Origin: a virus | Taxonomy: Duplodnaviria; Heunggongvirae; Uroviricota; Caudoviricetes | Reading direction: 5' to 3' (one strand) | IMG/VR virus record: IMGVR_UViG_647533161_000006 | Length of the DNA: 19,748 bases | Part shown: positions 1 through 19,748 of the stretch, in pieces | How the letters are laid out: the number at the start of each line of letters is the position of its first letter | Position numbering within the stretch: the stretch's first letter is position 1 | Notes under the pieces: generated by a model | Seen by the model: the letters and a program-made list of their open reading frames with translations, nothing else | What the model was told of the DNA's origin: nothing | Databases searched by the model: none | Program-made: the position numbers and the translations under genes

Positions 1-1143
1 CTATGCTGTTTTGATATCTACGATAACCCAGTCTTTACCACGATCATCATTGTATCGGTCGGTCATTTTTCTGGATTTATGGCCTAACAACTTTTGCGTA
101 TCCAGACCCTGTTCCCGATATAACCGTTCTGACAGAGATCGCTGCTCATGAAATGTGGGCGCAGTTCCTTGCTCCCATTTTATGCCACATTTTTCCCTGG
201 CCTTTTTAAAAGCCGTTGTCAGAGTATTTGCAGAAACCTGGTCTCCTCTGTTTGCTTGAGAGGTAGTGTGACGGTAATGGACCAGATATTTACTAACAAC
301 AGCATCCCTGCACTGAGATATAACTTCACGAAGGGTAATATTCAGAGCATCGCATTTCAGGTTAAGCGGAATAGCAAGTTTTGAACCGGTTTTTTCCTGA
401 GTAATGTGCAACATGTCGTCCCAGATATCAGAGAATTTCAAATTGCAGATATCACCTAAACGTTGTCCAGTAACAAGAGCAAGTAGCATGCCGCATTTTA
501 AATAGGGCTGCCGTCTGCTTACGCTTTCAAATATTGCCTGCCATTCGGGCAGTGACAATCTTTGGCGGTTTACTCGATTTCGCGGTTGTTTTGTTGCCTG
601 CGCTGGGTTAAATCCTGGCGGAACATGTCCTGCGTGTTGTGCTTCTTTGAAGACGTCGATCAACACCATTCTCACGACTTGCGCCATCCTGTTATGACCT
701 TCAGCCTTTACAGCATCAATTATTTCGGCAATATCAAGTGCGGTAATATCCTTGAGGTGTTGCATTCCACAATGCTCACGGAAAAGACGAATGGGTTTGC
801 CTTTTTGCCGATAGGAGTTGGGTCTTAGTTCATTATGTTGCAGCCTGTCCTCCTGGATAGAAATATATTTATCAAGCCATTCTGTCACCGTAATTTCTGA
901 GCGCCTGCCTTTCATTCTTTCCAGACGCTCATTGACGCTTAATATTTGTCGGGTACGTTGTTCAGCAATAATGGTATTTGCTTCAGTAGCAACTTGTTTT
1001 GCTTCATTCTCATCAGTTCCTAAGCTATGAAAACGACCGGATAGTGGATGTTTGTATTGCCAATATACCTTTCCGGTTCGCTTATCTAATTTGCAATATA
1101 AATTGGGTATAGAGATTTTGTGAGATCGGGGTCTAGCAGCCAT
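1..1143 (-). CDS. int: Phage tyrosine integrase, 380 aa
   Basis: Full minus-strand ORF with stop at 1-3 and ATG at 1143-1141. C-terminal HKSRKMTDRY matches the H-x-x-R...Y catalytic signature of tyrosine recombinases. Start overlaps the upstream xis stop, the usual xis-int arrangement. Not lambda Int itself (different length and sequence). Confidence 0.9.
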   Translation of the reverse strand: MAARPRSHKISIPNLYCKLDKRTGKVYWQYKHPLSGRFHSLGTDENEAKQVATEANTIIAEQRTRQILSVNERLERMKGRRSEITVTEWLDKYISIQEDRLQHNELRPNSYRQKGKPIRLFREHCGMQHLKDITALDIAEIIDAVKAEGHNRMAQVVRMVLIDVFKEAQHAGHVPPGFNPAQATKQPRNRVNRQRLSLPEWQAIFESVSRRQPYLKCGMLLALVTGQRLGDICNLKFSDIWDDMLHITQEKTGSKLAIPLNLKCDALNITLREVISQCRDAVVSKYLVHYRHTTSQANRGDQVSANTLTTAFKKAREKCGIKWEQGTAPTFHEQRSLSERLYREQGLDTQKLLGHKSRKMTDRYNDDRGKDWVIVDIKTA

Positions 1144-1369
1144 CAGCGATTATCCGTTGGAGTTTTGGGTTTGCGTTTATTGGGAGTTGCGGTTCTGCAA
1201 GCGTTCCTACAAAACGGGAATTTCGGTCAATCATCCAGTAGCGACCAACTTTTATAGCGGGTGGGGCCATCATTTTCCCTTGCGCGTATTTTTTCAGAAC
1301 TCGCTCACTTGGTGCTAAGTCCCCAAATTCTTCTTTAGCCCAGTCCTGTAAAGTGATTAGTCGAGACAT
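1133..1369 (-). CDS. xis: Excisionase-like small protein, 78 aa
   Basis: Small ORF immediately upstream of and overlapping int. ATG at 1369-1367 is preceded by a strong GAGGAGG Shine-Dalgarno on the coding strand. Function assigned by position and size. Confidence 0.7.
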   Translation of the reverse strand: MSRLITLQDWAKEEFGDLAPSERVLKKYAQGKMMAPPAIKVGRYWMIDRNSRFVGTLAEPQLPINANPKLQRIIADGC

Positions 1370-1508
1370 TTGTCCTCCTCTTAGCTGCTGAGGGAGTTTG
1401 TGACCGATATATCTGACATGATATTAAGCTCATGGCAGGTACATCTCTTGACTGGTCATAGAGATAAATTTAATGCTGAGAAATGCAGTATTGAATTTAT
1501 CAATTTTT

Positions 1509-1748
1509 CTATTTCCTGCGTATGGCACGTAACTTCTTAATGTGTTCTGCCGTTTCGATCTCTTCTGCTATCCGATCTGCATCAGCTTTATTCACAGGTT
1601 CAAAGTCATGATTAAAGCGGAACATGCTGGCGATACATGTTCTGCCTTTTCGGATGTAGTGAACTTTGTTGTAGGTAGAACGCAGGATTTTGCAGGGAGT
1701 GCCGTGGTGGTCGACGTACCAGGTGTTAGGAAAAATGATTCTGAGCAT
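1509..1748 (-). CDS. Hypothetical early-left (b-region) protein, 79 aa
   Basis: ATG-initiated ORF co-oriented with the pL operon; no family recognised from the translation. Confidence 0.45.
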   Translation of the reverse strand: MLRIIFPNTWYVDHHGTPCKILRSTYNKVHYIRKGRTCIASMFRFNHDFEPVNKADADRIAEEIETAEHIKKLRAIRRK

Positions 1749-1795
1749 TTTTACACCTCAGTTGGACGATGTTGAAATTTGCTGCTTTGAGGCCA

Positions 1796-2014
1796 TCACA
1801 ATCCCCATTGTTTGTTCTTAAGTTCGATCTCCTCCTGGCAACTTGCACAAGTCCGACAACCCTGAACGACCAGGCGTCTTCGCTCATCTATCGGATCGCC
1901 ACACTCACAACAATGAGTGGCAGATACAGTCTGGTAGTTCAGACGACGCATTTTTATTGCTGTATTGCGCTGTAATTCTTCGATTTCTGATGCTGAATCA
2001 ATGATGTCTGCCAT
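1796..2014 (-). CDS. TraR/DksA-family C4 zinc-finger protein, 72 aa
   Basis: Translation contains CxxC...(17)...CxxC (CCECGDPIDERRRLVVQGCRTCASC), typical of TraR/DksA-type zinc fingers that bind the RNA polymerase secondary channel. Size and position match TraR-like genes of lambdoid phages. Confidence 0.75.
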   Translation of the reverse strand: MADIIDSASEIEELQRNTAIKMRRLNYQTVSATHCCECGDPIDERRRLVVQGCRTCASCQEEIELKNKQWGL

Positions 2015-2063
2015 CTTCCATTAATCCCTGAATTGTTGGTTAATACGCTTGAGGGTGAATGCG

Positions 2064-2091
2064 AATAATAAAAAAGGAGCCTGTAGCTCCC
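2064..2091 (-). terminator. Intrinsic terminator-like hairpin on the minus strand
   Basis: Minus strand reads GGAGCTACAGGCTCC (5-bp stem) followed by TTTTTTATTATT; lies between the 93-aa ORF and the TraR-like gene. Confidence 0.45.
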
Positions 2092-2112
2092 TGATGATTT
2101 TGCTTTTCATGT

Positions 2113-2394
2113 TCATCGCTCCTTAAAGACGCCGTTTAACATGCCGATCGCCAGGCTTAAATGAGTCGGTGTGAATCCCATCAGCGTTACCGTTTCGCGG
2201 TGCTTCTTCAGTACGCTACGGCAAATGTCATCGACGTTTTTATCCGGAAACTGCTGTCTGGCTTTTTTGATTTCAGAGTTAGCTTGACGGGCAATGCTGC
2301 GAAGGGCGTTTTTCTGCTGAGGTGTCACTGAACAAGCCCCATGCCGGAAAGCATAAGCACACAGAATATGAAGCCCGCCGCCAGAAAAATGCAT
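2113..2394 (-). CDS. Hypothetical early-left protein (about 93 aa from ATG at 2394; ORF extends to a TTG at 2412)
   Basis: Open frame co-oriented with neighbours; start uncertain (no clear SD for either candidate); no recognised domain. Confidence 0.4.
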   Translation of the reverse strand: MHFSGGGLHILCAYAFRHGACSVTPQQKNALRSIARQANSEIKKARQQFPDKNVDDICRSVLKKHRETVTLMGFTPTHLSLAIGMLNGVFKER

Positions 2395-2404
2395 TCTGTT
2401 GTTG

Positions 2405-2596
2405 TCATGCAAGCTCTCTCTCGTTTGCCTCTGCTTTCGCCGCCATCATTTCCAGCTTTTGTGAAAGGGATGCGGCTAACGTATGAAATTCTTCGTCTGT
2501 TTCTGCTGGTATTGGCACAAACCTGACTCCAATTTGAGCAAGGCTATGTGCCATCTCAATGCTCGTTCTTAACTCAACAGGAGATGCTTTGTGCAT
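2405..2596 (-). CDS. Small early-left protein, 63 aa (lambda orf63-like position)
   Basis: ATG at 2596-2594 with a GAGGGG SD upstream; position and size match the small orfs that lie downstream of exo in lambda. Confidence 0.55.
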   Translation of the reverse strand: MHKASPVELRTSIEMAHSLAQIGVRFVPIPAETDEEFHTLAASLSQKLEMMAAKAEANERELA

Positions 2597-2751
2597 ACAG
2601 CCCCTCGTTTATTATTTATCTCCTCAGCCAGCCGCTGGGCTTTCAGTGGATTTTGGATAACAGAAAGGCCGGGAAATACCCAGCCTCGCTTTGTAACGGA
2701 GTAGACGAAAGTGATCGCGCCTACCCGGATATTATCGTGAGGATGCGTCAT
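2569..2751 (-). CDS. Small early-left protein, 60 aa (lambda orf60a-like)
   Basis: ATG at 2751-2749 overlaps the exo stop (2748-2750) in an ATGA arrangement, as for orf60a in lambda; the ORF-track entry extends 2 codons upstream. Confidence 0.55.
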
Positions 2752-3357
2752 CGCCATTGCTCCCCAAATACAAAACCAATTTCAGCCAGTGCCTCGTCCA
2801 TTTTTTCGATGAACTCCGGCACCATCTCGTCAAAACTCGCCATGTACTTTTCATCCCGCTCAACCACGACATAATGCAGTCCTTCACGCTTCATACGCGG
2901 GTCATAGTTGGCAAAGTACCAGGCATCTTTTCGTGTCACCCACATGCTGTACTGCACCTGGGCCATGTAAGCCGACTTTATGGCCTCGAAACCACCGAGC
3001 CGGAACTTCATGAAATCCCGGGAGGTAAACGGGCATTTCAGCTCAAGGCCATTGCCGTCACTGCATAAACCATCGGGAGAGCAGGCGGTGCGCATACTTT
3101 CGTCGCGATAGATGATCGGGGATTCAGTAACATTCACGCCGGAAGTGAATTCAAACAGAGTTCTGGCGTCGTTCTCGTACTGTTTTCCCCAGGCCAGCGC
3201 CTTAGCATTAACTTCCGGAGCCACACCGGTGCAAACCTCAGCCAGCAGGGTGTGGAAGTAGGACATTTTCATGTCAGGCCACTTCTTTCCTGAGCGGGGC
3301 TTTGCTATCACGTTGTGAACTTGTGAAGCGGTGATGACGCCGAGCCGTAATTTGTGC
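2748..3357 (-). CDS. exo: Lambda exonuclease (Red alpha), C-terminal about 202 codons; 5' end lost in the N run
   Basis: Translation (…[41 protein letters not shown]…GFVFGEQWR) is near-identical to lambda Exo as I recall it. Stop at 2748-2750. Confidence 0.92.
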
Positions 3358-3926
3358 NNNNNNNNNNNNNNNNNNNNNNNNNNNNNNNNNNNNNNNNNNN
3401 NNNNNNNNNNNNNNNNNNNNNNNNNNNNNNNNNNNNNNNNNNNNNNNNNNNNNNNNNNNNNNNNNNNNNNNNNNNNNNNNNNNNNNNNNNNNNNNNNNNN
3501 NNNNNNNNNNNNNNNNNNNNNNNNNNNNNNNNNNNNNNNNNNNNNNNNNNNNNNNNNNNNNNNNNNNNNNNNNNNNNNNNNNNNNNNNNNNNNNNNNNNN
3601 NNNNNNNNNNNNNNNNNNNNNNNNNNNNNNNNNNNNNNNNNNNNNNNNNNNNNNNNNNNNNNNNNNNNNNNNNNNNNNNNNNNNNNNNNNNNNNNNNNNN
3701 NNNNNNNNNNNNNNNNNNNNNNNNNNNNNNNNNNNNNNNNNNNNNNNNNNNNNNNNNNNNNNNNNNNNNNNNNNNNNNNNNNNNNNNNNNNNNNNNNNNN
3801 NNNNNNNNNNNNNNNNNNNNNNNNNNNNNNNNNNNNNNNNNNNNNNNNNNNNNNNNNNNNNNNNNNNNNNNNNNNNNNNNNNNNNNNNNNNNNNNNNNNN
3901 NNNNNNNNNNNNNNNNNNNNNNNNNN
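3358..3926. other. Run of 569 N (assembly gap or masked sequence)
   Basis: Directly visible in the sequence; interrupts the 5' end of exo and most of bet. Confidence 1.
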
Positions 3927-4039
3927 CACCCTTTAAATGCCGTCTGGCGAAGAGTGGTGATCAGTTCCTGTGGGTCGACAGAATCCATGCCGACACGTTC
4001 AGCCAGCTTCCCTGCCAGCGTTGCGAGTGCTGTACTCAT
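3927..4039 (-). CDS. bet: Lambda Bet (Red beta) ssDNA-annealing protein, N-terminal 37 codons only; remainder in the N run
   Basis: ATG at 4039-4037; MSTALATLAGKLAERVGMDSVDPQELITTLRQTAFKG matches the lambda Bet N-terminus. Confidence 0.88.
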
Positions 4040-4044
4040 CCGTT

Positions 4045-4461
4045 TTATACCTCTGAATCAATATCAACCTGGTGGTGAGCAATGGTTTCAACCATGTACC
4101 GGATGTGTTCTGCCATGCGCTCCTGAAACTCAACATCGTCATCAAACGCACGGGTAATGGCTTTTTTGCTGGCCCCGTGGCGTTGCAAATGATCGATGCA
4201 TAGCGATTCAAACAGGTGCTGGGGCAGGCCTTTTTCCATGTCGTCTGCCAGTTCTGCCTCTTTCTCTTCACGGGCGATCTGCTGGTAGTGACGCGCCCAG
4301 CTCTGAGCCTCAAGACGATCCTGAATGTAATAAGCGTTCATGGCTGAACTCCTGAAATAGCTGTGAAAATATCGCCCGCGAAATGCCGGGCTGATTAGGA
4401 AAACAGGAAAGGGGGTTAGTGAATGCTTTTGCTTGATCTCAGTTTCAGTATTAATATCCAT
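4045..4461 (-). CDS. gam: Gam (RecBCD inhibitor), 138 aa
   Basis: Translation [61 protein letters not shown]… is near-identical to lambda Gam, including the internal Met used for the short GamS form. Confidence 0.93.
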
Positions 4462-4559
4462 TTTTTATAAGCGTCGACGGCCTCACGAAACATCTTTTCA
4501 TCGCCAATAAAAGTGGCGATAGTGAATTTAGTCTGGATAGCCATAAGTGTTTGATCCAT
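4416..4559 (-). CDS. kil: Kil (host cell-division inhibitor), 47 aa
   Basis: Internal ATG at 4559-4557 gives [47 protein letters not shown], matching lambda Kil; overlaps the gam start as in lambda. Confidence 0.8.
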
Positions 4560-4692
4560 TTTTTGGGACTCCTGGCTGATTAAGTATGTCGATAAGGCGT
4601 TTCCATCCGTCACGTAATTTACGGGTGATTCGTTCAAGTAAAGATTCGGAAGGGCAGCCAGCAACAGGCCACCCTGCAATGGCATATTGCAT
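4528..4692 (-). CDS. cIII: CIII (FtsH/HflB inhibitor protecting CII), 54 aa
   Basis: ATG at 4692-4690 and an ending …NTYGYPD* were translated by hand (MQYAIAG…); overlaps kil in another frame as in lambda. Not in the ORF track because it is under 60 aa. Confidence 0.8.
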   Translation of the reverse strand: MQYAIAGWPVAGCPSESLLERITRKLRDGWKRLIDILNQPGVPKNGSNTYGYPD

Positions 4693-4764
4693 GGTGTGCT
4701 CCTTATTTATACATAACGAAAAACGCCTCGAGTGAAGCGTTATTGGTATGCGGTAACGCCGCGC

Positions 4765-5133
4765 TCAGGCGGCTTTGATAGTCATATCATCTGAATCAAA
4801 TATTCCTGATGTATCGATATCGGTAATTCTTATTCCTTCGCTACCATCCATTGGAGGCCATCCTTCCTGACCATTTCCATCATTCCAGTCGAACTCACAC
4901 ACAACACCATATGCATTTAAGTCGCTTGAAATTGCTATAAGCAGAGCATGTTGCGCCAGCATGATTAATACAGCATTTAATACAGAGCCGTGTTTATTGA
5001 GTCGGTATTCAGAGTCTGACCAGAAATTATTAATCTGGTGAAGTTTTTCCTCTGTCATTACGTCATGGTCGATTTCAATTTCTATTGATGCTTTCCAGTC
5101 GTAATCAATGATGTATTTTTTGATGTTTGACAT
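4765..5133 (-). CDS. ea10: Ea10 early protein, 122 aa
   Basis: Translation matches lambda Ea10 (MSNIKKYIIDYDWKASIEIEIDHDVMTEEKLHQINNFWSDSEY…). Confidence 0.8.
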   Translation of the reverse strand: MSNIKKYIIDYDWKASIEIEIDHDVMTEEKLHQINNFWSDSEYRLNKHGSVLNAVLIMLAQHALLIAISSDLNAYGVVCEFDWNDGNGQEGWPPMDGSEGIRITDIDTSGIFDSDDMTIKAA

Positions 5134-5150
5134 CTATTCATATCCTCACA

Positions 5151-5180
5151 GATAAAAAATCGCCCTCACATTGGAGGGCA
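5151..5180 (-). terminator. Intrinsic terminator on the minus strand (tL-type)
   Basis: Minus strand reads GCCCTC-CAATGT-GAGGGC followed by GATTTTTTATC; sits upstream of ea10 within the leftward operon, so it would be read through under N antitermination. Confidence 0.5.
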
Positions 5181-5393
5181 AAGAAGATTTCCAATAATCA
5201 GAACAAGTCGGCTCCTGTTTAGTTACGAGCGACATTGCTCAGTGTATTCACTCGTTGGAATGAATACACAGTGCAGTGTTTATTAGTATGCCTGTCTTTT
5301 AACCACATCAGGCTCGGTGGTTCTCGTGTACCCCTACAGCGAGAAATCGGATAAACTCTATTCACCCCTACAGAGAGCAAAAGAGAAACGCCG

Positions 5394-5975
5394 ATGAACA
5401 ACTCATGGTGGCAGGAACTAATGCATTTTTTCCTGCAAGGAATGACACTTAAACAGTTGATTCATATGCTAATCATCCTGATCATATTGATTATTGTTAT
5501 GCCTGTAAGCGTAAAAGAATGGATAAACCTGCATAATCCAGAAATCCTTCCTCATTACTGGATGTATTACATCCTGTTGTTTTGCGTTAGCTATGTGCTT
5601 AACGGCGTTGTTAATTCCGCTTATCACGCTGTGACTGTAAGAATTGAGATATTCGCTGCTCAGAAGCGCAAATCTAAAGAAGAGAAATACGTGCAAGATT
5701 TGTTTGATTCGTTAACTCTTGGAGAAAGAGCGTATTTGGCATTCGCTGTAGCCGCTAATAACCAGCTAAAGACAGAAAAGGGAAGCCCTGAAGCAATCTC
5801 ATTGCTCGAAAAAGGGCTTCTTATTCGGGTACCTTCTGCTACTGGATATCCTGAAATCGACCGTTTTGTTATCCCGGAACGCTATAGAAATGAGTGCTAC
5901 ATTAGGTTTGCTGGGAAGAAAGACAGTCTTATGGATGAACTTATCGCTCAGGATAAGCATGGCAAAAACAAGTAA
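5394..5975 (+). CDS. sieB: Superinfection exclusion protein B (SieB)-like inner-membrane protein, 193 aa as drawn
   Basis: Plus-strand ORF convergent with N, with a strongly hydrophobic N-terminal region (LIHMLIILIILIIVMPVSV…YWMYYILLFCVSYVLNGVV); recognised as SieB-like from memory of lambda SieB. The true start may be an internal Met. Confidence 0.7.
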   Translation: MNNSWWQELMHFFLQGMTLKQLIHMLIILIILIIVMPVSVKEWINLHNPEILPHYWMYYILLFCVSYVLNGVVNSAYHAVTVRIEIFAAQKRKSKEEKYVQDLFDSLTLGERAYLAFAVAANNQLKTEKGSPEAISLLEKGLLIRVPSATGYPEIDRFVIPERYRNECYIRFAGKKDSLMDELIAQDKHGKNK

Positions 5976-5991
5976 TTAGCAAATGAATTTA

Positions 5992-6300
5992 TCATCTCGC
6001 CGTCAGTTGTTTTGATTTCCGGTAGCCTGCCGCGTAAATAGCTACGTTTGGCAGGCAAACACTTCCACTGCATTCATCTACTTTCTTGCAGCGAAGGCTT
6101 CCGAGTGATATTGCTTTTTCAGAAAGGCTTAACCGCTTTCTCGGGTCTTCCTGAACAGGTTCCTCACTGTCTGTGCCGAAGATCGAATCGATGATGTTGC
6201 AGATGGAATCACGCTCGATGGCCAGCTTTCTGCGCCGCTCATGACGGCGAGTTTTGGCATTTCCTGCAAATGTTGATTTTCCGTACACGATTACCGTCAT
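5992..6300 (-). CDS. N: N-type transcription antiterminator, P22 gene 24-like, 102 aa from ATG at 6300
   Basis: Arginine-rich motif GNAKTRRHERRRKLAIER near the N-terminus (MTVIVYGKSTFAGNAKTRRHERRRKLAIERD…) matches the P22-type N ARM. The ORF-track entry starts 28 codons upstream at a non-ATG start. Confidence 0.82.
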   Translation of the reverse strand: MTVIVYGKSTFAGNAKTRRHERRRKLAIERDSICNIIDSIFGTDSEEPVQEDPRKRLSLSEKAISLGSLRCKKVDECSGSVCLPNVAIYAAGYRKSKQLTAR

Positions 6301-6418
6301 GATGTTTTCCTCATGTGAAATGGCTTTGGTGGTGATGCGCCAGATGCTGATCTTCTGGTTGCTGTCGTTACTGCTGCAATTCACATCACCCCAAACCCAT
6401 CTCGTTTGGTATCTGTTC

Positions 6419-6453
6419 GCGCTTTGTCAGCGCATCATCGAAGTTAAAGAGCC
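6419..6453 (-). promoter_or_regulatory. nutL: nutL (boxA plus boxB), P22 type
   Basis: Minus strand reads GGCTCTTTAAC (boxA-like) then GCGCTGACAAAGCGC (boxB hairpin, from 6419-6433), the P22-type nutL boxB, about 120 nt upstream of the N start. Confidence 0.72.
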
Positions 6454-6489
6454 TGCCAATCTGTTCCGTTTGGCTGCCAGCGTCCTGCT

Positions 6490-6545
6490 GATGGCGATTA
6501 TAATGAACCAATAGTTCGATATTATCAAGAACTATAAGTACGAAT
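6490..6545 (-). promoter_or_regulatory. Putative pL promoter and oL operator region
   Basis: Minus strand carries TATAAT (plus 6497-6502) and a TTGATA -35-like hexamer (plus 6523-6528) at a non-ideal spacing. Partial dyads (GAACTATAAGTAC, GAACCAATAGTTC) share the AGTAC/ACT..AGT motif seen in the cI-cro operator region. Exact operators not resolved. Confidence 0.35.
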
Positions 6546-6710
6546 TGTTTGTGGTTCATTAACTTAATGAGATATGTTTTTGATATGTAAAGGAATTTAT
6601 TTTTGTAAAGATTGAAGATTGGTCAGTAGGAGAGAAAGAATTGTTTGCTGGCGTGTTAGTTCGTGGGTTAGCACATGTGCGGATGTTAAATAAGGTAGAC
6701 GATCGTGAGG

Positions 6711-6736
6711 AAAAGAAAAACCGGCGCTGAGGCCGG
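6711..6736 (-). terminator. Intrinsic terminator closing the cI/gene-X transcription unit
   Basis: Minus strand reads CCGGCC-TCAGCG-CCGG (GC-rich hairpin) followed by TTTTTCTTTT, a few nt after the gene-X stop codon (6743-6745) and before the putative pL. Confidence 0.55.
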
Positions 6737-6742
6737 GTATAA

Positions 6743-7642
6743 TTATTTGATTATTTCTTTTATAAAGACTTCTTTCGGTTGGTATTTTTTATCTGATGAT
6801 TTGAGCTGGTACGTTATTGTTATATCAGCACGTACAGAAAATTTACCTGCAAAATCTGATGGGTTTACGTTGGGGCCAAGAACCATATTTACTCTTCGAT
6901 CTATTAATCCAGGGATAACAGCAGCCCAACCTTTCTCTGGATTGTCGAGGTCTAATGCACGGATTTCAACATCAACATCAAAATGATCCTGAGTATATGA
7001 CTCTGGTGTGAAGACAACTTCAGTTGGGGCTTTTTTAATGGTTTCAGCGGGAATGGTCACTGTACCACCCCCTGTACCTATGACCATCGTAGATCCTTCG
7101 TCTGCCCTAGCTGGGGCAAGCGTCTTAATGGAACTTTTGGCAAGAGTCTTCTTATTGGTTACCGTGCTTTCTATGATTGCTTGAAGACGGTCAGGTGAAA
7201 TATTAGCCTCACCGGCACCAATATTGATGATTGTATTGTTATTTGCTTCAAAGTGGGAGGTGTTGCTTGGAGCCATAGCCTTAGTTGCTAGAACTAAGCC
7301 ATATCCAACCAGACCAATAACAACAGCACCAACGAGAGCGTTTCTCATTTTCCCATTTCCGATCTTTGCATGAGCGCCAGCAAGAAACTTGTCCATTTCT
7401 TCTTGGCTACCAAAGAGGAGTTTAATAACAATATCTTCATAAAGGCTTCCTGCTTCTAATCGCGCAACATGCACCGATATATCAAGGATATTAGCCCCTG
7501 TCAGTTCCTGCAAAACACCTTCTGATTGTTTTGCGATGGCCTCCCACCCTTGAAGGGAGGTAATCACATCTTTGATGCTTACAGGTTCTTTAGTTGAATA
7601 ATATATGTTTTCGGTAAAGGTTAAAGATAATTCTTGGGACAT
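6743..7642 (-). CDS. Uncharacterised single-pass membrane protein, 299 aa, in the rexAB-equivalent slot
   Basis: Long ATG-initiated ORF (ATG 7642-7640) with a GAGGG SD upstream, co-oriented with and downstream of cI. One hydrophobic segment (NALVGAVVIGLVGYGLVLATKAMA) separates an N-terminal ~100-aa domain from a Gly/Thr-rich ~175-aa C-terminal domain. Visibly AT-rich compared with flanking phage genes; no family recognised. Confidence 0.7.
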   Translation of the reverse strand: MSQELSLTFTENIYYSTKEPVSIKDVITSLQGWEAIAKQSEGVLQELTGANILDISVHVARLEAGSLYEDIVIKLLFGSQEEMDKFLAGAHAKIGNGKMRNALVGAVVIGLVGYGLVLATKAMAPSNTSHFEANNNTIINIGAGEANISPDRLQAIIESTVTNKKTLAKSSIKTLAPARADEGSTMVIGTGGGTVTIPAETIKKAPTEVVFTPESYTQDHFDVDVEIRALDLDNPEKGWAAVIPGLIDRRVNMVLGPNVNPSDFAGKFSVRADITITYQLKSSDKKYQPKEVFIKEIIK

Positions 7643-7771
7643 CCGAGCCCTCGCTGTTTCTTTCGATTTGCTGTGTTAAGCTAATATTTTAATATCCATG
7701 TTTCTGTTTGCTTGCAGTGTGTTTCTCACCACCATCCAAACGTACTGGTTACTAGCTATGTGATGATGAAG

Positions 7772-8479
7772 TCATGAACTTTTCAGCCATTCCCTGGCCT
7801 CGATGTCATCTAGGTGGCGAGATTGCTTCAGAATACCAGCTACATACTCCACCTTTGCTACTTGATGATAAGGCAACGTTATTGGCCTGTGGTCTTGGTT
7901 GATGCTTGTAAATTGGTATTCTCCGTCTCTGTCATAGCCAAGAACCTTGATCATGTTGTGCCCTTCAATGGTTCTGACAAACACCTCATCACCTGGGAAT
8001 ACTTTGGTGTTAGGCTCAATGAGTACATATTCTCCTGATTTTATTCTGGGCCACATGCTGTCTCCTTTTACACGAAGACCAAAGGCATCTGGATCATCGC
8101 TATAAATCTTGAGCCACCCATCGCGCTCTTCGGTCATCTCGATGGCACCATCAACACCAAGAATTGCCTCACCAACCACGCGCACTAACCCTTTTTTTAA
8201 TTTGCCAACAATTGAAAAAGTATCTTCATCATTCGCTCCATTTAACGAAGTGCCGTGCTGAAGCCAAACAACATCAACGTTTAGAAATTTCGCAAGCGCA
8301 TTCATTTTTTCCTGGCGTGGTAAAGACTCAGCATTAAACCATTTGCTAACGCCTTTGGACGAAAGAGAAAGGGCACGGGCTATGGCCATTCCCCTACCAT
8401 GTTCATCAAGACCAGCTTCTTTACAGGCTTGCGCTAGCCGCTGGGCGAATTCTTTGCGCACTTTTTCATTCTGAACCAT
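7772..8479 (-). CDS. cI: CI-like prophage repressor (N-terminal HTH, C-terminal S24 LexA-like autopeptidase), 235 aa
   Basis: C-terminal domain contains GDSMWP (Ser nucleophile motif of S24 peptidases) and a downstream Lys; N-terminal region is HTH-like. Divergent from cro across a short operator region. Not lambda CI or P22 C2 by sequence. Confidence 0.85.
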   Translation of the reverse strand: MVQNEKVRKEFAQRLAQACKEAGLDEHGRGMAIARALSLSSKGVSKWFNAESLPRQEKMNALAKFLNVDVVWLQHGTSLNGANDEDTFSIVGKLKKGLVRVVGEAILGVDGAIEMTEERDGWLKIYSDDPDAFGLRVKGDSMWPRIKSGEYVLIEPNTKVFPGDEVFVRTIEGHNMIKVLGYDRDGEYQFTSINQDHRPITLPYHQVAKVEYVAGILKQSRHLDDIEAREWLKSS

Positions 8480-8557
8480 GAGTACGATACTAAAGCACTT
8501 GCAAAAACTTTCAGTTCAACCATAATGCGTACTGAAAGTACGAAAAAGGACATTCCT
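8480..8557. promoter_or_regulatory. oR / pR / pRM divergent control region
   Basis: 78-bp cI-cro intergenic with a plus-strand -35 TTGCAA (8499-8504), 16-bp spacer, -10 CATAAT (8521-8526). Dyads CGTACTGAAAGTACG (8528-8542) and AACTTTCAGTT (8506-8516) overlap the promoter as candidate operators. pRM not resolved. Confidence 0.5.
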
Positions 8558-8785
8558 ATGCAAAATCTTGATGAGCCGATTAAAGGTGTCGGCATCCCTG
8601 AAGTTGCGAAGGCTTGTGGAGTTAGCGAAAGGGCTGTCTATAAGTGGCTCAAAAACGGCTTCCTCCCTAAGACTGAGTTTTTTGGGAAAACGAAATACGC
8701 ATCAAAAATCGAAGAGATTTCTGGTGGCAAATATCAAGCAAGCGAAATGCTTGAAATAAGCAAAAAGAACCTTCTGGCAGCATAA
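8558..8785 (+). CDS. cro: Cro-like HTH regulator, 75 aa from ATG 8558
   Basis: First rightward gene, opposite cI; AAAAAGGA SD precedes ATG 8558; HTH-like segment GIPEVAKACGVSERAVYKWLKNG. The ORF-track start at 8525 lies inside the operator region and is less likely. Confidence 0.7.
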   Translation: MQNLDEPIKGVGIPEVAKACGVSERAVYKWLKNGFLPKTEFFGKTKYASKIEEISGGKYQASEMLEISKKNLLAA

Positions 8786-8792
8786 GTAACAC

Positions 8793-8827
8793 CGCTCTTT
8801 ATCAATCTGCACCGCCGACAACGCGGT
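8793..8827 (+). promoter_or_regulatory. nutR: nutR (boxA CGCTCTTTA plus boxB ACCGCCGACAACGCGGT), P22 type
   Basis: boxA at 8793-8801 and boxB hairpin at 8811-8827, just downstream of the cro stop; boxB matches the P22-type nutR. Confidence 0.7.
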
Positions 8828-8891
8828 AACTAATTAAGAACTCATCGAAAGATGCGTATTAGTGATTATTTACCTATGGAAATAGTAAGAA

Positions 8892-9191
8892 ATGGAACAA
8901 ACAAATTACAGCAAACTATCACAGCGCGACGTTGATCGCGCAGAAACAGATTTACTTATCAACCTGTCAACGCTTACTCAGCGCGGTCTGGCAAAGATGA
9001 TTGGCTGTCATGAATCGAAGATAAGCAGAACAGACTGGAGGTTTATAGCTTCGGTCTTGTGTGCTTTTGGCATGGCATCAGACATCAGTCCGATTAGCAG
9101 AGCTTTTAAGTATGCGCTTGATGAAATCACCAATAAAAAACGCCCGGTGTGCAAGACCGAGCGTTCTGAACAAATCCAGATGGAGTTCTGA
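8892..9191 (+). CDS. cII: CII transcriptional activator (lysogeny establishment), 99 aa
   Basis: C-terminus …TNKKRPVCKTERSEQIQMEF matches the lambda CII C-terminus; the N-terminal half is divergent (mosaic). Confidence 0.8.
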   Translation: MEQTNYSKLSQRDVDRAETDLLINLSTLTQRGLAKMIGCHESKISRTDWRFIASVLCAFGMASDISPISRAFKYALDEITNKKRPVCKTERSEQIQMEF

Positions 9192-9213
9192 GGTCATTAC
9201 TGGATCTATCAAC
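9131..9213 (-). ncRNA. oop: oop-like antisense RNA (overlaps the cII 3' end)
   Basis: Minus strand across the cII end/O start reads …CTGGATTTGTTCAGAACGCTCGGTCTTGCACACCGGGCGTTTTTTATTG, closely resembling lambda oop RNA and its hairpin plus U-tract terminator, though the stem is altered. Coordinates inferred from the lambda arrangement. Confidence 0.45.
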
Positions 9214-9223
9214 AGGAGTCATT

Positions 9224-10123
9224 ATGACAAATACAGCAAAAATACTCAACTTCGGCAGAGGTAACTTTGCCGGACAGGAGCGTAATGTGGCAGATCTCGA
9301 TGATGGTTACGCCAGACTATCAAATATGCTGCTTGAGGCTTATTCGGGCGCAGATCTGACCAAGCGACAGTTTAAAGTGCTGCTTGCCATTCTGCGTAAA
9401 ACCTATGGGTGGAATAAACCAATGGACAGAATCACCGATTCTCAACTTAGCGAGATTACAAAGTTACCTGTCAAACGGTGCAATGAAGCCAAGTTAGAAC
9501 TCGTCAGAATGAATATTATCAAGCAGCAAGGCGGCATGTTTGGACCAAACAAAAACATCTCAGAATGGTGCATCCCTCAAAACGAGGGAAAATCCCCTAA
9601 AACGAGGGATAAAACATCCCTCAAATTGGGGGATTGCTATCCCTCAAAACAGGGGGACACAAAAGACACTATTACAAAAGAAAAAAGAAAAGATTATTCG
9701 TCCGAGAATTCTGGCGAATCCTCTGACCAGCCAGAAAACGATCTTTCTGTGGTTAAACCGGATGCTGCAATTCAGAGCGGCAGTAAGTGGGGAACAGCAG
9801 AAGACCTGACCGCCGCAGAGTGGATGTTTGACATGGTGAAGACCATCGCGCCATCAGCCAGAAAACCGAATTTTGCTGGGTGGGCTAACGATATCCGCCT
9901 GATGCGTGAACGTGACGGACGTAACCACCGCGATATGTGTGTGCTTTTCCGCTGGGCCTGCCAGGACAACTTCTGGTCCGGTAACGTGCTGAGTCCGGCC
10001 AAACTCCGCGACAAGTGGACCCAGCTCGAAATCAACCGTAACAAGCAACAGGCTGGCGTGACAGCCGGAAAACCAAAACTCGACCTGACAAACACTGACT
10101 GGATTTACGGGGTGGATCTATGA
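9224..10123 (+). CDS. O: Replication initiator O, 299 aa
   Basis: Translation is essentially lambda O throughout (MTNTAKILNFGRGNFAGQERNVADLDDGYARLSNMLLEAY…TNTDWIYGVDL). Confidence 0.95.
   Translation: MTNTAKILNFGRGNFAGQERNVADLDDGYARLSNMLLEAYSGADLTKRQFKVLLAILRKTYGWNKPMDRITDSQLSEITKLPVKRCNEAKLELVRMNIIKQQGGMFGPNKNISEWCIPQNEGKSPKTRDKTSLKLGDCYPSKQGDTKDTITKEKRKDYSSENSGESSDQPENDLSVVKPDAAIQSGSKWGTAEDLTAAEWMFDMVKTIAPSARKPNFAGWANDIRLMRERDGRNHRDMCVLFRWACQDNFWSGNVLSPAKLRDKWTQLEINRNKQQAGVTAGKPKLDLTNTDWIYGVDL
9562..9690 (+). repeat. ori-lambda: four iterons plus adjacent AT-rich segment inside O
   Basis: Repeated units ATCCCTCAAAACGAGGGA / AATCCCCTAAAACGAGGGA / ACATCCCTCAAATTGGGGGA / TTGCTATCCCTCAAAACAGGGGGA, followed by the A-rich stretch AAAAGACACTATTACAAAAGAAAAAAGAAAAG. 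Confidence 0.85.
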
Positions 10124-10821
10124 AAAACATCGCCGCACAGATGGTTAACTTTGACCGTGAGCAGATGCGTCGGATCGCCAACAACATGCCGGAACAGTAC
10201 GACGAAAAGCCACAGGTACAGCAGGTAGCGCAGATCATCAACGGTGTGTTCAGCCAGTTACTGGCAACTTTCCCGGCGAGCCTGGCTAACCGTGACCAGA
10301 ACGAACTGAACGAAATCCGCCGCCAGTGGGTTCTGGCTTTCCGGGAAAACGGGATCACCACAATGGAACAGGTTAACGCAGGAATGCGCGTAGCCCGTCG
10401 GCAGAATCGACCATTTCTGCCATCACCCGGGCAGTTTGTTGCATGGTGCCGGGAAGAAGCATCCGTTATCGCCGGACTGCCAAACGTCAGCGAGCTGGTT
10501 GATATGGTTTACGAGTATTGCCGGAAGCGAGGCCTGTATCCGGATGCGGAGTCTTATCCGTGGAAATCAAATGCGCACTACTGGCTGGTTACCAACCTGT
10601 ATCAGAACATGCGGGCCAATGCGCTTACTGATGCGGAATTACGCCGTAAGGCCGCAGATGAGCTTGTCCATATGACTGCGAGAATTAACCGTGGTGAGGC
10701 GATCCCTGAACCAGTAAAACAACTTCCTGTCATGGGCGGTAGACCTCTAAATCGTGCACAGGCTCTGGCGAAGATCGCAGAAATCAAAGCTAAGTTCGGA
10801 CTGAAAGGAGCAAGTGTATGA
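10120..10821 (+). CDS. P: Replication protein P (DnaB helicase loader), 233 aa
   Basis: Translation is near-identical to lambda P; start overlaps the O stop (ATGA). Confidence 0.95.
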   Translation: MKNIAAQMVNFDREQMRRIANNMPEQYDEKPQVQQVAQIINGVFSQLLATFPASLANRDQNELNEIRRQWVLAFRENGITTMEQVNAGMRVARRQNRPFLPSPGQFVAWCREEASVIAGLPNVSELVDMVYEYCRKRGLYPDAESYPWKSNAHYWLVTNLYQNMRANALTDAELRRKAADELVHMTARINRGEAIPEPVKQLPVMGGRPLNRAQALAKIAEIKAKFGLKGASV

Positions 10822-11108
10822 CGGGCAAAGAGGCAATTATTCATTACCTGGGGACGCATAATAGCTTCTGTGCGCCGGACGTTGCCGCGCTAACAGGCGC
10901 AACAGTAACCAGCATAAATCAGGCCGCGGCTAAAATGGCACGGGCAGGTCTTCTGGTTATCGAAGGTAAGGTCTGGCGAACGGTGTATTACCGGTTTGCT
11001 ACCAGGGAAGAACGGGAAGGAAAGATGAGCACGAACCTGATTTTCAAGGAGTGTCGCCAGAGTGCCGCGATGAAACGGGTATTGGCGGTATATGGAGTTA
11101 AAAGATGA
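10818..11108 (+). CDS. ren: Ren (protects against Rex exclusion), 96 aa
   Basis: Translation matches lambda Ren; start overlaps the P stop. Confidence 0.88.
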   Translation: MTGKEAIIHYLGTHNSFCAPDVAALTGATVTSINQAAAKMARAGLLVIEGKVWRTVYYRFATREEREGKMSTNLIFKECRQSAAMKRVLAVYGVKR

Positions 11109-11132
11109 CCATCTACATTACTGAGCTAATAA

Positions 11133-11165
11133 CAGGCCTGCTGGTAATCGCAGGCCTTTTTATTT
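11133..11165 (+). terminator. Intrinsic terminator (tR2-equivalent) between ren and ninB
   Basis: AGGCCTGC-TGGTAATC-GCAGGCCT hairpin followed by TTTTTATTT on the plus strand. Confidence 0.65.
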
Positions 11166-11181
11166 GGGGGAGAGGGAAGTC

Positions 11182-11622
11182 ATGAAAAAACTAACCTTTG
11201 AAATTCGATCTCCAGCACATCAGCAAAACGCTATTCACGCAGTACAGCAAATCCTTCCAGACCCAACCAAACCAATCGTAGTAACCATTCAGGAACGCAA
11301 CCGCAGCTTAGACCAAAACAGGAAGCTATGGGCCTGCTTAGGTGACGTCTCTCGTCAGGTTGAATGGCATGGTCGCTGGCTGGATGCAGAAAGCTGGAAG
11401 TGTGTGTTTACCGCAGCATTAAAGCAGCAGGATGTTGTTCCTAACCTTGCCGGGAATGGCTTTGTGGTAATAGGCCAGTCAACCAGCAGGATGCGTGTAG
11501 GCGAATTTGCGGAGCTATTAGAGCTTATACAGGCATTCGGTACAGAGCGTGGCGTTAAGTGGTCAGACGAAGCGAGACTGGCTCTGGAGTGGAAAGCGAG
11601 ATGGGGAGATCGGGCTGCATGA
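11182..11622 (+). CDS. ninB: NinB (Orf family recombination mediator), 146 aa
   Basis: From ATG 11182 (MKKLTFEIRSPAHQQNAIHAVQQILPDP…) the translation matches lambda NinB; the ORF-track start is 6 codons upstream. Confidence 0.85.
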   Translation: MKKLTFEIRSPAHQQNAIHAVQQILPDPTKPIVVTIQERNRSLDQNRKLWACLGDVSRQVEWHGRWLDAESWKCVFTAALKQQDVVPNLAGNGFVVIGQSTSRMRVGEFAELLELIQAFGTERGVKWSDEARLALEWKARWGDRAA

Positions 11623-12146
11623 CTATCAAATCAAATACGCCAGCACACGACAAGGACTGCTGGCAAACGCCGCTTTGGCTTTTTGATGCACTGGATATTG
11701 AGTTTGGATTCTGGCTGGATTCGGCAGCGAGCGACAAAAATGCTCTGTGTGCTCACTGGCTAACTGAGGCCGACGACGCGCTCAATTCTGAGTGGGTAAG
11801 CCACGGTGCAATCTGGAATAACCCACCGTACAGCAATATCAGGCCGTGGGTGGAAAAAGCCGCTGAGCAGTGCATACAACAGCGACAGACGGTAGTTATG
11901 CTTGTGCCAGAGGATATGTCAGTCGGATGGTTCAGCAAGGCTCTGGAGAGTGTCGACGAAGTTCGCATTATCACTGATGGACGGATTAATTTTATCGAAC
12001 CATCGACAGGGCTGGAGAAGAAGGGAAACAGCAAAGGCTCCATGCTGCTGATTTGGCGACCGTTCATCAGTCCTCGACGGATGTTTACTACCGTATCCAA
12101 AGCGGCATTGATGGCGATCGGGCAGGGCGTCAGGAGGGCGGCATGA
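11619..12146 (+). CDS. Phage DNA N6-adenine methyltransferase (Dam-family, orphan), about 175 aa
   Basis: ATG 11619 overlaps the ninB stop (ATGA). Translation contains the NPPY catalytic motif (…[15 protein letters not shown]…) characteristic of N6-adenine methyltransferases. Occupies the nin position where lambda has ninC/ninD. No adjacent restriction gene. Confidence 0.8.
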
Positions 12147-12319
12147 GGCGACAGCGACGAAGTTTCACCGACATCATCTGCGAAAACTGCAAATACCTTC
12201 CAACGAAACGCTCCAGAAATAAACGCAAGCCAATCCCAAAAGAATCTGACGTAAAAACCTTCAATTACACAGCTCACCTGTGGGATATCCGGTGGCTAAG
12301 ATATCGTGCGAGGAAATGA
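12143..12319 (+). CDS. ninE: NinE, 58 aa
   Basis: Internal ATG 12143 overlapping the methyltransferase stop gives [58 protein letters not shown], recognised as NinE-like. Confidence 0.7.
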
Positions 12320-12663
12320 CAATGGATTATTCACAGTTAAGTGATTTTGAAATTAACAGAATGGTAGGAGACATAATTTTTAAAGGCCTTTGGGCAAGTA
12401 AACCGGAAACATCAGGGAATAACACCAACAAATGGTATTACGGAAATGCTGATACAACTTTTGAGCCATTAAATCATTTGCCTGACTACTGCAATGATCC
12501 GAGCGCTTCATGGCCGATTATTGAGAAATACAGGATTTCTATCTTAGACCAGTTAACTGAATGGTGTGTGGATGCAAAAGGCGTAAGCCCAATATTTGAT
12601 ACCAGACCTCTCCGCGCCGCCATTATTGTCTTTCTCCTGATGCAGGAGGCCAATAATGCTTAG
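12316..12663 (+). CDS. Hypothetical nin-region protein, about 114-116 aa
   Basis: ATG at 12316 overlaps the ninE stop; an alternative ATG at 12322 has an AGGAA SD 6 nt upstream. No family recognised with confidence. Confidence 0.5.
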
Positions 12664-12850
12664 CCCATCTCAATCCCTTCAATACCTGAAAGGAAGCATA
12701 GAGCGGGCTTCAATGTGCACAGAGTGGATTCTATCTAGGTTTAGCGCATACAGAAGATTGCCGGTAAAGGGCATGCCAAGCAAGTCGATGCTGCATATGC
12801 AAAAGAATGCGCGCGGGAAGGTATGGCGAGAACGCAGGTTATCTGGCTGA
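12656..12850 (+). CDS. Small nin-region ORF, 64 aa (possible NinF-like N-terminus; may be a fusion or decayed gene)
   Basis: ATG-initiated ORF overlapping the previous gene's end; only the first ~18 residues look NinF-like to me (from memory, uncertain). Terminates 20 nt before rusA in a different frame from the remnant listed next. Confidence 0.35.
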
Positions 12851-12873
12851 AAGAGGGGGTAATTAAGGCGTGA
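12745..12873 (+). pseudogene. Start-less 42-codon reading frame running into the rusA start (possible 3' remnant of a ybcO-like gene)
   Basis: Hand translation of the frame ending at TGA 12871-12873: [42 protein letters not shown]. It has an upstream in-frame stop at 12742-12744 and no plausible start; the attribution to ybcO/DUF1364 is from memory and tentative. Confidence 0.3.
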
Positions 12874-13232
12874 ATACTTACCACATCACACTACCCTGGC
12901 CTCCGAGCAATAATCGCTATTATCGCCATAATCGCGGGCGCACGCACGTCAGCGCAGAGGGGCAGGCATACCGCGATAACGTCGCCCGAATCATTAAAAA
13001 CGCAATGCTGGATATCGGCCTGGCGATGCCTGTGAAAATCCGCATTGAGTGCCACATGCCGGATCGCCGTCGCCGTGACCTGGATAATCTGCAAAAAGCC
13101 GCTTTTGACGCACTCACCAAAGCAGGTTTCTGGCTGGATGATGCTCAGGTCGTTGATTACCGCGTTGTGAAGATGCCTGTTACCAAAGGTGGGAGGCTGG
13201 AATTGACCATCACCGAAATGGGGAATGAATGA
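12870..13232 (+). CDS. rusA: RusA Holliday-junction resolvase, 120 aa (GTG start)
   Basis: Translation [95 protein letters not shown]… matches RusA of E. coli lambdoid prophages. Confidence 0.92.
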
Positions 13233-13369
13233 TGTTTGAGTTTTATATGGCAGAACGTCTTCGCCACCGCTGGGTGCGTCTGCGCTTATATCGTTTCCCC
13301 GGTTCTGTTTTGACCGATTACCGAATACTGAAGAATTACGCCAAAACACTGACAGGAGCAGGAGTATGA
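13229..13369 (+). CDS. ylcG: YlcG-like small protein, 46 aa
   Basis: Hand-translated [46 protein letters not shown]; start overlaps the rusA stop; rusA-ylcG-Q order as in DLP12-type prophages. Confidence 0.55.
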
Positions 13370-13454
13370 AGTCAGAGATAACAATCAACTAATACTGTTT
13401 TGCTGATTTTTGCTTGTAATTGGCGTTCTGGTCTGATTTTTGTGGAGTAAGTTG

Positions 13455-13832
13455 ATGCGTGATATTCAGATGGTTCTTGAGCGTTGGGGAGCGTGGGCGG
13501 CTAATAATCATGAAGATGTGACCTGGTCGTCCATTGCCGCCGGTTTTAAGGGATTAATTCCTTCAAAAGTAAAATCTCGCCCGCAATGTTGTGACGATGA
13601 CGCGATGATCATTTGCGGGTGCATGGCCCGTCTGAAAAATAACAACAGCGATTTGCATGATTTGTTAGTGGACTATTATGTCGGCGGCATGACTTTTATG
13701 GCGCTTGCGCGTAAGCATGGTAGATCTGATTGTTGGATTGGCAGGATGCTCCAAAAAGCTGAGGGCGTAGTGGAGGGCATGCTGATGGTGTTGGATCTCA
13801 GATTGGAGATGGATGCTGATTGTTTGAGATAA
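13455..13832 (+). CDS. Q: Late-gene antiterminator Q (phage 82 / DLP12 QuuD type), 125 aa
   Basis: From ATG 13455 (GGAG SD 8 nt upstream): [76 protein letters not shown]… recognised as 82-type Q. The ORF-track entry starts at an upstream TTG. Confidence 0.82.
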
Positions 13833-13930
13833 TTAAAGGAAAAGTTGCTGTCTGGTTATCATTAGACTAATGTTTCAAATGTTAGAATCGCAACGTAGTT
13901 ATGATCATATAACAGCTTGTTCCCTGATTT
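13833..13930 (+). promoter_or_regulatory. Expected PR' late promoter and qut site region (not resolved to bases)
   Basis: Immediately downstream of Q and upstream of a plus-strand terminator, as in lambdoid late-control regions; candidate -10 TAGAAT at 13883-13888 but no well-spaced -35. Confidence 0.35.
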
Positions 13931-13959
13931 AGCCAGCCTCCCCAAAGGCTGGTTTTTTT
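13931..13959 (+). terminator. Intrinsic terminator (tR'-equivalent) downstream of Q
   Basis: AGCCAGCC-TCCCCAAA-GGCTGG hairpin followed by TTTTTTT on the plus strand. Confidence 0.6.
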
Positions 13960-13987
13960 CTAATAAGTATCAATCCGGTTAGGTATT

Positions 13988-14512
13988 TTATTGTTTGACC
14001 CATAATAGTTCATTGACATTGAATCCCAATTTTTGAGCAGTACGCACATAGTCTGCTTTTACATTATCTGGAATAGTTGGAGTCCGTGCCAGAATCCATA
14101 GGTATTCTCTGTTCGGACCACTGACAAGAGCATACTTATACTCATCATCCAGTTTGATTACATTATAGCCACCATAGAAGGGGCCAAAAAACGAAACCTT
14201 CAACGCTGCAGTTGTATTATCTCCTGTAAAGTATGCTTTACCTTCGCTCTCGCTCCATTTGTTTTTCGTTGGGTCATATCCACGATTAAGTACACTAATC
14301 CCTCCGTCGTTCCGTTTCCCATAAGTGGCGCTGACCTGTTCCAGACCACGTTCAAATCGGTTCTCAAGCCGAGCTATTTCATACCATTTTCCGAGGTAGC
14401 GGTTGGTGTCAAAATTTGTAATCGGCTGCACACCTTTAGGTGGTGTCGGGGCCTTACATGCTATCAGAGTGAAAGAGAGTGCAATGCCAGTCAACACAGG
14501 CCATAACTTCAT
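13988..14512 (-). CDS. Blc-like outer-membrane lipocalin lipoprotein, 174 aa (moron)
   Basis: Signal peptide with lipobox (…FTLIAC) then lipocalin-type sequence (NFDTNRYLGKWYEIARLENRFERGLEQV…KVSFFGPFYGGYNVI…YLWILARTP) closely resembling bacterial lipocalin Blc; opposite strand to the late operon. Confidence 0.85.
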   Translation of the reverse strand: MKLWPVLTGIALSFTLIACKAPTPPKGVQPITNFDTNRYLGKWYEIARLENRFERGLEQVSATYGKRNDGGISVLNRGYDPTKNKWSESEGKAYFTGDNTTAALKVSFFGPFYGGYNVIKLDDEYKYALVSGPNREYLWILARTPTIPDNVKADYVRTAQKLGFNVNELLWVKQ

Positions 14513-14704
14513 AATATATCCTGTACTTTTGATAGTTGAGAGTAAGTATTAAAGATAGATGATTACTACCGATCACCTAAAGAACTTTCCTACTATATTA
14601 GGAATAGTCCATAACAAAAAAATTGTCAGTGATGACGGCAGAAAGGCAGTTTAGGTCGTGTACTACACTGTTAACCTGTTAATGAATTAGTCAAGGGGTA
14701 GGCA

Positions 14705-15664
14705 ATGATAAAAAAACCTGTCGTTGGGATCAGTGGTTGTTTGGCCGGTTCTTCTGTCCGTTTTGATGGTGGTCACAAAAGAGCTAGCTTTTTAATGGAC
14801 AAATTACTGGAATGGGTAACATTCAAACCAGTATGTCCGGAAATGGCTATAGGGCTTCCAGTTCCGCGTCCTGCTCTACGTCTTGTTCGCTCGGCGCAAG
14901 GAAATATACGGATGTGTTTCAGCCACGACCAGAATGAGGATGTTACAGAGAAAATGACAGAGTTTAGTCGTTCTTATCTTGACAAATTAAAGGATGTATC
15001 GGGATTTGTGGTTTGTGCAAAATCTCCTAGCTGTGGTATGGAACGCGTGCGTGTATATGATGAAAATGGTAATCGTGGTCGTAAAGATGGAGTGGGACTA
15101 TTTACGAGCACGTTGATGGAAAGGTTTTCCTGGCTACCGGTTGAAGAGGATGGGCGACTACATGATCCAGTGCTTCGTGAAAACTTTGTTGAAAGAGTAT
15201 TTGCTTTACATGAGCTCAATCATCTTTATAAAGCGAAATTATCAAGAAGGGAATTATTAGCTTTTCATAGCCGTTATAAGCTTCAGTTGTTGGCGCATAG
15301 CCAGGCCGGTTATAAAGAGATGGGGCCATTTGTGGCTGCAATACATGAGTGGGCAGACCTTGAATCATACTTTGAGGTGTATCGTGAGAAGCTGATGGCG
15401 ATTCTCAGAAAACCTGCATCACGTAAAAATCACACGAATGTGCTGATGCATATACAGGGATATTTTAGTAACTGCTTAAATACACGTCAGCGTAAAGAGT
15501 TGAGCGATGTTATACTTAACTATCGAGCTGGCACGCTACCTCTTCTTGCGCCATTAACTTTGCTGAAGCATTACTTGGCAGAGTATCCTGATGATTATTT
15601 GCTTATACAGAATTACTTCCACCCCTATCCTGATGAACTGGCTCTAAGACTCTTGGTGAACTAG
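14705..15664 (+). CDS. DUF523/DUF1722-like two-domain protein (TudS/YbgA-like), 319 aa (moron)
   Basis: ATG 14705 with AAGGGGTAGG SD. N-terminal half has Cys-containing motifs (GISGCLAGSSVRFDGG, PVCPE, CAKSPSCGME) reminiscent of DUF523/TudS-type Fe-S proteins; C-terminal half resembles DUF1722. Family call is from memory, not a search. Confidence 0.6.
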   Translation: MIKKPVVGISGCLAGSSVRFDGGHKRASFLMDKLLEWVTFKPVCPEMAIGLPVPRPALRLVRSAQGNIRMCFSHDQNEDVTEKMTEFSRSYLDKLKDVSGFVVCAKSPSCGMERVRVYDENGNRGRKDGVGLFTSTLMERFSWLPVEEDGRLHDPVLRENFVERVFALHELNHLYKAKLSRRELLAFHSRYKLQLLAHSQAGYKEMGPFVAAIHEWADLESYFEVYREKLMAILRKPASRKNHTNVLMHIQGYFSNCLNTRQRKELSDVILNYRAGTLPLLAPLTLLKHYLAEYPDDYLLIQNYFHPYPDELALRLLVN

Positions 15665-15982
15665 GCGTTTGGAATGCACCAACAAGATGATTTTCTCCTT
15701 AGAGAATGTTTACAATCGTAAAAACTTCACTATGATATCTATAGTTGTACAGTTTGTAAAAAAATTCGGTTCATGCTTAAGGTAATGTTAATATGTTAAT
15801 TAATGATTAATAATCAAGCAAGCCAAAAATAGTTCTGTTTAATCTAGTATTACATAAATATTTTAAAGAAAATATCAAAGTTCATGATGATATAATGAGA
15901 TTTTTCTCATTGAAAATATGGCAATTTTAATATTTCCACCTATACTTACTTAACTCAAATCTAATTATGTCAGGTGGATGGT

Positions 15983-16714
15983 ATGCCATGCATATGTTCT
16001 ATCATTTTGGTTTTGAACTCGTTTGATATCCGGCTTGGTAAAGAAAAAATCTCTCTAAAAAAAGGAAGTGTTGTTGCTATAGAATACAATTTAAAAGTTT
16101 TCTTTTCTTCAAATAAAGATAATATAATGATCGTGGATATTGAAGAGAAAACAGTTAATGACTTCTTTAAAAACAATACACTCTCACCTTTTTCTGTAAG
16201 AAGATTTTATTCAGCATACTTGATAGTAAACTGTACAGACTATTCATTGTTAAAGAACTTGATAGGTTGCTTGAATTGTGATGGTGAAACTACGGCTGTA
16301 GTTAAAAATTCAATATTATTTGCATGTCTTGCTATTTTATCCTCGGAAAAAATGTTTCAGAGTTTTTTGTTTGGGTGTCTTAATAGTTTAGGAAGCAAAG
16401 TTAAGGCTATTATTCACTCGGACATATCTGCAGCATGGAGACTTTGTGATATTTCTTCAAGACTATGTCTGAGTGAAAGTTTGTTAAAAAGAAAACTAAA
16501 ACACGAAGGCTTATCATTTAGCAAATTAATTCTTGAAGAACGAATGGTGATGGCTGAAAGGTTATTAAGCTACAATTTCTATCCTGTTGGGAAAGTTGCT
16601 AAAATATGTGGTTATGAAAGCGCGTCATATTTTATAAGTGTTTTCAGAAGATATTTTGGTGTTCCCCCCCATGAATATTCATCAAGATTTTTTTTAGAAA
16701 AAGGCAAGATGTAA
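15983..16714 (+). CDS. AraC/XylS-family transcriptional regulator, about 243 aa (moron; very AT-rich)
   Basis: C-terminal AraC-type HTH signature (…GKVAKICGYESASYFISVFRRYFGVPPHEY…). In-frame ATG 15983 with AGGTGG SD 7 nt upstream (the ORF-track entry starts at GTG 15974). Preceded by ~300 bp of extremely AT-rich DNA. Confidence 0.75.
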   Translation: MPCICSIILVLNSFDIRLGKEKISLKKGSVVAIEYNLKVFFSSNKDNIMIVDIEEKTVNDFFKNNTLSPFSVRRFYSAYLIVNCTDYSLLKNLIGCLNCDGETTAVVKNSILFACLAILSSEKMFQSFLFGCLNSLGSKVKAIIHSDISAAWRLCDISSRLCLSESLLKRKLKHEGLSFSKLILEERMVMAERLLSYNFYPVGKVAKICGYESASYFISVFRRYFGVPPHEYSSRFFLEKGKM

Positions 16715-16776
16715 CGTGATGCGTTTTGATGATTTTGTAATTTTCATATTTGATGATTATATGATGCTTTCAGCTA

Positions 16777-16807
16777 CGCCAGAATAATCGCTGGCGTTTT
16801 TCTTTTC
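16777..16807 (+). terminator. Intrinsic terminator downstream of the AraC-like gene
   Basis: CGCCAG-AATAATCG-CTGGCG hairpin followed by TTTTTCTTTT on the plus strand. Confidence 0.55.
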
Positions 16808-16881
16808 TAATGTAACTTCTGTATCTTTCCCTCTTTCATTCCAAACCGTGTACACCATCCGTTATTCGCGGAGGTGAGGCT

Positions 16882-17097
16882 ATGAAATCCATGGACAAGT
16901 TAACAACGGGCATTGCCTACGGCACCTCTGCAGGCAGTGCTGGCTACTGGTTTTTACAGTGGCTTGATCAGGTCAGTCCGTCACAGTGGGCGGCGATTGG
17001 AGTGCTTGGAAGCCTTGTGTTGGGTTTTCTCACTTATCTGACAAACCTTTATTTCAAGATTAAAGAAGATAAGCGTAAGGCTGCGAGAGGTGAATAA
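16882..17097 (+). CDS. S: Pinholin S21 (dual-start: antiholin from Met1, holin from Met4), 71 aa
   Basis: [71 protein letters not shown] matches the phage 21 pinholin, including the M-K-x-M dual-start motif; GGAGGTGAGG SD. Confidence 0.9.
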
Positions 17098-17594
17098 TGT
17101 CGCCATCATTACGCAAGGCTGTAGCAGCTGCTATTGGTGGTGGGGCTGTTGCCATAGCGTCTGTGCTCATCACTGGTCCGAGTGGTGACGATGGTCTGGA
17201 AGGTGTCAGCTACATACCATATAAAGATATTGTTGGTGTATGGACTGTATGTCACGGGCATACAGGAAAAGACATCATGCTCGGTAAAACGTATACCAAA
17301 GCAGAATGCAAAGCACTCTTGAATAAAGACCTTGCCACTGTCGCCAGACAAATTAACCCGTACATCAAAGTCGATATACCGGAAACAACGCGCGGCGCTC
17401 TTTACTCATTCGTTTACAACGTGGGTGCTGGCAATTTCAGAACATCGACGCTTCTTCGCAAAATAAACCAGGGCGATATCAAAGGCGCATGTGATCAGTT
17501 ACGTCGCTGGACATATGCTGGCGGTAAGCAATGGAAAGGTCTCATGACTCGTCGTGAGATTGAGCGTGAAATCTGTTTGTGGGGTCAGCAATGA
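17097..17594 (+). CDS. R: SAR endolysin (phage 21 R-type lysozyme with N-terminal signal-anchor-release domain), 165 aa
   Basis: N-terminal weakly hydrophobic Gly/Ala-rich SAR segment ([20 protein letters not shown]) followed by a lysozyme-type domain; start overlaps the S stop (TAATG). Confidence 0.9.
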
Positions 17595-18052
17595 ACAGAG
17601 TAACCGCGATTATCTCCGCTCTGGTTATCTGCATCATCGTCTGCCTGTCATGGGCTGTTAATCATTACCGTGATAACGCCATTACCTACAAAGCCCAGCG
17701 CGACAAAAATGCCAGAGAACTGAAGCTGGCGAACGCGGCAATTACTGACATGCAGATGCGTCAGCGTGATGTTGCTGCGCTCGATGCAAAATACACGAAG
17801 GAGTTAGCTGATGCGAAAGCTGAAAATGATGCTCTGCGTGATGATGTTGCCGCTGGTCGTCGTCGGTTGCACATCAAAGCAGTCTGTCAGTCAGTGCGTG
17901 AAGCCACCACCGCCTCCGGCGTGGATAATGCAGCCTCCCCCCGACTGGCAGACACCGCTGAACGGGATTATTTCACCCTCAGAGAGAGGCTGATCACGAT
18001 GCAAAAACAACTGGAAGGAACCCAGAAGTATATTAATGAGCAGTGCAGATAG
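17591..18052 (+). CDS. Rz: Rz i-spanin, 153 aa from ATG 17591
   Basis: N-terminal transmembrane segment, coiled-coil-like periplasmic domain, start overlapping the R stop; contains the embedded Rz1 frame. Confidence 0.85.
17811..17993 (+). CDS. Rz1: Rz1 o-spanin lipoprotein, 60 aa, embedded in Rz in the +1 frame
   Basis: Signal peptide with lipobox (…LVVVGC) and a proline-rich mature region ([15 protein letters not shown]); GAAGGAG SD upstream of ATG 17811. Confidence 0.78.
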
Positions 18053-18083
18053 AGCTGCCCATATCGATGGGCAACTCATGCAA

Positions 18084-18377
18084 TTATTGTGAGCAATAGA
18101 CACGCGCTTCCAGCGGAGTATAAATGCCTAAAGTAATAAAACCGAGCAATCCATTTACGAATGTTTGCTGGGTTTCTGTTTTAACAACATTTTCTGCGCC
18201 GCCACAAATTTTGGCTGCATCAACAGTTTTCTCCTGTCCAATTCCCGAAACGAAGAAGTGATGGGTGATGGTTTCCTTTGGTGTTACTGCTGTCGGTTTG
18301 TTTCCAACAGTAAACGTCTGTTGAGCACATCCTGTAATAAGCATTGCCAGAGCGGCAGAAAACAACATTTTTTTCAT
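18084..18377 (-). CDS. bor: Bor outer-membrane lipoprotein (serum-resistance moron), 97 aa from ATG 18377
   Basis: MKKMLFSAALAMLITGCAQQTFTVGNKPTAVTPKETITHHFFVSGIGQEKTVDAAKICGGAENVVKTETQQTFVNGLLGFITLGIYTPLEARVYCSQ matches lambda Bor, with lipobox LITGC. Confidence 0.9.
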   Translation of the reverse strand: MKKMLFSAALAMLITGCAQQTFTVGNKPTAVTPKETITHHFFVSGIGQEKTVDAAKICGGAENVVKTETQQTFVNGLLGFITLGIYTPLEARVYCSQ

Positions 18378-18736
18378 CTTATTATCCTGCATTGTTAAAA
18401 ACGGCAGAATCCTATGTGACAACAATTAAACGATAGTTAAATGGATTGATGAAAATTAAAACTATATAGGTGGATGCTCAGCCTATTGGAGGAGGGGGGC
18501 ACTCAGAATCCTGTGGAATGAAATAAACCGCTCTTTCTGTCCATTACCCTTTTAGCTGCGCTGTATCGTCGCCGTATTCCCGCATTAACCATGACCGTAG
18601 CCCGACGGGGAATTCCTTCTGCGTGAGTGTGCGGGAATAATCAAAAACGATGCACACCGGGTTTTACTGTGCTGACAGACGCAGGGTTACCCTCATAGTC
18701 GCTTTTCCGGTGCGATGGTGGAAGAAACCGGGATGT

Positions 18737-18931
18737 TTATTCATCATCACTTTGGATTGATGTACATGCTCTCTTTTCTGACGTTAGTCTCCGACGGCAG
18801 GCTTCAATGACCCAGGCTGAGAAATTCCCAGACCCTTTTTGCTCAAGAGCGATGTTAATTTGTTCAATCATTTGGTTAGGAAAGCGGATGTTGCGGGTTG
18901 TTGTTCTGCGGGTTCTGTTCTTAGTTGACAT
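18737..18931 (-). CDS. Small basic protein, 64 aa (YlcI/DUF3950-like; possible DNA-binding)
   Basis: ATG-initiated ORF with an Arg/Thr-rich N-terminus (MSTKNRTRRTTTRNIRFPNQMIEQINIALEQ…); located between bor and cos. Family assignment from memory, weak. Confidence 0.45.
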   Translation of the reverse strand: MSTKNRTRRTTTRNIRFPNQMIEQINIALEQKGSGNFSAWVIEACRRRLTSEKRACTSIQSDDE

Positions 18932-19049
18932 GAGGTTGCCCCGTATTCAGTGTCGCTGATTTGTATTGTCTGAAGTTGTTTTTACGTTAAGTTGATGCAG
19001 ATCAATTAATACGATACCTGCGTCATAATTGATTATTTGACGTGGTTTG

Positions 19050-19310
19050 ATGGCGTAGATGCACGTTGTGACATGTAGATGATAATTATTATCATTTTGT
19101 GGGTCCTTTCCGGCGATCCGACAGGTTACGGGGCGGCGACCTCGCGGGTTTTCGCTATTTATGAAAATTTTCCGGTTTAAGGTGTTTCCGTTCTTCTTCG
19201 TCGTAACTTAATGTATTTATTTAAAATACCCCCTGAAAAGAAAGGAAACGACAGGTGCTGAAAGCGAGCTTTTTGGCCTCTGTCGTTTCCTTTCTCTGTT
19301 TTTGTCCGTG
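19050..19310. other. cos: cos site region: cosQ, cosN (12-nt cohesive-end sequence GGGCGGCGACCT at 19131-19142) and cosB upstream of nu1
   Basis: …GGGTCCTTTCCGGCGATCCGACAGGTTACG | GGGCGGCGACCTCGCGGGTTTTCGCTATTTATGAAAATTTTCCGGTTTAAGG… matches the lambda right-end/left-end junction with a few substitutions. Confidence 0.85.
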
Positions 19311-19319
19311 GAATGAGCA

Positions 19320-19748
19320 ATGGAAGTCAACAAAAAGCAGCTGGCTGACATTTTCGGTGCGAGTATCCGTACCATTCAGAACTGGCAGGAACAGGGAATG
19401 CCCGTTCTGCGAGGCGGTGGCAAGGGTAATGAGGTGCTTTATGACTCTGCCGCCGTCATAAAATGGTATGCCGAAAGGGATTCTGAAATTGAGAACGAAA
19501 AGCTGCGCCGGGAGGTTGAAGAACTGCGGCAGGCCAGCGAGGCAGATCTCCAGCCAGGAACTATTGAGTACGAACGCCATCGACTTACGCGTGCGCAGGC
19601 CGACGCACAGGAACTGAAGAATGCCAGAGACTCCGCTGAAGTGGTGGAAACCGCATTCTGTACTTTCGTGTTGTCGCGGATCGCAGGTGAAATTGCCAGT
19701 ATTCTCGACGGGCTCCCCCTGTCGGTGCAGCGGCGTTTTCCGGAACTG
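19320..19748 (+). CDS. nu1: Terminase small subunit Nu1 (N-terminal 143 codons; continues beyond the window)
   Basis: Hand translation MEVNKKQLADIFGASIRTIQNWQEQGMPVLRGGGKGNEVLYDSAAVIKWYAERDSEIENEKLRREVEELRQ… is essentially lambda Nu1; no stop before the window end. Confidence 0.92.
   Translation, partial: MEVNKKQLADIFGASIRTIQNWQEQGMPVLRGGGKGNEVLYDSAAVIKWYAERDSEIENEKLRREVEELRQASEADLQPGTIEYERHRLTRAQADAQELKNARDSAEVVETAFCTFVLSRIAGEIASILDGLPLSVQRRFPEL

Follow-up and report, generated by a model that had tools for sequence, protein, structure and literature searches.

The locus considered here raises a simple question: does a short minus-strand reading frame in the early-left region of a lambdoid phage encode a regulator of the host RNA polymerase (RNAP), and if so, to which branch of the known regulators does it belong? 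We analysed it within the window, by which we mean the whole stretch of 19,748 nt of the virus record IMGVR_UViG_647533161_000006. Over positions 1-19134 the window shares 100% identity with a set of lambdoid coliphages that have been sequenced, among them Lambda_ev110 and 1H12 (genus Jouyvirus). In the ORF listing, an ATG-to-TGA frame of 72 codons occupies exactly positions 1796-2014 on the minus strand, stop codon included, and its product is MADIIDSASEIEELQRNTAIKMRRLNYQTVSATHCCECGDPIDERRRLVVQGCRTCASCQEEIELKNKQWGL. An earlier note on this DNA had described the frame as a 72-aa C4 zinc-finger ORF, a description that is confirmed by the ORF listing and by matches to Pfam PF01258 and PHROG 54. 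These three sources, together with its identity to the lambda protein Orf73, define the frame as the gene of an Orf73 homologue of the TraR family.

The Pfam family PF01258 (zf-dskA_traR) was found at residues 33-64 with 36.2 bits (E 5.9e-9), the cut-off (gathering score) being 24.9 bits, and PHROG 54, which is named 'DksA-like zinc-finger protein', covers residues 1-70 of the 72-aa protein with an E-value of 1.4e-25. Both matches are far beyond chance. The best sequence matches in the PDB are the F-plasmid TraR entries 5w1s and 6n57 (residues 1-69, E 2e-5), and a search of the PDB with the family profile retrieved YbiI and TraR again. The NCBIfam equivalog model for F TraR, NF010268, is clearly missed (27.8 bits versus a cut-off of 108), so that the 72-aa protein has to be regarded as a homologue within the TraR family, to which lambda Orf73 and P2 Orf82 also belong, and not as TraR itself.

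The profile scores also bear on a different reading, in which the gene encodes a zinc-ribbon protein of the DksA/TraR superfamily that is like the chromosomal YbiI, or has some other partner, and does not regulate RNAP. Over the zinc-ribbon part, the family profile indeed scores YbiI (PDB entry 2kgo, labelled 'uncharacterized') slightly above TraR, and with 52.9 bits the 72-aa protein stays under the curated cut-off of 59.7 bits of the TraR-subfamily model TIGR02419 (C4_traR_proteo), with which F TraR scores 80.7 bits. However, the match to YbiI is confined to residues 30-66, whereas the match to TraR runs over the full length and takes in the DxxDxA tip. The experimentally validated lambda Orf73 likewise falls under the TIGR02419 cut-off (54.7 bits); the shortfall of the 72-aa protein is therefore uninformative, the cut-off excludes this subfamily, and we rejected the low score as evidence against membership. 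Since the protein is moreover 89% identical to lambda Orf73, which binds RNAP, it seems very unlikely that the window gene has a role apart from RNAP.

The functional elements of the family could be placed along the gene by alignment with TraR and DksA. Codons 3-8 (DIIDSA; 1991..2008, minus strand) form the acidic DxxDxA tip with D3, D6 and A8. The C4 zinc ribbon, which is also covered by the Pfam match, comprises codons 35-59 (1838..1912, minus strand) and displays a CxxC-17-CxxC pattern made up of C35, C38, C56 and C59; an arginine pair, R46/R47, and the extra cysteines C36 and C53 fall in the same stretch. A C-terminal helix with a conserved acidic residue, E64, is placed at codons 57-70 (1805..1846, minus strand) by AlphaFold models and alignments.

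The window protein, lambda Orf73, F TraR and E. coli DksA were aligned, with the TraR sequence taken from the PDB alignments and DksA translated from NC_000913. The invariant columns of this four-way alignment include D3, D6, A8, C35, C38, C56, C59, R46 and E64. The tip residues D3, D6 and A8 correspond to D3, D6 and A8 of TraR and to D71, D74 and A76 of DksA. R46 and R47 pair with TraR R48 (rim helices) and R49 (beta-prime Si3), and E64 is the counterpart of the conserved acidic residue in the C-terminal helix, in the region of contact with beta Si1. The zinc finger and the acidic tip, whose conservation the earlier note had proposed as the test of its assignment, are thus both in place, with the three tip residues and the four cysteines unchanged in all four proteins. 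In a subfamily alignment of 46 full-length homologues (60-93% identity), A8, C35, C38 and E64 are invariant, and D3, D6, C56, C59, R46 and R47 are at least 90% conserved; as for the extra cysteines, C53 is nearly invariant in this set and C36 is variable. Judged by these alignments, the 72-aa protein keeps every residue with a mapped function in the family.

In the PDB, F TraR ranks first by sequence and, with weak scores, also by predicted structure. The two proteins are alike in length, in the position of the DxxDxA tip at residues 3-8, in the arginine pair and in having an acidic residue near the C-terminus, and the predicted order of helix, C4 ribbon and helix resembles that of TraR. They differ in that their identity is only about 32%, that the window protein has two extra cysteines relative to TraR, and that the TraR gene belongs to the conjugative tra operon of F, whereas the window gene belongs to a phage early operon. 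E. coli DksA shares the C4 zinc finger and the DxxDxA tip with the window protein, but it is a protein of 151 aa that carries the tip on a coiled coil and needs ppGpp for full activity. TraR-family proteins are half its size, work independently of ppGpp and have only one helix, which bears the tip at its N-terminal end (PMC9239242).

Modelling of the 72-aa protein with AlphaFold from the single sequence gave a pLDDT of 58.3, and this model was discarded for the fold search because the value was too low. With the alignment of the 46 homologues the pLDDT was 66.7, and the model consists of a helix at residues 5-23, the zinc ribbon and a helix at residues 57-70; the latter helix is present in both models. 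The rise to only 66.7 is probably explained by the similarity of the retrieved homologues, none of which falls under 60% identity. A Foldseek search of the PDB with this second model placed the TraR-RNAP complex (6n57_M) first, with a probability of 0.98, a weak E-value of 9e-3 and a TM-score of 0.41, and then, with weak scores, YbiI, DksA in the rrnB P1 complex and DksA2. The length of 72 aa and the predicted order of helix, ribbon and helix agree with the size (about 70-75 aa) and the element order of the TraR family. For lambda Orf73, a published AlphaFold model has a pLDDT of 93 and an RMSD of 4 A to bound TraR, which is due to different helix angles, and the four hallmarks have been modelled as well (PMC8614690).

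Lambda Orf73 has 73 aa, one more than the window protein, and 63 of the 71 aligned residues are identical (89%). Common to both are the DxxDxA tip, the C4 finger, both extra cysteines, an ExxRL motif and E64. The replacements fall on residues 27, 29 and 30 and on 6 of the last 11 residues (62-72), and there are none in residues 1-26 or 31-61. The same partition is visible at the codon level: in codons 1-26 and 31-61 all five codon differences between the two genes are synonymous, and the nine replacements all lie within codons 27-30 and 62-72. That the core differs from lambda by synonymous changes only points to purifying selection on the functional core, and the ORF at 1796-2014 is a real gene under selection.

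A frame of this kind might also be a chance or decaying ORF without function, a view for which its small size is the only argument. However, a tblastn search found the 72-aa protein in 471 phage records, in 360 of which the coverage is 80% or more, and most complete E. coli genomes (3387 of 5426) contain a match to the 1051-nt region in which the gene lies. The substitutions in the core relative to lambda are all synonymous, as described above, and translation of the lambda orthologue is backed by ribosome-profiling evidence, as cited in PMC9239242 and PMC8614690. The conservation pattern effectively refutes the notion of a chance ORF, whose probability we regard as negligible. The ORFs that overlap the gene at 1769-1975 (plus strand), 1843-2004 (plus strand) and 1726-1887 (minus strand) had no PHROG family match. 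An Rfam scan of the whole window gave the cIII thermoregulator as its sole match, and no RNA family at or close to the gene; the 72-aa protein had no match among the defence-system models of PADLOC.

In lambda itself, a 73-codon ORF without annotation lies in the gap between ea22 and orf61 (about 30392-30613, complement) and corresponds to the orf73 of the literature. The RefSeq lambda record NC_001416 has no CDS feature for orf73 in spite of its experimental characterisation.

Purified lambda Orf73 binds E. coli RNAP at the site that is also used by DksA, and competes with DksA (PMC9239242). No ppGpp is needed for its inhibition of rpsT P2 and of rrnB P1, for which the IC50 is about 50 nM; the variants D3N and D6N inhibit much more weakly, and a dksA-null strain is complemented by Orf73 (PMC9239242). 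When made from pL, Orf73 slows host growth, and an intact orf73 raises the phage yield after induction 3-4 fold (PMC9239242). The lambda lytic promoters that were tested were unchanged by Orf73, and the host promoters that were tested were activated weakly or not at all, so the lambda orthologue acts as an inhibitor of promoters, in contrast to TraR, which also activates (PMC9239242). The earlier note had proposed a TraR/DksA-like protein that binds in the secondary channel of RNAP and reprogrammes host transcription, and the experiments on the 89%-identical lambda protein, among them the in vitro transcription on rrnB P1 that the note had suggested as a check, support this by analogy (PMC9239242). 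The gene is very probably the orthologue of lambda orf73 and encodes a ppGpp-independent RNAP regulator of the TraR branch, the RNAP activity being transferred from the lambda protein. We infer that the window allele would behave in the same way as lambda Orf73.

The differences from lambda nevertheless cluster in one functional element: the last 11 residues, 6 of which differ from lambda Orf73, are part of the helix that touches beta Si1 in TraR. Here the window protein ends in EEIELKNKQWGL, which is near the majority form of the subfamily (EEIELKNKQ.G.), and lambda Orf73 ends in EDLELISKQRGSK, a minority form among the 46 homologues. It could be imagined that the divergent C-terminal helix and the near-invariant C53 together alter the contacts with beta Si1 and beta-prime Si3. 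If so, the promoter spectrum might be unlike that of lambda Orf73, including for instance TraR-like activation, or zinc coordination might be altered. We consider this improbable, and nothing in the analysis points to it.

The surroundings of the gene were compared with the leftward operon of lambda, and the order of the minus-strand genes was read from the ORF listing, the profile searches and the 1H12 annotation. A LexA-type, cI-like repressor (7772-8479, minus strand) is recognizable by its Peptidase_S24 and HTH domains. Between the repressor and pL, at the place of lambda rexA/rexB, we observed a 299-aa ORF (6743-7642, minus strand), for which no significant Pfam or PADLOC match was obtained and after which a terminator-like hairpin is found at 6736..6721. 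This ORF is a candidate for a lysogen-expressed exclusion or defence gene. A promoter scan indicated a candidate pL, TTGATA-17-CATTAT, at 6500..6528 (minus strand) by consensus match only, and a repeat search revealed a perfect 10-nt inverted repeat flanking it (6501-6510 / 6552-6561), a candidate operator. A boxB-like hairpin, GCGCTGACAAAGCGC, was read from the sequence at 6419..6433 (minus strand) as a candidate nutL; we take it to be a boxB of the P22 type, by comparison with the P22 boxB sequence. The N antiterminator gene (5992..6300, minus strand) is of P22 type, with a Pfam match to PF25694 (N_peptide) of 139.7 bits, an N-like annotation in 1H12 and the arginine-rich motif GNAKTRRHERRRKLAIER. 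The phage combines lambda-like recombination genes and a lambda-like exo-xis region with a P22-like N/nut module.

The operon continues with a cIII homologue (4528-4692, minus strand), at the start of which lies the lambda cIII thermoregulator RNA (Rfam RF01804, 88.5 bits; 4647-4705, minus strand), and kil, gam, bet and exo are located between cIII and the orf60a block, all on the minus strand. A run of 569 N (3358-3926) covers exo in its 5' part and bet in its 3' part. Past this run, the coordinates are offset by about 171 nt from those of 1H12, to which the window is identical, and the mask must therefore be shorter than the sequence it replaced.

The block directly upstream of the 72-aa gene is in lambda order and on the minus strand, with DUF1317/orf60a at 2569-2757, DUF1382/orf63 at 2405-2596 and an intact orf61 homologue of 99 aa at 2113-2412 (PHROG 303). 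The corresponding lambda frame is split into orf61 (61 aa) and a 60-aa ORF without annotation, and the lambda gene therefore looks frameshifted; the truncation of lambda Orf61 has already been recorded (PMC8614690). Between the 72-aa gene and xis (1133-1369, minus strand) lies a DUF4222 gene of 79 aa (1509-1748, minus strand; PHROG 285), of which 1H12 annotates only a shorter version (1509-1625), and int occupies positions 1-1143 on the minus strand. The 72-aa gene has the same map position as lambda orf73, downstream of the orf60a-orf63-orf61 block and before the xis/int end of the leftward operon. It shares its strand with N, cIII, gam, bet and exo, which lie upstream of it, and with xis and int, which lie downstream, and by this gene order the placement in the early-left (pL) operon given in the earlier note is anatomically correct.

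In the 106 nt that precede the start codon, there are only three base differences between lambda and the window. Downstream, the stop codon of lambda orf73 overlaps the GTG start of ea22, whereas in the window phage a 47-nt spacer is followed by the DUF4222 gene; ea22 and ea8.5 of lambda are absent. The C-terminal tail of the 72-aa gene contains the mosaic joint to the genes downstream.

In the interval between the orf61 homologue and the 72-aa gene, a pattern scan picked up a candidate terminator-like hairpin followed by TTTTTT at 2074..2092 (minus strand, in the direction of leftward transcription). The hairpin reads AGGGAGCT-ACA-GGCTCCTT and then TTTTTAT, lies 60 nt upstream of the start codon of the 72-aa gene and is identical in lambda, including the T-run. 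When the 63 nt around it (2050-2112) are folded as RNA, the predicted energy is -10.8 kcal/mol, which is weak when compared with shuffled sequences (z -1.9). The hairpin is contained in a 31-aa ORF (2021-2116) that appears as a hypothetical protein in the 1H12 annotation. We could match no named lambda terminator to the hairpin at 2092..2074, and the papers retrieved on tL3 came without coordinates. In the lambda fragment carried by pKD46, the tL3 terminator is located just after exo. A second hairpin, at 2687..2665, suits that position better, and the hairpin at 2092..2074 was therefore left unnamed.

Taken together with the lambda experiments, the gene order suggests how the protein may act. 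Upon loss of the repressor or upon infection, leftward transcription from pL would be made resistant to termination by the phage N protein and would reach the exo-xis region, from the transcript of which the 72-aa protein would be produced. Its N-terminal helix is expected to enter the secondary channel of host RNAP, bringing D3, D6 and A8 near the active site, while the zinc ribbon with R46 and R47 would lie on the rim helices and beta-prime Si3, and the C-terminal helix with E64 would contact beta Si1. The altered kinetics of open complexes could then shut down the promoters of rRNA and ribosomal-protein genes, so that host resources would shift from ribosome synthesis to the production of phage.

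It is possible that the same RNAP mechanism has a different output, namely a bias towards lysogeny and/or a block of host replication initiation (the 'bin' function of the exo-xis region) instead of a boost to lytic growth. The published phenotypes do conflict, a pro-lysogenic effect with reduced yield (Zdrojewska 2019, as cited in PMC8614690) standing against an increased yield (PMC9239242). According to the summary in PMC8614690, deletions in lambda and in Stx phages associate the loss of orf73 with lower host survival and a lower efficiency of lysogenisation, and PMC9239242 notes that four genes, orf73, ea22, ea8.5 and orf55, had been jointly implicated in inhibiting the initiation of host DNA replication. 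However, clean D3A/D6A point mutants and an in-frame deletion of orf73 lower the yield after induction 3-4 fold, and dnaA mRNA is barely affected by lambda orf73 (PMC9239242). Since ea22 and ea8.5 are lacking in the window phage, a joint 'bin' function would also need other partners here. A lysogenic or replication-blocking output thus appears unlikely, although it deserves more weight than the other alternatives discussed above. The pro-lysogenic and replication-block claims concern the physiological read-out and not the molecular mechanism, and leave the assignment as a TraR-branch RNAP regulator as it stands.

For this regulator, the protein family, the mechanism and the role in lambda have already been established by biochemistry, by cryo-EM of TraR-RNAP complexes and by phage genetics. 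The family, the mechanism and the map position of the 72-aa gene are already known. Existing annotation points in the same direction: in E. coli genomes PGAP names the protein 'TraR/DksA family transcriptional regulator', and phage records carry either 'DksA-like zinc-finger protein' (for example 1H12) or 'TraR/YbiI family protein'. What the assignment chiefly provides is the right functional annotation in the exo-xis region of the phage.

A further observation concerns the interval between the Q-like antiterminator and the lysis genes. At 14160-15836 of the 1H12 record, which corresponds to about 14000-15700 in the window, the 1H12 annotation contains a homologue of the lipocalin Blc and a YbgA-like protein, which look as if they were cargo derived from the host.

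Follow-up and report, generated by a model that had tools for sequence, protein, structure and literature searches.

One close counterpart of the locus discussed here has been described in phage lambda. LPR1, since renamed PreS, is encoded between ea10 and ral; it is an Hfq-dependent small RNA with strong Hfq enrichment, and its 3' end is the terminator tL2a (Silverman et al., bioRxiv 10.1101/2024.10.31.621285). It gives bands of ~88 and ~68 nt, is expressed in the lytic cycle only, activates translation of dnaN, and represses alaS; the CUG of its seed comprises the residues mutated in M1 (same preprint). The published 5' end, derived from band size and read coverage, is given as cloned, and the preprint does not address the origin of this end. 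The full lpr1 deletion made with primer P969 leaves in place a hairpin located upstream of the small RNA, and this hairpin is not discussed there (bioRxiv 10.1101/2024.10.31.621285).

The other relevant system is the superinfection exclusion module sieB-esc-sas of the Salmonella phage P22 (Ranade and Poteete 1993; BK000583). In the curated P22 record, BK000583, the promoter of sieB is placed at 29690..29720 and a 'sieB RNA start site' at 29727, and both sieB and esc are annotated. The size of the antisense RNA sas is given as 105 nt (PMC12197685), and a sas species of 127 nt has been seen in RNA-seq (sequence P22A-sas, Table 2 in PMC13397905).

We analyzed a 19,748-nt stretch of Caudoviricetes DNA (IMG/VR record IMGVR_UViG_647533161_000006; hereafter, the window), the content of which is the early-left region of a lambdoid phage. 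A gap of 260 bp, at 5134..5393, lies between ea10 and sieB; the initial annotation, made from the sequence alone, described it as a ral-less segment carrying a terminator, an inverted repeat, a direct repeat and one doubtful open reading frame. The features of this gap and its surroundings are as follows.

4765..5133, minus strand: ea10 (DUF2528), recognized by Pfam; downstream of PreS/tL2a in the pL operon
5153..5181, minus strand: intrinsic terminator tL2a, the 3' end of PreS, with stem-loop at 5160..5181 and U-tract at 5153..5159 (terminator scan)
5153..5240, minus strand: homologue of the PreS (LPR1) small RNA, 88 nt, placed by primers P810/P1107 and P1108; 87/88 identical to lambda
5188..5205, minus strand: PreS seed, i.e., the 18 nt that the published seed deletion takes out; identical to lambda
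5219..5401, minus strand: 60-aa ORF with TTG start, uninterrupted; judged spurious
5242..5269, minus strand: boundary hairpin GUGUAUUCAUUC-CAAC-GAGUGAAUACAC, 12 bp including one G.U, with a tetraloop, in the pL transcript
5284..5285, no strand: junction at which the orf28-ral cassette (336 bp) is absent (alignment A1 against lambda, ev207 and 2G7b)
5294..5398, minus strand: sas-like region, complementary to the sieB start codon, leader and promoter, by homology to P22
5321..5345, minus strand: 25-nt palindrome TTCTCG-TGTA-CCCC-TACA-G-CGAGAA around repeat copy 1 (RNAalifold consensus)
5327..5357, plus strand: sieB promoter, PsieB, with the -10 hexamer TAAACT at 5352..5357, by homology to the P22 annotation (alignment A2)
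5330..5339, plus strand: repeat copy 1, ACCCCTACAG, at -34..-25 of the sieB promoter, overlapping the -35/spacer region
5364, plus strand: inferred sieB RNA start (A), from BK000583 position 29727 mapped through alignment A2
5364..5373, plus strand: repeat copy 2, ACCCCTACAG, at +1..+10 of the sieB mRNA
5394..5975, plus strand: sieB, 193 aa (Pfam SieB PF14163, E = 3.2e-25)
5466, plus strand: ATG of esc, an internal in-frame start at the 72-nt offset of the P22 annotation
5992..6384, minus strand: N-type antiterminator

Judged by homology to lambda and P22, the identities of PreS, tL2a, PsieB, the sieB RNA start and the sas-like region very probably hold in the window. A scan of 4000..7000 with Rfam models (E up to 1) reports only the cIII thermoregulator, RF01804, as a full-length match at 4647..4705 on the minus strand (88.5 bits, E = 1.4e-21), and no family over PreS, sas, or the hairpin. 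Elsewhere in the window, a run of N (masked) at 3358..3926 falls within the recombination-gene region (bet/exo-like ORFs), so the ORF calls around it are unreliable. An ORF of 299 aa on the minus strand (6743..7642) is found between the pL/N region and the cI-like repressor at 7772..8479 (HTH and Peptidase_S24), in the position that rexAB occupies in lambda; neither Pfam (above threshold) nor PADLOC recognizes it, and it may be a prophage-expressed accessory or defence gene.

That ral is missing between ea10 and sieB, as had been proposed, is borne out by two lines of evidence. Neither Ral nor orf28 has a significant tblastn match anywhere in the window, and in alignment A1 the 336-bp orf28-ral cassette, present in lambda, ev207 and 2G7b, is cleanly absent, so that the lambda ea10-ral spacer is fused directly to the lambda sequence upstream of orf28. 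The accompanying idea that something took the place of ral is not upheld by the alignment with lambda, the check suggested at the time, which reveals the absence of the cassette only; on this comparison, nothing has replaced ral, and the window is simply without the 336-bp cassette. Nor are the flagged repeats tied to the ral-less state, since the palindrome at 5242..5269 and both copies of CCCCTACAG are found also in lambda and in ral+ relatives. The ral-less arrangement recurs: a stretch of 351 bases that takes in the segment has 100% identity to at least 11 records of sequenced lambdoid phages and 99.7% identity to VT1-Sakai. Matching sequence occurs in ~40% of complete E. coli genomes (2244/5426), Shiga-toxin phages included, a count in which two-piece matches are merged, so that ral-less and ral+ arrangements are counted together and are inseparable. 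In 2G7b the alignment displays a further insert of 205 bp at the outer edge of the palindrome; this phage has, at 785..982 of its locus, an extra 66-aa hypothetical gene between the boundary hairpin and ral, i.e., one more cassette at the same joint.

The absence of the cassette also bears on the status of the 60-aa ORF. Its reading frame is uninterrupted, as would be expected of a real small protein standing in for Ral, but the start codon is TTG, there is no Pfam match, and the frame spans the cassette junction and overlaps the sas-like region, the hairpin and the 5' end of PreS. It is not conserved, because in ral+ relatives with otherwise the same flanks it is split by 336 bp. A protein product of this ORF is thus hardly credible, and the first reading of it as spurious was right. 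We consider the 260-bp gap likely to be a compact block of RNA-level regulators common to lambdoid phages, here minus the optional orf28-ral cassette.

Going along the pL transcript, the first element of this block is the sas-like region that covers the 5' end of sieB. From 5327 to 5364 (alignment A2), i.e., over the promoter and RNA-start region of the P22 module (BK000583), the window and P22 do not differ; the 5' end of sieB is near-identical as well, esc starts 72 nt downstream in both, and the sieB leader, from 5364 to the ATG at 5394, is 30 nt long. Sequence matching P22 sas is present over the sieB start, with near-identity over the first ~110 nt in a pairwise alignment; the 127-nt species would extend to 5272 in the window. 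The 3' flank of the sas-like region differs from the P22 module, because the ral cassette is absent. A promoter for sas is unrecognizable in a consensus scan; the scan, which covered both strands of 5134..5393, finds no promoter at all, so that it lends no support to a PreS or sas promoter and misses the weak PsieB as well.

The direct repeat CCCCTACAG at 5331..5339 and 5365..5373, which the initial annotation had placed just upstream of sieB, was confirmed, and its unit is really a 10-mer, ACCCCTACAG, starting at 5330 and 5364, in a 17-nt family 88% alike. The 260-nt segment was shuffled 2000 times with its dinucleotides preserved. Direct repeats of 10 nt or more within 60 nt arose with P = 0.0095, and perfect inverted repeats with arms of 9 bp or longer and a loop of 3-12 with P = 0.0085, so both kinds of repeat are unusual, each being reached in only ~1% of shuffles. 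By their positions, both ACCCCTACAG copies belong to the promoter/leader and to the antisense RNA, in which they read CUGUAGGGGU. The 25-nt palindrome around copy 1 is predicted to form a hairpin in sas, with a GGGG loop and one bulged C, and its natural variants are structure-neutral: the bulged C becomes U in ev207-type loci, and a G-C pair becomes G.U in one further locus (L157). Copy 2 is a 10-nt island of identity between divergent flanks in four of the five sieB-side allele types. The remaining allele, L047, is without copy 2; in this IMG/VR contig the second ACCCCTACAG is replaced by a terminator-like ACCCCC-N11-GGGGG downstream of the -10 hexamer and sieB is absent, so that a sieB-type promoter is joined to different cargo. 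Pairing of the CUGUAG repeats with one another, seen in the single-sequence MFE structure, and looping of copy 2 by a local stem were both considered and dropped, because the flanking stems are in different registers in each allele and do not covary consistently.

An alternative is that the two ACCCCTACAG copies are operator-like DNA sites for a regulator of PsieB, and not features of sas or of the mRNA 5' end. A promoter whose -35 region is poor, with the copies at -34..-25 and +1..+10, would suit such a role, as would the 34-bp spacing that is constant across allele types and the conservation of copy 2 amid divergent flanks. However, no candidate regulator is known, copy 1 is embedded in the 25-nt palindrome whose natural variants are neutral with respect to RNA structure, one allele does without copy 2, and the odds against a chance repeat of 9-10 nt are only moderate. 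The duplication may serve at the level of RNA or as an operator-like element; we think the operator reading on balance unlikely.

At the other end of the gap, the minus-strand terminator noticed in the initial annotation is real (the terminator scan finds the stem at 5160..5181 and the T-run at 5153..5159), and it is the last part of a homologue of PreS. The ends of this RNA were set by the primers used for cloning and in-vitro transcription (Table S5 in bioRxiv 10.1101/2024.10.31.621285), and run from GAGCAATGTCGCTCGTAACT to the T-run. Its single difference from lambda (1/88) is in the terminator loop, and its identity to lambda LPR1 is above the 92% that the authors of the preprint use as a criterion of conservation. 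Like PreS of lambda, the homologue is on the pL strand, upstream of ea10, with the same seed, and ends at a GC-rich stem followed by poly-U. The two loci differ in what precedes the small RNA, which is the sas-like region in the window and ral in lambda, and in nucleotide -1, which is U in the window and G in lambda. An identification of PreS with HnrS (EcOnc10-12), a multicopy small RNA of EHEC prophages, was rejected, as HnrS sits in late genes.

Between the sas-like region and PreS is the inverted repeat. The perfect 9-bp repeat GTGTATTCA-N10-TGAATACAC indeed exists at 5242..5269, and as DNA the original description, with arms of 9 bp and a spacer of 10 nt, is exact; as RNA, it has to be replaced by a stem of 12 bp with a loop of 4 nt on the minus strand. 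The stem stops 1 nt 5' of PreS +1. Hairpin and PreS together (5153..5269) correspond to 33,924..34,040 in lambda. We gathered PreS loci from IMG/VR, GTDB genomes, and phage records by the invariant motif GAGCAATNTCGCTCGTAAC, and the hairpin is at exactly the same position in all 145 of the 145 genuine loci and in none of the seven chance matches of the motif in unrelated bacteria. Many of the bacterial genome contigs with the PreS motif look like contaminating lambda DNA; examples in assemblies of unrelated bacteria such as Shewanella and Pseudomonas (L140, L147 and L160) are lambda-length, ~48.4-48.5 kb, with low coverage in L140.

The stems of the genuine loci fall into four unrelated sequences. 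One is the lambda type, seen in the window, and the arms of the other three are as follows.

P22/mEp043 type: ATAGCAGA/TCTGCTAT
ES18 type: AATGCGGA/TCCGCATT
ST104 type: AATGACCA/TGGTCATT

Covariation was computed on alignment A4, which consists of 21 distinct sequences. In this alignment 98.4% of the helix cells are paired, as compared to 17-52% with the partner slid; 8 of the 12 hairpin pairs have changes on both sides; and the covariation score of 0.468, against 0.134 in shuffles, is reached by 0/500 of them. The four stem classes amount to only ~3 independent replacements, which swaps of whole inverted repeats could produce, as opposed to stepwise compensation. The strand is also distinguished: the U.G pairs at the base of the stem and at the third pair from the loop turn into C.A mismatches on the plus strand, and when both strands are folded, the minimum free energy is lower on the minus strand in all four classes.

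The neighborhood of the stem is conserved in its own way. Apart from single-base exceptions in two loci (L032 and L134), all distinct aligned sequences have the tetranucleotide GC(A/G)C one nucleotide 5' to the stem; it can pair with PreS +1..+4 into a GCAC/GAGC lower helix, which is uninformative on pairing because it never varies. An imperfect extension of the palindrome to arms of 22 nt (5232..5279) is found only in lambda-type phages, and the other three classes keep just GC-C with G-GC. Further upstream, the sequence is completely different between phages; the lambda-type hairpin alone is preceded by at least five different contexts. Hairpin classes are combined with PreS body classes in more than one way, and a hairpin is kept throughout. 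Judged from this comparison, the hairpin is a selected RNA structure of the minus strand, tied to the 5' boundary of PreS. In the literature available we found no published description of it.

Could the palindrome act instead as DNA, bound by a dimeric protein or serving as a joint for recombination between exchangeable gene cassettes, its pairing in RNA being incidental? Breakpoints of homology between phages do cluster at the edges of the hairpin (5241, 5274 and 5284 in the window), different cassettes abut it, and the classes of hairpin and PreS body are shuffled. Mosaic joints, or boundary sequences, between exchangeable genes of lambdoid phages have reportedly been described, and in the phages compared here homology likewise ends at the borders of the hairpin and of repeat copy 2. 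The hairpin differs from such joints in that structure is conserved, not sequence, and conservation of structure would not be expected of a purely recombinational linker; a joint could, moreover, have a function as RNA at the same time. As for a protein-binding palindrome, which had been listed among the options in the initial annotation, it is disfavored because four unrelated stems keep their pairing and not a motif, which argues against a sequence-specific protein, and because the G.U pairs can form on just one of the strands, the better-folding one in all classes. Other options on that list, namely, a small RNA, an RNA processing structure, and sieB promoter elements, have turned out to be of the right kinds. 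An action of the palindrome purely as DNA appears quite improbable.

It is likewise improbable that the hairpin serves the tL2 cluster in pausing or terminating transcription, or is a site for a double cut by RNase III, with no role at the PreS boundary. The location of the hairpin in the pL operon, just upstream of tL2a, is consistent with these roles, and the imperfect lambda-type helix with its 22-nt arms is in principle long enough for RNase III. A site for this enzyme takes approximately two helical turns of dsRNA, for which a stem of 12 bp is short, and the extension that would make up the length is missing from the other three classes. Termination is contradicted by the lack of a U-tract after the stem on either strand; the earlier opinion that the palindrome is not an intrinsic terminator was sound, the stem also being AU-rich. 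The RNase III hairpins in the early region of phage T7 reportedly also lie between functional RNAs of one long transcript, and there, too, the upstream RNA would be left, after a cut on the 3' side, with the hairpin protecting its 3' end. The hairpin in the window differs from them in having a conserved stem of only 12 bp, and its product is a trans-acting small RNA and not an mRNA.

We favor, tentatively and as a plausible reading that stops short of being probable, the notion that the boundary hairpin is a processing and insulator element, which we infer would both release PreS and protect the RNA upstream. An endonucleolytic cut at the 3' base of the hairpin would free PreS, 88 nt long, from the pL transcript; the upstream RNA would keep the hairpin as its protected 3' end, a barrier to 3' exonucleases. 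Release of PreS from the pL transcript fits with the lack of a consensus promoter, the divergent upstream sequences, the lytic-only expression of PreS, and the selected structure on the pL strand. For the locus as a whole, the pL transcript would run antisense through the 5' end of sieB and give the sas-like RNA (~5398 to 5294), the counterpart of the RNA that in P22 blocks translation of SieB and leaves that of Esc unblocked; the hairpin, 5269 to 5242, would come ~25 nt after the sas-like region, and PreS, 5240 to 5153, one nucleotide later. PreS would end at tL2a, with N-antiterminated polymerase continuing into ea10. On the plus strand, PsieB, active in the prophage, would drive sieB and esc from the RNA start at 5364.

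The same arrangement appears to extend beyond lambda and its nearest relatives. P22 has a PreS-like sequence between gene 17 and orf87 (at ~1760..1870 of the locus, or 28,760..28,870 of record BK000583), and ES18 and ST104 likewise carry one. The body of these sequences is ~80% identical to lambda PreS, which falls below the 92% cut-off of the preprint; there is no variation in the 19 nt at the 5' end and hardly any in the seed, 13 nt are inserted, and the terminator stem is a different one. A boundary hairpin of its own accompanies each of the three. The ten sncRNAs reported for P22 include no PreS-like RNA (PMC13397905). It is conceivable, if doubtful, that the hairpin with the flanking GCAC...GAGC is an obligatory and portable signal for PreS release, whatever the upstream gene, that a PreS family with covarying hairpins reaches P22, ES18 and ST104, and that the second copy of CUGUAGGGG in sas may let this RNA recognize, across alleles, the conserved 5' ends of sieB mRNAs.

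Most of what the locus contains has been described before; the covarying hairpin at the PreS boundary is the one new detail, and a modest one. This hairpin and the putative PreS-like RNAs of P22, ES18 and ST104, recognized by comparison of genomes, are modest additions that we did not find described in the literature available. They refine known biology and do not change it. For annotation, their value is that what would otherwise be a blank, or a false 60-aa ORF, can be labeled as the PreS small RNA, a sas-matching region, and a prophage promoter. For the biology of these phages, the PreS-boundary hairpin is a testable handle on the release of a small RNA from the early-left transcript, and it also suggests that PreS has relatives in P22-like Salmonella phages.

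Follow-up and report, generated by a model that had tools for sequence, protein, structure and literature searches.

Gene content and antitermination module

The region analysed here, positions 5992-9191 of a 19,748-nucleotide stretch of DNA from a Caudoviricetes virus record (the window), contains, from left to right, the antiterminator gene N, nutL, the promoter pL with its operators, a gene for a 299-aa protein, the repressor gene cI, the OR region, cro, nutR and cII. The sequence features listed in the original prediction, which read the region as a lambdoid mosaic, were all present at or near their predicted positions. The left part belongs to a P22-like module that begins with a sieB-type superinfection exclusion gene (5394..5975, plus strand; Pfam SieB, E = 3e-25), whose product shares 162 of 193 residues with P22 SieB and 40 of 198 with lambda SieB. 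The DNA of 5289-6495 is 80% identical to that of Salmonella phage P22, and the gene order sieB-24-nutL is the same, but the P22 C2 repressor, operators and replication genes (18 and 12) are absent from the window.

N is encoded on the minus strand at 5992..6300 and is a protein of 102 aa beginning with MTVIVYGK (Pfam N_peptide, E = 5e-41); the 130-aa open reading frame called from a GTG codon is an over-extension. As had been proposed, its arginine-rich motif, GNAKTRRHERRRKLAIERD, is of the P22 type: the gp24 motif GNAKTRRHERRRKLAIER is found at the N-terminus of N, identical over residues 13-31 (19 residues). Over the whole protein, 72 of 102 residues (about 71%) are identical to gp24. The last ~24 residues also match the N protein of phage 933W, and the DNA of 5992-6062 shows 93% identity to the 3' end of the 933W N gene, whose product is otherwise different (41/133 identical).

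Comparison with P22 placed nutL at 6419..6453 on the minus strand, with boxA GGCTCTTTA at 6445-6453, an 11-nt spacer and boxB GCGCTGACAAAGCGC at 6419-6433, the latter predicted to fold into a 5-bp stem with a pentaloop. The spacer and boxB are exactly those of P22 nutL, and boxA is one base off, with G for the initial C of P22 CGCTCTTTA. On the plus strand, nutR (8793..8827) consists of boxA CGCTCTTTA at 8793-8801, a 9-nt spacer and boxB ACCGCCGACAACGCGGT at 8811-8827; both boxes have exactly the P22 nutR sequence. Each boxB occurs once in the window, and both hairpins, which were predicted by folding, combine a GACAA pentaloop with P22 stems. The nutL boxB does not discriminate between P22 and 933W, because the two phages have the same sequence there; the P22 type is recognised by boxA, by the short distance between boxA and boxB, and by the stem of the nutR boxB. 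In contrast, the 933W nut sites are of a long-spacer form, and 933W nutR departs from the P22 pattern in boxA, in its longer spacer and in its stem, albeit with the same GACAA loop. A four-way alignment and a map of mismatches to 933W showed that a cassette of ~90 bp around nutR (8797-8885) is not 933W-like. Judged by sequence, then, the antitermination system is a P22-type N with matching nutL and nutR. Because N is only about 71% identical to gp24 beyond the motif, its host-factor needs may differ from those of P22.

Two overlapping open reading frames in this part, 6386-6559 (minus strand) and 6254-6514 (plus strand; 'FIG00644188' in phage 1H12), have no family match, overlap regulatory RNA and promoter sequence, and were regarded as spurious. 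At a permissive threshold, the sole Rfam match was the cIII thermometer RNA, a lambda-like element, and no Rfam model matched the nut sites or oop. A sequence search of the PDB with N gave nothing useful and did not retrieve the P22 N peptide entry.

Repressor, Cro and operators

The cI gene (7772..8479, minus strand) encodes a repressor of 235 aa with Pfam HTH_3 and Peptidase_S24 domains, the latter being the autocleavage domain. It was correctly described in the original prediction as neither lambda CI nor P22 C2, with which it shares 55 of 258 and 49 of 247 residues (~20%), and an HK022-type repressor (HK75) is only 33.5% identical to it. However, 232 of its 235 residues (98.7%) are those of 933W CI. 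The three differences, F88L, I90F and I171V, all lie outside the helix-turn-helix, and S41, K42 and K46, for which operator contacts have been demonstrated or modelled (PMC3317979), are kept. The comparison included a tblastn search over 50,697 phage records, which covers phages 21, 434, HK97 and HK022 as part of the set rather than by individual alignment, and a sequence search of the PDB with CI found no relative with a solved structure. Cro (8558..8785, plus strand) is identical to 933W Cro in all 75 residues.

The operators were compared with those annotated for 933W in AF125520 and GQ499365. The OR region (8472..8542) contains three 15-bp operators that match the 933W annotation exactly, OR3 at 8472-8486, OR2 at 8504-8518 and OR1 at 8528-8542, and they overlap pR (8499-8526, plus strand, found by a promoter scan) and pRM (8487-8514, minus strand, with coordinates transferred from AF125520); from 8385 to 8526 there is not one mismatch to 933W. 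On the left, a consensus scan located pL (TTGATA, 17-nt spacer, CATTAT; 6500..6528, minus strand), which aligns with the 933W OL/pL region and is overlapped by OL1 (6504..6519), which has exactly the OL1 sequence given in the GQ499365 annotation, and by OL2 (6526..6541). OL2 carries two substitutions in its 16 bases relative to 933W OL2. They fall on operator positions 6' and 7' (6536 and 6537 of the window), leave 2-5 and 2'-5' unchanged, and turn the right half-site into CGTACTT, a half-site that is present in OR1. Operator positions 6 and 7 are less conserved, and natural half-sites have T or C at position 6 (PMC3317979). Alignment with the 933W OL/pL region revealed no third OL site, and in this respect, as in the conservation of pR, pRM and the terminator tM, the window resembles 933W.

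The original prediction of a probable new immunity specificity does not hold, since the repressor and operators belong to a characterised type, that of 933W, and OL2 alone differs, at two weakly specified positions. Binding of the 933W repressor to the 933W operators has been measured (PMC3317979). The sequence comparison points to the 933W immunity type, and a lysogen would be expected to be homoimmune with 933W. The OL2 variant and the changes F88L and I90F in the CI linker could shift the strength of repression or the rate of cleavage.

cII, replication genes and module junctions

The cII gene (8892..9191, plus strand; Pfam Phage_CII, E = 7e-34) is itself a composite, since both protein comparisons and DNA alignment divide its product into residues 1-80 of the 933W type and a tail, residues 81-99, of the lambda type that comprises the degradation tag region; the cII tail of 933W is different. 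The lambda-like tail is explained by an antisense unit on the minus strand (9137..9249), with a promoter at 9221-9249 and a terminator hairpin at 9137-9167 that overlaps the 3' end of cII (promoter and terminator scans; fold z-score -2.8). This unit, which from established knowledge of lambda we take to be oop, forms the left end of a lambda-type replication module. The module contains O and P (9224..10821, plus strand), identical to their lambda counterparts in 298 of 299 and 231 of 233 residues, and four exact 18-bp lambda ori iterons within O (9572-9656), whereas 933W O has a 13-residue insertion and six annotated iterons.

As predicted earlier, the sequence is of the lambda type (96-99% DNA identity) both from the cII C-terminus through ninB and in the Red genes of the left flank. 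On the right, identity to lambda starts at 9127 and amounts to 98.7% over 9127-11622, with the cII tail, oop, O, P, ren and ninB at about 99%; on the left, 1819-5284 (exo, bet, gam, kil, cIII and ea10) is 96-99% identical, except for a masked run of N at 3358-3926. Relative to lambda, the window lacks ral and orf28, has other sequences in place of N, the nut sites, cI, cro and rexAB, and carries a Dam-type methylase instead of ninC. The two breakpoints that had been proposed, between ea10 and N and near the cII C-terminus, are real (5284/5289 and 9127), but the set is larger and also includes the start of pL, both sides of the ~90-bp nutR cassette and the oop terminator.

Related phages and distribution

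Region 5992-9191 recurs with 100% identity in eleven phage records (1H12, Lambda_ev087 and others), and about 146 complete E. coli genomes contain a match of at least 99%. Over positions 163-15190, the window is 99.96-100% identical, without notable difference, to Escherichia phage 1H12 (NC_049947, Jouyvirus) and to the Lambda_ev and Lambda_2E9 series, whose records are complete genomes of ~46.7 kb; the window is that phage type, as a prophage or a phage genome. Searching the literature for the accession numbers brought up no paper on this mosaic; it did show that phage 1H12 is used in the RudS paper.

A more distant relative, the Stx2a phage Stx2_EH1965 (LC616032; 93-97% identity), was checked base by base and likewise combines a P22-type N motif and nutL with 933W OL, cI, cro, P22-type nutR and a lambda-tailed cII, and ~50 related Stx2a records share its match pattern. 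Unlike the window, Stx2_EH1965 has an N with a lambda-like C-terminus, genes for 285-aa and 113-aa proteins between cI and OL, and an OL2 of the 933W sequence, and its replication module departs from that of the window beyond 9187.

Interpretation of the mosaic

Taken together, these results make it very likely, with a probability of about 90% in our estimate, that this is the control region for the early genes of a lambda-like prophage, one that combines a 933W repressor switch with lambda-type replication genes and an antiterminator of the P22 type. The mosaic description in the original prediction is thereby retained, without the new immunity. The region would govern early regulation in a functional lambdoid prophage that is essentially phage 1H12, and would be built from three well-known types of module. 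In the lysogen, CI dimers on OR1/OR2 and OL1/OL2 would keep pR and pL off and drive pRM. In 933W, repressor binding between adjacent sites is non-cooperative and OL3 is lacking. Self-cleavage of the S24 domain, stimulated by RecA, would induce the prophage, and the transcripts then started at pL and pR would bear nutL and nutR, on which the arginine-rich motif of N, the boxB hairpins with their GACAA loops and the host Nus factors would allow RNA polymerase to read through terminators. Replication would be carried out by the lambda-type oop, O, P and ori. Since we found no experiment on this exact sequence, we infer immunity, N function and induction from near-identity.

Considered from the side of the repressor, a switch with a new specificity, heteroimmune to all characterised lambdoid phages, could be argued from the ~20% identity of CI to lambda CI and P22 C2 and from the three CI and two OL2 substitutions that separate it from 933W. 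We regard this as highly improbable, because there is no difference from 933W in the DNA-binding domain of CI, anywhere in Cro, or in OR1, OR2, OR3 and OL1, and the changes at 6' and 7' of OL2 yield a half-site already present in OR1. Equally improbable is the view that the prophage has decayed or is defective, with a P22-type N and a 933W switch that are mismatched and no longer cooperate. The occurrence of junctions inside genes (N and cII) and inside the nutR region might suggest such decay, but all genes are intact, N shares its type with both nut sites, the junctions coincide with functional boundaries (the start of pL, just past the cro stop codon and the oop terminator), and the same sequence has been deposited as complete phage genomes.

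The position of nutR deserves separate consideration. It lies between a 933W-type cro and a 933W-type cII, yet it is matched in type to N and not to these neighbours, which agrees with a requirement that N remain compatible with its two RNA targets, and from this we infer co-adaptation of N and nutR. Alternatively, the nutR cassette might have been acquired by chance recombination and be neutral, with P22-type and 933W-type N working on either nut site. The identity of the 933W and P22 nutL boxB sequences and the GACAA loop of 933W nutR suggest that the two N/nut systems may be partly cross-compatible, which would weaken the argument from co-adaptation, and short conserved flanking sequences could promote such an exchange. 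On the other hand, 933W pairs its own N with long-spacer nut sites, and the P22-type N motif, nutL and nutR occur together around the 933W switch in both independent lineages examined, namely the 1H12-type prophages and Stx2_EH1965. A neutral cassette is therefore in our opinion the less probable explanation, although one to be taken seriously, about one chance in four being left to it.

With respect to novelty, the immunity region itself contains nothing new. Its sequence is already public in phage and E. coli genomes, which makes the region ordinary, and the discovery value is small, as the 933W switch is among the best studied of Shiga-toxin phages; its immunity region has reportedly been studied by the Koudelka and Friedman laboratories. 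The value of the locus lies rather in being a clean natural case of module exchange among lambdoid phages, where N, nutL and nutR remain a matched set on both sides of an immunity region of foreign origin and the exchanges occur at functional boundaries (the pL start, the cro end and the oop terminator). In addition, 933W immunity is common in prophages that do not carry Stx, with about 150 of 5,426 complete E. coli genomes having this arrangement, which bears on superinfection immunity against Stx phages.

The cargo gene between cI and OL

The gene for the 299-aa protein (6743..7642, minus strand), which had gone unnoticed in the original prediction, belongs to phrog_4506 (function unknown) and occupies the slot of lambda rexAB and 933W stk. 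Where 933W has L0084, L0083, stk and L0081 between cI and OL, the window has this gene only, and its DNA has no match in 933W, lambda or P22. It lies directly downstream of cI on the same strand and is closed by an intrinsic terminator (6721..6736, minus strand; terminator scan) that aligns with the annotated tM of 933W. This terminator corresponds to tM and also to the one that follows rexB in lambda, and 6700-6738 shares 95% identity with the lambda sequence just after rexB. The cargo gene is probably co-transcribed with cI up to this tM-like terminator.

No significant Pfam match (above the cut-off) and no PADLOC match at E <= 0.01 were obtained for the protein, and a profile search of the PDB found nothing. 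An AF2 model (pLDDT 82.8) gave no convincing fold match, none having a TM above 0.4, and M16 peptidase-like Foldseek matches in the PDB and BFVD, with a TM of at most 0.4, were treated as noise. The protein contains a single strongly hydrophobic helix at about residues 101-122, and a tentative suggestion, for which we would give rather less than even odds, is that this predicted single-helix membrane protein founds a new family of lysogen-expressed phage-exclusion proteins. The gene points in any case to an uncharacterised family in a repressor-linked cargo slot, with 662 representatives (representative clusters). In prophages of Lonsdalea and Pectobacterium, homologues are found in this slot too, following repressors that are unrelated, and in elements of Edwardsiella, Accumulibacter and Serratia they lie at other accessory-gene positions.

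Results

The DNA is the genome of a lambdoid phage or prophage, extending from int (1-1143) across the early region as far as the lysis genes and bor. Between N and cII (5992-9191), Pfam families support the assignments of N (5992-6300, minus strand; N_peptide), cI (7772-8479, minus; HTH_3 and Peptidase_S24), cro (8558-8785, plus; HTH Cro-like protein) and cII (8892-9191, plus; Phage_CII). An additional ORF of 299 aa (6743-7642, minus; phrog_4506), here called the cargo gene, lies between cI and OL. Two small ORFs over nutL and pL (6254-6514, plus, a hypothetical protein in the annotation of phage 1H12, and 6386-6559, minus) matched no family and, since they also overlap regulatory sequence, are probably not genes.

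The immunity type of this phage is already known, namely that of 933W, and the immunity region contains no new element. The original prediction had regarded the region as a mosaic with a probable new immunity specificity; the mosaic part stands, and the new specificity does not, because the repressor and operators are those of 933W. The repressor was correctly said to be neither lambda CI nor P22 C2, as it is ~20% identical to each. However, when 50,697 phage records were searched by tblastn, it was found at 98.7% identity both in 933W itself and in many Stx1 and Stx2 phages. The three differences from 933W CI (F88L, I90F and I171V) are in the linker and C-terminal domain, and the recognition-helix residues S41, K42 and K46 are retained. 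For 933W, the roles of S41 and K46 were examined with mutants or base analogues, while the contact of K42 was modelled (PMC3317979). Cro is identical to 933W Cro at all 75 residues.

According to the 933W operator annotations in AF125520 and GQ499365, OR1 (CGTACTGAAAGTACG, 8528-8542), OR2 (8504-8518), OR3 (8472-8486) and OL1 (6504-6519) are base-for-base 933W operators. OL2 (6526-6541) departs from the 933W sequence at two bases (6536 and 6537), corresponding to positions 6' and 7' of the operator. Positions 6 and 7 are less conserved among the 933W operators, with T or C at position 6 of natural half-sites, and most of the specificity is carried by positions 2-5 (PMC3317979), which are unaltered in the OL2 variant. 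Furthermore, the changed half-site, CGTACTT, also occurs in OR1, which is the strongest of the natural sites. A promoter scan placed pR (8499-8526) and pL (6528-6500) where they were expected.

Lambda (NC_001416), P22 (NC_002371) and 933W (AF125520) served as references for direct comparison, which bore out each sequence feature named in the original prediction. The junctions were mapped by blastn and base-by-base mismatch lists. The lambda-like segment, which lacks ral and orf28, extends up to 5284; the Red genes are lambda-type as predicted, with 96-99% identity to lambda over 1819-5284, broken only by a masked run of N at 3358-3926. This run is within exo/bet, and the ORF lists show runs of X there. 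The cIII translational thermometer (Rfam Lambda_thermo) was detected at 4647-4705 (minus; 88.5 bits, E = 3e-21). A P22-like sieB-N-nutL module (5289-6495, 80% identity) follows, and its right end is a few bases from the pL transcript start, at CATCAGCAGGACGC, a short sequence common to lambda, P22 and 933W. The 933W-like OL and leader (6480-6737) are only 73% identical overall, with the operators and terminator conserved, and the cargo gene segment (6743-7642) has no match in lambda, P22 or 933W. The sequence is 933W-like from 7744 to 8796 (cI, OR and cro; ~1 mismatch per 50 bases), is not 933W-like in a cassette of ~90 bp (8797-8885) with the P22-type nutR, and is 933W-like again at 8886-9130, which encodes cII residues 1-80.

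From 9127 the sequence is that of lambda, and the predicted lambda character of the cII tail, O, P and the genes to the right was confirmed: the DNA of 9127-11622 is 98.7% identical to lambda, O and P are identical at 298 of 299 and 231 of 233 residues, respectively, and all four ori iterons match exactly. The 9127 junction is just 3' of a strong terminator hairpin on the minus strand (9137-9167), and a promoter-like site (9221-9249) reads into this hairpin. Going by what is established for lambda, these two elements are the oop antisense unit. Since this unit overlaps the cII 3' end, the cII tail moves with the replication module. A Dam-type N6-adenine methyltransferase gene (11559-12146, plus), whose DNA shares 97.7% identity with the methylase gene of 933W, occupies the place of lambda ninC.

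The P22 assignments of N and its sites were also borne out. The arginine-rich motif of N, GNAKTRRHERRRKLAIERD, matches P22 gp24 exactly, and N is identical to P22 gp24 at 72 of 102 positions, compared with 41 of 133 for 933W N and 21 of 119 for lambda N. N is itself a mosaic, with a P22/933W-like C-terminus; by blastn, the final ~24 residues match those of 933W N. The nutL site (boxA 6445-6453, boxB 6419-6433, minus) shares its spacer and boxB with P22 nutL and has one change in boxA, and both elements of nutR (boxA 8793-8801, boxB 8811-8827) are the same as in P22 nutR. Each boxB folds as a short hairpin and occurs once in the window. The nutL boxB alone is not diagnostic, because that of 933W is identical to that of P22. 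Judged by sequence, what marks the sites as P22-type is boxA, the stem of nutR and the shortness of the spacers; in contrast, 933W nutR consists of CGCTATTTT, a long spacer and then TCGCTGACAAAGCGA.

Eleven deposited phage records, among them 1H12 (NC_049947, genus Jouyvirus), Lambda_2E9 and Lambda_ev087, match 5992-9191 at 100% identity; 1H12 is 99.96-100% identical to 163-15190 of the window. At least 80% of the region was found in 150 of 5,426 complete E. coli genomes, with 146 matching records at 99% identity or more. The Stx2a-converting phage Stx2_EH1965 (LC616032), examined in detail, has the same combination of P22-type N motif, nutL and nutR, 933W OL, cI and cro, and cII with a lambda-type tail. 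Its N (2877-3218 of the stretch examined) has the same N-terminal 72 residues, but the C-terminus is lambda-like instead. The match pattern of ~50 related Stx2a records is the same as that of Stx2_EH1965.

Discussion

The best-supported reading is that parts from three sources make up a standard lambdoid early circuit. Its switch would be 933W-like, with OR and OL occupancy set by intrinsic affinities and OL having two sites, as 933W has two OL sites and no pairwise cooperativity (PMC3317979). The S24 domain of CI would supply RecA-stimulated self-cleavage. Antitermination is expected to be P22-like, with the arginine-rich motif of N binding the GACAA pentaloop boxB, and replication would be lambda-like. 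We infer that N is functional and that the phage would be homoimmune with 933W. In each of two separate lineages, a foreign switch is flanked by N, nutL and nutR that are all of the P22 type, which suggests that matched parts may have been kept by selection. The shared nutL boxB leaves room for the alternative that the 933W and P22 N/nut systems are cross-compatible.

The cargo gene occupies the slot that holds rexAB in lambda, stk in 933W and two other genes in Stx2_EH1965. It is encoded on the cI strand, 129 bp further downstream; the terminator scan predicted no terminator in the gap, and the conserved operon terminator (6721-6736) comes after the cargo gene. We infer co-transcription with cI. 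The protein belongs to a function-unknown family (phrog_4506); it had no significant Pfam match, and neither PADLOC nor a profile search of the PDB gave a match. One helix (approximately residues 101-122) is strongly hydrophobic. In the confident AF2 model (pLDDT 82.8), two alpha/beta domains surround central helices, and no fold match was convincing. The family is large (a word-indexed search gave 56 clusters, and a profile search 662 representatives), and its members are almost all ~300 aa, without fusions. In prophages of Lonsdalea and Pectobacterium, homologues directly follow unrelated repressor genes; in Edwardsiella they lie between Q and the lysis genes, in Accumulibacter in a Mu-like phage, and in Serratia beside a P4-like primase. 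These contexts fit an accessory gene that would be expressed in the lysogen, possibly with a role in exclusion.

Between Q and the lysis genes there is a gene for a TudS-DUF1722 fusion (14705-15664, plus; Pfam 2-thiour_desulf and DUF1722), flanked by genes for a Blc-like lipocalin (13988-14512, minus) and an AraC-family regulator (15974-16714, plus), both downstream of Q and upstream of the holin. The same position holds toxin genes in Stx phages. The fusion gene is the counterpart of gp66 in phage 1H12, which was tested as 'RudS_vir', a tRNA 4-thiouridine desulfidase (PMC11417400).

Follow-up and report, generated by a model that had tools for sequence, protein, structure and literature searches.

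The immunity region and its cassette

[quoted passage not shown] The two genes are separated by 129 nt, and the downstream gene has its own Shine-Dalgarno sequence (GAGGG at 7652..7648, with the ATG 5 nt further on, as read from the sequence), which had also been noticed. The ORF is a genuine gene under selection: comparison with four diverged copies gives dN/dS values of 0.02-0.10, which, together with the size of the family to which it belongs, excludes a spurious ORF. Its reported AT-richness is real, and clearest at third codon positions (GC3 of 0.327, vs 0.415 in cI and 0.485 in N), but only modest (GC of 0.412 vs 0.453 in cI).

Table 1. Features of the immunity region and of the 299-aa protein (positions are those of the window)
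Feature	Position	Strand	Basis or detail
cI repressor	7772..8479	(-)	Pfam Peptidase_S24 (E = 3.5e-16) and HTH_3 (E = 1.2e-5); PHROG 4, transcriptional repressor
Exchangeable slot, differing from Stx2 phages that share the cI/cro and N/pL flanks	6610..7743	(-)	blastn vs L002
5' leader of the cassette, including the Shine-Dalgarno sequence	7643..7704	(-)	DNA homology to copies behind different repressors starts between 7651 and 7704
CDS of the 299-aa family protein	6743..7642	(-)	ORF listing; ATG start; stop codon 6743..6745
N-terminal alpha/beta domain, aa 1-95 (predicted, cytoplasmic)	7358..7642	(-)	AF2, beta-alpha-beta-beta-alpha, pLDDT 77-94
Single transmembrane helix, aa 102-123	7274..7339	(-)	KD19 hydrophobicity
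Juxtamembrane motif ANNNTIINIGAG, aa 133-144	7211..7246	(-)	Block of highest conservation in the family
C-terminal beta-rich domain, aa 186-299 (predicted periplasmic)	6746..7087	(-)	
Terminator-like hairpin and T-tract, end of the cassette	6711..6736	(-)	CCGGC-CTCAGC-GCCGG, then TTTTTCTTTT
pL-like promoter	6500..6528	(-)	TTGATA-17-CATTAT, promoter scan
nutL-like boxA GCTCTTTAAC and boxB hairpin GCGCT-GACAA-AGCGC	6452..6443 and 6433..6419	(-)	Read from the sequence

On its 3' side, the gene is followed by the hairpin and T-tract that had been proposed to end its transcription, and this site, which is terminator-like by sequence, indeed begins just 6 nt past the stop codon. Taken alone, the hairpin improves just modestly on shuffled sequence (z = -1.9); it is kept with the gene in diverged copies, and a terminator-like site lies within 90 nt in 28 of the 56 distinct 3' contexts of the family, compared with a background of 5.2%. 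Further along come the pL-like promoter, with an operator-like half-site beside it (6531..6544) that matches 8531-8544 in the OR palindrome CGTACTTTCAGTACG and is the only repeat found inside the region, then the boxA and boxB, which we take to be nut elements on the strength of the lambda nut consensus, and finally, downstream of these, N (5992..6300; PF25694, E = 1e-40). pL and nutL, which had been placed immediately past the terminator, are actually roughly 180-290 nt beyond it, but the gene does occupy the cI-to-pL/N interval and hence the position of rexAB in lambda. On the 5' side, no terminator-like site was found between cI and the gene, and a consensus scan of the 129-nt spacer found no sigma-70-like promoter (visual inspection yields just a TAAAAT, whose -35 is poor), so that independent expression from this intergenic region has no support in the sequence.

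The cI-to-N interval behaves as an exchangeable slot, as had been supposed. When the window is compared by blastn with the Stx2 phage locus L002, homology is found solely at 8900..7744 and 6609..6083, and the slot content of Stx2 phages is unlike that of the window in spite of a cI region that is ~98% identical: the L002 slot holds a DUF3024 gene (PADLOC candidate PDC-S43, E = 7e-42) and an NYN nuclease gene instead. In other prophages, homology to the window runs from within the leader (Table 1) through the terminator, to 6708-6716. Leader, ORF and terminator are thus a self-contained accessory ('moron') cassette that moves between prophages. In the window it has been inserted at a hotspot, the cI-to-pL interval of an E. 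coli lambdoid prophage. The E. coli cassette has no companion gene, since just one ORF fits between cI and the terminator-like site; in Pseudomonas phages, the homolog is preceded by a 157-aa gene with no match in Pfam or PADLOC. One natural prophage copy is disrupted by IS1, from which it follows that the gene is dispensable for the host.

A widespread family found behind unrelated repressors

The protein had been described as unrecognised, which stands in that it has no annotated function, but not in that it was already classified: it belongs to PHROG 4506, a family delineated earlier without functional annotation, which it matches from end to end (E = 1e-170, 567 bits; residues 1-299 aligned with 1-300 of the 300 profile positions). 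A profile search returned 661 representatives of this family (clusters at 50% identity), nearly all of them ~300 aa long, matching over their full length and sharing one architecture. Among complete E. coli genomes, 150 of 5426 (~3%, clinical isolates included) carry the gene, and the family extends to Salmonella, Klebsiella, Pectobacterium, Pseudomonas phages and a Mu-like cyanophage. Its hosts are ecologically unrelated, including gut Enterobacterales, plant pathogens, Pseudomonas, nitrifiers, Accumulibacter and a cyanobacterium, and those seen are all diderms (Proteobacteria, Desulfuromonadales, a cyanobacterium), which fits a periplasm-facing role.

Genomic contexts were compared in a sample of loci that was fetched by family motifs and is therefore biased to closer relatives. 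A co-oriented HTH and/or S24 repressor lies upstream in 28-29 of 51 distinct contexts, at a distance of no more than 204 nt in 21 of these 28-29 and as close as 33-62 nt in some. These repressors are at most 33% identical to the cI of the window and mutually unrelated, and the same arrangement is seen in Pectobacterium, in Pseudomonas phages and in the Mu-like cyanophage. The cassette preferentially sits directly behind a repressor, whichever repressor this is, and this synteny, conserved from E. coli to Pseudomonas to cyanophage, gives the link with lysogeny stronger support than was available to the initial annotation. The other contexts are likewise accessory slots of mobile elements, such as the one after the primase of a P4/PICI-like element or those beside integrases, holins and Q, and a repressor is absent altogether after this satellite primase, beside integrases and after a lysis cassette. 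Some of the neighbours in these slots are PADLOC-positive, defence-gene neighbours being a minority in a raw tally. All the sampled loci that were inspected are phages, prophages or satellites; in none of them is the gene part of the core chromosome.

A predicted bitopic inner-membrane protein

The AF2 model of the 299-aa protein (pLDDT 87, pTM 0.70) shows two soluble domains joined by one helix (Table 1). The N-terminal domain has L30, G65, S66 and F77 as its near-invariant residues, and no signal peptide-like hydrophobicity is found in the first 45 aa. The hydrophobic segment at aa 102-120 has a KD19 score of 2.24, compared with 0.93 for the next best elsewhere in the protein, and 163 of 186 full-length family members have exactly one TM-like segment, at about residue 102. 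The N-side flank of this segment holds 3.15 K+R on average across the family, as opposed to 1.13 for the C-side flank; the N side is the richer of the two in 158 members, the C side in 9. The KD19 scan and the residue counts thus agree with the single hydrophobic helix preceded by basic residues that had been described, and the family-wide charge bias supports the N-in/C-out bitopic inner-membrane topology that is predicted from it.

Past the helix, the juxtamembrane block stands out, with A133, N136, I139, G142, A143 and G144 invariant in 42 sequences and the highest block conservation among 192 sequences. The conserved C-terminal part, which amounts to ~175 aa, is predicted to be periplasmic, and its polar cluster (R228, D231, D233, W239 and R250) is invariant. 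Near-invariant residues are therefore present on both sides of the membrane.

Similarity searches gave few leads. There is no accepted match in Pfam or NCBIfam (a DUF1206 match with E = 0.007 is under the gathering score and driven by the TM segment), and none of the 5027 models of PADLOC-DB v2.0.0 yields a family at E <= 1 for the 299-aa protein, or at E <= 0.01 for its Pseudomonas phage homolog. A sequence-profile search of the PDB (best E = 0.4) and Foldseek against the PDB (M16-peptidase-like matches with TM < 0.2) produced only candidates that were rejected, while Foldseek against BFVD gave two confident matches, A0A8S5T657 and a DUF6575 protein, both uncharacterised and hence uninformative. 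As for the obvious exclusion systems, the RexA and RexB families are not among the matches at E <= 1 in Pfam or PADLOC, no PADLOC BstA model was matched, no DNA-binding domain was found in Pfam, and the protein does not match the SieB profile (PF14163). That profile is matched by a neighbouring gene, at 5394..5975(+), with E = 3e-25. Phage structural, lysis and housekeeping families are all absent from the profile and fold searches, which leaves the anti-phage proposal of the initial annotation uncontradicted by homology. A literature search found no paper on any family member and no mention of PHROG 4506, and the proteins that it did bring up, the Fc02 exclusion genes (PMC9936078), GiPD474 (PMC12724215) and HepS (PMC13043305), are unrelated.

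Possible roles in the lysogen

The cI-N interval is a mosaic hotspot, which is occupied by rexAB in lambda and by bstA in BTP1, where bstA is reported to share the repressor promoter (PMC8585504). Position, slot, architecture and synteny all speak for the 299-aa protein being the lysogen-expressed anti-phage candidate for which it had been taken, even if the independent promoter has to be subtracted from the original case. We put the probability that it has a general anti-phage role, protecting the lysogen from superinfecting phages, at about 0.6.

The specific form of this role that we consider first, at somewhat less than even odds, is superinfection exclusion at the envelope by blocking genome entry, for which prophage-encoded inner-membrane proteins such as P22 SieA and HK97 gp15 provide the model (PMC10883804). 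The gene would be transcribed in the lysogen by read-through from the repressor promoters (pRM, plus pRE during establishment), with transcription ending at 6736..6711, so that a silent prophage would produce the protein constitutively. On the outer side of the inner membrane, its periplasmic domain and Asn-rich juxtamembrane motif would interfere with the genome-delivery conduit of the incoming phage, or with an inner-membrane component used by that conduit, and the conserved cytoplasmic domain may act as an anchor, drive oligomerisation or have a regulatory function. Phage DNA would be kept out of the cytoplasm, adsorption and cell survival being unaffected.

Two features sit uneasily with a pure entry blocker. 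The polar cluster of the C-terminal domain is invariant, so that the variable surface to which an arms race with phage proteins should lead is not apparent, and the cluster speaks for a ligand or host partner that is conserved; moreover, near-invariant residues on both sides of the membrane look more like trans-membrane coupling. An alternative is a protein that triggers abortive infection, detecting the invader either with its periplasmic domain, which would respond to the tail tip, ejection proteins or envelope damage, or with its cytoplasmic domain, which would respond to a phage protein, and then depolarising or permeabilising the inner membrane, so that the cell dies before progeny is made. 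The effector step would involve oligomerisation via the TM helix and the Asn-rich motif, and would be functionally like that of RexB or other membrane Abi effectors. The slot is indeed the one used by the Abi systems rexAB and bstA (PMC8585504), one helix joining conserved domains on either side suggests signal coupling, the juxtamembrane motif, where conservation peaks, is polar and could form the lining of an oligomeric pore, and there is a precedent in Staphylococcus, a membrane-anchored single-gene prophage-encoded Abi protein (PMC10127798). Nevertheless, we consider this reading somewhat unlikely: the protein has a single TM helix and no toxin or pore domain recognisable in the profile and fold searches, its conserved mass is mostly periplasmic, an unusual arrangement if intracellular phage replication is what it senses, and the E. 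coli cassette comes without a companion sensor gene. A bolder reading, which is unlikely to be correct, would make the family a new class of one-protein trans-envelope sensors residing in the repressor operons of prophages, whose invariant periplasmic R228/D231/D233/W239/R250 site would detect an early and conserved sign of phage attack at the envelope, or an envelope or ligand state, and relay it across the membrane, by way of the single TM helix, to the cytoplasmic domain, which is conserved as well. This might then elicit an abortive or protective response, or feed into the prophage's decision to stay or leave.

Repressor linkage speaks only for expression in lysogeny, and any lysogenic-conversion function would fit there too. 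The protein could thus be an envelope factor for host fitness, contributing, for instance, to envelope stress tolerance, transport, surface properties or colonisation rather than to phage defence. The invariant periplasmic polar cluster, which suggests a conserved small-molecule or host-protein ligand, would suit such a factor, and phage 1H12, which is of this prophage type, encodes further cargo for host physiology, namely a Bor-like protein, the Blc lipocalin and a SitA transporter. We regard this as unlikely as well, because hosts that are ecologically unrelated make one niche-specific benefit improbable, phage pressure being universal, the family is always on phages or satellites and never a core chromosomal gene in the sampled loci, and the alternative occupants of the slot are genes of the defence type.

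Distinctly less probable is a role in the life cycle of the phage itself, either as a trans-membrane sensor that feeds envelope or periplasmic signals into the lysis-lysogeny switch (repressor stability or induction) or in conditioning the membrane for lysis or DNA entry. The tight repressor linkage, often of 33-130 nt, in many unrelated immunity regions invites this interpretation, as does a bitopic form with a conserved cytoplasmic domain, which may recall trans-membrane signalling proteins (anti-sigma factors, ToxR-like proteins). However, the cassette is found with S24, short HTH-only and Mu-like regulators (<= 33% identity), and in repressor-free contexts (satellite primase, integrases, lysis cassette), and a specific repressor partner is unlikely because of this diversity and of these contexts. 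In addition, phages with identical cI manage without the cassette, and a natural prophage copy is broken by IS1.

Finally, it is highly improbable that the gene encodes a virion component or a protein for morphogenesis or lysis, or that the ORF is spurious. The homolog of an Accumulibacter Mu-like prophage does lie immediately upstream of genes for a Mu-like protease and capsid, but it is, there as in the Mu-like cyanophage, on the regulator-side arm diverging from the early operon, and a structural reading of that locus was rejected on this ground. The label 'Baseplate protein J-like' given to one homolog by one source is unsupported by a Pfam scan of the 299-aa protein or by genomic context, neither Pfam nor PHROG gives a structural or lysis match, and the E. 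coli gene is part of the immunity region, where it shares the strand of the repressor and has its own terminator.

Implications

The interval between cI and N has already been the source of RexAB, BstA and other defences, to which the cassette adds a further recurrent, uncharacterised occupant, which is absent from the defence-system databases searched and has a confidently predicted structure without an informative relative. Its compactness (leader, ORF and terminator make up ~1 kb) makes it easy to test. If phages turn out to be excluded, (i) this would be a new envelope-level mechanism, and (ii) it would be relevant to host range in phage therapy against E. coli and Pseudomonas lysogens, and to competition between prophages. 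If the protein is instead a trans-envelope sensor, it would reveal a new logic of phage defence or induction control that reaches from E. coli to cyanobacteria, and even if it has another role, the family would still define a conserved membrane function expressed in lysogeny.

Comparison with known systems

The system closest in position is lambda RexA/RexB, with which the gene shares a location between cI and pL/N, orientation with cI, a terminator before pL, presumed expression in lysogeny from the repressor promoters and the involvement of a membrane protein. Rex, however, consists of two proteins, of which RexB is polytopic, whereas here there is one protein of 299 aa, predicted to be bitopic and to carry a large soluble domain on either side of the membrane. 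In gene organisation, the best parallel is BstA of BTP1, which likewise has ~300 aa, whose gene, a single one, follows cI directly and ends in a Rho-independent terminator of its own, and whose synteny with the repressor is kept across diverse Gram-negative prophages (PMC8585504), as is that of the 299-aa family. BstA, however, is reported to gather where phage DNA is replicated and to work through abortive infection (PMC8585504), and is accordingly no integral membrane protein; Pfam and PADLOC revealed no homology between it and the 299-aa protein.

For the mechanism that we favour, entry blocking, the comparison is with P22 SieA and HK97 gp15. These too are prophage-expressed, single-gene, inner-membrane proteins without an enzymatic domain, and the 299-aa protein is prophage-encoded and, by prediction only, integral to the inner membrane, as the members of this class are. 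The differences are nonetheless substantial: SieA has 162-164 aa, with three TM segments by prediction, and its gene lies in another part of the genome (PMC10883804), and known entry blockers are small and have no large conserved cytoplasmic domain, unlike the 299-aa protein, which has one TM helix and two conserved soluble domains and shows no sequence similarity to SieA or HK97 gp15.

Two other defences share the neighbourhood rather than the architecture. GiPD474 of Gifsy-1 is a single-gene defence in the immunity region, by the repressor/cro/cII module, and is widespread in Enterobacteriaceae prophages (PMC12724215), but it is a P-loop ATPase-like soluble protein, unrelated to the 299-aa protein in sequence and architecture. 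The DUF3024 (PDC-S43) and NYN pair of Stx2 phages is a two-gene, soluble, nuclease-based candidate system of unrelated sequence, and yet it is the allelic alternative to the cassette, carried as cargo in the very same slot behind a cI that is ~98% identical.

Gene order around the 299-aa ORF

The window is a lambdoid E. coli prophage, found near-intact in ~97 complete E. coli genomes, and its studied region is 100% identical to eleven 'Lambda_ev/1H12' phages of the genus Jouyvirus. On the minus strand, cI is followed by the 299-aa ORF, a terminator, a pL-like promoter, nutL and N, and no terminator was found between cI and the ORF. The initial annotation had therefore placed the gene correctly overall, except that pL/nutL do not adjoin the terminator but stand 180-290 nt past it. 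The AT-richness it had reported is real but modest, and chiefly a matter of third positions (GC3 0.327 vs 0.415 for cI and 0.485 for N), while independent expression from the spacer upstream finds no support in its 129 nt, which hold no consensus promoter.

Features of the window and of the 299-aa protein
Feature	Position	Strand	Remarks
cI repressor	7772..8479	-	HTH_3 + Peptidase_S24 domains
Spacer between cI and 299-aa ORF			129 nt
299-aa ORF	6743..7642	-	from ORF listing; SD GAGGG 5 nt ahead of ATG
Terminator-like site	6736..6711	-	hairpin CCGGC-CTCAGC-GCCGG, then TTTTTCTTTT
pL-like promoter	6528..6500	-	with operator-like half-site matching OR palindrome
nutL	boxA-like 6452..6443, boxB hairpin 6433..6419	-	
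N	5992..6300	-	
cro, cII, O, P	rightwards from 8525	+	opposite strand
SieB-family gene	5394..5975	+	PF14163, E = 3e-25; PHROG 1301
cIII ORF, lambda-type	4528..4692		
Lambda_thermo (Rfam)	4647..4705	-	cIII thermoregulator element; 88.5 bits, E = 9e-21
Masked run	3358..3926		569 N
Blc lipocalin gene	13988..14512	-	cargo block past Q
YbgA-like DUF523/DUF1722 gene	14705..15664	+	cargo block past Q
246-aa hypothetical gene	15974..16714	+	cargo block past Q; very AT-rich (GC 0.27-0.33)
N-domain	aa 1-94		beta-alpha-beta-beta-alpha (AlphaFold2 model)
Helix	aa 101-123		AlphaFold2 model
Additional helices	to ~aa 179		AlphaFold2 model
C-domain	aa 186-297		beta-rich (AlphaFold2 model)
Near-invariant residues, cytoplasmic side	L30, G65, S66, F77		
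Most conserved block	aa 133-144		motif ANNNTIINIGAG, just outside membrane
Near-invariant residues, C-domain	P206, R228, A229, D231, D233, G238, W239, R250		

Several other features of this prophage deserve mention. Within 1 kb of the 299-aa ORF it has another gene of exclusion type, a SieB-family superinfection-exclusion gene that lies between N and cIII and runs counter to the pL operon. The Lambda_thermo match overlaps the start of cIII, and the ORFs listed across the masked run, which lies within the recombination (exo/bet) region, are artefacts. The cargo block downstream of Q (13988..16714) occupies the position of stx in Stx phages. In the identical free phage 1H12, SitA-like Mn/Fe ABC-transporter genes adjoin the integrase outside the window (1H12 locus, 1..1207), a cargo of host-physiology type that is unusual in a lambdoid phage.

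A large family labelled hypothetical

Selection has acted on the ORF as on a protein (dN/dS 0.02-0.10 vs four diverged copies). A word-indexed search returned 56 clusters of relatives with identities down to 29%, from Salmonella, Klebsiella, Citrobacter, Pectobacterium, Yersinia, Serratia, Edwardsiella and Accumulibacter, labelled 'hypothetical protein' in every source, and a profile search of 1.84 billion representatives yielded 661 members (549 with E <= 1e-10), nearly all ~300 aa long and matching the profile end to end. Of 5426 complete E. coli genomes, 150 carry the gene, in every case with >= 99% identity. One E. coli copy (EECO1006, NZ_CP090319.1; locus positions 1501..3177) is interrupted by IS1, an IS1B insertion leaving annotated fragments of 217 aa and 65 aa, so at least one clinical isolate can do without the gene. 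These sequence comparisons show that the 299-aa ORF is genuine and that its family, though large, is uncharacterised.

Annotation searches have little to say about it. The protein belongs to PHROG 4506 (full-length match, E = 1e-170), labelled 'unknown function', and to none of RexA/B, BstA, SieB or any PADLOC model; Pfam, NCBIfam and PADLOC scans gave no meaningful match, a sequence-profile search of the PDB no match (best E = 0.4), and a full-text literature search no paper on the family. The AlphaFold2 model (42-sequence alignment) is confident (pLDDT 87, pTM 0.70), and Foldseek was uninformative against the PDB (TM < 0.2) and gave only two confident matches in BFVD, both uncharacterised proteins.

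Of 186 full-length members, 163 have one hydrophobic segment and no more, located near residue 102. The 15 flanking residues contain on average 3.15 K+R on the N side vs 1.13 on the C side (greater on the N side in 158 members, smaller in 9), and the helix is preceded by a ~100-aa N-domain without signal peptide. Together these features clearly predict an N-in/C-out topology, with the juxtamembrane motif and the C-domain expected to face the periplasm. Conservation is comparable on both sides of the membrane.

A portable cassette behind prophage repressors

Copies 64-97% identical (DNA or protein) occur behind different repressors in other prophages. Homology with the window starts ~40-60 nt upstream of the ATG (7651-7704) and stops just past the T-tract (6708-6716), which defines the mobile unit as leader/SD, ORF and terminator. 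A terminator-like site lies within 90 nt of the stop codon in 28 of 56 distinct 3' contexts, vs 5.2% of random windows; the hairpins vary in sequence among lineages, and their position is constant.

Stx2 phages match the window on the cI/cro side (97.8% identity) and again on the pL/N side (93%), and homology is absent exactly between 7743 and 6610. Their slot contains a DUF3024 protein (PADLOC candidate PDC-S43, E = 7e-42) and an NYN-domain nuclease, allelic cargo of the slot that holds the 299-aa ORF. In Stx2a phage Stx2_EH0505, where 2750..4096 corresponds to 6610..7743 of the window, these proteins are 113 aa and 285 aa long and look like an uncharacterised two-gene candidate defence pair; past N, the same locus has a second copy of a 3' fragment of cI (233..517) as well as an IS3-family element.

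The context survey covered 66 loci (41 IMG/VR, 25 genomes), retrieved by family motifs, so that closer relatives are over-represented in the context, cassette and terminator results. These loci collapse into 51 distinct contexts that extend far enough upstream to be judged. A repressor (HTH and/or S24) reading in the same direction precedes the gene in 28-29 of them, and in 21 it is the immediate neighbour (gap 33-204 nt). The nearest co-oriented upstream gene is an S24 repressor in 19 of 45, and those upstream proteins are <= 33% identical to the window cI. The arrangement recurs in Pectobacterium Rac-like prophages, with a short CI-type repressor, and in Pseudomonas phages D14C, U7 and U9, with a 24% identical homolog. 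In the Mu-like Leptolyngbya phage Lsp-JY19, a 332-aa full-length member (E = 2.4e-76) follows an HTH gene in the arm that diverges from the transposase operon. The cassette thus strongly prefers the last-gene position of the prophage repressor transcription unit.

In the three Pseudomonas phages, a 157-aa hypothetical gene (4450..4923 in the D14C and U9 loci) always lies between cI and the homolog. Its product, without Pfam or PADLOC match, may be a partner or part of an independent moron stack; downstream are genes for a 180-aa hypothetical protein and a YafO-like toxin.

Non-repressor contexts are accessory positions of mobile elements too: some members adjoin integrases, holins and Q, others come after a Dam methylase or a DUF2514 lysis gene, and occasional ones have PADLOC-positive neighbours (PD-Lambda-3_B, PD-Lambda-5_B, Aga_HEPN, DrmC, DUF499, HmaC, methyltransferases). 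Phage satellites carry the family as well: in Serratia, a member directly follows the primase gene of a P4/PICI-like element. The S. fonticola satellite (locus positions 141..6909; 59%-identical member) contains AlpA, its primase has Zn_Ribbon_Prim/Toprim_3/DUF927 domains, and two large genes without Pfam annotation (847 and 598 aa) follow the member.

Possible function

The comparisons establish a conserved bitopic membrane protein on a portable cassette. It would be expressed in lysogens by read-through from pRM/pRE, since no terminator separates cI from the gene and some homologs start only 33-62 nt past the repressor stop, and would benefit the lysogen whatever repressor or phage type carries the cassette. 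Because its hosts are universal, its association with phages and satellites is exclusive and the content of the slot is known, a general anti-phage role, protecting against superinfecting phages, fits best (we would put it at roughly 60%). The proposal of a candidate lysogen-expressed exclusion/defence gene has therefore gained from the comparative evidence, the function itself being something we infer.

How such protection would work is more tentative. We favour exclusion at the envelope, in which genome entry of the superinfecting phage would be blocked, because the bulk of the conserved protein is predicted to be periplasmic, with the top motif right outside the inner membrane, because toxin or enzyme domains are absent, and because there is precedent in P22 SieA and HK97 gp15, prophage inner-membrane proteins acting by DNA-entry block (PMC10883804). 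The main rival, an abortive-infection sensor/effector, is favoured by the conservation of the cytoplasmic domain and of both sides of the membrane alike, a pattern suggestive of trans-membrane coupling, and seems unlikely on balance. We consider a non-defence role in lysogenic conversion rather improbable and a role in the phage's own switch more so, while the readings as structural protein, lysis protein or artefact hardly merit consideration.

Comparison with known systems

The cI-N interval is a mosaic hotspot in which rexAB and bstA are located (PMC8585504), and GiPD474 and remAIN are found in Gifsy immunity regions (PMC12724215). The 299-aa gene sits, and probably works, like the rexAB/bstA class of repressor-operon cargo. 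Its product, with one TM helix flanked by two conserved soluble domains, is however unlike RexB, which is polytopic, SieA, which has 162-164 aa and three TM segments, or BstA and GiPD474, which are not integral membrane proteins. A defence candidate behind cI will not surprise specialists; the interest rests on family size, cross-phylum synteny, a confident fold without informative relative and an easy experimental test. The protein family and its architecture are new, but the genomic logic is familiar.

Follow-up and report, generated by a model that had tools for sequence, protein, structure and literature searches.

The phage Dam-type N6-adenine methyltransferase gene in the nin region of a lambda-like Escherichia coli prophage

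Described phage Dam enzymes and the window protein

The Dam proteins of phages T1 and HP1/HP2 are the founders of the Pfam family PF05869. They are orphan enzymes, like the protein studied here. T1 Dam is GATC-specific. It comes from a virulent phage, in which it lies outside any nin operon, whereas the gene studied here is a nin-region gene. T1 Dam (ST20, YP_003925.1) matched PF05869 with an E-value of 1.7e-70. The family also includes PamA, which is encoded by the S. aureus prophage mosaic phi11 and matched PF05869 at 5.6e-30. PamA is an orphan enzyme, and the DNA of strains carrying it becomes sensitive to DpnI, which indicates GATC methylation. Since its staphylococcal host lacks a Dam, the mark set by PamA is new there and has a regulatory effect, whereas in E. 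coli the GATC mark pre-exists.

The closest described system is M.EcoVT2Dam of phage VT2-Sakai. A passage of PMC6602927, citing PMID 11720311 (Radlinska and Bujnicki 2001), describes M.EcoVT2Dam as known to target 5'-GATC-3'. According to PMC6602927, M.EcoVT2Dam and M.EcoGV are separate genes when both are present in one Stx2 prophage, and PMC10810198 connects M.EcoGV with the phage PA8 MT-A70 enzyme. In a study of phage Phi24B, a 'dam' clone (CM2) was listed as 100% identical to NP_050531.1. The record of phage 933W itself remarks that the product is 'similar to methylases of bacteriophage HP1 and T1'.

In this study, a gene of this type (dam) was analysed in a stretch of phage DNA of 19,748 nucleotides, referred to here as the window. 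Its product was identical to VT2-Sakai orf32 (NP_050531.1) at 175/175 residues, and the two genes differed by 5 synonymous nucleotides. The original VT2-Sakai record, AP000422, labels orf32 as 'dam: DNA N-6-adenine-methyltransferase', and orf32 is the sole methyltransferase annotated in that phage. VT2-Sakai orf4 (299 aa) was also considered as the published 'dam' and was rejected, being a DUF551 protein. We therefore infer, with strong support, that M.EcoVT2Dam is the orf32 product. VT2-Sakai and the window share the order ninB-dam-ninE and both ATGA overlaps. The proteins do not differ, but the prophage in the window is lambda-like, lies at icd and carries no stx.

The window enzyme most likely methylates adenine within GATC, setting the same mark as host Dam, with the specificity taken second-hand from the literature passages cited above. 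The sequence-only reading of the window had left the target motif to be found, and the literature overtakes it on this point, since the identical VT2-Sakai protein is already reported there as GATC-specific. In the PF05869 studies that were consulted, the enzymes were expressed and the DNA was then tested by DpnI/MboI-type digestion, and a relaxed specificity is compatible with such assays. In the window itself, 58 GATC sites were observed against 74 ± 7.5 expected, a mild under-representation that says little either way.

At ≥95% identity, the dam DNA was present in 244 phage records; among 5426 complete E. coli genomes, 1566 carried it. The phage records include 933W, VT2-Sakai, Sf6, HK544, Min27 and scores of Stx1/Stx2 phages, and the same gene is present in Phi24B and HK97. 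At least one phage has a frameshifted pseudogene copy. The feature is thus an already known and very common gene of lambdoid prophages.

The nin-region cassette and its prophage setting

The window covers one half of a lambda-like prophage, from integrase to terminase, and this prophage is inserted next to icd. The window was approximately 100% identical over 94% of its length to induced infant-gut phages such as 'Lambda_ev110', and in 97 complete E. coli genomes the match covered at least 80% of the window. In the matching prophage, RefSeq gives the order int, xis, exo, bet, gam, kil, cIII, sieB, cI, cro, cII, O, P and ren. This series is followed by NinB, a 'phage N-6-adenine-methyltransferase', NinE, NinX, RusA, Q, the lysis genes and the terminase genes. 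The features of the dam locus are as follows.

11182..11622, plus strand: ninB/orf, recombination mediator gene (PF05772 at 2e-54, phrog_72, RefSeq annotation)
11603..11608, plus strand: Shine-Dalgarno-like GGGGAG, 10 nt 5' of the dam ATG, within the final ninB codons
11619..11622, plus strand: ATGA overlap of the ninB stop and the dam start, read from the sequence
11619..12146, plus strand: dam coding sequence, 175-aa phage N6-adenine DNA methyltransferase (PF05869/TIGR01712), equal to VT2-Sakai orf32
12132..12137, plus strand: AGGAGG, ribosome-binding site of ninE, 5 nt 5' of the ninE ATG, inside dam
12143..12146, plus strand: ATGA overlap of the dam stop and the ninE start, read from the sequence
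12143..12319, plus strand: ninE (PF05322 at 3.4e-42), followed by the NinX gene

As read from the window, the dam ORF begins with ATG at 11619, runs for 175 codons and ends with TGA at 12144-12146. The ATGA overlaps that had been claimed with ninB on the 5' side and ninE on the 3' side were both seen, at 11619-11622 and 12143-12146. The same ATGA architecture of the nin region has been described (PMC8022706). The data indicate that dam is a lambdoid nin-region cassette: its place is in the interval from the replication genes to Q, and it is packed by ATGA overlaps and stands 3' of a terminator-like hairpin.

The neighbourhood of dam was compared among 80 IMG/VR loci encoding the identical protein. 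These loci were picked by protein identity and are biased to synonymous change, and they were used only for junctions and neighbours. The 5' junction of dam was GCATGAC in 80/80 loci. In 21 loci a gene unlike that of the window lay upstream, and the junction was still GCATGAC. Among 5 of these 21 loci that were inspected, 3 carried another NinB-like allele and 2 carried an unrelated 200-aa protein with HNH-like residues, which is named an HNH endonuclease in some phage records. The C-terminal tail ...ARWGDRAA, whose codons contain the GGGGAG, was kept in both NinB and the unrelated 200-aa protein. The retention of this tail despite differing upstream genes indicates a mosaic joint just 5' of the dam ribosome-binding site.

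The orthologues of Edwardsiella and Providencia (66-73% identity) occupy the same replication-to-Q interval, beside RusA, DUF968 and Lar genes. The Yersinia orthologue lies near the exo region instead. Lar restriction-alleviation genes were found close to dam in the VT2-Sakai and Providencia prophages, and this proximity is only suggestive of an anti-restriction theme. The annotation of the matching prophage lists no restriction endonuclease between integrase and terminase, and no restriction enzyme was found in the window or within 4 kb of 5 orthologue loci (Yersinia, Edwardsiella, Providencia). The best PADLOC matches of the dam protein were 'orphan methyltransferase' models. These results agree with the earlier statement that the gene has no restriction partner.

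The sequence-only reading had also proposed that the methyltransferase replaces lambda ninC/ninD. This description fits only as regards position. In one related phage contig dam is followed by a 281-aa protein that appears to resemble lambda NinC, in which case dam and ninC would not strictly exclude each other.

Family, motifs and predicted fold

The profile searches placed the dam product, over its full length, in the 'Dam' family of the phage HP1/T1 type. It matched Pfam PF05869 'Dam' with 218.4 bits and an E-value of 6.4e-65 over profile positions 1-167 of 169 (cutoff 28.1), and the equivalog TIGR01712 with 265.9 bits and 9.7e-80 over positions 1-165 of 165 (cutoff 97.05). The match to phrog_111 had an E-value of 8.6e-88. 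A search of 5.8 billion proteins recovered 265 relatives across the Enterobacterales, and 36 of these, with 59-86% identity to the window protein, were aligned for conservation. The window protein retained 44/44 invariant columns of this alignment. The invariant residues include T17-P18, L33-D34-x-A36, N68-P69-P70-Y71, P97, D99, G121-R122, F125 and W146-R147-P148. The motifs are located as follows.

11656..11672, plus strand: N-terminal motif D13-x-W15-Q16-T17-P18, with T17 and P18 invariant and D13, W15 and Q16 in at least 90% of the homologues
11709..11732, plus strand: putative SAM-binding motif I-like stretch F31-W-L-D-S-A-A-S38, N-terminal to motif IV
11820..11831, plus strand: catalytic motif IV, N68-P69-P70-Y71, invariant in the 36 homologues and aligned with the NPPY of T1 Dam and PamA

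The prediction of an N6-adenine methyltransferase with an NPPY motif was borne out, with the motif at residues 68-71 and the family profiles matched well above their cutoffs. A loss of conserved SAM-binding residues had been named as evidence against it, and none was lost, as all 44 invariant family residues of the 36-sequence alignment are kept. F31, L33, D34 and A36 are invariant in the 36 homologues and are also conserved in T1 Dam and PamA. The label of motif I for residues 31-38 is putative, because the AlphaFold model is poor there (pLDDT <50 at residues 32-52). The TP of the N-terminal motif is also present in T1 Dam and PamA. The gene was further compared among 8 natural dam alleles with 5-17 nucleotide changes. 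Codon position 3 accounted for 22 of the 28 variable sites, and the amino-acid changes numbered 0-2. This third-position bias and the few residue changes indicate that dam is under purifying selection.

T1 Dam and the window protein shared 33% identity over 158 aa (E-value 2e-26), with TP, LDxAA and NPPY aligned. With 237 aa, T1 Dam is the longer protein: it is extended by approximately 45 aa at the N-terminus and has an insertion that precedes the GRxxF motif. PamA shared 34% identity over 133 aa with the window protein, with NPPY aligned. It is shorter (141 aa) and does not have the C-terminal helix of the window protein.

The Pfam scan of the window protein at E≤0.01 returned only PF05869, with neither PF02086 nor MT-A70. 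In the PDB, the chains of E. coli Dam, T4 Dam and DpnM were not matched by phmmer (E≤1) or by the 36-sequence family profile (E≤10), and these sequence and profile searches found no methyltransferase whatever at the same thresholds. The PF05869 family thus has no solved structure detectable by sequence. Compared with the alpha-class (PF02086) enzymes E. coli Dam, T4 Dam and DpnM, the window protein shows no detectable sequence similarity, and E. coli Dam is approximately 100 residues longer. The gap from the motif I-like stretch to motif IV is only about 30 residues in the window protein, which leaves no intervening target-recognition domain, so that the order of domains is unlike that of the alpha class. 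Judged from the sequences, the GATC target shared with E. coli Dam would be a functional convergence and not a sign of family membership. The term 'Dam-family' in the earlier description is therefore apt as the name of PF05869 and as a function, and misleading as kinship with E. coli Dam, to which no similarity was found.

The predicted fold appears closest to gamma-class enzymes such as M.TaqI. The order of motifs is gamma-type, with the motif I-like stretch preceding NPPY by approximately 30 residues. Foldseek searches of the PDB with the predicted model gave weak matches only, none at E≤1e-3, and the best was the tRNA m6A enzyme TrmM. The chain stops approximately 100 residues past NPPY, and the model consists of the core strands and one terminal helix. 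On the model, the protein would be a minimal methyltransferase with no discrete C-terminal target-recognition domain, unlike gamma-class enzymes.

Other adenine methyltransferases were considered as relatives and rejected. Hia5/Hin1523 belong to a Dam-alpha-like family related to E. coli Dam. M.EcoGI/M.EcoGII are beta-class, with DPPY in the beta order, their genes occupy other phage genome positions than dam, and the substrate of M.EcoGII is any adenine. The 16S rRNA methyltransferase of phage PA8 belongs to the MT-A70 family with DPPW. The motif of the window protein is NPPY and not DPPW, and the protein has no MT-A70 Pfam match, so it was not placed in that family. M.EcoPA8orf6770P, which carries DPPW, acts on 16S rRNA with a partner and occupies another position in the phage genome than dam. 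Like dam, M.EcoGI/M.EcoGII and M.EcoGV/M.EcoPA8orf6770P are orphan and prophage-borne, and they are silent or weakly expressed in lysogens.

An ORF of 174 aa lies antisense to dam and had been judged spurious.

11753..12277, minus strand: 174-aa antisense ORF, starting inside ninE

No family match was found for this ORF in Pfam or NCBIfam. It matched phrog_37455 at 1e-119, which shows only that the same ORF was called in deposited phage genomes. The antisense open stretch comprised 180 codons in the window and 155 in 933W; in homologues with 62-66% identity it comprised 94/84 codons in Klebsiella and 137 codons in Providencia. Under the same substitutions, the antisense frame had 1-6 amino-acid changes within the overlap alone, whereas dam had 0-2 along its entire length. 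The codon-position test did not discriminate between the frames, because the antisense frame and dam share wobble positions: 15 of 21 variable sites were also third positions of the antisense frame. The gene in which the ORF begins, ninE, is absent from 933W. The counts of amino-acid changes and the loss of the open frame in homologues support the judgement that this ORF is best taken as spurious.

Expression and proposed role

Transcription terminators of the lambda nin region are well established. Two features of the window bear on the expression of dam.

5992-6300, minus strand: N gene (PF25694)
11134..11165, plus strand: intrinsic-terminator-like hairpin and T-run in a tR2-like position between ren and ninB, with its function suggested by lambda

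By analogy with lambda, the terminator-like hairpin 5' of ninB suggests that the nin operon, including dam, needs N antitermination. Transcription from pR would reach dam only after N-dependent passage through the tR2-like terminator. The gene would then be translated in series with ninB and ninE through the ATGA overlaps, with its own ribosome-binding site in the ninB tail. On this analogy, the expression of dam is most likely delayed-early and linked to lytic growth. In the Phi24B study, qPCR linked the expression of the identical dam to the lytic cycle and not to the stable lysogen. The single exception named there was CM18 and not dam (CM2), and CM2 changed significantly on induction. The enzyme would accordingly be made in lytic growth and not in the quiescent lysogen.

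We believe that dam encodes a stand-alone SAM-dependent GATC N6-adenine methyltransferase, which is made in lytic growth and tops up the methylation of phage DNA (probability about 0.75). The GATC specificity and the lytic expression come from the literature, and the biological pay-off is our own proposal. The virion DNA of lambda and P22 is reported to be under-methylated by host Dam, possibly as replication outruns Dam (PMC8022706). In view of this, a GATC methylase that a phage makes during replication would most economically serve to complete the methylation. Where phage replication outpaces host Dam, the enzyme may supply the missing GATC methylation. The progeny would then leave with every GATC site methylated, which would shield their genomes in the next host from restriction by methylation-sensitive enzymes that cut GATC. 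Full methylation would also remove the hemimethylated state used by MutH and SeqA. In the literature searched, we found no report of a dam deletion altering virion methylation, host range or burst size.

It speaks against a top-up that the host is already Dam+ and that the benefit is not obvious. The pay-off might also be recombinational. Fast and full GATC methylation would blind MutH-dependent mismatch repair and let exchanges between diverged lambdoid phages proceed. We regard this as rather improbable. If true, such exchanges would feed the mosaicism seen at the ATGA joints. In favour of this reading, dam is steadily linked to ninB/orf, or to an HNH or DUF968 Orf-like gene, with rusA nearby.

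Instead of protecting DNA, the enzyme could be an epigenetic regulator, whose GATC methylation at phage or host promoters tunes lysis-lysogeny, prophage stability or host virulence genes. The Phi24B paper reports that stable 933W lysogeny needs host Dam, which the phage Dam may supplement, and the Phi24B dam protein was picked up with antisera against lysogen cultures. The methylase activity of PamA also raises S. aureus virulence. However, dam sits 3' of a terminator in an N-dependent delayed-early operon, and the expression of the identical Phi24B gene is tied to the lytic cycle and not to the stable lysogen. E. coli GATC is already near-fully methylated, so extra Dam in a lysogen would add little, and the methylomes of strains with copies of the gene gave no additional motif. 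A regulatory role is unlikely in our view.

A broad or non-GATC specificity would give general anti-restriction cover, as with M.EcoGII, Hia5 and the Serratia phage OS31 enzyme. Prophage-borne non-specific adenine methyltransferases exist in enterobacteria, the model predicts a 175-aa core methyltransferase fold without a separate target-recognition domain, and methylation at extra sites is compatible with the DpnI/MboI digestion assays. Against this stand the family relations: M.EcoGII (beta-class) and Hia5 (related to E. coli Dam) come from other families, the window protein matches PF05869 only in Pfam, and VT2 Dam and PamA, the family members with a reported target, are both described as GATC enzymes in the passages available. 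We consider a broad specificity very improbable. It is even harder to believe that the enzyme acts primarily on RNA or needs a partner, as does the MT-A70-type enzyme of the Stx phage PA8. In that phage, a GATC 'Dam' annotation hid an rRNA methyltransferase needing a second subunit (PMC10810198), and TrmM, the best of the weak Foldseek matches, also acts on RNA. The PA8 enzyme, however, is an MT-A70 protein with DPPW, encoded by a different gene in a different operon, and PamA, of the same family as the window protein, methylates genomic DNA in vivo. A decaying passenger or mis-called ORF, with the 174-aa antisense ORF as the real product, if any, is scarcely credible either. The phrog_37455 match at 1e-119 and the frameshifted dam pseudogene would fit such a view. 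They are outweighed by the bias to synonymous change in the plus frame (0-2 amino-acid changes per 5-17 nucleotide changes) and by the presence of all invariant family residues in dam. The antisense frame is not kept in the 62-66% homologues, starts in ninE, which some phages do not have, and has no Pfam or NCBIfam match.

The reading of dam as a lytic, GATC-specific enzyme that completes the methylation of phage DNA concerns a gene that the NCBI pipeline already annotates as 'phage N-6-adenine-methyltransferase' and that more than one in four complete E. coli genomes carry. As the identical protein has, according to the cited passages, already been cloned and assigned GATC specificity, the gene carries little weight as a discovery. 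In the literature searched, no measurement was found of what a lambdoid phage gains by carrying a second GATC methylase when its host is already Dam+. The fitness benefit of such a second methylase is a question for the whole family and not for this window. The same applies to the way in which a 175-aa enzyme without a target-recognition domain recognises GATC.

Borders of the methyltransferase gene

The GCATGAC junction before dam was the same in 80 of the 80 IMG/VR loci that encode a protein identical to that of the window. In two related phage loci (L031 and L081), the ninB slot before dam, upstream of position 3001, was taken by a 200-aa protein with HNH-like residues, and the tail of ninB, ...ARWGDRAA (window 11598-11622), was also the C-terminus of this protein. 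The shared tail, together with the invariant junction, places the recombination joint just 5' of the dam ribosome-binding site. The 200-aa protein is labelled HNH endonuclease in some phage records.

On the downstream side, an ATGA overlap joins dam in another related phage locus (L062) to a 281-aa protein with the N-terminus MINVVSFSGGRTSAYLLWLMEQKR, which we take to resemble lambda NinC. If this is correct, dam and ninC are able to coexist and need not replace each other. The gene is dispensable in at least some lineages, because the copy in one Stx2 phage, Stx2a_F349 (L088 301-829, 529 nt, annotated as a pseudogene), is frameshifted.

Two GATC sites lie close to translation signals. The first (window 11608-11611) shares sequence with the Shine-Dalgarno-like element of dam, and the second (12116-12119) is just 5' of the ninE ribosome-binding site. 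Over the window as a whole, GATC was slightly less frequent than expected (58 observed vs. 74 ± 7.5 expected). Chance probably accounts for this pattern. Between ninX and rusA, the RefSeq annotation of a homologous prophage places a truncated DUF1364 pseudogene fragment (window about 12784-12873), which looks like the leftover of an earlier nin-region cassette.

The ORF antisense to dam and ninE (11753-12277, minus strand), judged spurious, matched phrog_37455 ("unknown function") over its full length (1e-119). Therefore, this family appears to have been made from antisense mis-calls in deposited phage genomes.

The exo/bet region and the rex position

Positions 3358-3929 of the window (572 nt, exo/bet region) were unmatched in an otherwise near-identical E. 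coli prophage, which carries 743 nt there instead. The arrangement here suggests a mosaic exchange of the recombinase module. Two overlapping ORFs were found here:

2748-3929, minus strand: 393-aa ORF, YqaJ exonuclease domain confined to the C-terminal half
3308-4039, minus strand: 243-aa ORF, without a Pfam match

Between N/sieB and the cI repressor, at the position of lambda rex, lies a 299-aa ORF (6743-7642, minus strand) with neither a significant Pfam match nor a PADLOC match. It is a candidate for an uncharacterised exclusion or defence gene, possibly expressed in lysogens.

Cargo and anti-restriction genes

Three cargo genes (13988-16714) follow Q (13440-13832) and precede the lysis genes:

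13988-14512, minus strand: lipocalin
14705-15664, plus strand: YbgA-like 2-thiouracil desulfurase/DUF1722 protein
15983-16714, plus strand: AraC-type HTH regulator

In Stx phages, this slot is the stx position.

Near dam, a Lar-type restriction-alleviation gene (PF14354) was present in VT2-Sakai (L002 15792-16034) and in Providencia prophages (L098), and the Providencia prophages encode another methyltransferase (PF01555 type) directly after Q (L098 coordinates for the Lar and PF01555-type observations: 5448-5633; 8212-8534). The region around dam seems to be a cluster of several anti-restriction functions.

Follow-up and report, generated by a model that had tools for sequence, protein, structure and literature searches.

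The window, the whole stretch of 19,748 nucleotides analysed here, carries a lipocalin gene of the blc type on the minus strand of the late region of a lambda-like E. coli phage, within a variable cargo cassette that lies between the antiterminator gene Q and the lysis genes. The features of the region are as follows.

13455..13832, plus strand: late-gene antiterminator Q (Pfam Phage_antitermQ, 2.5e-51)
13803..13888, plus strand: late-promoter (PR') region with two candidates, from a sequence scan
13815..16870, no strand: variable cargo cassette, its limits taken from alignment with phage ev243
13931..13960, plus strand: tR'-like intrinsic terminator (9-bp stem, U7 tail, -14.9 kcal/mol, z -3.3)
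13988..14512, minus strand: gene for a blc-type lipocalin lipoprotein of the 'Blc2' lineage (ORF, 174 aa)
14456..14512, minus strand: predicted lipoprotein signal peptide, blc residues 1-19, read from the sequence
14513..14704, no strand: divergent blc/rudS intergenic region, 192 bp, from the ORF map
14544..14551, minus strand: -10-like element TAATACTT, candidate blc promoter, 31 nt upstream of the blc ATG
14587..14599, minus strand: box AATATAGTAGGAA, counterpart of the AATATACTACGAA box that chromosomal merR-blc spacers share
14705..15664, plus strand: rudS_vir, a TudS(DUF523)-DUF1722 fusion, tRNA 4-thiouridine desulfidase (Pfam 2-thiour_desulf and DUF1722)
15974..16714, plus strand: AraC-family regulator gene (YdeO/GadX-like), third gene of the cassette (Pfam HTH_18, HTH_AraC)
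16776..16807, plus strand: intrinsic terminator after the AraC-like gene and upstream of S (-11.3 kcal/mol, z -3.1)
16882-17097, plus strand: lysis gene S, P21-type holin (Pfam Phage_holin_2_1)
17097-17594, plus strand: lysis gene R, lysozyme (Pfam Phage_lysozyme)
17579-18052, plus strand: lysis gene Rz (Pfam Phage_lysis)
18084..18377, minus strand: bor, a second prophage-borne outer-membrane lipoprotein gene (Pfam Lambda_Bor, 1e-30)

A first-pass annotation of this DNA had described a minus-strand lipoprotein with the lipobox LIAC that closely resembles the outer-membrane lipocalin Blc. Profile searches confirmed the family assignment: the product matches Pfam Lipocalin_2 (PF08212, 2.2e-43) and NCBIfam NF007786 'outer membrane lipoprotein Blc', the latter with 315.5 bits against a curated cut-off of 267 bits and with residues 1-174 aligned to positions 1-174 of the 176-position profile. 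Alignment with K-12 Blc (b4149) is gap-free and gives 104/174 identical residues (60%), the solved Blc structures 3MBT, 1QWD and 2ACO are matched gaplessly over their full length (E 2.6e-69 to 6e-68), and the conserved lipocalin motif GxWYEIAR is present. Through its match to these structures the phage protein is predicted to adopt the lipocalin beta-barrel fold, and we assign it as a predicted full-length lipoprotein of the Blc family. In the window translation its N-terminus reads MKLWPVLTGIALSFTLIAC followed by KAPTPP; nucleotides 14456-14467 encode the lipobox L-I-A-C, with Cys19 as the predicted lipidated residue and Lys20 at position +2. The lipobox takes the position of VVAC-SS in the gapless alignment with K-12 Blc, and the two proteins are alike in family and length class, in the position of the lipobox cysteine and in a non-Asp residue at +2. 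Lipobox and +2 rules together point to lipidation at Cys19 and sorting to the outer membrane. The resemblance is nevertheless less close than first described, with just 60% identity to the E. coli protein, while the nearest cellular relatives (82%) come from other enterobacteria.

The surroundings of blc are those of a late operon. The Q gene was delimited using the ATG start of the 378-nt Q annotation of phage 1H12. The first PR' candidate combines TGGAGA and GATAAT across an 18-nt spacer (13804-13833); the second has TTGCTG (13845-13850), a 17-nt spacer and TAATGT (13868-13873), followed by a -10-like TAGAAT (13883-13888). The alleles of IdasGreatGrand and BL21 preserve this region. The tR'-like terminator lies 27 nt from the blc stop codon, and two transcription units converge there. 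Its hairpin also forms on the minus strand, where it is followed by CUAAAUCAGG without a U-tract, so that it would be at best a weak terminator for blc. The gene is thus antisense to the late transcription unit, as had been proposed. Its placement between Q/tR' and the lysis genes was right on the Q/tR' side, but rudS and the AraC-family gene intervene before the lysis genes. The RudS_vir of the window is 100% identical to gp66 of phage 1H12, the RudS_vir tested in PMC11417400, according to which RudS is absent from E. coli. For the AraC-like gene, the best NCBIfam matches (YdeO and GadX) are both far under cut-off; with a GC content of 31.6%, this gene alone stands out from the composition of the window. 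The further proposal that bor supplies a second prophage-borne outer-membrane lipoprotein is supported both by the Pfam match and by the N-terminus of its product, MKKMLFSAALAMLITGC, with the lipobox LITGC; a Bor-like annotation exists in 1H12. Rfam and tRNA scans of 13300-17100 gave no match.

The Q-to-S segment of the window is 99.9-100% identical to plaque-forming lambdoid phages (1H12, Lambda_2E9 and others), and blc is therefore phage cargo; its contiguity with Q and S, assumed in the first-pass annotation, is borne out in the genomes of these isolated phages. The protein encoded by 1H12 gp65 is 100% identical to the Blc of the window and carries the GenBank label 'Lipocalin Blc'. Relative to ev243, blastn homology ends at 13814 and restarts at 16871, and a minus-strand porin gene fills the same slot in that phage. 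Replacement in close relatives, one of the marks of a moron, is thus seen for 13815-16870; a distinct base composition is not, the GC content of blc (43.6%) being equal to the window mean (43.6%). The order Q, blc on the opposite strand, rudS, araC and S was found in 80/80 IMG/VR contigs, as far as each contig extends, with blc at full length in all 80 of them, and phage-type blc is carried by 1139/5426 complete E. coli genomes (~21%). As a cargo gene, phage blc is real, common and already known from annotation and publication. Mathieu et al. (2020, PMC6969025) count blc among the morons, report it from over 50% of infant-gut lambdas and note that membrane-protein morons predominate; their blc moron, 1H12 gp65, is the same gene and differs in nothing from the one described here. 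PHROGs places the family in PHROG 2809, 'unknown function', and a literature search by the protein accessions and locus tags of phage blc returned no paper and no expression data.

E. coli has its own blc between ampC and gdx (at the K-12 locus examined, the frd-ampC-blc-gdx copy only). The phage gene is not a diverged paralogue of this host gene, a relationship that the first-pass annotation had put up for comparison: proteins of the frd-(ampC)-blc-gdx group are just 56-63% identical to phage Blc, whereas its nearest cellular relatives, at 71-82% identity, form a second enterobacterial lineage ('Blc2'), to which phage Blc is sister in an NJ tree without bootstrap. Sequence relationships therefore place phage blc in Blc2 and not in the frd-(ampC)-blc-gdx lineage of E. 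coli blc. Buttiauxella izardii has both Blc paralogues. The phage gene further differs from K-12 blc in that it groups with Blc2 genes linked to merR and rudS instead of sharing the frd-ampC-blc-gdx context, and in its base composition (43.6% GC against 53.4% in K-12 blc).

Two gene orders characterize the Blc2 loci. One has blc divergent from merR-(ttr)-rudS, and the other has blc divergent from merR-SnoaL2-SDR-amine oxidase-DUF1365-CFA synthase-DUF2878; one or the other is found in Leclercia, Enterobacter nematophilus, Buttiauxella, Raoultella, Cedecea, Scandinavium and metagenome contigs. The linked MerR regulator is 42% identical to MlrA and 37% identical to BluR. In nine Blc2 loci there is one copy per locus of a 30-bp dyad, ACTTGGACAA-N10-TTGTGTAAGT, located at rudS or at the operon of the cyclopropane-fatty-acid (CFA) synthase. 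The RudS encoded beside the closest chromosomal blc genes is 71-74% identical to phage RudS, and the similarity of both proteins to those of the same Blc2 loci argues for co-acquisition of blc and rudS. A search for the MlrA-like dyad that allowed up to 2 mismatches per half-site detected none in the window or in the 1H12 and BL21 loci. The phage retains the ancestral divergent blc/rudS arrangement, while the MerR regulator and the 30-bp dyad are gone. It also differs from the Blc2 loci in lacking the transthyretin-like gene and in having its blc embedded antisense in a late operon. The phage gene is ~14 points lower in GC than the MerR-linked Blc2 genes (43.6% against ~57%), and synonymous sites are saturated between them, a dS at which dN/dS is not computable; gap and saturation together suggest that the direct donor is unsampled or that the transfer is old.

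What is new here is that blc arrived jointly with rudS from an enterobacterial stress-response locus, minus the regulator of that locus. The origin of blc, its linkage to rudS and the loss of the regulator are not described in the available part of the text of Mathieu et al. (2020, PMC6969025). Literature searches found no paper that joins MerR, lipocalin, photolyase, cyclopropane and DUF1365, and nothing relevant on LitR with lipocalin.

An own promoter for blc had been postulated in the intergenic region, whose limits of 14513 and 14704 were given exactly. A sigma-70 consensus scan found zero minus-strand sites in 14513-14704, and its 12 hits are no excess over the 11.2 obtained in shuffled sequence. 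The candidate element lies instead in a comparison with other blc genes. The octamer CTACACTT is present at the aligned distance in 6/7 merR-linked Blc2 loci (Raoultella has CGACACGT) and also 26 nt upstream of K-12 blc, the expression of which is RpoS-dependent (PMC4512719). Its phage counterpart is TAATACTT, with TCATACTT at the same position in the BL21 allele; both have lost the -12 T and the -13 C of the chromosomal version, such that the phage element, which may act as a promoter, is degenerate. Further upstream, the box AATATAGTAGGAA contains on the plus strand the hexamer TATATT (14594-14599), presumably the -10 element of the lost merR gene, which would now face rudS.

Over the 100 nt next to blc, the intergenic region is collinear with the merR-blc spacer of Cedecea (46/100 positions identical against 26.7 +/- 4.3 in shuffles, p<0.0005). 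Seven ATG-anchored ungapped comparisons of this kind were made in all, several of the others giving p 0.0005-0.08, and the Cedecea-type collinearity is for this reason treated as suggestive. When the spacer was aligned locally, the scores did not differ significantly from those of shuffled controls (z 0.1-2.0), blastn of the cassette against the chromosomal Blc2 loci found similarity that begins exactly at the ATGs with spacer homology undetected, and the rudS-proximal 95 nt showed no similarity to regions upstream of chromosomal rudS. Between the window and the BL21 allele, 172/192 spacer positions are identical, with the highest conservation on the blc side. The palindrome GTGTACTACAC (14658-14668) was weighed as a replacement operator, but the BL21 allele does not preserve it, and the idea was dropped for that reason.

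The coding sequence itself is constrained. Over the 26 substitutions that separate the window from the BL21 allele, blc has a dN/dS of 0.106, and phage blc alleles evolve under purifying selection. In the Qin-like remnant of BL21(DE3), IS3 has truncated rudS and removed the lysis genes, and blc is intact. Given its orientation, the purifying selection and this retention in a defective prophage, blc may plausibly be expressed in the lysogen, from a promoter of its own.

These observations bear directly on the reading that blc is a near-neutral passenger, which would have hitchhiked beside a selected rudS or AraC-like gene and would be poorly expressed and redundant with chromosomal blc. Such a history would fit the derivation of blc and rudS from one locus, the degenerate-looking promoter with no sigma-70 consensus match on the minus strand of the spacer, the presence of a blc in the host and the assignment of the family to unknown function in PHROGs. 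A passenger would not, however, be expected to show the low dN/dS between phage alleles, a full-length gene in all 80 viral contigs together with carriage by 21% of E. coli genomes, survival in BL21(DE3) beside a truncated rudS, or a spacer conserved more on the blc side than in its remainder, and we consider this reading unlikely.

Other prophage-borne genes for outer-membrane proteins share this orientation. Like blc, lambda bor and the NmpC/OmpD-like porin gene of DLP12 and ev243 lie opposite the late-gene strand, the porin gene in exactly the same Q-S slot and orientation, although the folds and functions of Bor and the porin are unrelated to those of Blc. Phage superinfection-exclusion lipoproteins include Cor of phi80 and N15 and Llp of T5, and Blc could by analogy mask or block the receptor of competing phages. 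Its nature as a prophage-encoded outer-membrane lipoprotein in an orientation suited to lysogen expression, the porin gene that fills this slot in related phages and points the same way, and the predominance of membrane-protein morons remarked on by Mathieu et al. (PMC6969025) would all be compatible with this role. It matches no PADLOC defence model, however, and is an ordinary full-length Blc with a gapless alignment and the conserved GxWYEIAR motif, whose cellular orthologues are found in stress-response loci and not in phage-defence loci. Moreover, K-12 Blc is thought to face the periplasm. An exclusion function thus seems improbable to a degree that leaves it little weight.

Stx phages carry stx as cargo in the Q-S interval, downstream of Q/PR'/tR'. 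The cassette occupies the same insertion slot with rudS and the AraC-like gene in the stx orientation, and Q read-through should therefore express both of these genes. Because blc, unlike stx, is antisense, late transcription should work against its expression instead of driving it. The location of blc inside the late region and near the lysis genes might have suggested a lytic-cycle function, with Blc made during infection or induction, for instance for envelope modification before lysis. This we regard as very improbable, since blc is antisense to the Q-dependent late transcript and convergent with PR'/tR', late read-through would yield antisense RNA and collide with blc transcription, and the gene is kept in a defective prophage without lysis genes. 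That blc is a host chromosomal gene instead of prophage cargo, the outcome that the first-pass annotation had named as fatal to its own proposal, has no point in its favour and is ruled out for practical purposes by the near-identity of the Q-to-S segment with isolated phage genomes and by the separate location (ampC-gdx) of an E. coli blc whose product is 60% identical.

The explanation that we favour, and hold to be probable though far from certain, is that the product is a functional lipocalin of the Blc type, carried by the phage and expressed in the lysogen. According to this model, Blc would leave the cytoplasm through Sec, receive its lipid at Cys19 and be delivered by Lol to the outer membrane, on whose periplasmic face it would bind lysophospholipids or fatty acids like K-12 Blc and add to envelope-lipid maintenance under stress. 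The gene would have a weak promoter of its own around 14544-14551, probably of the stationary-phase type, that drives leftward transcription, from which we infer that Blc is made in the lysogen. Once the prophage is induced, Q-modified RNA polymerase would pass tR' and cross blc in antisense. Such read-through should shut blc off, and rudS and the AraC-like gene should be transcribed along with the lysis genes. Since E. coli has a blc on its own chromosome, it is not obvious what benefit the phage copy would add.

A more specific reading, which we put forward tentatively and with low confidence, is that the cassette derives from an enterobacterial locus for light/near-UV stress, of which it would be a re-wired piece, and supplies E. 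coli with two activities. Blc2 made in the lysogen would protect or repair envelope lipids in photo-oxidative or stationary-phase stress. RudS_vir, freed from the MlrA-like regulator, would be made by Q read-through after UV-triggered induction and would erase photo-crosslinkable 4-thiouridine from tRNA, thereby sustaining translation for phage production. Were this so, it would be of functional significance that the two genes face opposite ways, with blc serving the lysogenic state and rudS the lytic.

As a discovery, the lipocalin itself is ordinary. With phage-type blc in about one in five complete E. coli genomes, including BL21(DE3), the gene would nonetheless make a routine contribution to the envelope gene pool. 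The practical value lies in the context: blc and rudS_vir are best investigated jointly, as two genes that come from one regulated stress locus and have left its regulator behind. The origin of the pair in such a locus suggests that phenotypes may be found under near-UV or blue-light stress, upon photo-oxidative damage to lipids and in stationary phase, and not in generic 'membrane biogenesis'.

The lipocalin gene blc shares the interval between the antiterminator gene Q and the lysis genes with two further cargo genes, rudS_vir and an AraC-like gene.

Features of the late region in the window
ends 13832, antiterminator gene Q, flanking blc
13931-13960, + strand, tR'-like terminator (9-bp stem, U7 tail, -14.9 kcal/mol, z -3.3)
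13988-14512, - strand, blc, intact, 174 codons, product starting MKLWPVLTGIALSFTLIAC followed by KAPTPP
14544-14551, -10-like element TAATACTT, 31 nt before the blc ATG
14587-14599, box AATATAgTAgGAA in the blc-rudS spacer
14705-15664, + strand, DUF523+DUF1722 gene (rudS_vir)
15974-16714, + strand, AraC-family gene
from 16882, P21-type holin gene, then lysozyme and Rz
18084-18377, - strand, bor (lipobox LITGC)

By each sequence criterion tested, the blc product almost certainly belongs to the Blc family. It matches Pfam Lipocalin_2 (2.2e-43), aligns end to end with the NCBIfam model NF007786 'outer membrane lipoprotein Blc' at 315.5 bits (curated cut-off 267 bits), and matches the solved Blc structures 3MBT, 1QWD and 2ACO (E 2.6e-69 to 6e-68). 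Its alignment with K-12 Blc (b4149) runs across 174 residues without a gap at 60% identity, with the lipobox cysteine at the same position and lysine as the +2 residue of the phage protein. The Blc-like lipoprotein proposed in the first-pass annotation is thereby borne out, and bor and an intergenic interval of exactly 14513-14704 were also found as it had described. Its placement of blc between Q/tR' and the lysis genes holds for the flanks (Q, terminator, holin, lysozyme and Rz) but not for direct adjacency to the lysis genes, since two cargo genes intervene. The top profile matches of the AraC-family product were YdeO and GadX, both far under the cut-off, and the gene may encode an acid-resistance regulator of the prophage Psr/PatE/AppY type. 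The order Q, leftward blc, rudS, araC, S was identical in 80/80 IMG/VR contigs (the best 80, at 96-100% protein identity), as far as each contig reaches.

For the first-pass annotation, its reading would fall if blc were host chromosome rather than prophage cargo. That possibility is refuted: genomes of isolated temperate coliphages (Lambda_2E9, 4B5, ev203, 1H12 and others) match the Q-to-S segment (13400-17100) at 99.9-100% identity, their records already label this gene 'Lipocalin Blc', and 1H12 gp65 is 100% identical to the window protein. With blc annotated and published as cargo of isolated phages, the first-pass finding is not new (GenBank annotation; PMC6969025). What is added here, and was not found described in PMC6969025 or PMC11417400, is membership of a second enterobacterial Blc lineage (Blc2), co-acquisition with RudS_vir, loss of an MlrA-like regulator and a dyad, and the invariant cassette. 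Phage-type blc with its spacer was present in 1139 of 5426 complete E. coli genomes, and E. coli phage-type blc forms two allele groups (at least 99% and ~94% identity). The ~94% allele lies in a Qin-like defective prophage of BL21(DE3) (L007 8468-11057; NC_012971.2), where Q and blc are intact, IS3 cuts rudS after ~49 codons and the lysis genes are gone. A 2113-bp contig binned as 'Candidatus Nanosynbacter' (L008, JARKOR010000135.1) encodes a 97% identical phage blc copy; it most likely comes from an E. coli prophage and was placed in the wrong bin. Beyond the window, phage 1H12 carries sitABCD manganese/iron transporter cargo (L001 21757-25206), as Mathieu et al. (2020; PMC6969025) had found. 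Elsewhere in the window, a 299-aa ORF (6743-7642, - strand) directly follows the cI-like repressor gene, where lambda has rexAB; it had no Pfam or PADLOC match, falls in PHROG 4506 ('unknown function') and may be an exclusion or defence gene that the lysogen expresses. The sole Rfam match in the window was Lambda_thermo, the cIII thermoregulator element (4647-4705, - strand, 88.5 bits).

The closest cellular relatives of the phage protein, at 71-82% identity, are found in Leclercia, Enterobacter nematophilus, Huaxiibacter, Buttiauxella, Kosakonia, Raoultella, Cedecea and Scandinavium, which rules out E. coli blc as the nearest. When gene context was scored by tblastn with reference proteins, plus gene calls on contigs, the relatives split cleanly into two groups. 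The 56-63% group (Salmonella, Citrobacter, Atlantibacter, Enterobacter and others; K-12 alike) has the order frd-(ampC)-blc-gdx. In most members of the 71-82% group, blc and the gene of a MerR-family regulator, which has MlrA-type domains, point away from each other, and the regulator gene is followed by either (transthyretin-like)-rudS or a SnoaL2-SDR-amine oxidase-DUF1365-CFA synthase-DUF2878 operon. The Huaxiibacter locus keeps ttr-rudS and lacks the MerR regulator, and tblastn with the reference proteins detected zero reference genes around blc of Kosakonia and Symbiopectobacterium. Buttiauxella izardii has one blc of each context kind, indicating that the two groups are paralogous lineages, and in a neighbour-joining tree (no bootstrap) the phage alleles and the MerR-linked clade are sister groups. 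Judged from these sequence relationships, phage blc is not an orthologue of E. coli chromosomal blc. Cellular Blc2 genes are ~57% GC, and their synonymous sites are saturated relative to phage blc, which points to an old transfer or an unsampled donor.

The product of phage 14705-15664 is 71-74% identical to RudS of the chromosomal Blc2 loci, and rudS is divergent from blc in phage and cells alike; the cellular arrangement minus merR (and ttr) is the phage arrangement. Phage blc is one half of a pair, acquired together with rudS from a non-E. coli Blc lineage. The rudS product is RudS_vir (TudS-DUF1722), 100% identical to 1H12 gp66, whose expression in E. coli reduces tRNA 4-thiouridine (PMC11417400). 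The same study reports RudS genes in light-responsive operons under MerR-family regulators and states that E. coli is without RudS; the lipocalin is unmentioned in its main text. The Blc2-linked regulator shares 42% identity with MlrA and 37% with BluR, and the match is almost complete in its N-terminal DNA-binding region. A 30-bp dyad, ACTTGGACAA-N10-TTGTGTAAGT, was found in exactly one copy per locus in 9/9 Blc2 loci. It precedes rudS or the SnoaL2-CFA operon or, in Kosakonia, blc, and the MlrA/BluR-like regulator encoded next to it probably uses it as its operator. The dyad also resembles TGTACA-type sites near K-12 ycgZ.

Dyad sites in chromosomal Blc2 loci
L003, 4974-5003
L004, 4571-4600
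L005, 5071-5100
L009, 6574-6603
L010, 6575-6604
L011, 7191-7220
L012, 7110-7139
L013, 6977-7006
L015, 7824-7853

The dyad was absent from the window, 1H12 and BL21. With neither merR nor dyad, the phage carries both structural genes without the regulator or its presumptive operator.

Blastn of the spacer against the cellular loci found no homology, and local alignments were not significant. In a comparison anchored on the blc ATG, 46 of the 100 proximal positions agree with the Cedecea spacer (shuffles 26.7 +/- 4.3), with AATATAgTAgGAA and TAATACTT in register. The -10-like position is occupied by CTACACTT in 6/7 merR-linked Blc2 loci (CGACACGT in Raoultella), and K-12 blc, which is RpoS-dependent (PMC4512719), likewise has CTACACTT 26 nt before its ATG. 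The phage versions (TAATACTT; TCATACTT in the BL21 allele) retain -11 to -7 but no longer have -13C and -12T. Boxes in register and a partly kept -10-like element make a leftward, probably weak, stationary-phase-type promoter for blc plausible. A generic sigma-70 scan returned zero sites on the blc strand of the spacer, and its rudS-proximal 95 nt are unrelated to sequence upstream of cellular rudS.

Two candidates for the late promoter PR' fall within 13803-13888. Between the end of the tR'-like terminator and the blc stop codon there are 27 nt, and the hairpin has no U-tract when read on the blc strand. As expected from lambdoid Q action, Q-modified polymerase would continue past tR' and the terminator at 16776-16807, giving RNA antisense to blc, and transcripts of rudS and araC in the sense direction with S-R-Rz; rudS_vir, downstream of PR' in the sense orientation, should therefore be expressed late in the lytic cycle.

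Homology to phage ev243 ends at 13814 and picks up again at 16871. The break falls within the last codons of Q (window 13790-13890 vs ev243, L091, 1891-2135), which indicates that the late-promoter/terminator segment moves along with the cargo cassette, despite the ~94% identity of the two Q genes. An OmpC/NmpC-like porin gene (L091 2128-3162, - strand) occupies the same ev243 slot, antisense like blc, and the Q-S slot seems to collect outer-membrane protein genes facing against the late transcript. This exchange marks blc as replaceable cargo, as expected of a 'moron'; the distinct base composition also expected of one is not seen in blc (43.6% GC; rudS 42.7%, AraC-like gene 31.6%). For the promoter and terminator that a moron would have of its own, blc offers the putative -10-like element and the hairpin lacking a U-tract.

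The two phage blc alleles differ at 26 nucleotides and 7 amino acids (dN/dS = 0.106), indicating purifying selection on Blc while resident in prophages. This makes it unlikely that blc is a neutral passenger of rudS, as does BL21(DE3), where blc is intact while rudS is truncated. A receptor-masking or exclusion lipoprotein is a still less probable reading of what is an ordinary Blc without a defence-family match, and service in the lytic cycle, contradicted by the orientation of blc, is very improbable. We favour a function in the lysogen. Blc would be exported by Sec, lipidated at Cys19 and sorted by Lol to the inner face of the outer membrane, where it may bind lysophospholipids or fatty acids, like K-12 Blc. 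Its gene would be expressed from its own promoter in the lysogen, which we consider somewhat probable, and silenced during lytic growth. The ancestral company of Blc2 (an MlrA/BluR-type regulator, RudS and CFA-synthase-type lipid-modification genes) suggests a part in protecting envelope lipids when cells meet light, oxidative or stationary-phase stress, although any specific stress role for the phage protein is less likely than not. The picture as a whole, of a phage-borne Blc2 that is exported, binds lipid, is expressed in the lysogen and may provide stress-linked protection of envelope lipids, is on balance the one we hold to be probable.

Follow-up and report, generated by a model that had tools for sequence, protein, structure and literature searches.

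A RudS-type tRNA 4-thiouridine desulfidase encoded in the Q-to-S cargo slot of 1H12-like lambdoid phages and Escherichia coli prophages

We analyzed a stretch of viral DNA of 19,748 nucleotides (hereinafter the window), of which positions 1–19134, reaching from the integrase to where the phage records end on the right, share 100% DNA identity with the 1H12-like lambdoid phages. Its Q-to-S stretch, i.e., the segment lying between the antiterminator and the holin genes, is 99.9–100% identical to Escherichia phage 1H12 as well as to ten sister records. This segment and its immediate flanks display the following features:

12870–13232: RusA, upstream of Q
13440–13832, plus strand: antiterminator Q of the late operon (Pfam Phage_antitermQ, E = 2.5e-51; named Q in phage and E. 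coli annotations)
13931–13964, plus strand: intrinsic-terminator-like hairpin with a T-run just 3′ of Q (9-bp stem with 5 GC pairs, T7 tail)
13988–14512, minus strand: blc-like gene for an outer-membrane lipocalin lipoprotein of 174 aa with the lipobox LIAC (Pfam Lipocalin_2, E = 2.2e-43)
14513–14704, no strand assigned: intergenic DNA separating the divergent blc-like and rudS genes (192 nt, GC 0.35)
14705–15664, plus strand: rudS, coding for a TudS (DUF523)–DUF1722 fusion (Pfam; identity to gp66 of phage 1H12)
15665–15982: AT-rich spacer of 318 nt from rudS to the araC-like gene
15983–16714, plus strand: araC-like gene for an AraC-family regulator of 243 aa, YdeO/GadX-like (Pfam HTH_18 and HTH_AraC; GC 0.31)
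16776–16807, plus strand: terminator-like hairpin with a T-run between the araC-like gene and holin S, closing the cargo block
16882–17097, plus strand: holin S of the P21 type (Pfam Phage_holin_2_1, E = 3e-35)
17097–17594, plus strand: lysozyme R (Pfam Phage_lysozyme, E = 1.3e-45)

The resulting gene order, namely RusA, Q, blc-like (minus strand), rudS, araC-like, S and R, agrees with the sequence-only reading that preceded this work, which had placed the gene of interest in a Q-to-S cargo region, divergent from a Blc-like gene. The cargo slot ends at S and R on its downstream side, and the block itself is bracketed by the two terminator-like hairpins (13931–13954 and 16776–16797, T-runs apart), both of which late transcription must read through. 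The cassette spanning 13833–16881 has a GC content of 0.374 (rudS 0.427, blc 0.436 and the araC-like gene 0.313), as against 0.47–0.50 for Q, S, R and the replication/nin region. The rudS gene is a single unbroken ORF on the plus strand that runs from the ATG at 14705 to the stop at 15664 and codes for 319 aa; this ATG, with a ribosome-binding site (AAGGGG) 7–12 nt before it, is the earliest start codon past the upstream stop, which excludes a longer version of the gene. The interval given for it earlier, 14513–15664, had the product length, the strand and the neighborhood right, but its left end is the base next to the blc-like start codon on the other strand, and it takes in the 192 nt of intergenic DNA along with the gene. 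Among the neighbors, Q may start at the ATG at 13455, as per the annotation in related records, and the araC-like gene has an alternative GTG start at 15974 that would give 246 aa, while the 1H12 annotation uses the ATG at 15983.

Two further neighbors merit description. The blc-like product is recognized by the NCBIfam model NF007786 (“outer membrane lipoprotein Blc”) with 315.5 bits against a cut-off of 267, and its gene constitutes a second, phage-borne copy of blc. The best NCBIfam matches of the AraC-like protein are YdeO and GadX, both falling below cut-off. It resembles the class typified by PatE, PsrA and PsrB, a likeness that consists in these YdeO/GadX best matches and is to be taken as a lead only; the members of that class are known from the literature as prophage-encoded AraC-like activators of acid resistance and T3SS regulators in EHEC. 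We also considered its equation with “ORF242”, which lies beside ORF319 in the Salmonella SPI-2 region, and rejected it: the regulator that controls the Salmonella RudS_ST belongs to the MerR family (PMC11417400), in Kosakonia, rudS is preceded by a 242-aa gene that is likewise of the MerR/MlrA type, and the AraC-like gene is seen in prophage contexts only. Elsewhere in the window, a masked run of 568 Ns occupies 3359–3926 in the early-left region, and the ORFs called across it are artefacts. The sole Rfam match in the window is Lambda_thermo, the cIII thermoregulator RNA element (4647–4705, minus strand, 88.5 bits, E = 9e-21); Rfam recovered no riboswitch or sRNA within or close to rudS. The last ~600 nt (19135–19748) overshoot the matching linear phage records on the right, and each of these records also shows a second match place, a situation that fits an integrated or circularly permuted copy with an internal cos.

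Late transcription of lambdoid phages starts at pR′, which lies immediately 3′ of Q and serves every late gene. Therefore, going by this architecture, a plus-strand gene in the Q-to-S slot would form part of the Q-antiterminated late transcript. By eye, we noted a pR′ candidate (TGtTAGAAT, about 13879–13887), and the hairpin at 13931 is a candidate tR′ that Q-modified polymerase would read through; it could also terminate blc transcription from the opposite strand. Both divergent genes, blc-like and rudS, are presumably transcribed from promoters within the 192-nt region that separates them. A promoter scan of this region returned a weak sigma-70-like match at 14536–14563 (9/12), with no more sites than expected from shuffled sequence. 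The spacer is conserved at 172 of its 192 positions between two prophage alleles; with the Kluyvera spacers, all it shares is a short motif close to the start of blc, and it cannot otherwise be aligned. Of the earlier proposal that the gene is a prophage moron, the dispensable slot and the distinct GC content stand; as to transcription signals of its own, there is the terminator-like site 3′ of the araC-like gene, and the promoter-like matches upstream of rudS are weak and at background number.

The product of rudS combines two domains in one polypeptide. The N-terminal one is the 2-thiouracil desulfurase domain (PF04463, formerly DUF523), which covers aa 7–149 and the entire profile (1–141 of 141; E = 3.6e-40, 137.7 bits vs a cut-off of 34.7), and it is followed by DUF1722 (PF08349) at aa 192–309, again with the profile matched throughout (1–117 of 117; E = 1.3e-40, 138.8 bits vs a cut-off of 22.5). 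This order, TudS/DUF523 first and then DUF1722, is the one that defines RudS, and both scores lie far above the curated cut-offs, bearing out an assignment that had initially been made from the pattern of cysteine motifs. The NCBIfam YbgA model also matches the C-terminal half, albeit below its cut-off, as is expected because YbgA is a DUF1722-only protein. The sole sequence match in the PDB is TudS (6Z92), a weak pairwise hit (E = 8.9e-05 over aa 7–119) in which C12, C44, E46, S107, S109 and C110 align with TudS C10, C43, E45, S101, S103 and C104.

In an alignment of 73 sequences, comprising the window protein and translations from 72 loci, C12, C44, C110, E46, R55, S107, R19 and D21 are invariant (73/73), the three Fe-S ligand cysteines being among them. 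Position 109 is S or T and position 20 is F or Y, while S239 and R240, which are implicated in tRNA contact, are nearly invariant. Mapped by offset from the conserved cysteines rather than by direct alignment with the RudS_KT sequence, the residues E46, S107, S109, R55, R19, F20, D21, S239 and R240 of the window protein correspond to E51, S111, S113, R60, R24, Y25, N26, S243 and R244 of RudS_KT, the Pseudomonas ortholog. In RudS_KT, mutation of the cluster cysteines or of the catalytic Glu, Ser or Arg abolished activity, mutants at residues matching the conserved set had activity abolished or reduced, and the Y25F variant behaved like the wild type (PMC11417400). From the ligand cysteines C12, C44 and C110, a [4Fe-4S] cluster is predicted for the phage protein; such a cluster has been shown biochemically for TudS and RudS_KT in published work, including PMC11417400.

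The window protein is identical at 319 of 319 positions to gp66 of Escherichia phage 1H12 (H3V29_gp66; NC_049947, YP_009909557.1), which Jamontas et al. (NAR 2024, PMC11417400) named RudS_vir and for which they listed Cys12, Cys44 and Cys110. These authors defined RudS as a TudS–DUF1722 fusion acting as a tRNA 4-thiouridine (s4U) desulfidase, with DUF1722 binding the tRNA anticodon arm (PMC11417400). Six RudS orthologs, RudS_vir included, lowered tRNA s4U between 4.7- and 26-fold when expressed in E. coli, while TudS alone or YbgA alone left it unchanged (PMC11417400). The reduction by RudS_vir was significant, as determined by HPLC-MS/MS upon plasmid overexpression in E. coli BL21(DE3) (PMC11417400). 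Thus, the molecular function is established in the literature for the identical protein and goes beyond prediction; the enzyme is already known and ordinary, the same sequence having been cloned and assayed before. The earlier idea that modified nucleosides of competing phages could be its target finds no support, the demonstrated substrate being s4U in host tRNA.

The published data also record peculiarities of the phage ortholog. Despite good soluble expression, RudS_vir was less active on tRNA, and yet it gave the shortest lag phase of the RudS orthologs when a uracil auxotroph was grown on free 4-thiouracil (PMC11417400). Activity on free 4-thiouracil was weak, 2-thiouracil was a substrate for none of the six orthologs, and no RudS protein, RudS_vir included, supported growth on thiouracils at the level of stand-alone TudS (PMC11417400). 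The combination of lower activity on tRNA with the shortest 4-thiouracil lag implies that the in vivo substrate preference of RudS_vir may differ from that of the chromosomal enzymes.

The closest chromosomal relatives of the phage protein come from Citrobacter, Klebsiella, Buttiauxella, Kluyvera, Kosakonia and Enterobacter, with 68–76% identity over the full length. In 19 enterobacterial chromosomal loci, a blc homolog (73–81% identical) lies divergently upstream of rudS; the pairing is chromosomal in Kluyvera, Kosakonia, Enterobacter, Buttiauxella, Lelliottia and Raoultella. In Kluyvera, blc directly adjoins rudS across a spacer of 113–116 nt, while about 10 other enterobacterial loci feature a MerR/MlrA-type regulator between the two. 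Klebsiella pneumoniae ATCC 13883 departs from this blc/MerR context of the other Enterobacteriaceae: there, genes for a flavin amine oxidase-like protein, a cyclopropane-fatty-acid-synthase-like protein, DUF2878 and DUF3833 lie upstream of rudS (1253–6004 of that locus). In the more distant relatives from Vibrio, Shewanella and Photobacterium (45–54% identity), a photolyase gene follows within a few bases 3′ of rudS, and light-responsive operons with rudS are described in PMC11417400. The phage rudS has neither an adjacent MerR/LitR-type regulator nor a photolyase gene. Because the divergent pairing is also chromosomal, blc and rudS were apparently captured together. Hence, it appears that the phage acquired an enterobacterial-type chromosomal blc–rudS block without the light-responsive regulator, and that the AraC-like gene joined separately.

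We found rudS in 1082 of the 5426 complete E. coli genomes, in 110 of them at a minimum of 99% identity and in 971 at 90–95%. Most of the gene is present in 1064 of the positive genomes, almost always on the chromosome, and the full Q-to-S cassette (at least 80% coverage) occurs in 943 complete E. coli genomes. For the ~92% allele, the prophage context was established from three genomes inspected one by one, as a Q-to-rrrQ query is uninformative for counting Qin-type contexts, the cassette alone making up 81% of it. In two of these, E. coli HS and strain E308, the cassette sits inside a Qin-like cryptic prophage (with essQ, ydfR, rrrQ, rzpQ, cspI and gnsB); that of HS shows visible decay, as it has an IS1 insertion and its ydfB and ydfR are cut short, while its rudS is intact. 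In the third, the cassette lies inside a DLP12-like prophage (ybcN, ninE, ybcO, rusA, ylcG ... essD, rrrD). In all, three distinct prophage backbones carry the cassette. The presence/absence comparison across related phages shows the rudS cassette in the 1H12-like phages and a porin gene in the same slot of the lambdoid phages ev243, ev099, PhiR30_1 and mEp332, where only the Q and S ends match (17% of the query). Among 50,697 phage records, full-length RudS was recovered only from 12 E. coli lambdoid phages.

About one in five complete E. coli genomes therefore carries rudS on a lambdoid (pro)phage, and the earlier remark that such an enzyme is unusual on a prophage was an overstatement. The same count bears on the literature, since RudS is said to be missing from E. 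coli both in PMC11417400 and in a review of 2026; this is true for K-12 and BL21 and false for the species. Apart from these genomes, short contigs assigned to Candidatus Nanosynbacter MAGs (two of the loci) carry the E. coli prophage Q–blc–rudS–araC–holin cassette with 88–98% protein identity, and a contig of an uncultured Clostridiales MAG codes for an enterobacterial-type RudS (76% identity); these occurrences are most likely binning contamination.

Comparison of the window allele with the ~92% allele shows that rudS is under purifying selection (dN/dS 0.11–0.14 at dS ~0.29); for blc, dN/dS is 0.07–0.10. The AraC-like protein diverges much faster, with 74–82% amino acid identity between the prophage alleles, as against 92–97% for the rudS and blc products. 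That rudS has stayed intact in Qin-like cryptic prophages otherwise in advanced decay is an argument that it benefits the host, and not the lytic cycle alone.

We are strongly confident that the locus as a whole is best explained by a RudS s4U desulfidase carried as Q-to-S cargo, whose probable expression in lysogens would blunt the response to UVA. Under this explanation, whose chemistry follows the published work on TudS and RudS, the TudS domain would hold its [4Fe-4S] cluster on Cys12, Cys44 and Cys110, with the free fourth iron binding the sulfur of 4-thiouridine, and Glu46, Ser107/Ser109 and Arg55 would convert s4U to U by non-redox hydrolytic desulfuration. The DUF1722 domain, for its part, would dock the tRNA anticodon arm such that position 8 (or 9) is brought to the active site, and RudS would erase s4U8, the near-UV (UVA) sensor of bacterial tRNA. 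Following Q antitermination, the gene would share the late-operon transcript, and it would probably be expressed in lysogens too. With less s4U8, fewer s4U8–C13 crosslinks would be expected to form under UVA, the growth delay would be shorter, and the ppGpp burst and stringent response would be weaker; consistent with this, RudS_KT reduced the UVA growth delay (PMC11417400). The activity data for RudS all derive from plasmid overexpression; expression from the prophage and a benefit to phage or lysogen we infer.

Our best guess as to the role of rudS is thus lysogenic conversion, with the near-UV growth delay of the lysogen being weakened, a reading suggested because the gene is under purifying selection in dead prophages and its homologs are tied to light-responsive genes. 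Since the phage copy lacks the MerR/LitR regulator and the photolyase gene, the UVA rationale is carried over from those homologs. A broader formulation is conceivable, though we hold it only tentatively and would sooner bet against it: prophage RudS might be a widespread lysogenic-conversion factor of E. coli that constitutively lowers s4U8 and, together with Blc, forms an “outside-the-gut survival” stress module that has lost light control and come under the governance of Q and the AraC-like protein. If true, prophage RudS would rewire the near-UV growth delay and stringent response of the host, and possibly the stability of tRNA-Tyr and tRNA-Ser. The gene would then be under Q antitermination, and perhaps under the adjacent AraC-like regulator, in a module with the stationary-phase lipocalin Blc that is selected even in dead prophages.

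An alternative, which we regard as unlikely, is that the enzyme serves the lytic cycle: transcribed from pR′ with the late genes, it would remodel the host tRNA during phage development, be it by keeping up translation after induction by sunlight or UV, by altering s4U-dependent tRNAs (Tyr, Ser) or by evading a tRNA-directed defence. In line with this, rudS shares the strand of the late operon and lies in the interval from Q and its terminator-like site to the lysis genes, such that Q-modified polymerase must transcribe it, and UV is a classic inducer of lambdoid prophages. To our knowledge, however, no tRNA-targeting defence depends on s4U, and expression late in the cycle would give little time to de-modify a stable tRNA pool. 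Although tRNA-Tyr and tRNA-Ser drop ~2-fold on RudS overexpression (PMC11417400), rudS is maintained intact, with dN/dS ~0.1, in defective Qin-like prophages that are incapable of a lytic cycle, and its replacement by a porin gene in closely related phages means that it is dispensable for lytic growth.

Less probable still is a role in small-molecule salvage, in which the protein would primarily be not a tRNA eraser but a TudS-like desulfidase acting on what tRNA turnover sets free, namely 4-thiouracil, 4-thiouridine or 4-thio-UMP. Its catalytic domain is a bona fide TudS domain, and the short lag of RudS_vir on 4-thiouracil, coupled with its lower tRNA desulfidation despite a high level of soluble protein (PMC11417400), points in this direction. 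Nevertheless, no RudS matched stand-alone TudS on thiouracils, and RudS_vir did significantly lower tRNA s4U (PMC11417400); moreover, its DUF1722 domain is complete, retains S239 and R240 and is under purifying selection. Finally, we give very little credence to neutral hitch-hiking, whereby a chromosomal blc–rudS fragment entered by illegitimate recombination and spread solely by linkage to Q and the lysis modules: the divergent pair in the chromosomes of Kluyvera, Kosakonia and Enterobacter, the GC content below that of the flanking phage genes and the movement of the cassette with Q and S among different backbones would all accord with it, but the dN/dS values at this dS make it unlikely, as do the retention of every catalytic residue and the full-length or near-full copies in 1064 of the 1082 positive genomes.

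The modest value of these observations lies in the population and context picture, which is absent from the portions of the RudS paper and of later reviews that were accessible to us. Given that 1082 of 5426 genomes are rudS-positive, s4U levels or UVA responses obtained with K-12 or BL21 may not be representative of a fifth of the natural isolates. Lysogens of 1H12 and E. coli HS offer a natural system for studying a tRNA-modification eraser at its native expression. The mismatch between the statement that E. coli lacks RudS and its presence in a fifth of the complete genomes may merit a note to specialists.

Turning to known systems, the closest is RudS_vir of phage 1H12 itself, which is the same protein with the same neighbors (Q, Blc, RudS, AraC-like and holin) and a protein-level difference of nil. 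RudS_ST of Salmonella enterica LT2 (ORF319, STM1389), compared here by its published description (PMC11417400), is also of 319 aa and has the same Cys12/Cys44/Cys110 numbering. Chromosomal enterobacterial RudS genes in general usually stand behind a MerR/MlrA-type, presumed light-responsive regulator, whereas the phage copy has an AraC-family gene 3′ of it and lies in the late operon. TudS (PDB 6Z92) is homologous to the N-terminal domain, its three cluster cysteines and catalytic Glu and Ser aligning with those of the phage protein; it differs in being without DUF1722, in acting on free thiouracils and 4-thio-UMP, and in not lowering tRNA s4U in vivo. The other half of the fusion is paralleled by E. 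coli K-12 YbgA (b0707), a stand-alone DUF1722 protein encoded upstream of phr that is 50% identical to aa 164–315 of RudS; indeed, PGAP names the phage protein “YbgA family protein”. Unlike the phage RudS, which has both domains, K-12 YbgA is without the catalytic domain, has no effect on s4U (PMC11417400), and is chromosomal and photolyase-linked; the K-12 sequence upstream of ybgA holds no remnant of a catalytic domain. The rudS–photolyase order of Vibrio, Shewanella and Photobacterium is the very arrangement seen in the K-12 remnant ybgA–phr.

Follow-up and report, generated by a model that had tools for sequence, protein, structure and literature searches.

The window analysed here, a 19,748 nt stretch of viral DNA (IMG/VR record IMGVR_UViG_647533161_000006), carries a gene coding for an AraC/XylS-family regulator (hereafter the AraC gene) in the cargo slot that is bordered upstream by the gene for the Q antiterminator and downstream by that for an S21-type holin (Table 1). 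This Q-to-S slot is best known for stx. A sequence-only reading of the window had presented the AraC gene as cargo in this slot. Its position between Q and the holin was confirmed, but the gene is not the sole cargo, since the genes for a Blc-type lipocalin and for a fused DUF523/DUF1722 protein (‘YbgA’) are found there as well. The lipocalin gene is antisense to late transcription. Other phages sharing the same backbone have OmpC/NmpC porins in this slot as an alternative, unrelated cargo. A search of Rfam identified no RNA family in the slot, the only match in the window being the lambda cIII thermoregulator, and PADLOC returned no defence-system match for the AraC, YbgA or Blc proteins.

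Table 1. Coordinates of the genes and predicted signals in and around the Q-to-S slot (position 1 is the first nucleotide of the window).
Feature	Position (nt)	Strand	Basis
Q antiterminator, PF06530 type, QuuD-like	13455..13832	+	Pfam Phage_antitermQ 173 bits; annotated as antiterminator Q in an identical genome
Predicted intrinsic terminator directly after Q	13931..13961	+	9-bp stem and T-run; -14.9 kcal/mol, z = -4.1
Blc-type outer-membrane lipocalin	13988..14512	-	NCBIfam Blc subfamily 315.5 bits (cut-off 267); Pfam Lipocalin_2
Fused DUF523 (2-thiouracil desulfurase, TudS-like) and DUF1722 ‘YbgA’	14705..15664	+	PF04463 137.7 bits; PF08349 138.8 bits
Very AT-rich spacer upstream of the AraC gene	15665..15982	.	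318 bp, 26.7% GC
Promoter-like element: -35 ATGGCA, 17-nt spacer, -10 TATACT (15941-15946)	15918..15946	+	Pattern scan, 9/12 matches
Shine-Dalgarno AGGTGG, 5 nt before the ATG	15972..15977	+	Read from the sequence; kept in homologues
AraC/XylS-family regulator	15983..16714	+	243 aa; Pfam, AlphaFold, PHROG 1450 over the full length
Predicted intrinsic terminator of the AraC unit: ACGCCAG, loop, CTGGCGT, then TTTTTCTTTTC	16776..16806	+	7-bp stem at 16776-16797
S21-type holin, first gene of the lysis cassette	16882..17097	+	Pfam Phage_holin_2_1 120.4 bits
Lysozyme	17097-17594		

The open reading frame listed for the AraC gene starts at a GTG (15974..16714, 246 aa). The ATG at 15983, which yields the 243 aa protein, is the start annotated by RefSeq in an identical genome, and in alignments an M..CS(V/I)I motif opens all homologues at this same point; residues C5, S6 and F14 were invariant in the 13 subfamily members compared (13/13). 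The protein comprises an N-terminal domain rich in beta-strands (residues ~1-100), which a helical linker joins to a C-terminal double helix-turn-helix (~136-235). [quoted passage not shown] This agrees with the earlier description of the product as an AraC/XylS-type regulator of ~243 aa with a C-terminal helix-turn-helix, and the string then quoted, KVAKICGYESASYFISVFRRYFGVPPHEY, is present in the translation. The AlphaFold model (pLDDT 87, pTM 0.82) places the DNA-binding domain on that of GadX (3mkl) with a TM-score of 0.87-0.90, an rmsd of 1.4-1.7 Å and 42% identity. The GadX DNA-binding domain was also the nearest solved structure by sequence (5e-21), together with CsvR, Rns and ToxT; these last three were the best full-length Foldseek matches of the model (E about 1e-10 to 1e-7).

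Alignments to PatE, PsrA, GadW, AppY and YdeO, all within a total length of about 240-275 aa, assign the protein to the GadW/YdeO/AppY/PatE/Psr subfamily, the homology extending over the full length, including the N-terminal domain and its M..CS(V/I)I start. This subfamily of enterobacterial regulators is small, and only nine cluster representatives among 1.84 billion reached E<1e-30. Database entries name the protein only as ‘helix-turn-helix domain-containing protein’ or ‘araC-type regulatory protein from bacteriophage origin’, and a literature search found no paper on the AraC gene or on the Blc-YbgA-AraC module.

The DNA preceding the AraC gene had been described as ~300 bp of extremely AT-rich sequence, and base composition bore this out (Table 1): windows of 300 bp average 44.7% GC (sd 5.8%), and the AraC open reading frame itself has 31.3%. 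No other large low-GC island occurs in the window, and the one formed by the spacer and the gene is also its lowest. The spacer evolves fast. Compared with IdasGreatGrand it shows just 42-76% identity, while the flanking genes show about 93%, and indels and IS-sized insertions or IS elements are present in some relatives. Within it, the best-conserved positions among 31 distinct upstream sequences were those of the predicted -10 box and the Shine-Dalgarno sequence. In a comparison of six upstream sequences, which took in the Sakai gene taken as patE and whose proteins are only 52-83% identical, C.TATACTT was invariant and TGG..A was kept, at an equal distance from the start codon. Its base composition makes the spacer a candidate for binding by H-NS. 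The high-affinity motif published for H-NS, TCGATAAATT, searched with up to two mismatches, had 21 matches in the window for 26.6 expected, none of them in the spacer; this count speaks neither for nor against H-NS binding. A search of the window for the GAD box TTAGGATTTTGTTATTTAAA, allowing up to three mismatches, gave no matches, so no self-target of the GAD-box type was seen, a result that bears on that point only. Repeats in the spacer were limited to short two-copy families, typical of AT-rich DNA and at chance level.

The intrinsic terminator that had been proposed to follow the AraC gene was recovered as a stem followed by a TTTTTCTTTTC run (folding energy -12.1 kcal/mol, z = -2.4), and it is conserved in relatives carrying the gene. 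It is kept in IdasGreatGrand and, in the form of GCCAGCATTATTGCTGG plus Ts, at the locus of a homologue with 54% identity (L009); a strict pattern found it in 65 of 80 IMG/VR loci. The DLP12 backbone (upstream of essD) lacks this terminator, and homology to DLP12 picks up again just past it. A gene with its own predicted promoter and terminator, lying in a slot that is differently filled in other phages, would be a moron in the sense of Hendrix and Juhala: at L009 the AraC unit alone fills the Q-S slot, and other phages with the same Q/S backbone have a porin instead. The unit also has the deviant base composition of a moron (27-31% GC versus 44.7%).

The terminator directly after Q, which is also kept in IdasGreatGrand, may correspond to a tR'-like barrier to be read through by Q-modified polymerase. 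The late promoter PR' would be expected somewhere in about 13800-13930. A pattern scan offered TGGAGA-18-GATAAT (13804-13833), a weak and unconvincing candidate, and TTGCTG-17-TAATGT (13845-13873), spotted by eye, was unconvincing as well. A pattern scan found no promoter-like sites between the AraC terminator and S. The proposal that Q-antiterminated late transcription has to cross the AraC gene to reach S is supported by this layout, with a terminator directly after Q and no promoter-like site before S, and the same DNA is present in isolated phages.

These isolates, Lambda_2E9, 1H12 and the Lambda_ev series, contain DNA 100% identical to that of the window, which indicates that the carrier phage is live; this functional, lambda-like phage has its integration site next to icd. 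Of 5,426 complete E. coli genomes, 996 have the AraC gene with a nucleotide identity of ≥80%, and there are records of the exact protein from at least 1,000 contigs. The gene occurs in non-EHEC E. coli, together with the Blc and YbgA cargo. A scan of species-representative genomes identified no close (>50%) relative outside Escherichia. A single 83% match, on a 3.2-kb contig of a ‘Nanosynbacter’ MAG, looks like contamination. The gene is under purifying selection, with a dN/dS of 0.25 overall, 0.30 in the N-terminal part and 0.15 in the C-terminal, DNA-binding part (YbgA, 0.11 versus IdasGreatGrand). The open reading frame was intact in 79 of 80 IMG/VR relatives, even though these include 34 protein alleles and protein divergence reaches 24%. 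The possibility, raised in the sequence-only reading, that it might be a pseudogene is not borne out by these values.

The segment from about 15900 to 16810 is therefore best read, with moderate confidence, as a self-contained moron formed by promoter, ribosome-binding site, gene and terminator, which encodes a PatE/Psr-like regulator of host genes, probably those of the acid fitness island. In the lysogen, the AraC gene would be transcribed from its own predicted promoter, as the comparison of relatives supports; this promoter lies in very AT-rich DNA, probably bound and damped by H-NS. The transcript would end at the predicted terminator downstream of the gene, leaving the holin, lysozyme and spanin genes silent. 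The protein would bind AT-rich operators through its double helix-turn-helix and activate host promoters, most probably those of gadE and hdeAB, the reported targets of PatE and PsrB; these targets are suggested by the likeness to PatE, whose DNA-binding domain is 72% identical and whose first recognition helix is the same. Upon induction, the layout suggests that Q-modified polymerase starting just downstream of Q would reach S after passing the tR'-like terminator, the cargo genes and the terminator of the moron. If so, the levels of the regulator should also rise late in lytic growth.

An alternative that we consider unlikely is a local role for the AraC protein, as regulator of the lipocalin and TudS/DUF1722 genes within a module of the three genes, instead of the modulation of a host regulon. 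AraC-family proteins often control adjacent genes, and in the clade with ≥76% identity the order Q, Blc(-), YbgA, AraC, holin was found in every sufficiently long locus of the 80 from IMG/VR. The whole 3.7-kb block is present in 943 complete E. coli genomes, and no complete Blc-YbgA block without AraC was found among the E. coli matches listed, the one candidate being cut by the start of the record. However, the homologues with 62% and 54% identity lie alone between Q and the holin, behind unrelated Q families (PF03589 and PF06323), with neither Blc nor YbgA. The AraC unit thus appears independent of the neighbouring cargo, and for this reason a local role was down-weighted. PatE-type and Psr-type relatives also lack Blc and YbgA. 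In addition, the AraC unit differs in composition (31% GC versus 43%) and comes with a predicted promoter and a predicted terminator of its own, and between phages it shows 80-90% nucleotide identity, compared with about 93% for its neighbours; these differences suggest a separate history.

The position of the relatives bears on whether the regulator serves the host or the phage. Three lineages, namely the present clade, that of P0013/P0014 and the Psr type, occupy the interval from Q to the holin, and the Q proteins that precede them belong to three Pfam families. In each of the 79 IMG/VR loci that had a marker, the Psr-type gene was on the Q-to-holin side, and in 59 of them a recognised Q came immediately before it; that Psr-type genes already occupy this region of their own prophages had been missed by the sequence-only reading. 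PatE-type genes lie at the other prophage end, after tail-fibre/Pin genes, in 32 of 36 loci (those in which such a marker was found), and an IS3 fragment follows the gene in 31 of the 36. Unlike these, P0014, which is 84% identical to PatE, sits in the Q-S slot, so position is not tied to protein lineage. As a small general point, the Q-to-S slot appears to hold AraC-like host regulators regularly, as predicted promoter-gene-terminator units.

A regulator serving the phage, by tuning the late and lysis genes or the decision between lysis and lysogeny, would explain why relatives are so often found just upstream of the holin. The recurrence of three lineages behind three families of Q proteins favours this idea, as does the read-through by Q, which would raise the protein exactly at the time of lysis. 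We nevertheless regard it as improbable. The usual location of PatE-type genes at the other prophage end argues against it, P0014 notwithstanding, and the unrelated OmpC/NmpC porin cargo fits a permissive insertion site. Reviews name host targets for PatE, PsrA/B and AppY (PMC10877973, PMC10057817). The stretch from the AraC terminator to S contained no repeated operator-like motif, and repeats within the spacer did not exceed chance.

A bolder version of the host-directed reading, and one to which we give little credence, is that placement between Q and the holin has been selected, wiring a host-regulon switch to prophage induction, and that in the present clade the ToxT/Rns-like N-terminal domain might sense a lipid handled by the co-inherited lipocalin. 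Read-through by Q would then supply large amounts of a stress- and acid-gene regulator to cells that are dying, or to that part of a population in which the prophage is induced. That the gene has no current function, being decaying xenogeneic cargo that H-NS keeps silent, is very unlikely: its extreme AT content, the IS elements in the spacer of some relatives and the truncated copies (one of the 80 IMG/VR loci, one E. coli genome at only 56% coverage, and the 133-aa P0021/P0022) would fit such a fate, but the low dN/dS, above all in the DNA-binding domain, the intact reading frames despite so many divergent alleles, and a -10 box and Shine-Dalgarno sequence that are the best kept positions of an otherwise fast-evolving spacer all argue against it.

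About one in six complete E. coli genomes (996/5,426) contain the AraC gene or a close allele of it, on a phage that can be induced and transmitted. Should the protein act like PatE, PsrB and AppY, a common temperate phage would alter the acid resistance of both commensal and extra-intestinal E. coli, and perhaps further traits related to stress or colonisation. Such regulators have so far been studied mainly in O157:H7 and K-12. The present gene would extend a known theme to an unstudied, widespread family of alleles; it does not overturn current ideas.

Among characterised regulators of similar design, those of virulence with solved full-length structures (Rns, CsvR and ToxT) share with the present protein the two-domain plan, a beta-rich N-terminal domain followed by a double helix-turn-helix. 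Identity to them is, however, only about 20%, the N-terminal domain of the present protein is shorter, and the two domains are oriented differently to each other, which keeps the TM-score down to only about 0.4. GadW (35%) and YdeO (28-29%) have the same architecture and are similar over the full length, as is GadX over its C-terminal half (39%), but they are encoded by chromosomal genes and are not phage-borne. The present protein missed the NCBIfam equivalog cut-offs for YdeO (NF007407, 112.7 versus 348 bits) and GadX (NF007432, 98.9 versus 500 bits), and is therefore not an orthologue of either. AppY, encoded in the cryptic prophage DLP12 of E. coli K-12, is prophage-borne, about 30% identical over the full length, and has the N-terminal M..CSV motif. 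It differs in lying at the far end of DLP12, past tail-fibre remnants, and its DNA-binding domain is only 40% identical. Expression of AppY is reported to depend on H-NS, RpoS and ArcA, and AppY to induce acid-resistance genes (PMC10057817).

PsrA (ECs_1087, ecs1087, from Sakai Sp4) shows 40% identity to the present protein over the full length; for the DNA-binding domain the value is 56%. PsrA and PsrB, the secretion regulators encoded by prophages of E. coli O157:H7, resemble the present protein in being AraC-like regulators encoded downstream of Q in lambdoid prophages, the order in Sakai Sp4 being Q, a CAAX protease, a small open reading frame, PsrA and tRNAs. They differ in belonging to a more distant lineage and in having another upstream region. 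[quoted passage not shown]

The closest studied relative is PatE (Z0321, from OI-8/CP-933H of E. coli O157:H7 EDL933), compared here as Sakai ECs_0287. This gene probably corresponds to PatE, since it is the only AraC-type gene in Sp1, which we take to be the Sakai counterpart of CP-933H/OI-8. Identity is 53% over 235 aa, 39% in the N-terminal part and 72% in the DNA-binding domain, and helix 3, the first recognition helix (SESLLKRKLK), is identical in the two proteins. Both genes are prophage-borne and AT-rich, and have in common the upstream -35, the -10 (TATACTT) and the Shine-Dalgarno sequence. PatE-type genes differ in following tail-fibre/Pin genes, while the present gene lies in the Q-S slot. 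The homology search against characterised prophage AraC regulators thus ranked PatE (53%) ahead of PsrA (40%) and AppY (30%), but with this level of identity and its different slot the present gene belongs to a paralogous lineage and is not an orthologue of PatE. Since the N-terminal domain is only 39% identical, the signal input and the partners may differ. PatE is described as activating gadB, gadC, gadE and hdeAB; activation of gadE and hdeAB is reported for PsrB as well, and both proteins are said to bind one and the same hdeA element (PMC10877973). The suggestion that prophage-borne AraC-like regulators act on host acid resistance is in line with these reports, two reviews and a primary study of AppY, in which relatives of the present protein activate GAD/hdeAB genes (PMC10877973, PMC10057817).

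The window is a lambda-like prophage. In an E. coli chromosome identical to it (100% over the region tested), the integration site adjoins icd and the genes run int, xis, exo-bet-gam, kil, cIII, sieB, N, cI, cro, cII, O, P, followed by ren, the nin genes, rusA, ylcG, Q, the cargo genes, S, R, Rz, bor/iss, terminase and the head-tail genes. The 3.7 kb around the gene coding for the AraC/XylS-type regulator matched phages with complete deposited genomes (Lambda_2E9, 1H12 and the Lambda_ev series) at 99.9–100% identity, indicating a live temperate phage rather than a remnant. The features of the window are listed in the table below. The 299-aa ORF between N and cI gave no Pfam match above the cut-off and no PADLOC match, and a local low-GC spot lies near position 6500; the ORF is possibly an unknown exclusion or defence gene.

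Features of the window, with positions in nucleotides
Feature	Position	Strand	Remarks
Masked run (569 N)	3359-3927		Within the bet recombination gene; ORFs called across it are artefacts
Lambda cIII thermoregulator RNA element	4647-4705	-	Rfam RF01804, 88.5 bits (gathering score 50)
N	5992-6384	-
299-aa ORF	6743-7642	-	At the rexAB position, between N and cI
cI	7772-8479	-
Hairpin and T-run directly 3' of Q	13931-13961		-14.9 kcal/mol, z = -4.1; kept in IdasGreatGrand
Blc-type lipocalin	13988-14512	-	In the Q-S slot; antisense to late transcription
'YbgA'	14705-15664	+	In the Q-S slot; fused DUF523 (TudS-like 2-thiouracil desulfurase) and DUF1722
Promoter-like element	15918-15946		-35 ATGGCA, -10 TATACT; pattern scan and alignment
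AraC ORF, longest form	15974 (GTG)-16714	+	ORF listing
Intrinsic terminator of the AraC gene	16776-16806		7-bp GC-rich hairpin, then TTTTTCTTTTC
bor-family lipoprotein	18084-18425	-	Downstream of Rz; the identical RefSeq genome calls it Iss (increased serum survival)

Translation of the AraC gene almost certainly starts at the ATG at position 15983, since AGGTGG lies 5 nt before it, RefSeq annotates it, and all homologues begin at M..CS(V/I)I. The resulting protein has 243 aa, with an AraC-family double helix-turn-helix at residues 161–237 for which both Pfam models exceeded their cut-offs. This length, the Pfam models and the borders of the slot (Q, PF06530, ends at 13832; the S21-type holin gene starts at 16882) agree with the regulator of about 243 aa that the sequence-only reading had placed between Q and S. 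That the gene is cargo of this slot was also correct, with the amendment that lipocalin and YbgA genes share it; neither of these matched any defence family. The approximately 300 bp of extremely AT-rich DNA described ahead of the gene were found as 318 bp with 26.7% GC, the gene itself having 31.3%. In 300-bp windows (mean GC 44.7%, sd 5.8%), the AraC region was the sole sizeable low-GC island of the window.

The 130 nt before the start codon were aligned for the window, the comparison phage IdasGreatGrand, two loci with relatives (L008 and L009), Sakai ECs_0287 and phage mEp332, the proteins of which are only 52–83% identical. C.TATACTT was invariant in the six sequences, with a TGG..A block 17–18 nt upstream and a conserved Shine-Dalgarno AGGTGG downstream. 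The -10 and the Shine-Dalgarno were the best-conserved positions of an otherwise fast-changing spacer (31 distinct spacers in the close clade). The putative AraC promoter has good comparative support. Three IMG/VR spacer variants carried insertions of ~1.3–1.4 kb in the AT-rich spacer before the gene (spacers of 1670–1745 bp), and IS elements (IS2, IS200C, IS3) lay within the cargo module in some genomes (E. coli matches H82 and H85); insertions of this kind could release the AraC gene from silencing or disconnect it.

The intrinsic terminator attributed to the gene was likewise present, as a GC-rich hairpin with a T-run. This terminator (predicted folding energy -12.1 kcal/mol, z = -2.4) was kept in IdasGreatGrand, and a strict pattern recovered it in 65 of 80 IMG/VR loci; the 54% homologue in L009 is followed by GCCAGCATTATTGCTGG plus Ts. 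In DLP12 the terminator is absent from the DNA before essD, and homology to the window restarts there only past the T-run. Judged by sequence, the segment ~15900–16810 has every mark of a moron (an extra phage gene with its own promoter and terminator): promoter, gene and terminator are all its own, and so is the base composition. The bor/Iss gene is a second host-directed moron of the same phage.

In the close clade (at least 76% identity), every sufficiently long locus among 80 from IMG/VR showed the order Q (PF06530), Blc (antisense), YbgA, AraC, holin, lysozyme. This complete linkage, lipocalin and YbgA always accompanying the clade, would fit an AraC protein acting as a local regulator of these two genes. 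That explanation is weakened by more distant homologues: P0013 (62% identical to the window protein) lies after a PF03589-family Q and before a holin, and P0014 (54%, and 84% to PatE) between a PF06323-family Q and an S21-type holin, neither locus having Blc or YbgA. The locus of P0014, L009, is the window layout in miniature: Q, a tR'-like terminator, TTGGCA-18-TATACT, gene, terminator, holin. The positions of relatives of the studied prophage regulators PatE and PsrA/PsrB also argue against it, as does the AraC unit's composition and divergence, separate from those of its neighbours. Of 36 loci with PatE-type genes (96–99% identity), 32 had the gene 3' of a tail-fibre, Tfa or Pin gene and 31 had an IS3 fragment after it; in the four loci lacking those markers, the IS3 fragment alone was seen. 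Psr-type genes (88–100% identity) were on the Q-to-holin side in all 79 loci with a marker (one of the 80 had none): a recognised Q of PF06530, PF03589 or PF06323 type was immediately upstream in 59, RusA alone in 14, and six had downstream markers only (nanS-p or holin).

Since PatE-type regulators occupy two prophage slots (the tail-fibre/Pin end and, for P0014 at 6001–6735 of L009, the Q-holin slot), the promoter-gene(-terminator) unit moves from one cargo site to another. Taken together, the relatives' positions, which proved the most telling comparison, indicate that the AraC unit is independent of lipocalin and YbgA and moves between two classic lambdoid cargo sites. AraC-like regulators regularly occupy the Q-S slot in particular, several lineages of them recurring there behind unrelated Q proteins, a recurrence slightly beyond what the sequence-only reading had described. 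The position of the gene might also point to a protein that serves the phage, in late or lysis control; the PatE-type genes at the prophage's other end, the unrelated cargo in the same slot (a porin gene in other phages with the same Q/S backbone, DLP12 included) and the host genes reported as the relatives' targets suggest otherwise.

The strong hairpin directly 3' of Q is interpreted as a tR'-type terminator at which the short PR' transcript would end; for PR', only weak candidates were found between 13800 and 13875. In a pattern scan, no promoter-like site turned up in the stretch from the AraC terminator to S. To reach S in this viable phage, Q-modified polymerase would thus have to read through the lipocalin gene (in antisense), ybgA, and the AraC gene with its terminator. 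The layout is thus consistent with the earlier proposal of Q-modified read-through of the AraC gene to S, which would lift the level of the regulator late in lytic growth, while in the lysogen the AraC terminator would shield the lysis genes. Judging from composition, H-NS may damp the AraC promoter; a search for H-NS motifs gave no extra support for this.

Between the window and IdasGreatGrand (AraC alleles 83% identical in protein), the AraC gene had a dN/dS of 0.25 (N-terminal 135 codons 0.30, DNA-binding half 0.15), against 0.03–0.11 for neighbouring genes. It is thus clearly constrained, although its evolution is faster than theirs. Purifying selection on lipocalin (0.08) and YbgA (0.11) is strong. 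Among the 80 closest IMG/VR loci (76–100% protein identity), 34 distinct AraC protein alleles occurred, and the ORF was intact (237–248 aa) in 79 and truncated in one. With this selection and these intact ORFs, the gene is not the pseudogene that had been named as a refutation, and both speak against silent, decaying cargo. The allele family proved widespread, beyond what had been foreseen: 996 of 5,426 complete E. coli genomes (about 18%) carry the gene (at least 80% nucleotide identity and 80% coverage), 943 of them with the whole Q-Blc-YbgA-AraC-holin block, and the exact protein was found on at least 1,000 contigs. The sequence shows an AraC-family gene that is intact and under selection, comes with a conserved promoter-like element and a terminator, and belongs to a live phage; it is very probably a functional moron.

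Homology suggests that the protein would activate host promoters, the most probable target being the acid fitness island (gadE, hdeAB); modulation of the host acid-resistance regulon is somewhat favoured. PatE and PsrB, only 37% identical, are reported to share a binding element at hdeA and to activate gadE (PMC10877973), and AppY, more distant still, to induce acid-resistance genes (PMC10057817).

Amino acid identity of the window's AraC protein to prophage regulators and to the chromosomal acid-resistance regulators GadW, YdeO and GadX
Regulator	Overall	N-terminal domain	DNA-binding domain
Sakai ECs_0287 (taken as PatE)	53% over 235 aa	39%	72%
PsrA (ecs1087, Sakai Sp4)	40%	28%	56%
GadW	35%	27%	46%
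AppY	30-31%	24%	40%
YdeO	28-29%	19%	42%
GadX	39% over C-terminal half, 28% global alignment	16%	43%

Sakai prophage Sp1, the sole AraC-type gene of which is ECs_0287, was taken to be the counterpart of CP-933H/OI-8. The latter contains patE (z0321; PMC10877973), and we infer that ECs_0287 is PatE. ECs_0287 and the window protein share the first recognition helix, SESLLKRKLK, but differ in the second (SVSYFTYVFRRYFG in the former, SASYFISVFRRYFG in the latter). PsrA is encoded by ecs1087 (PMC13502914); its RefSeq start (195 aa; Sakai ECs_1087, L169 28678–29391) seems to be set too late in the gene: from an ATG in the same frame, 126 nt further upstream, the protein has 237 aa and begins MVVVCSVIMV, which fits the family's conserved N-terminus.

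The window protein scored far below both NCBIfam equivalog cut-offs and is thus an orthologue of neither YdeO nor GadX. Its full-length family is small (nine cluster representatives with E<1e-30 among 1.84 billion proteins), with members from E. coli and one E. albertii, and corresponds to PHROGs family phrog_1450, listed as function unknown. A species-representative scan gave no relative above 50% identity apart from one 83% match on a 3.2-kb contig of a 'Candidatus Nanosynbacter' MAG (JARKOR010000151.1, L090), which looks like bin contamination. In the AlphaFold model (pLDDT 87, pTM 0.82), an N-terminal domain rich in beta-strands is followed by a helical linker and the double helix-turn-helix. 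The model's top full-length structural matches were CsvR, Rns and ToxT (E about 1e-10 to 1e-7), with a TM of only about 0.4 because domain orientation differs; the C-terminal domain superimposed on the GadX DNA-binding domain with an rmsd of 1.4–1.7 Å. The literature search found no paper on the window's AraC protein, and databases hold only generic names for it; though unstudied, it fits the established class of prophage AraC-like regulators formed by PatE, PsrA/B and AppY.
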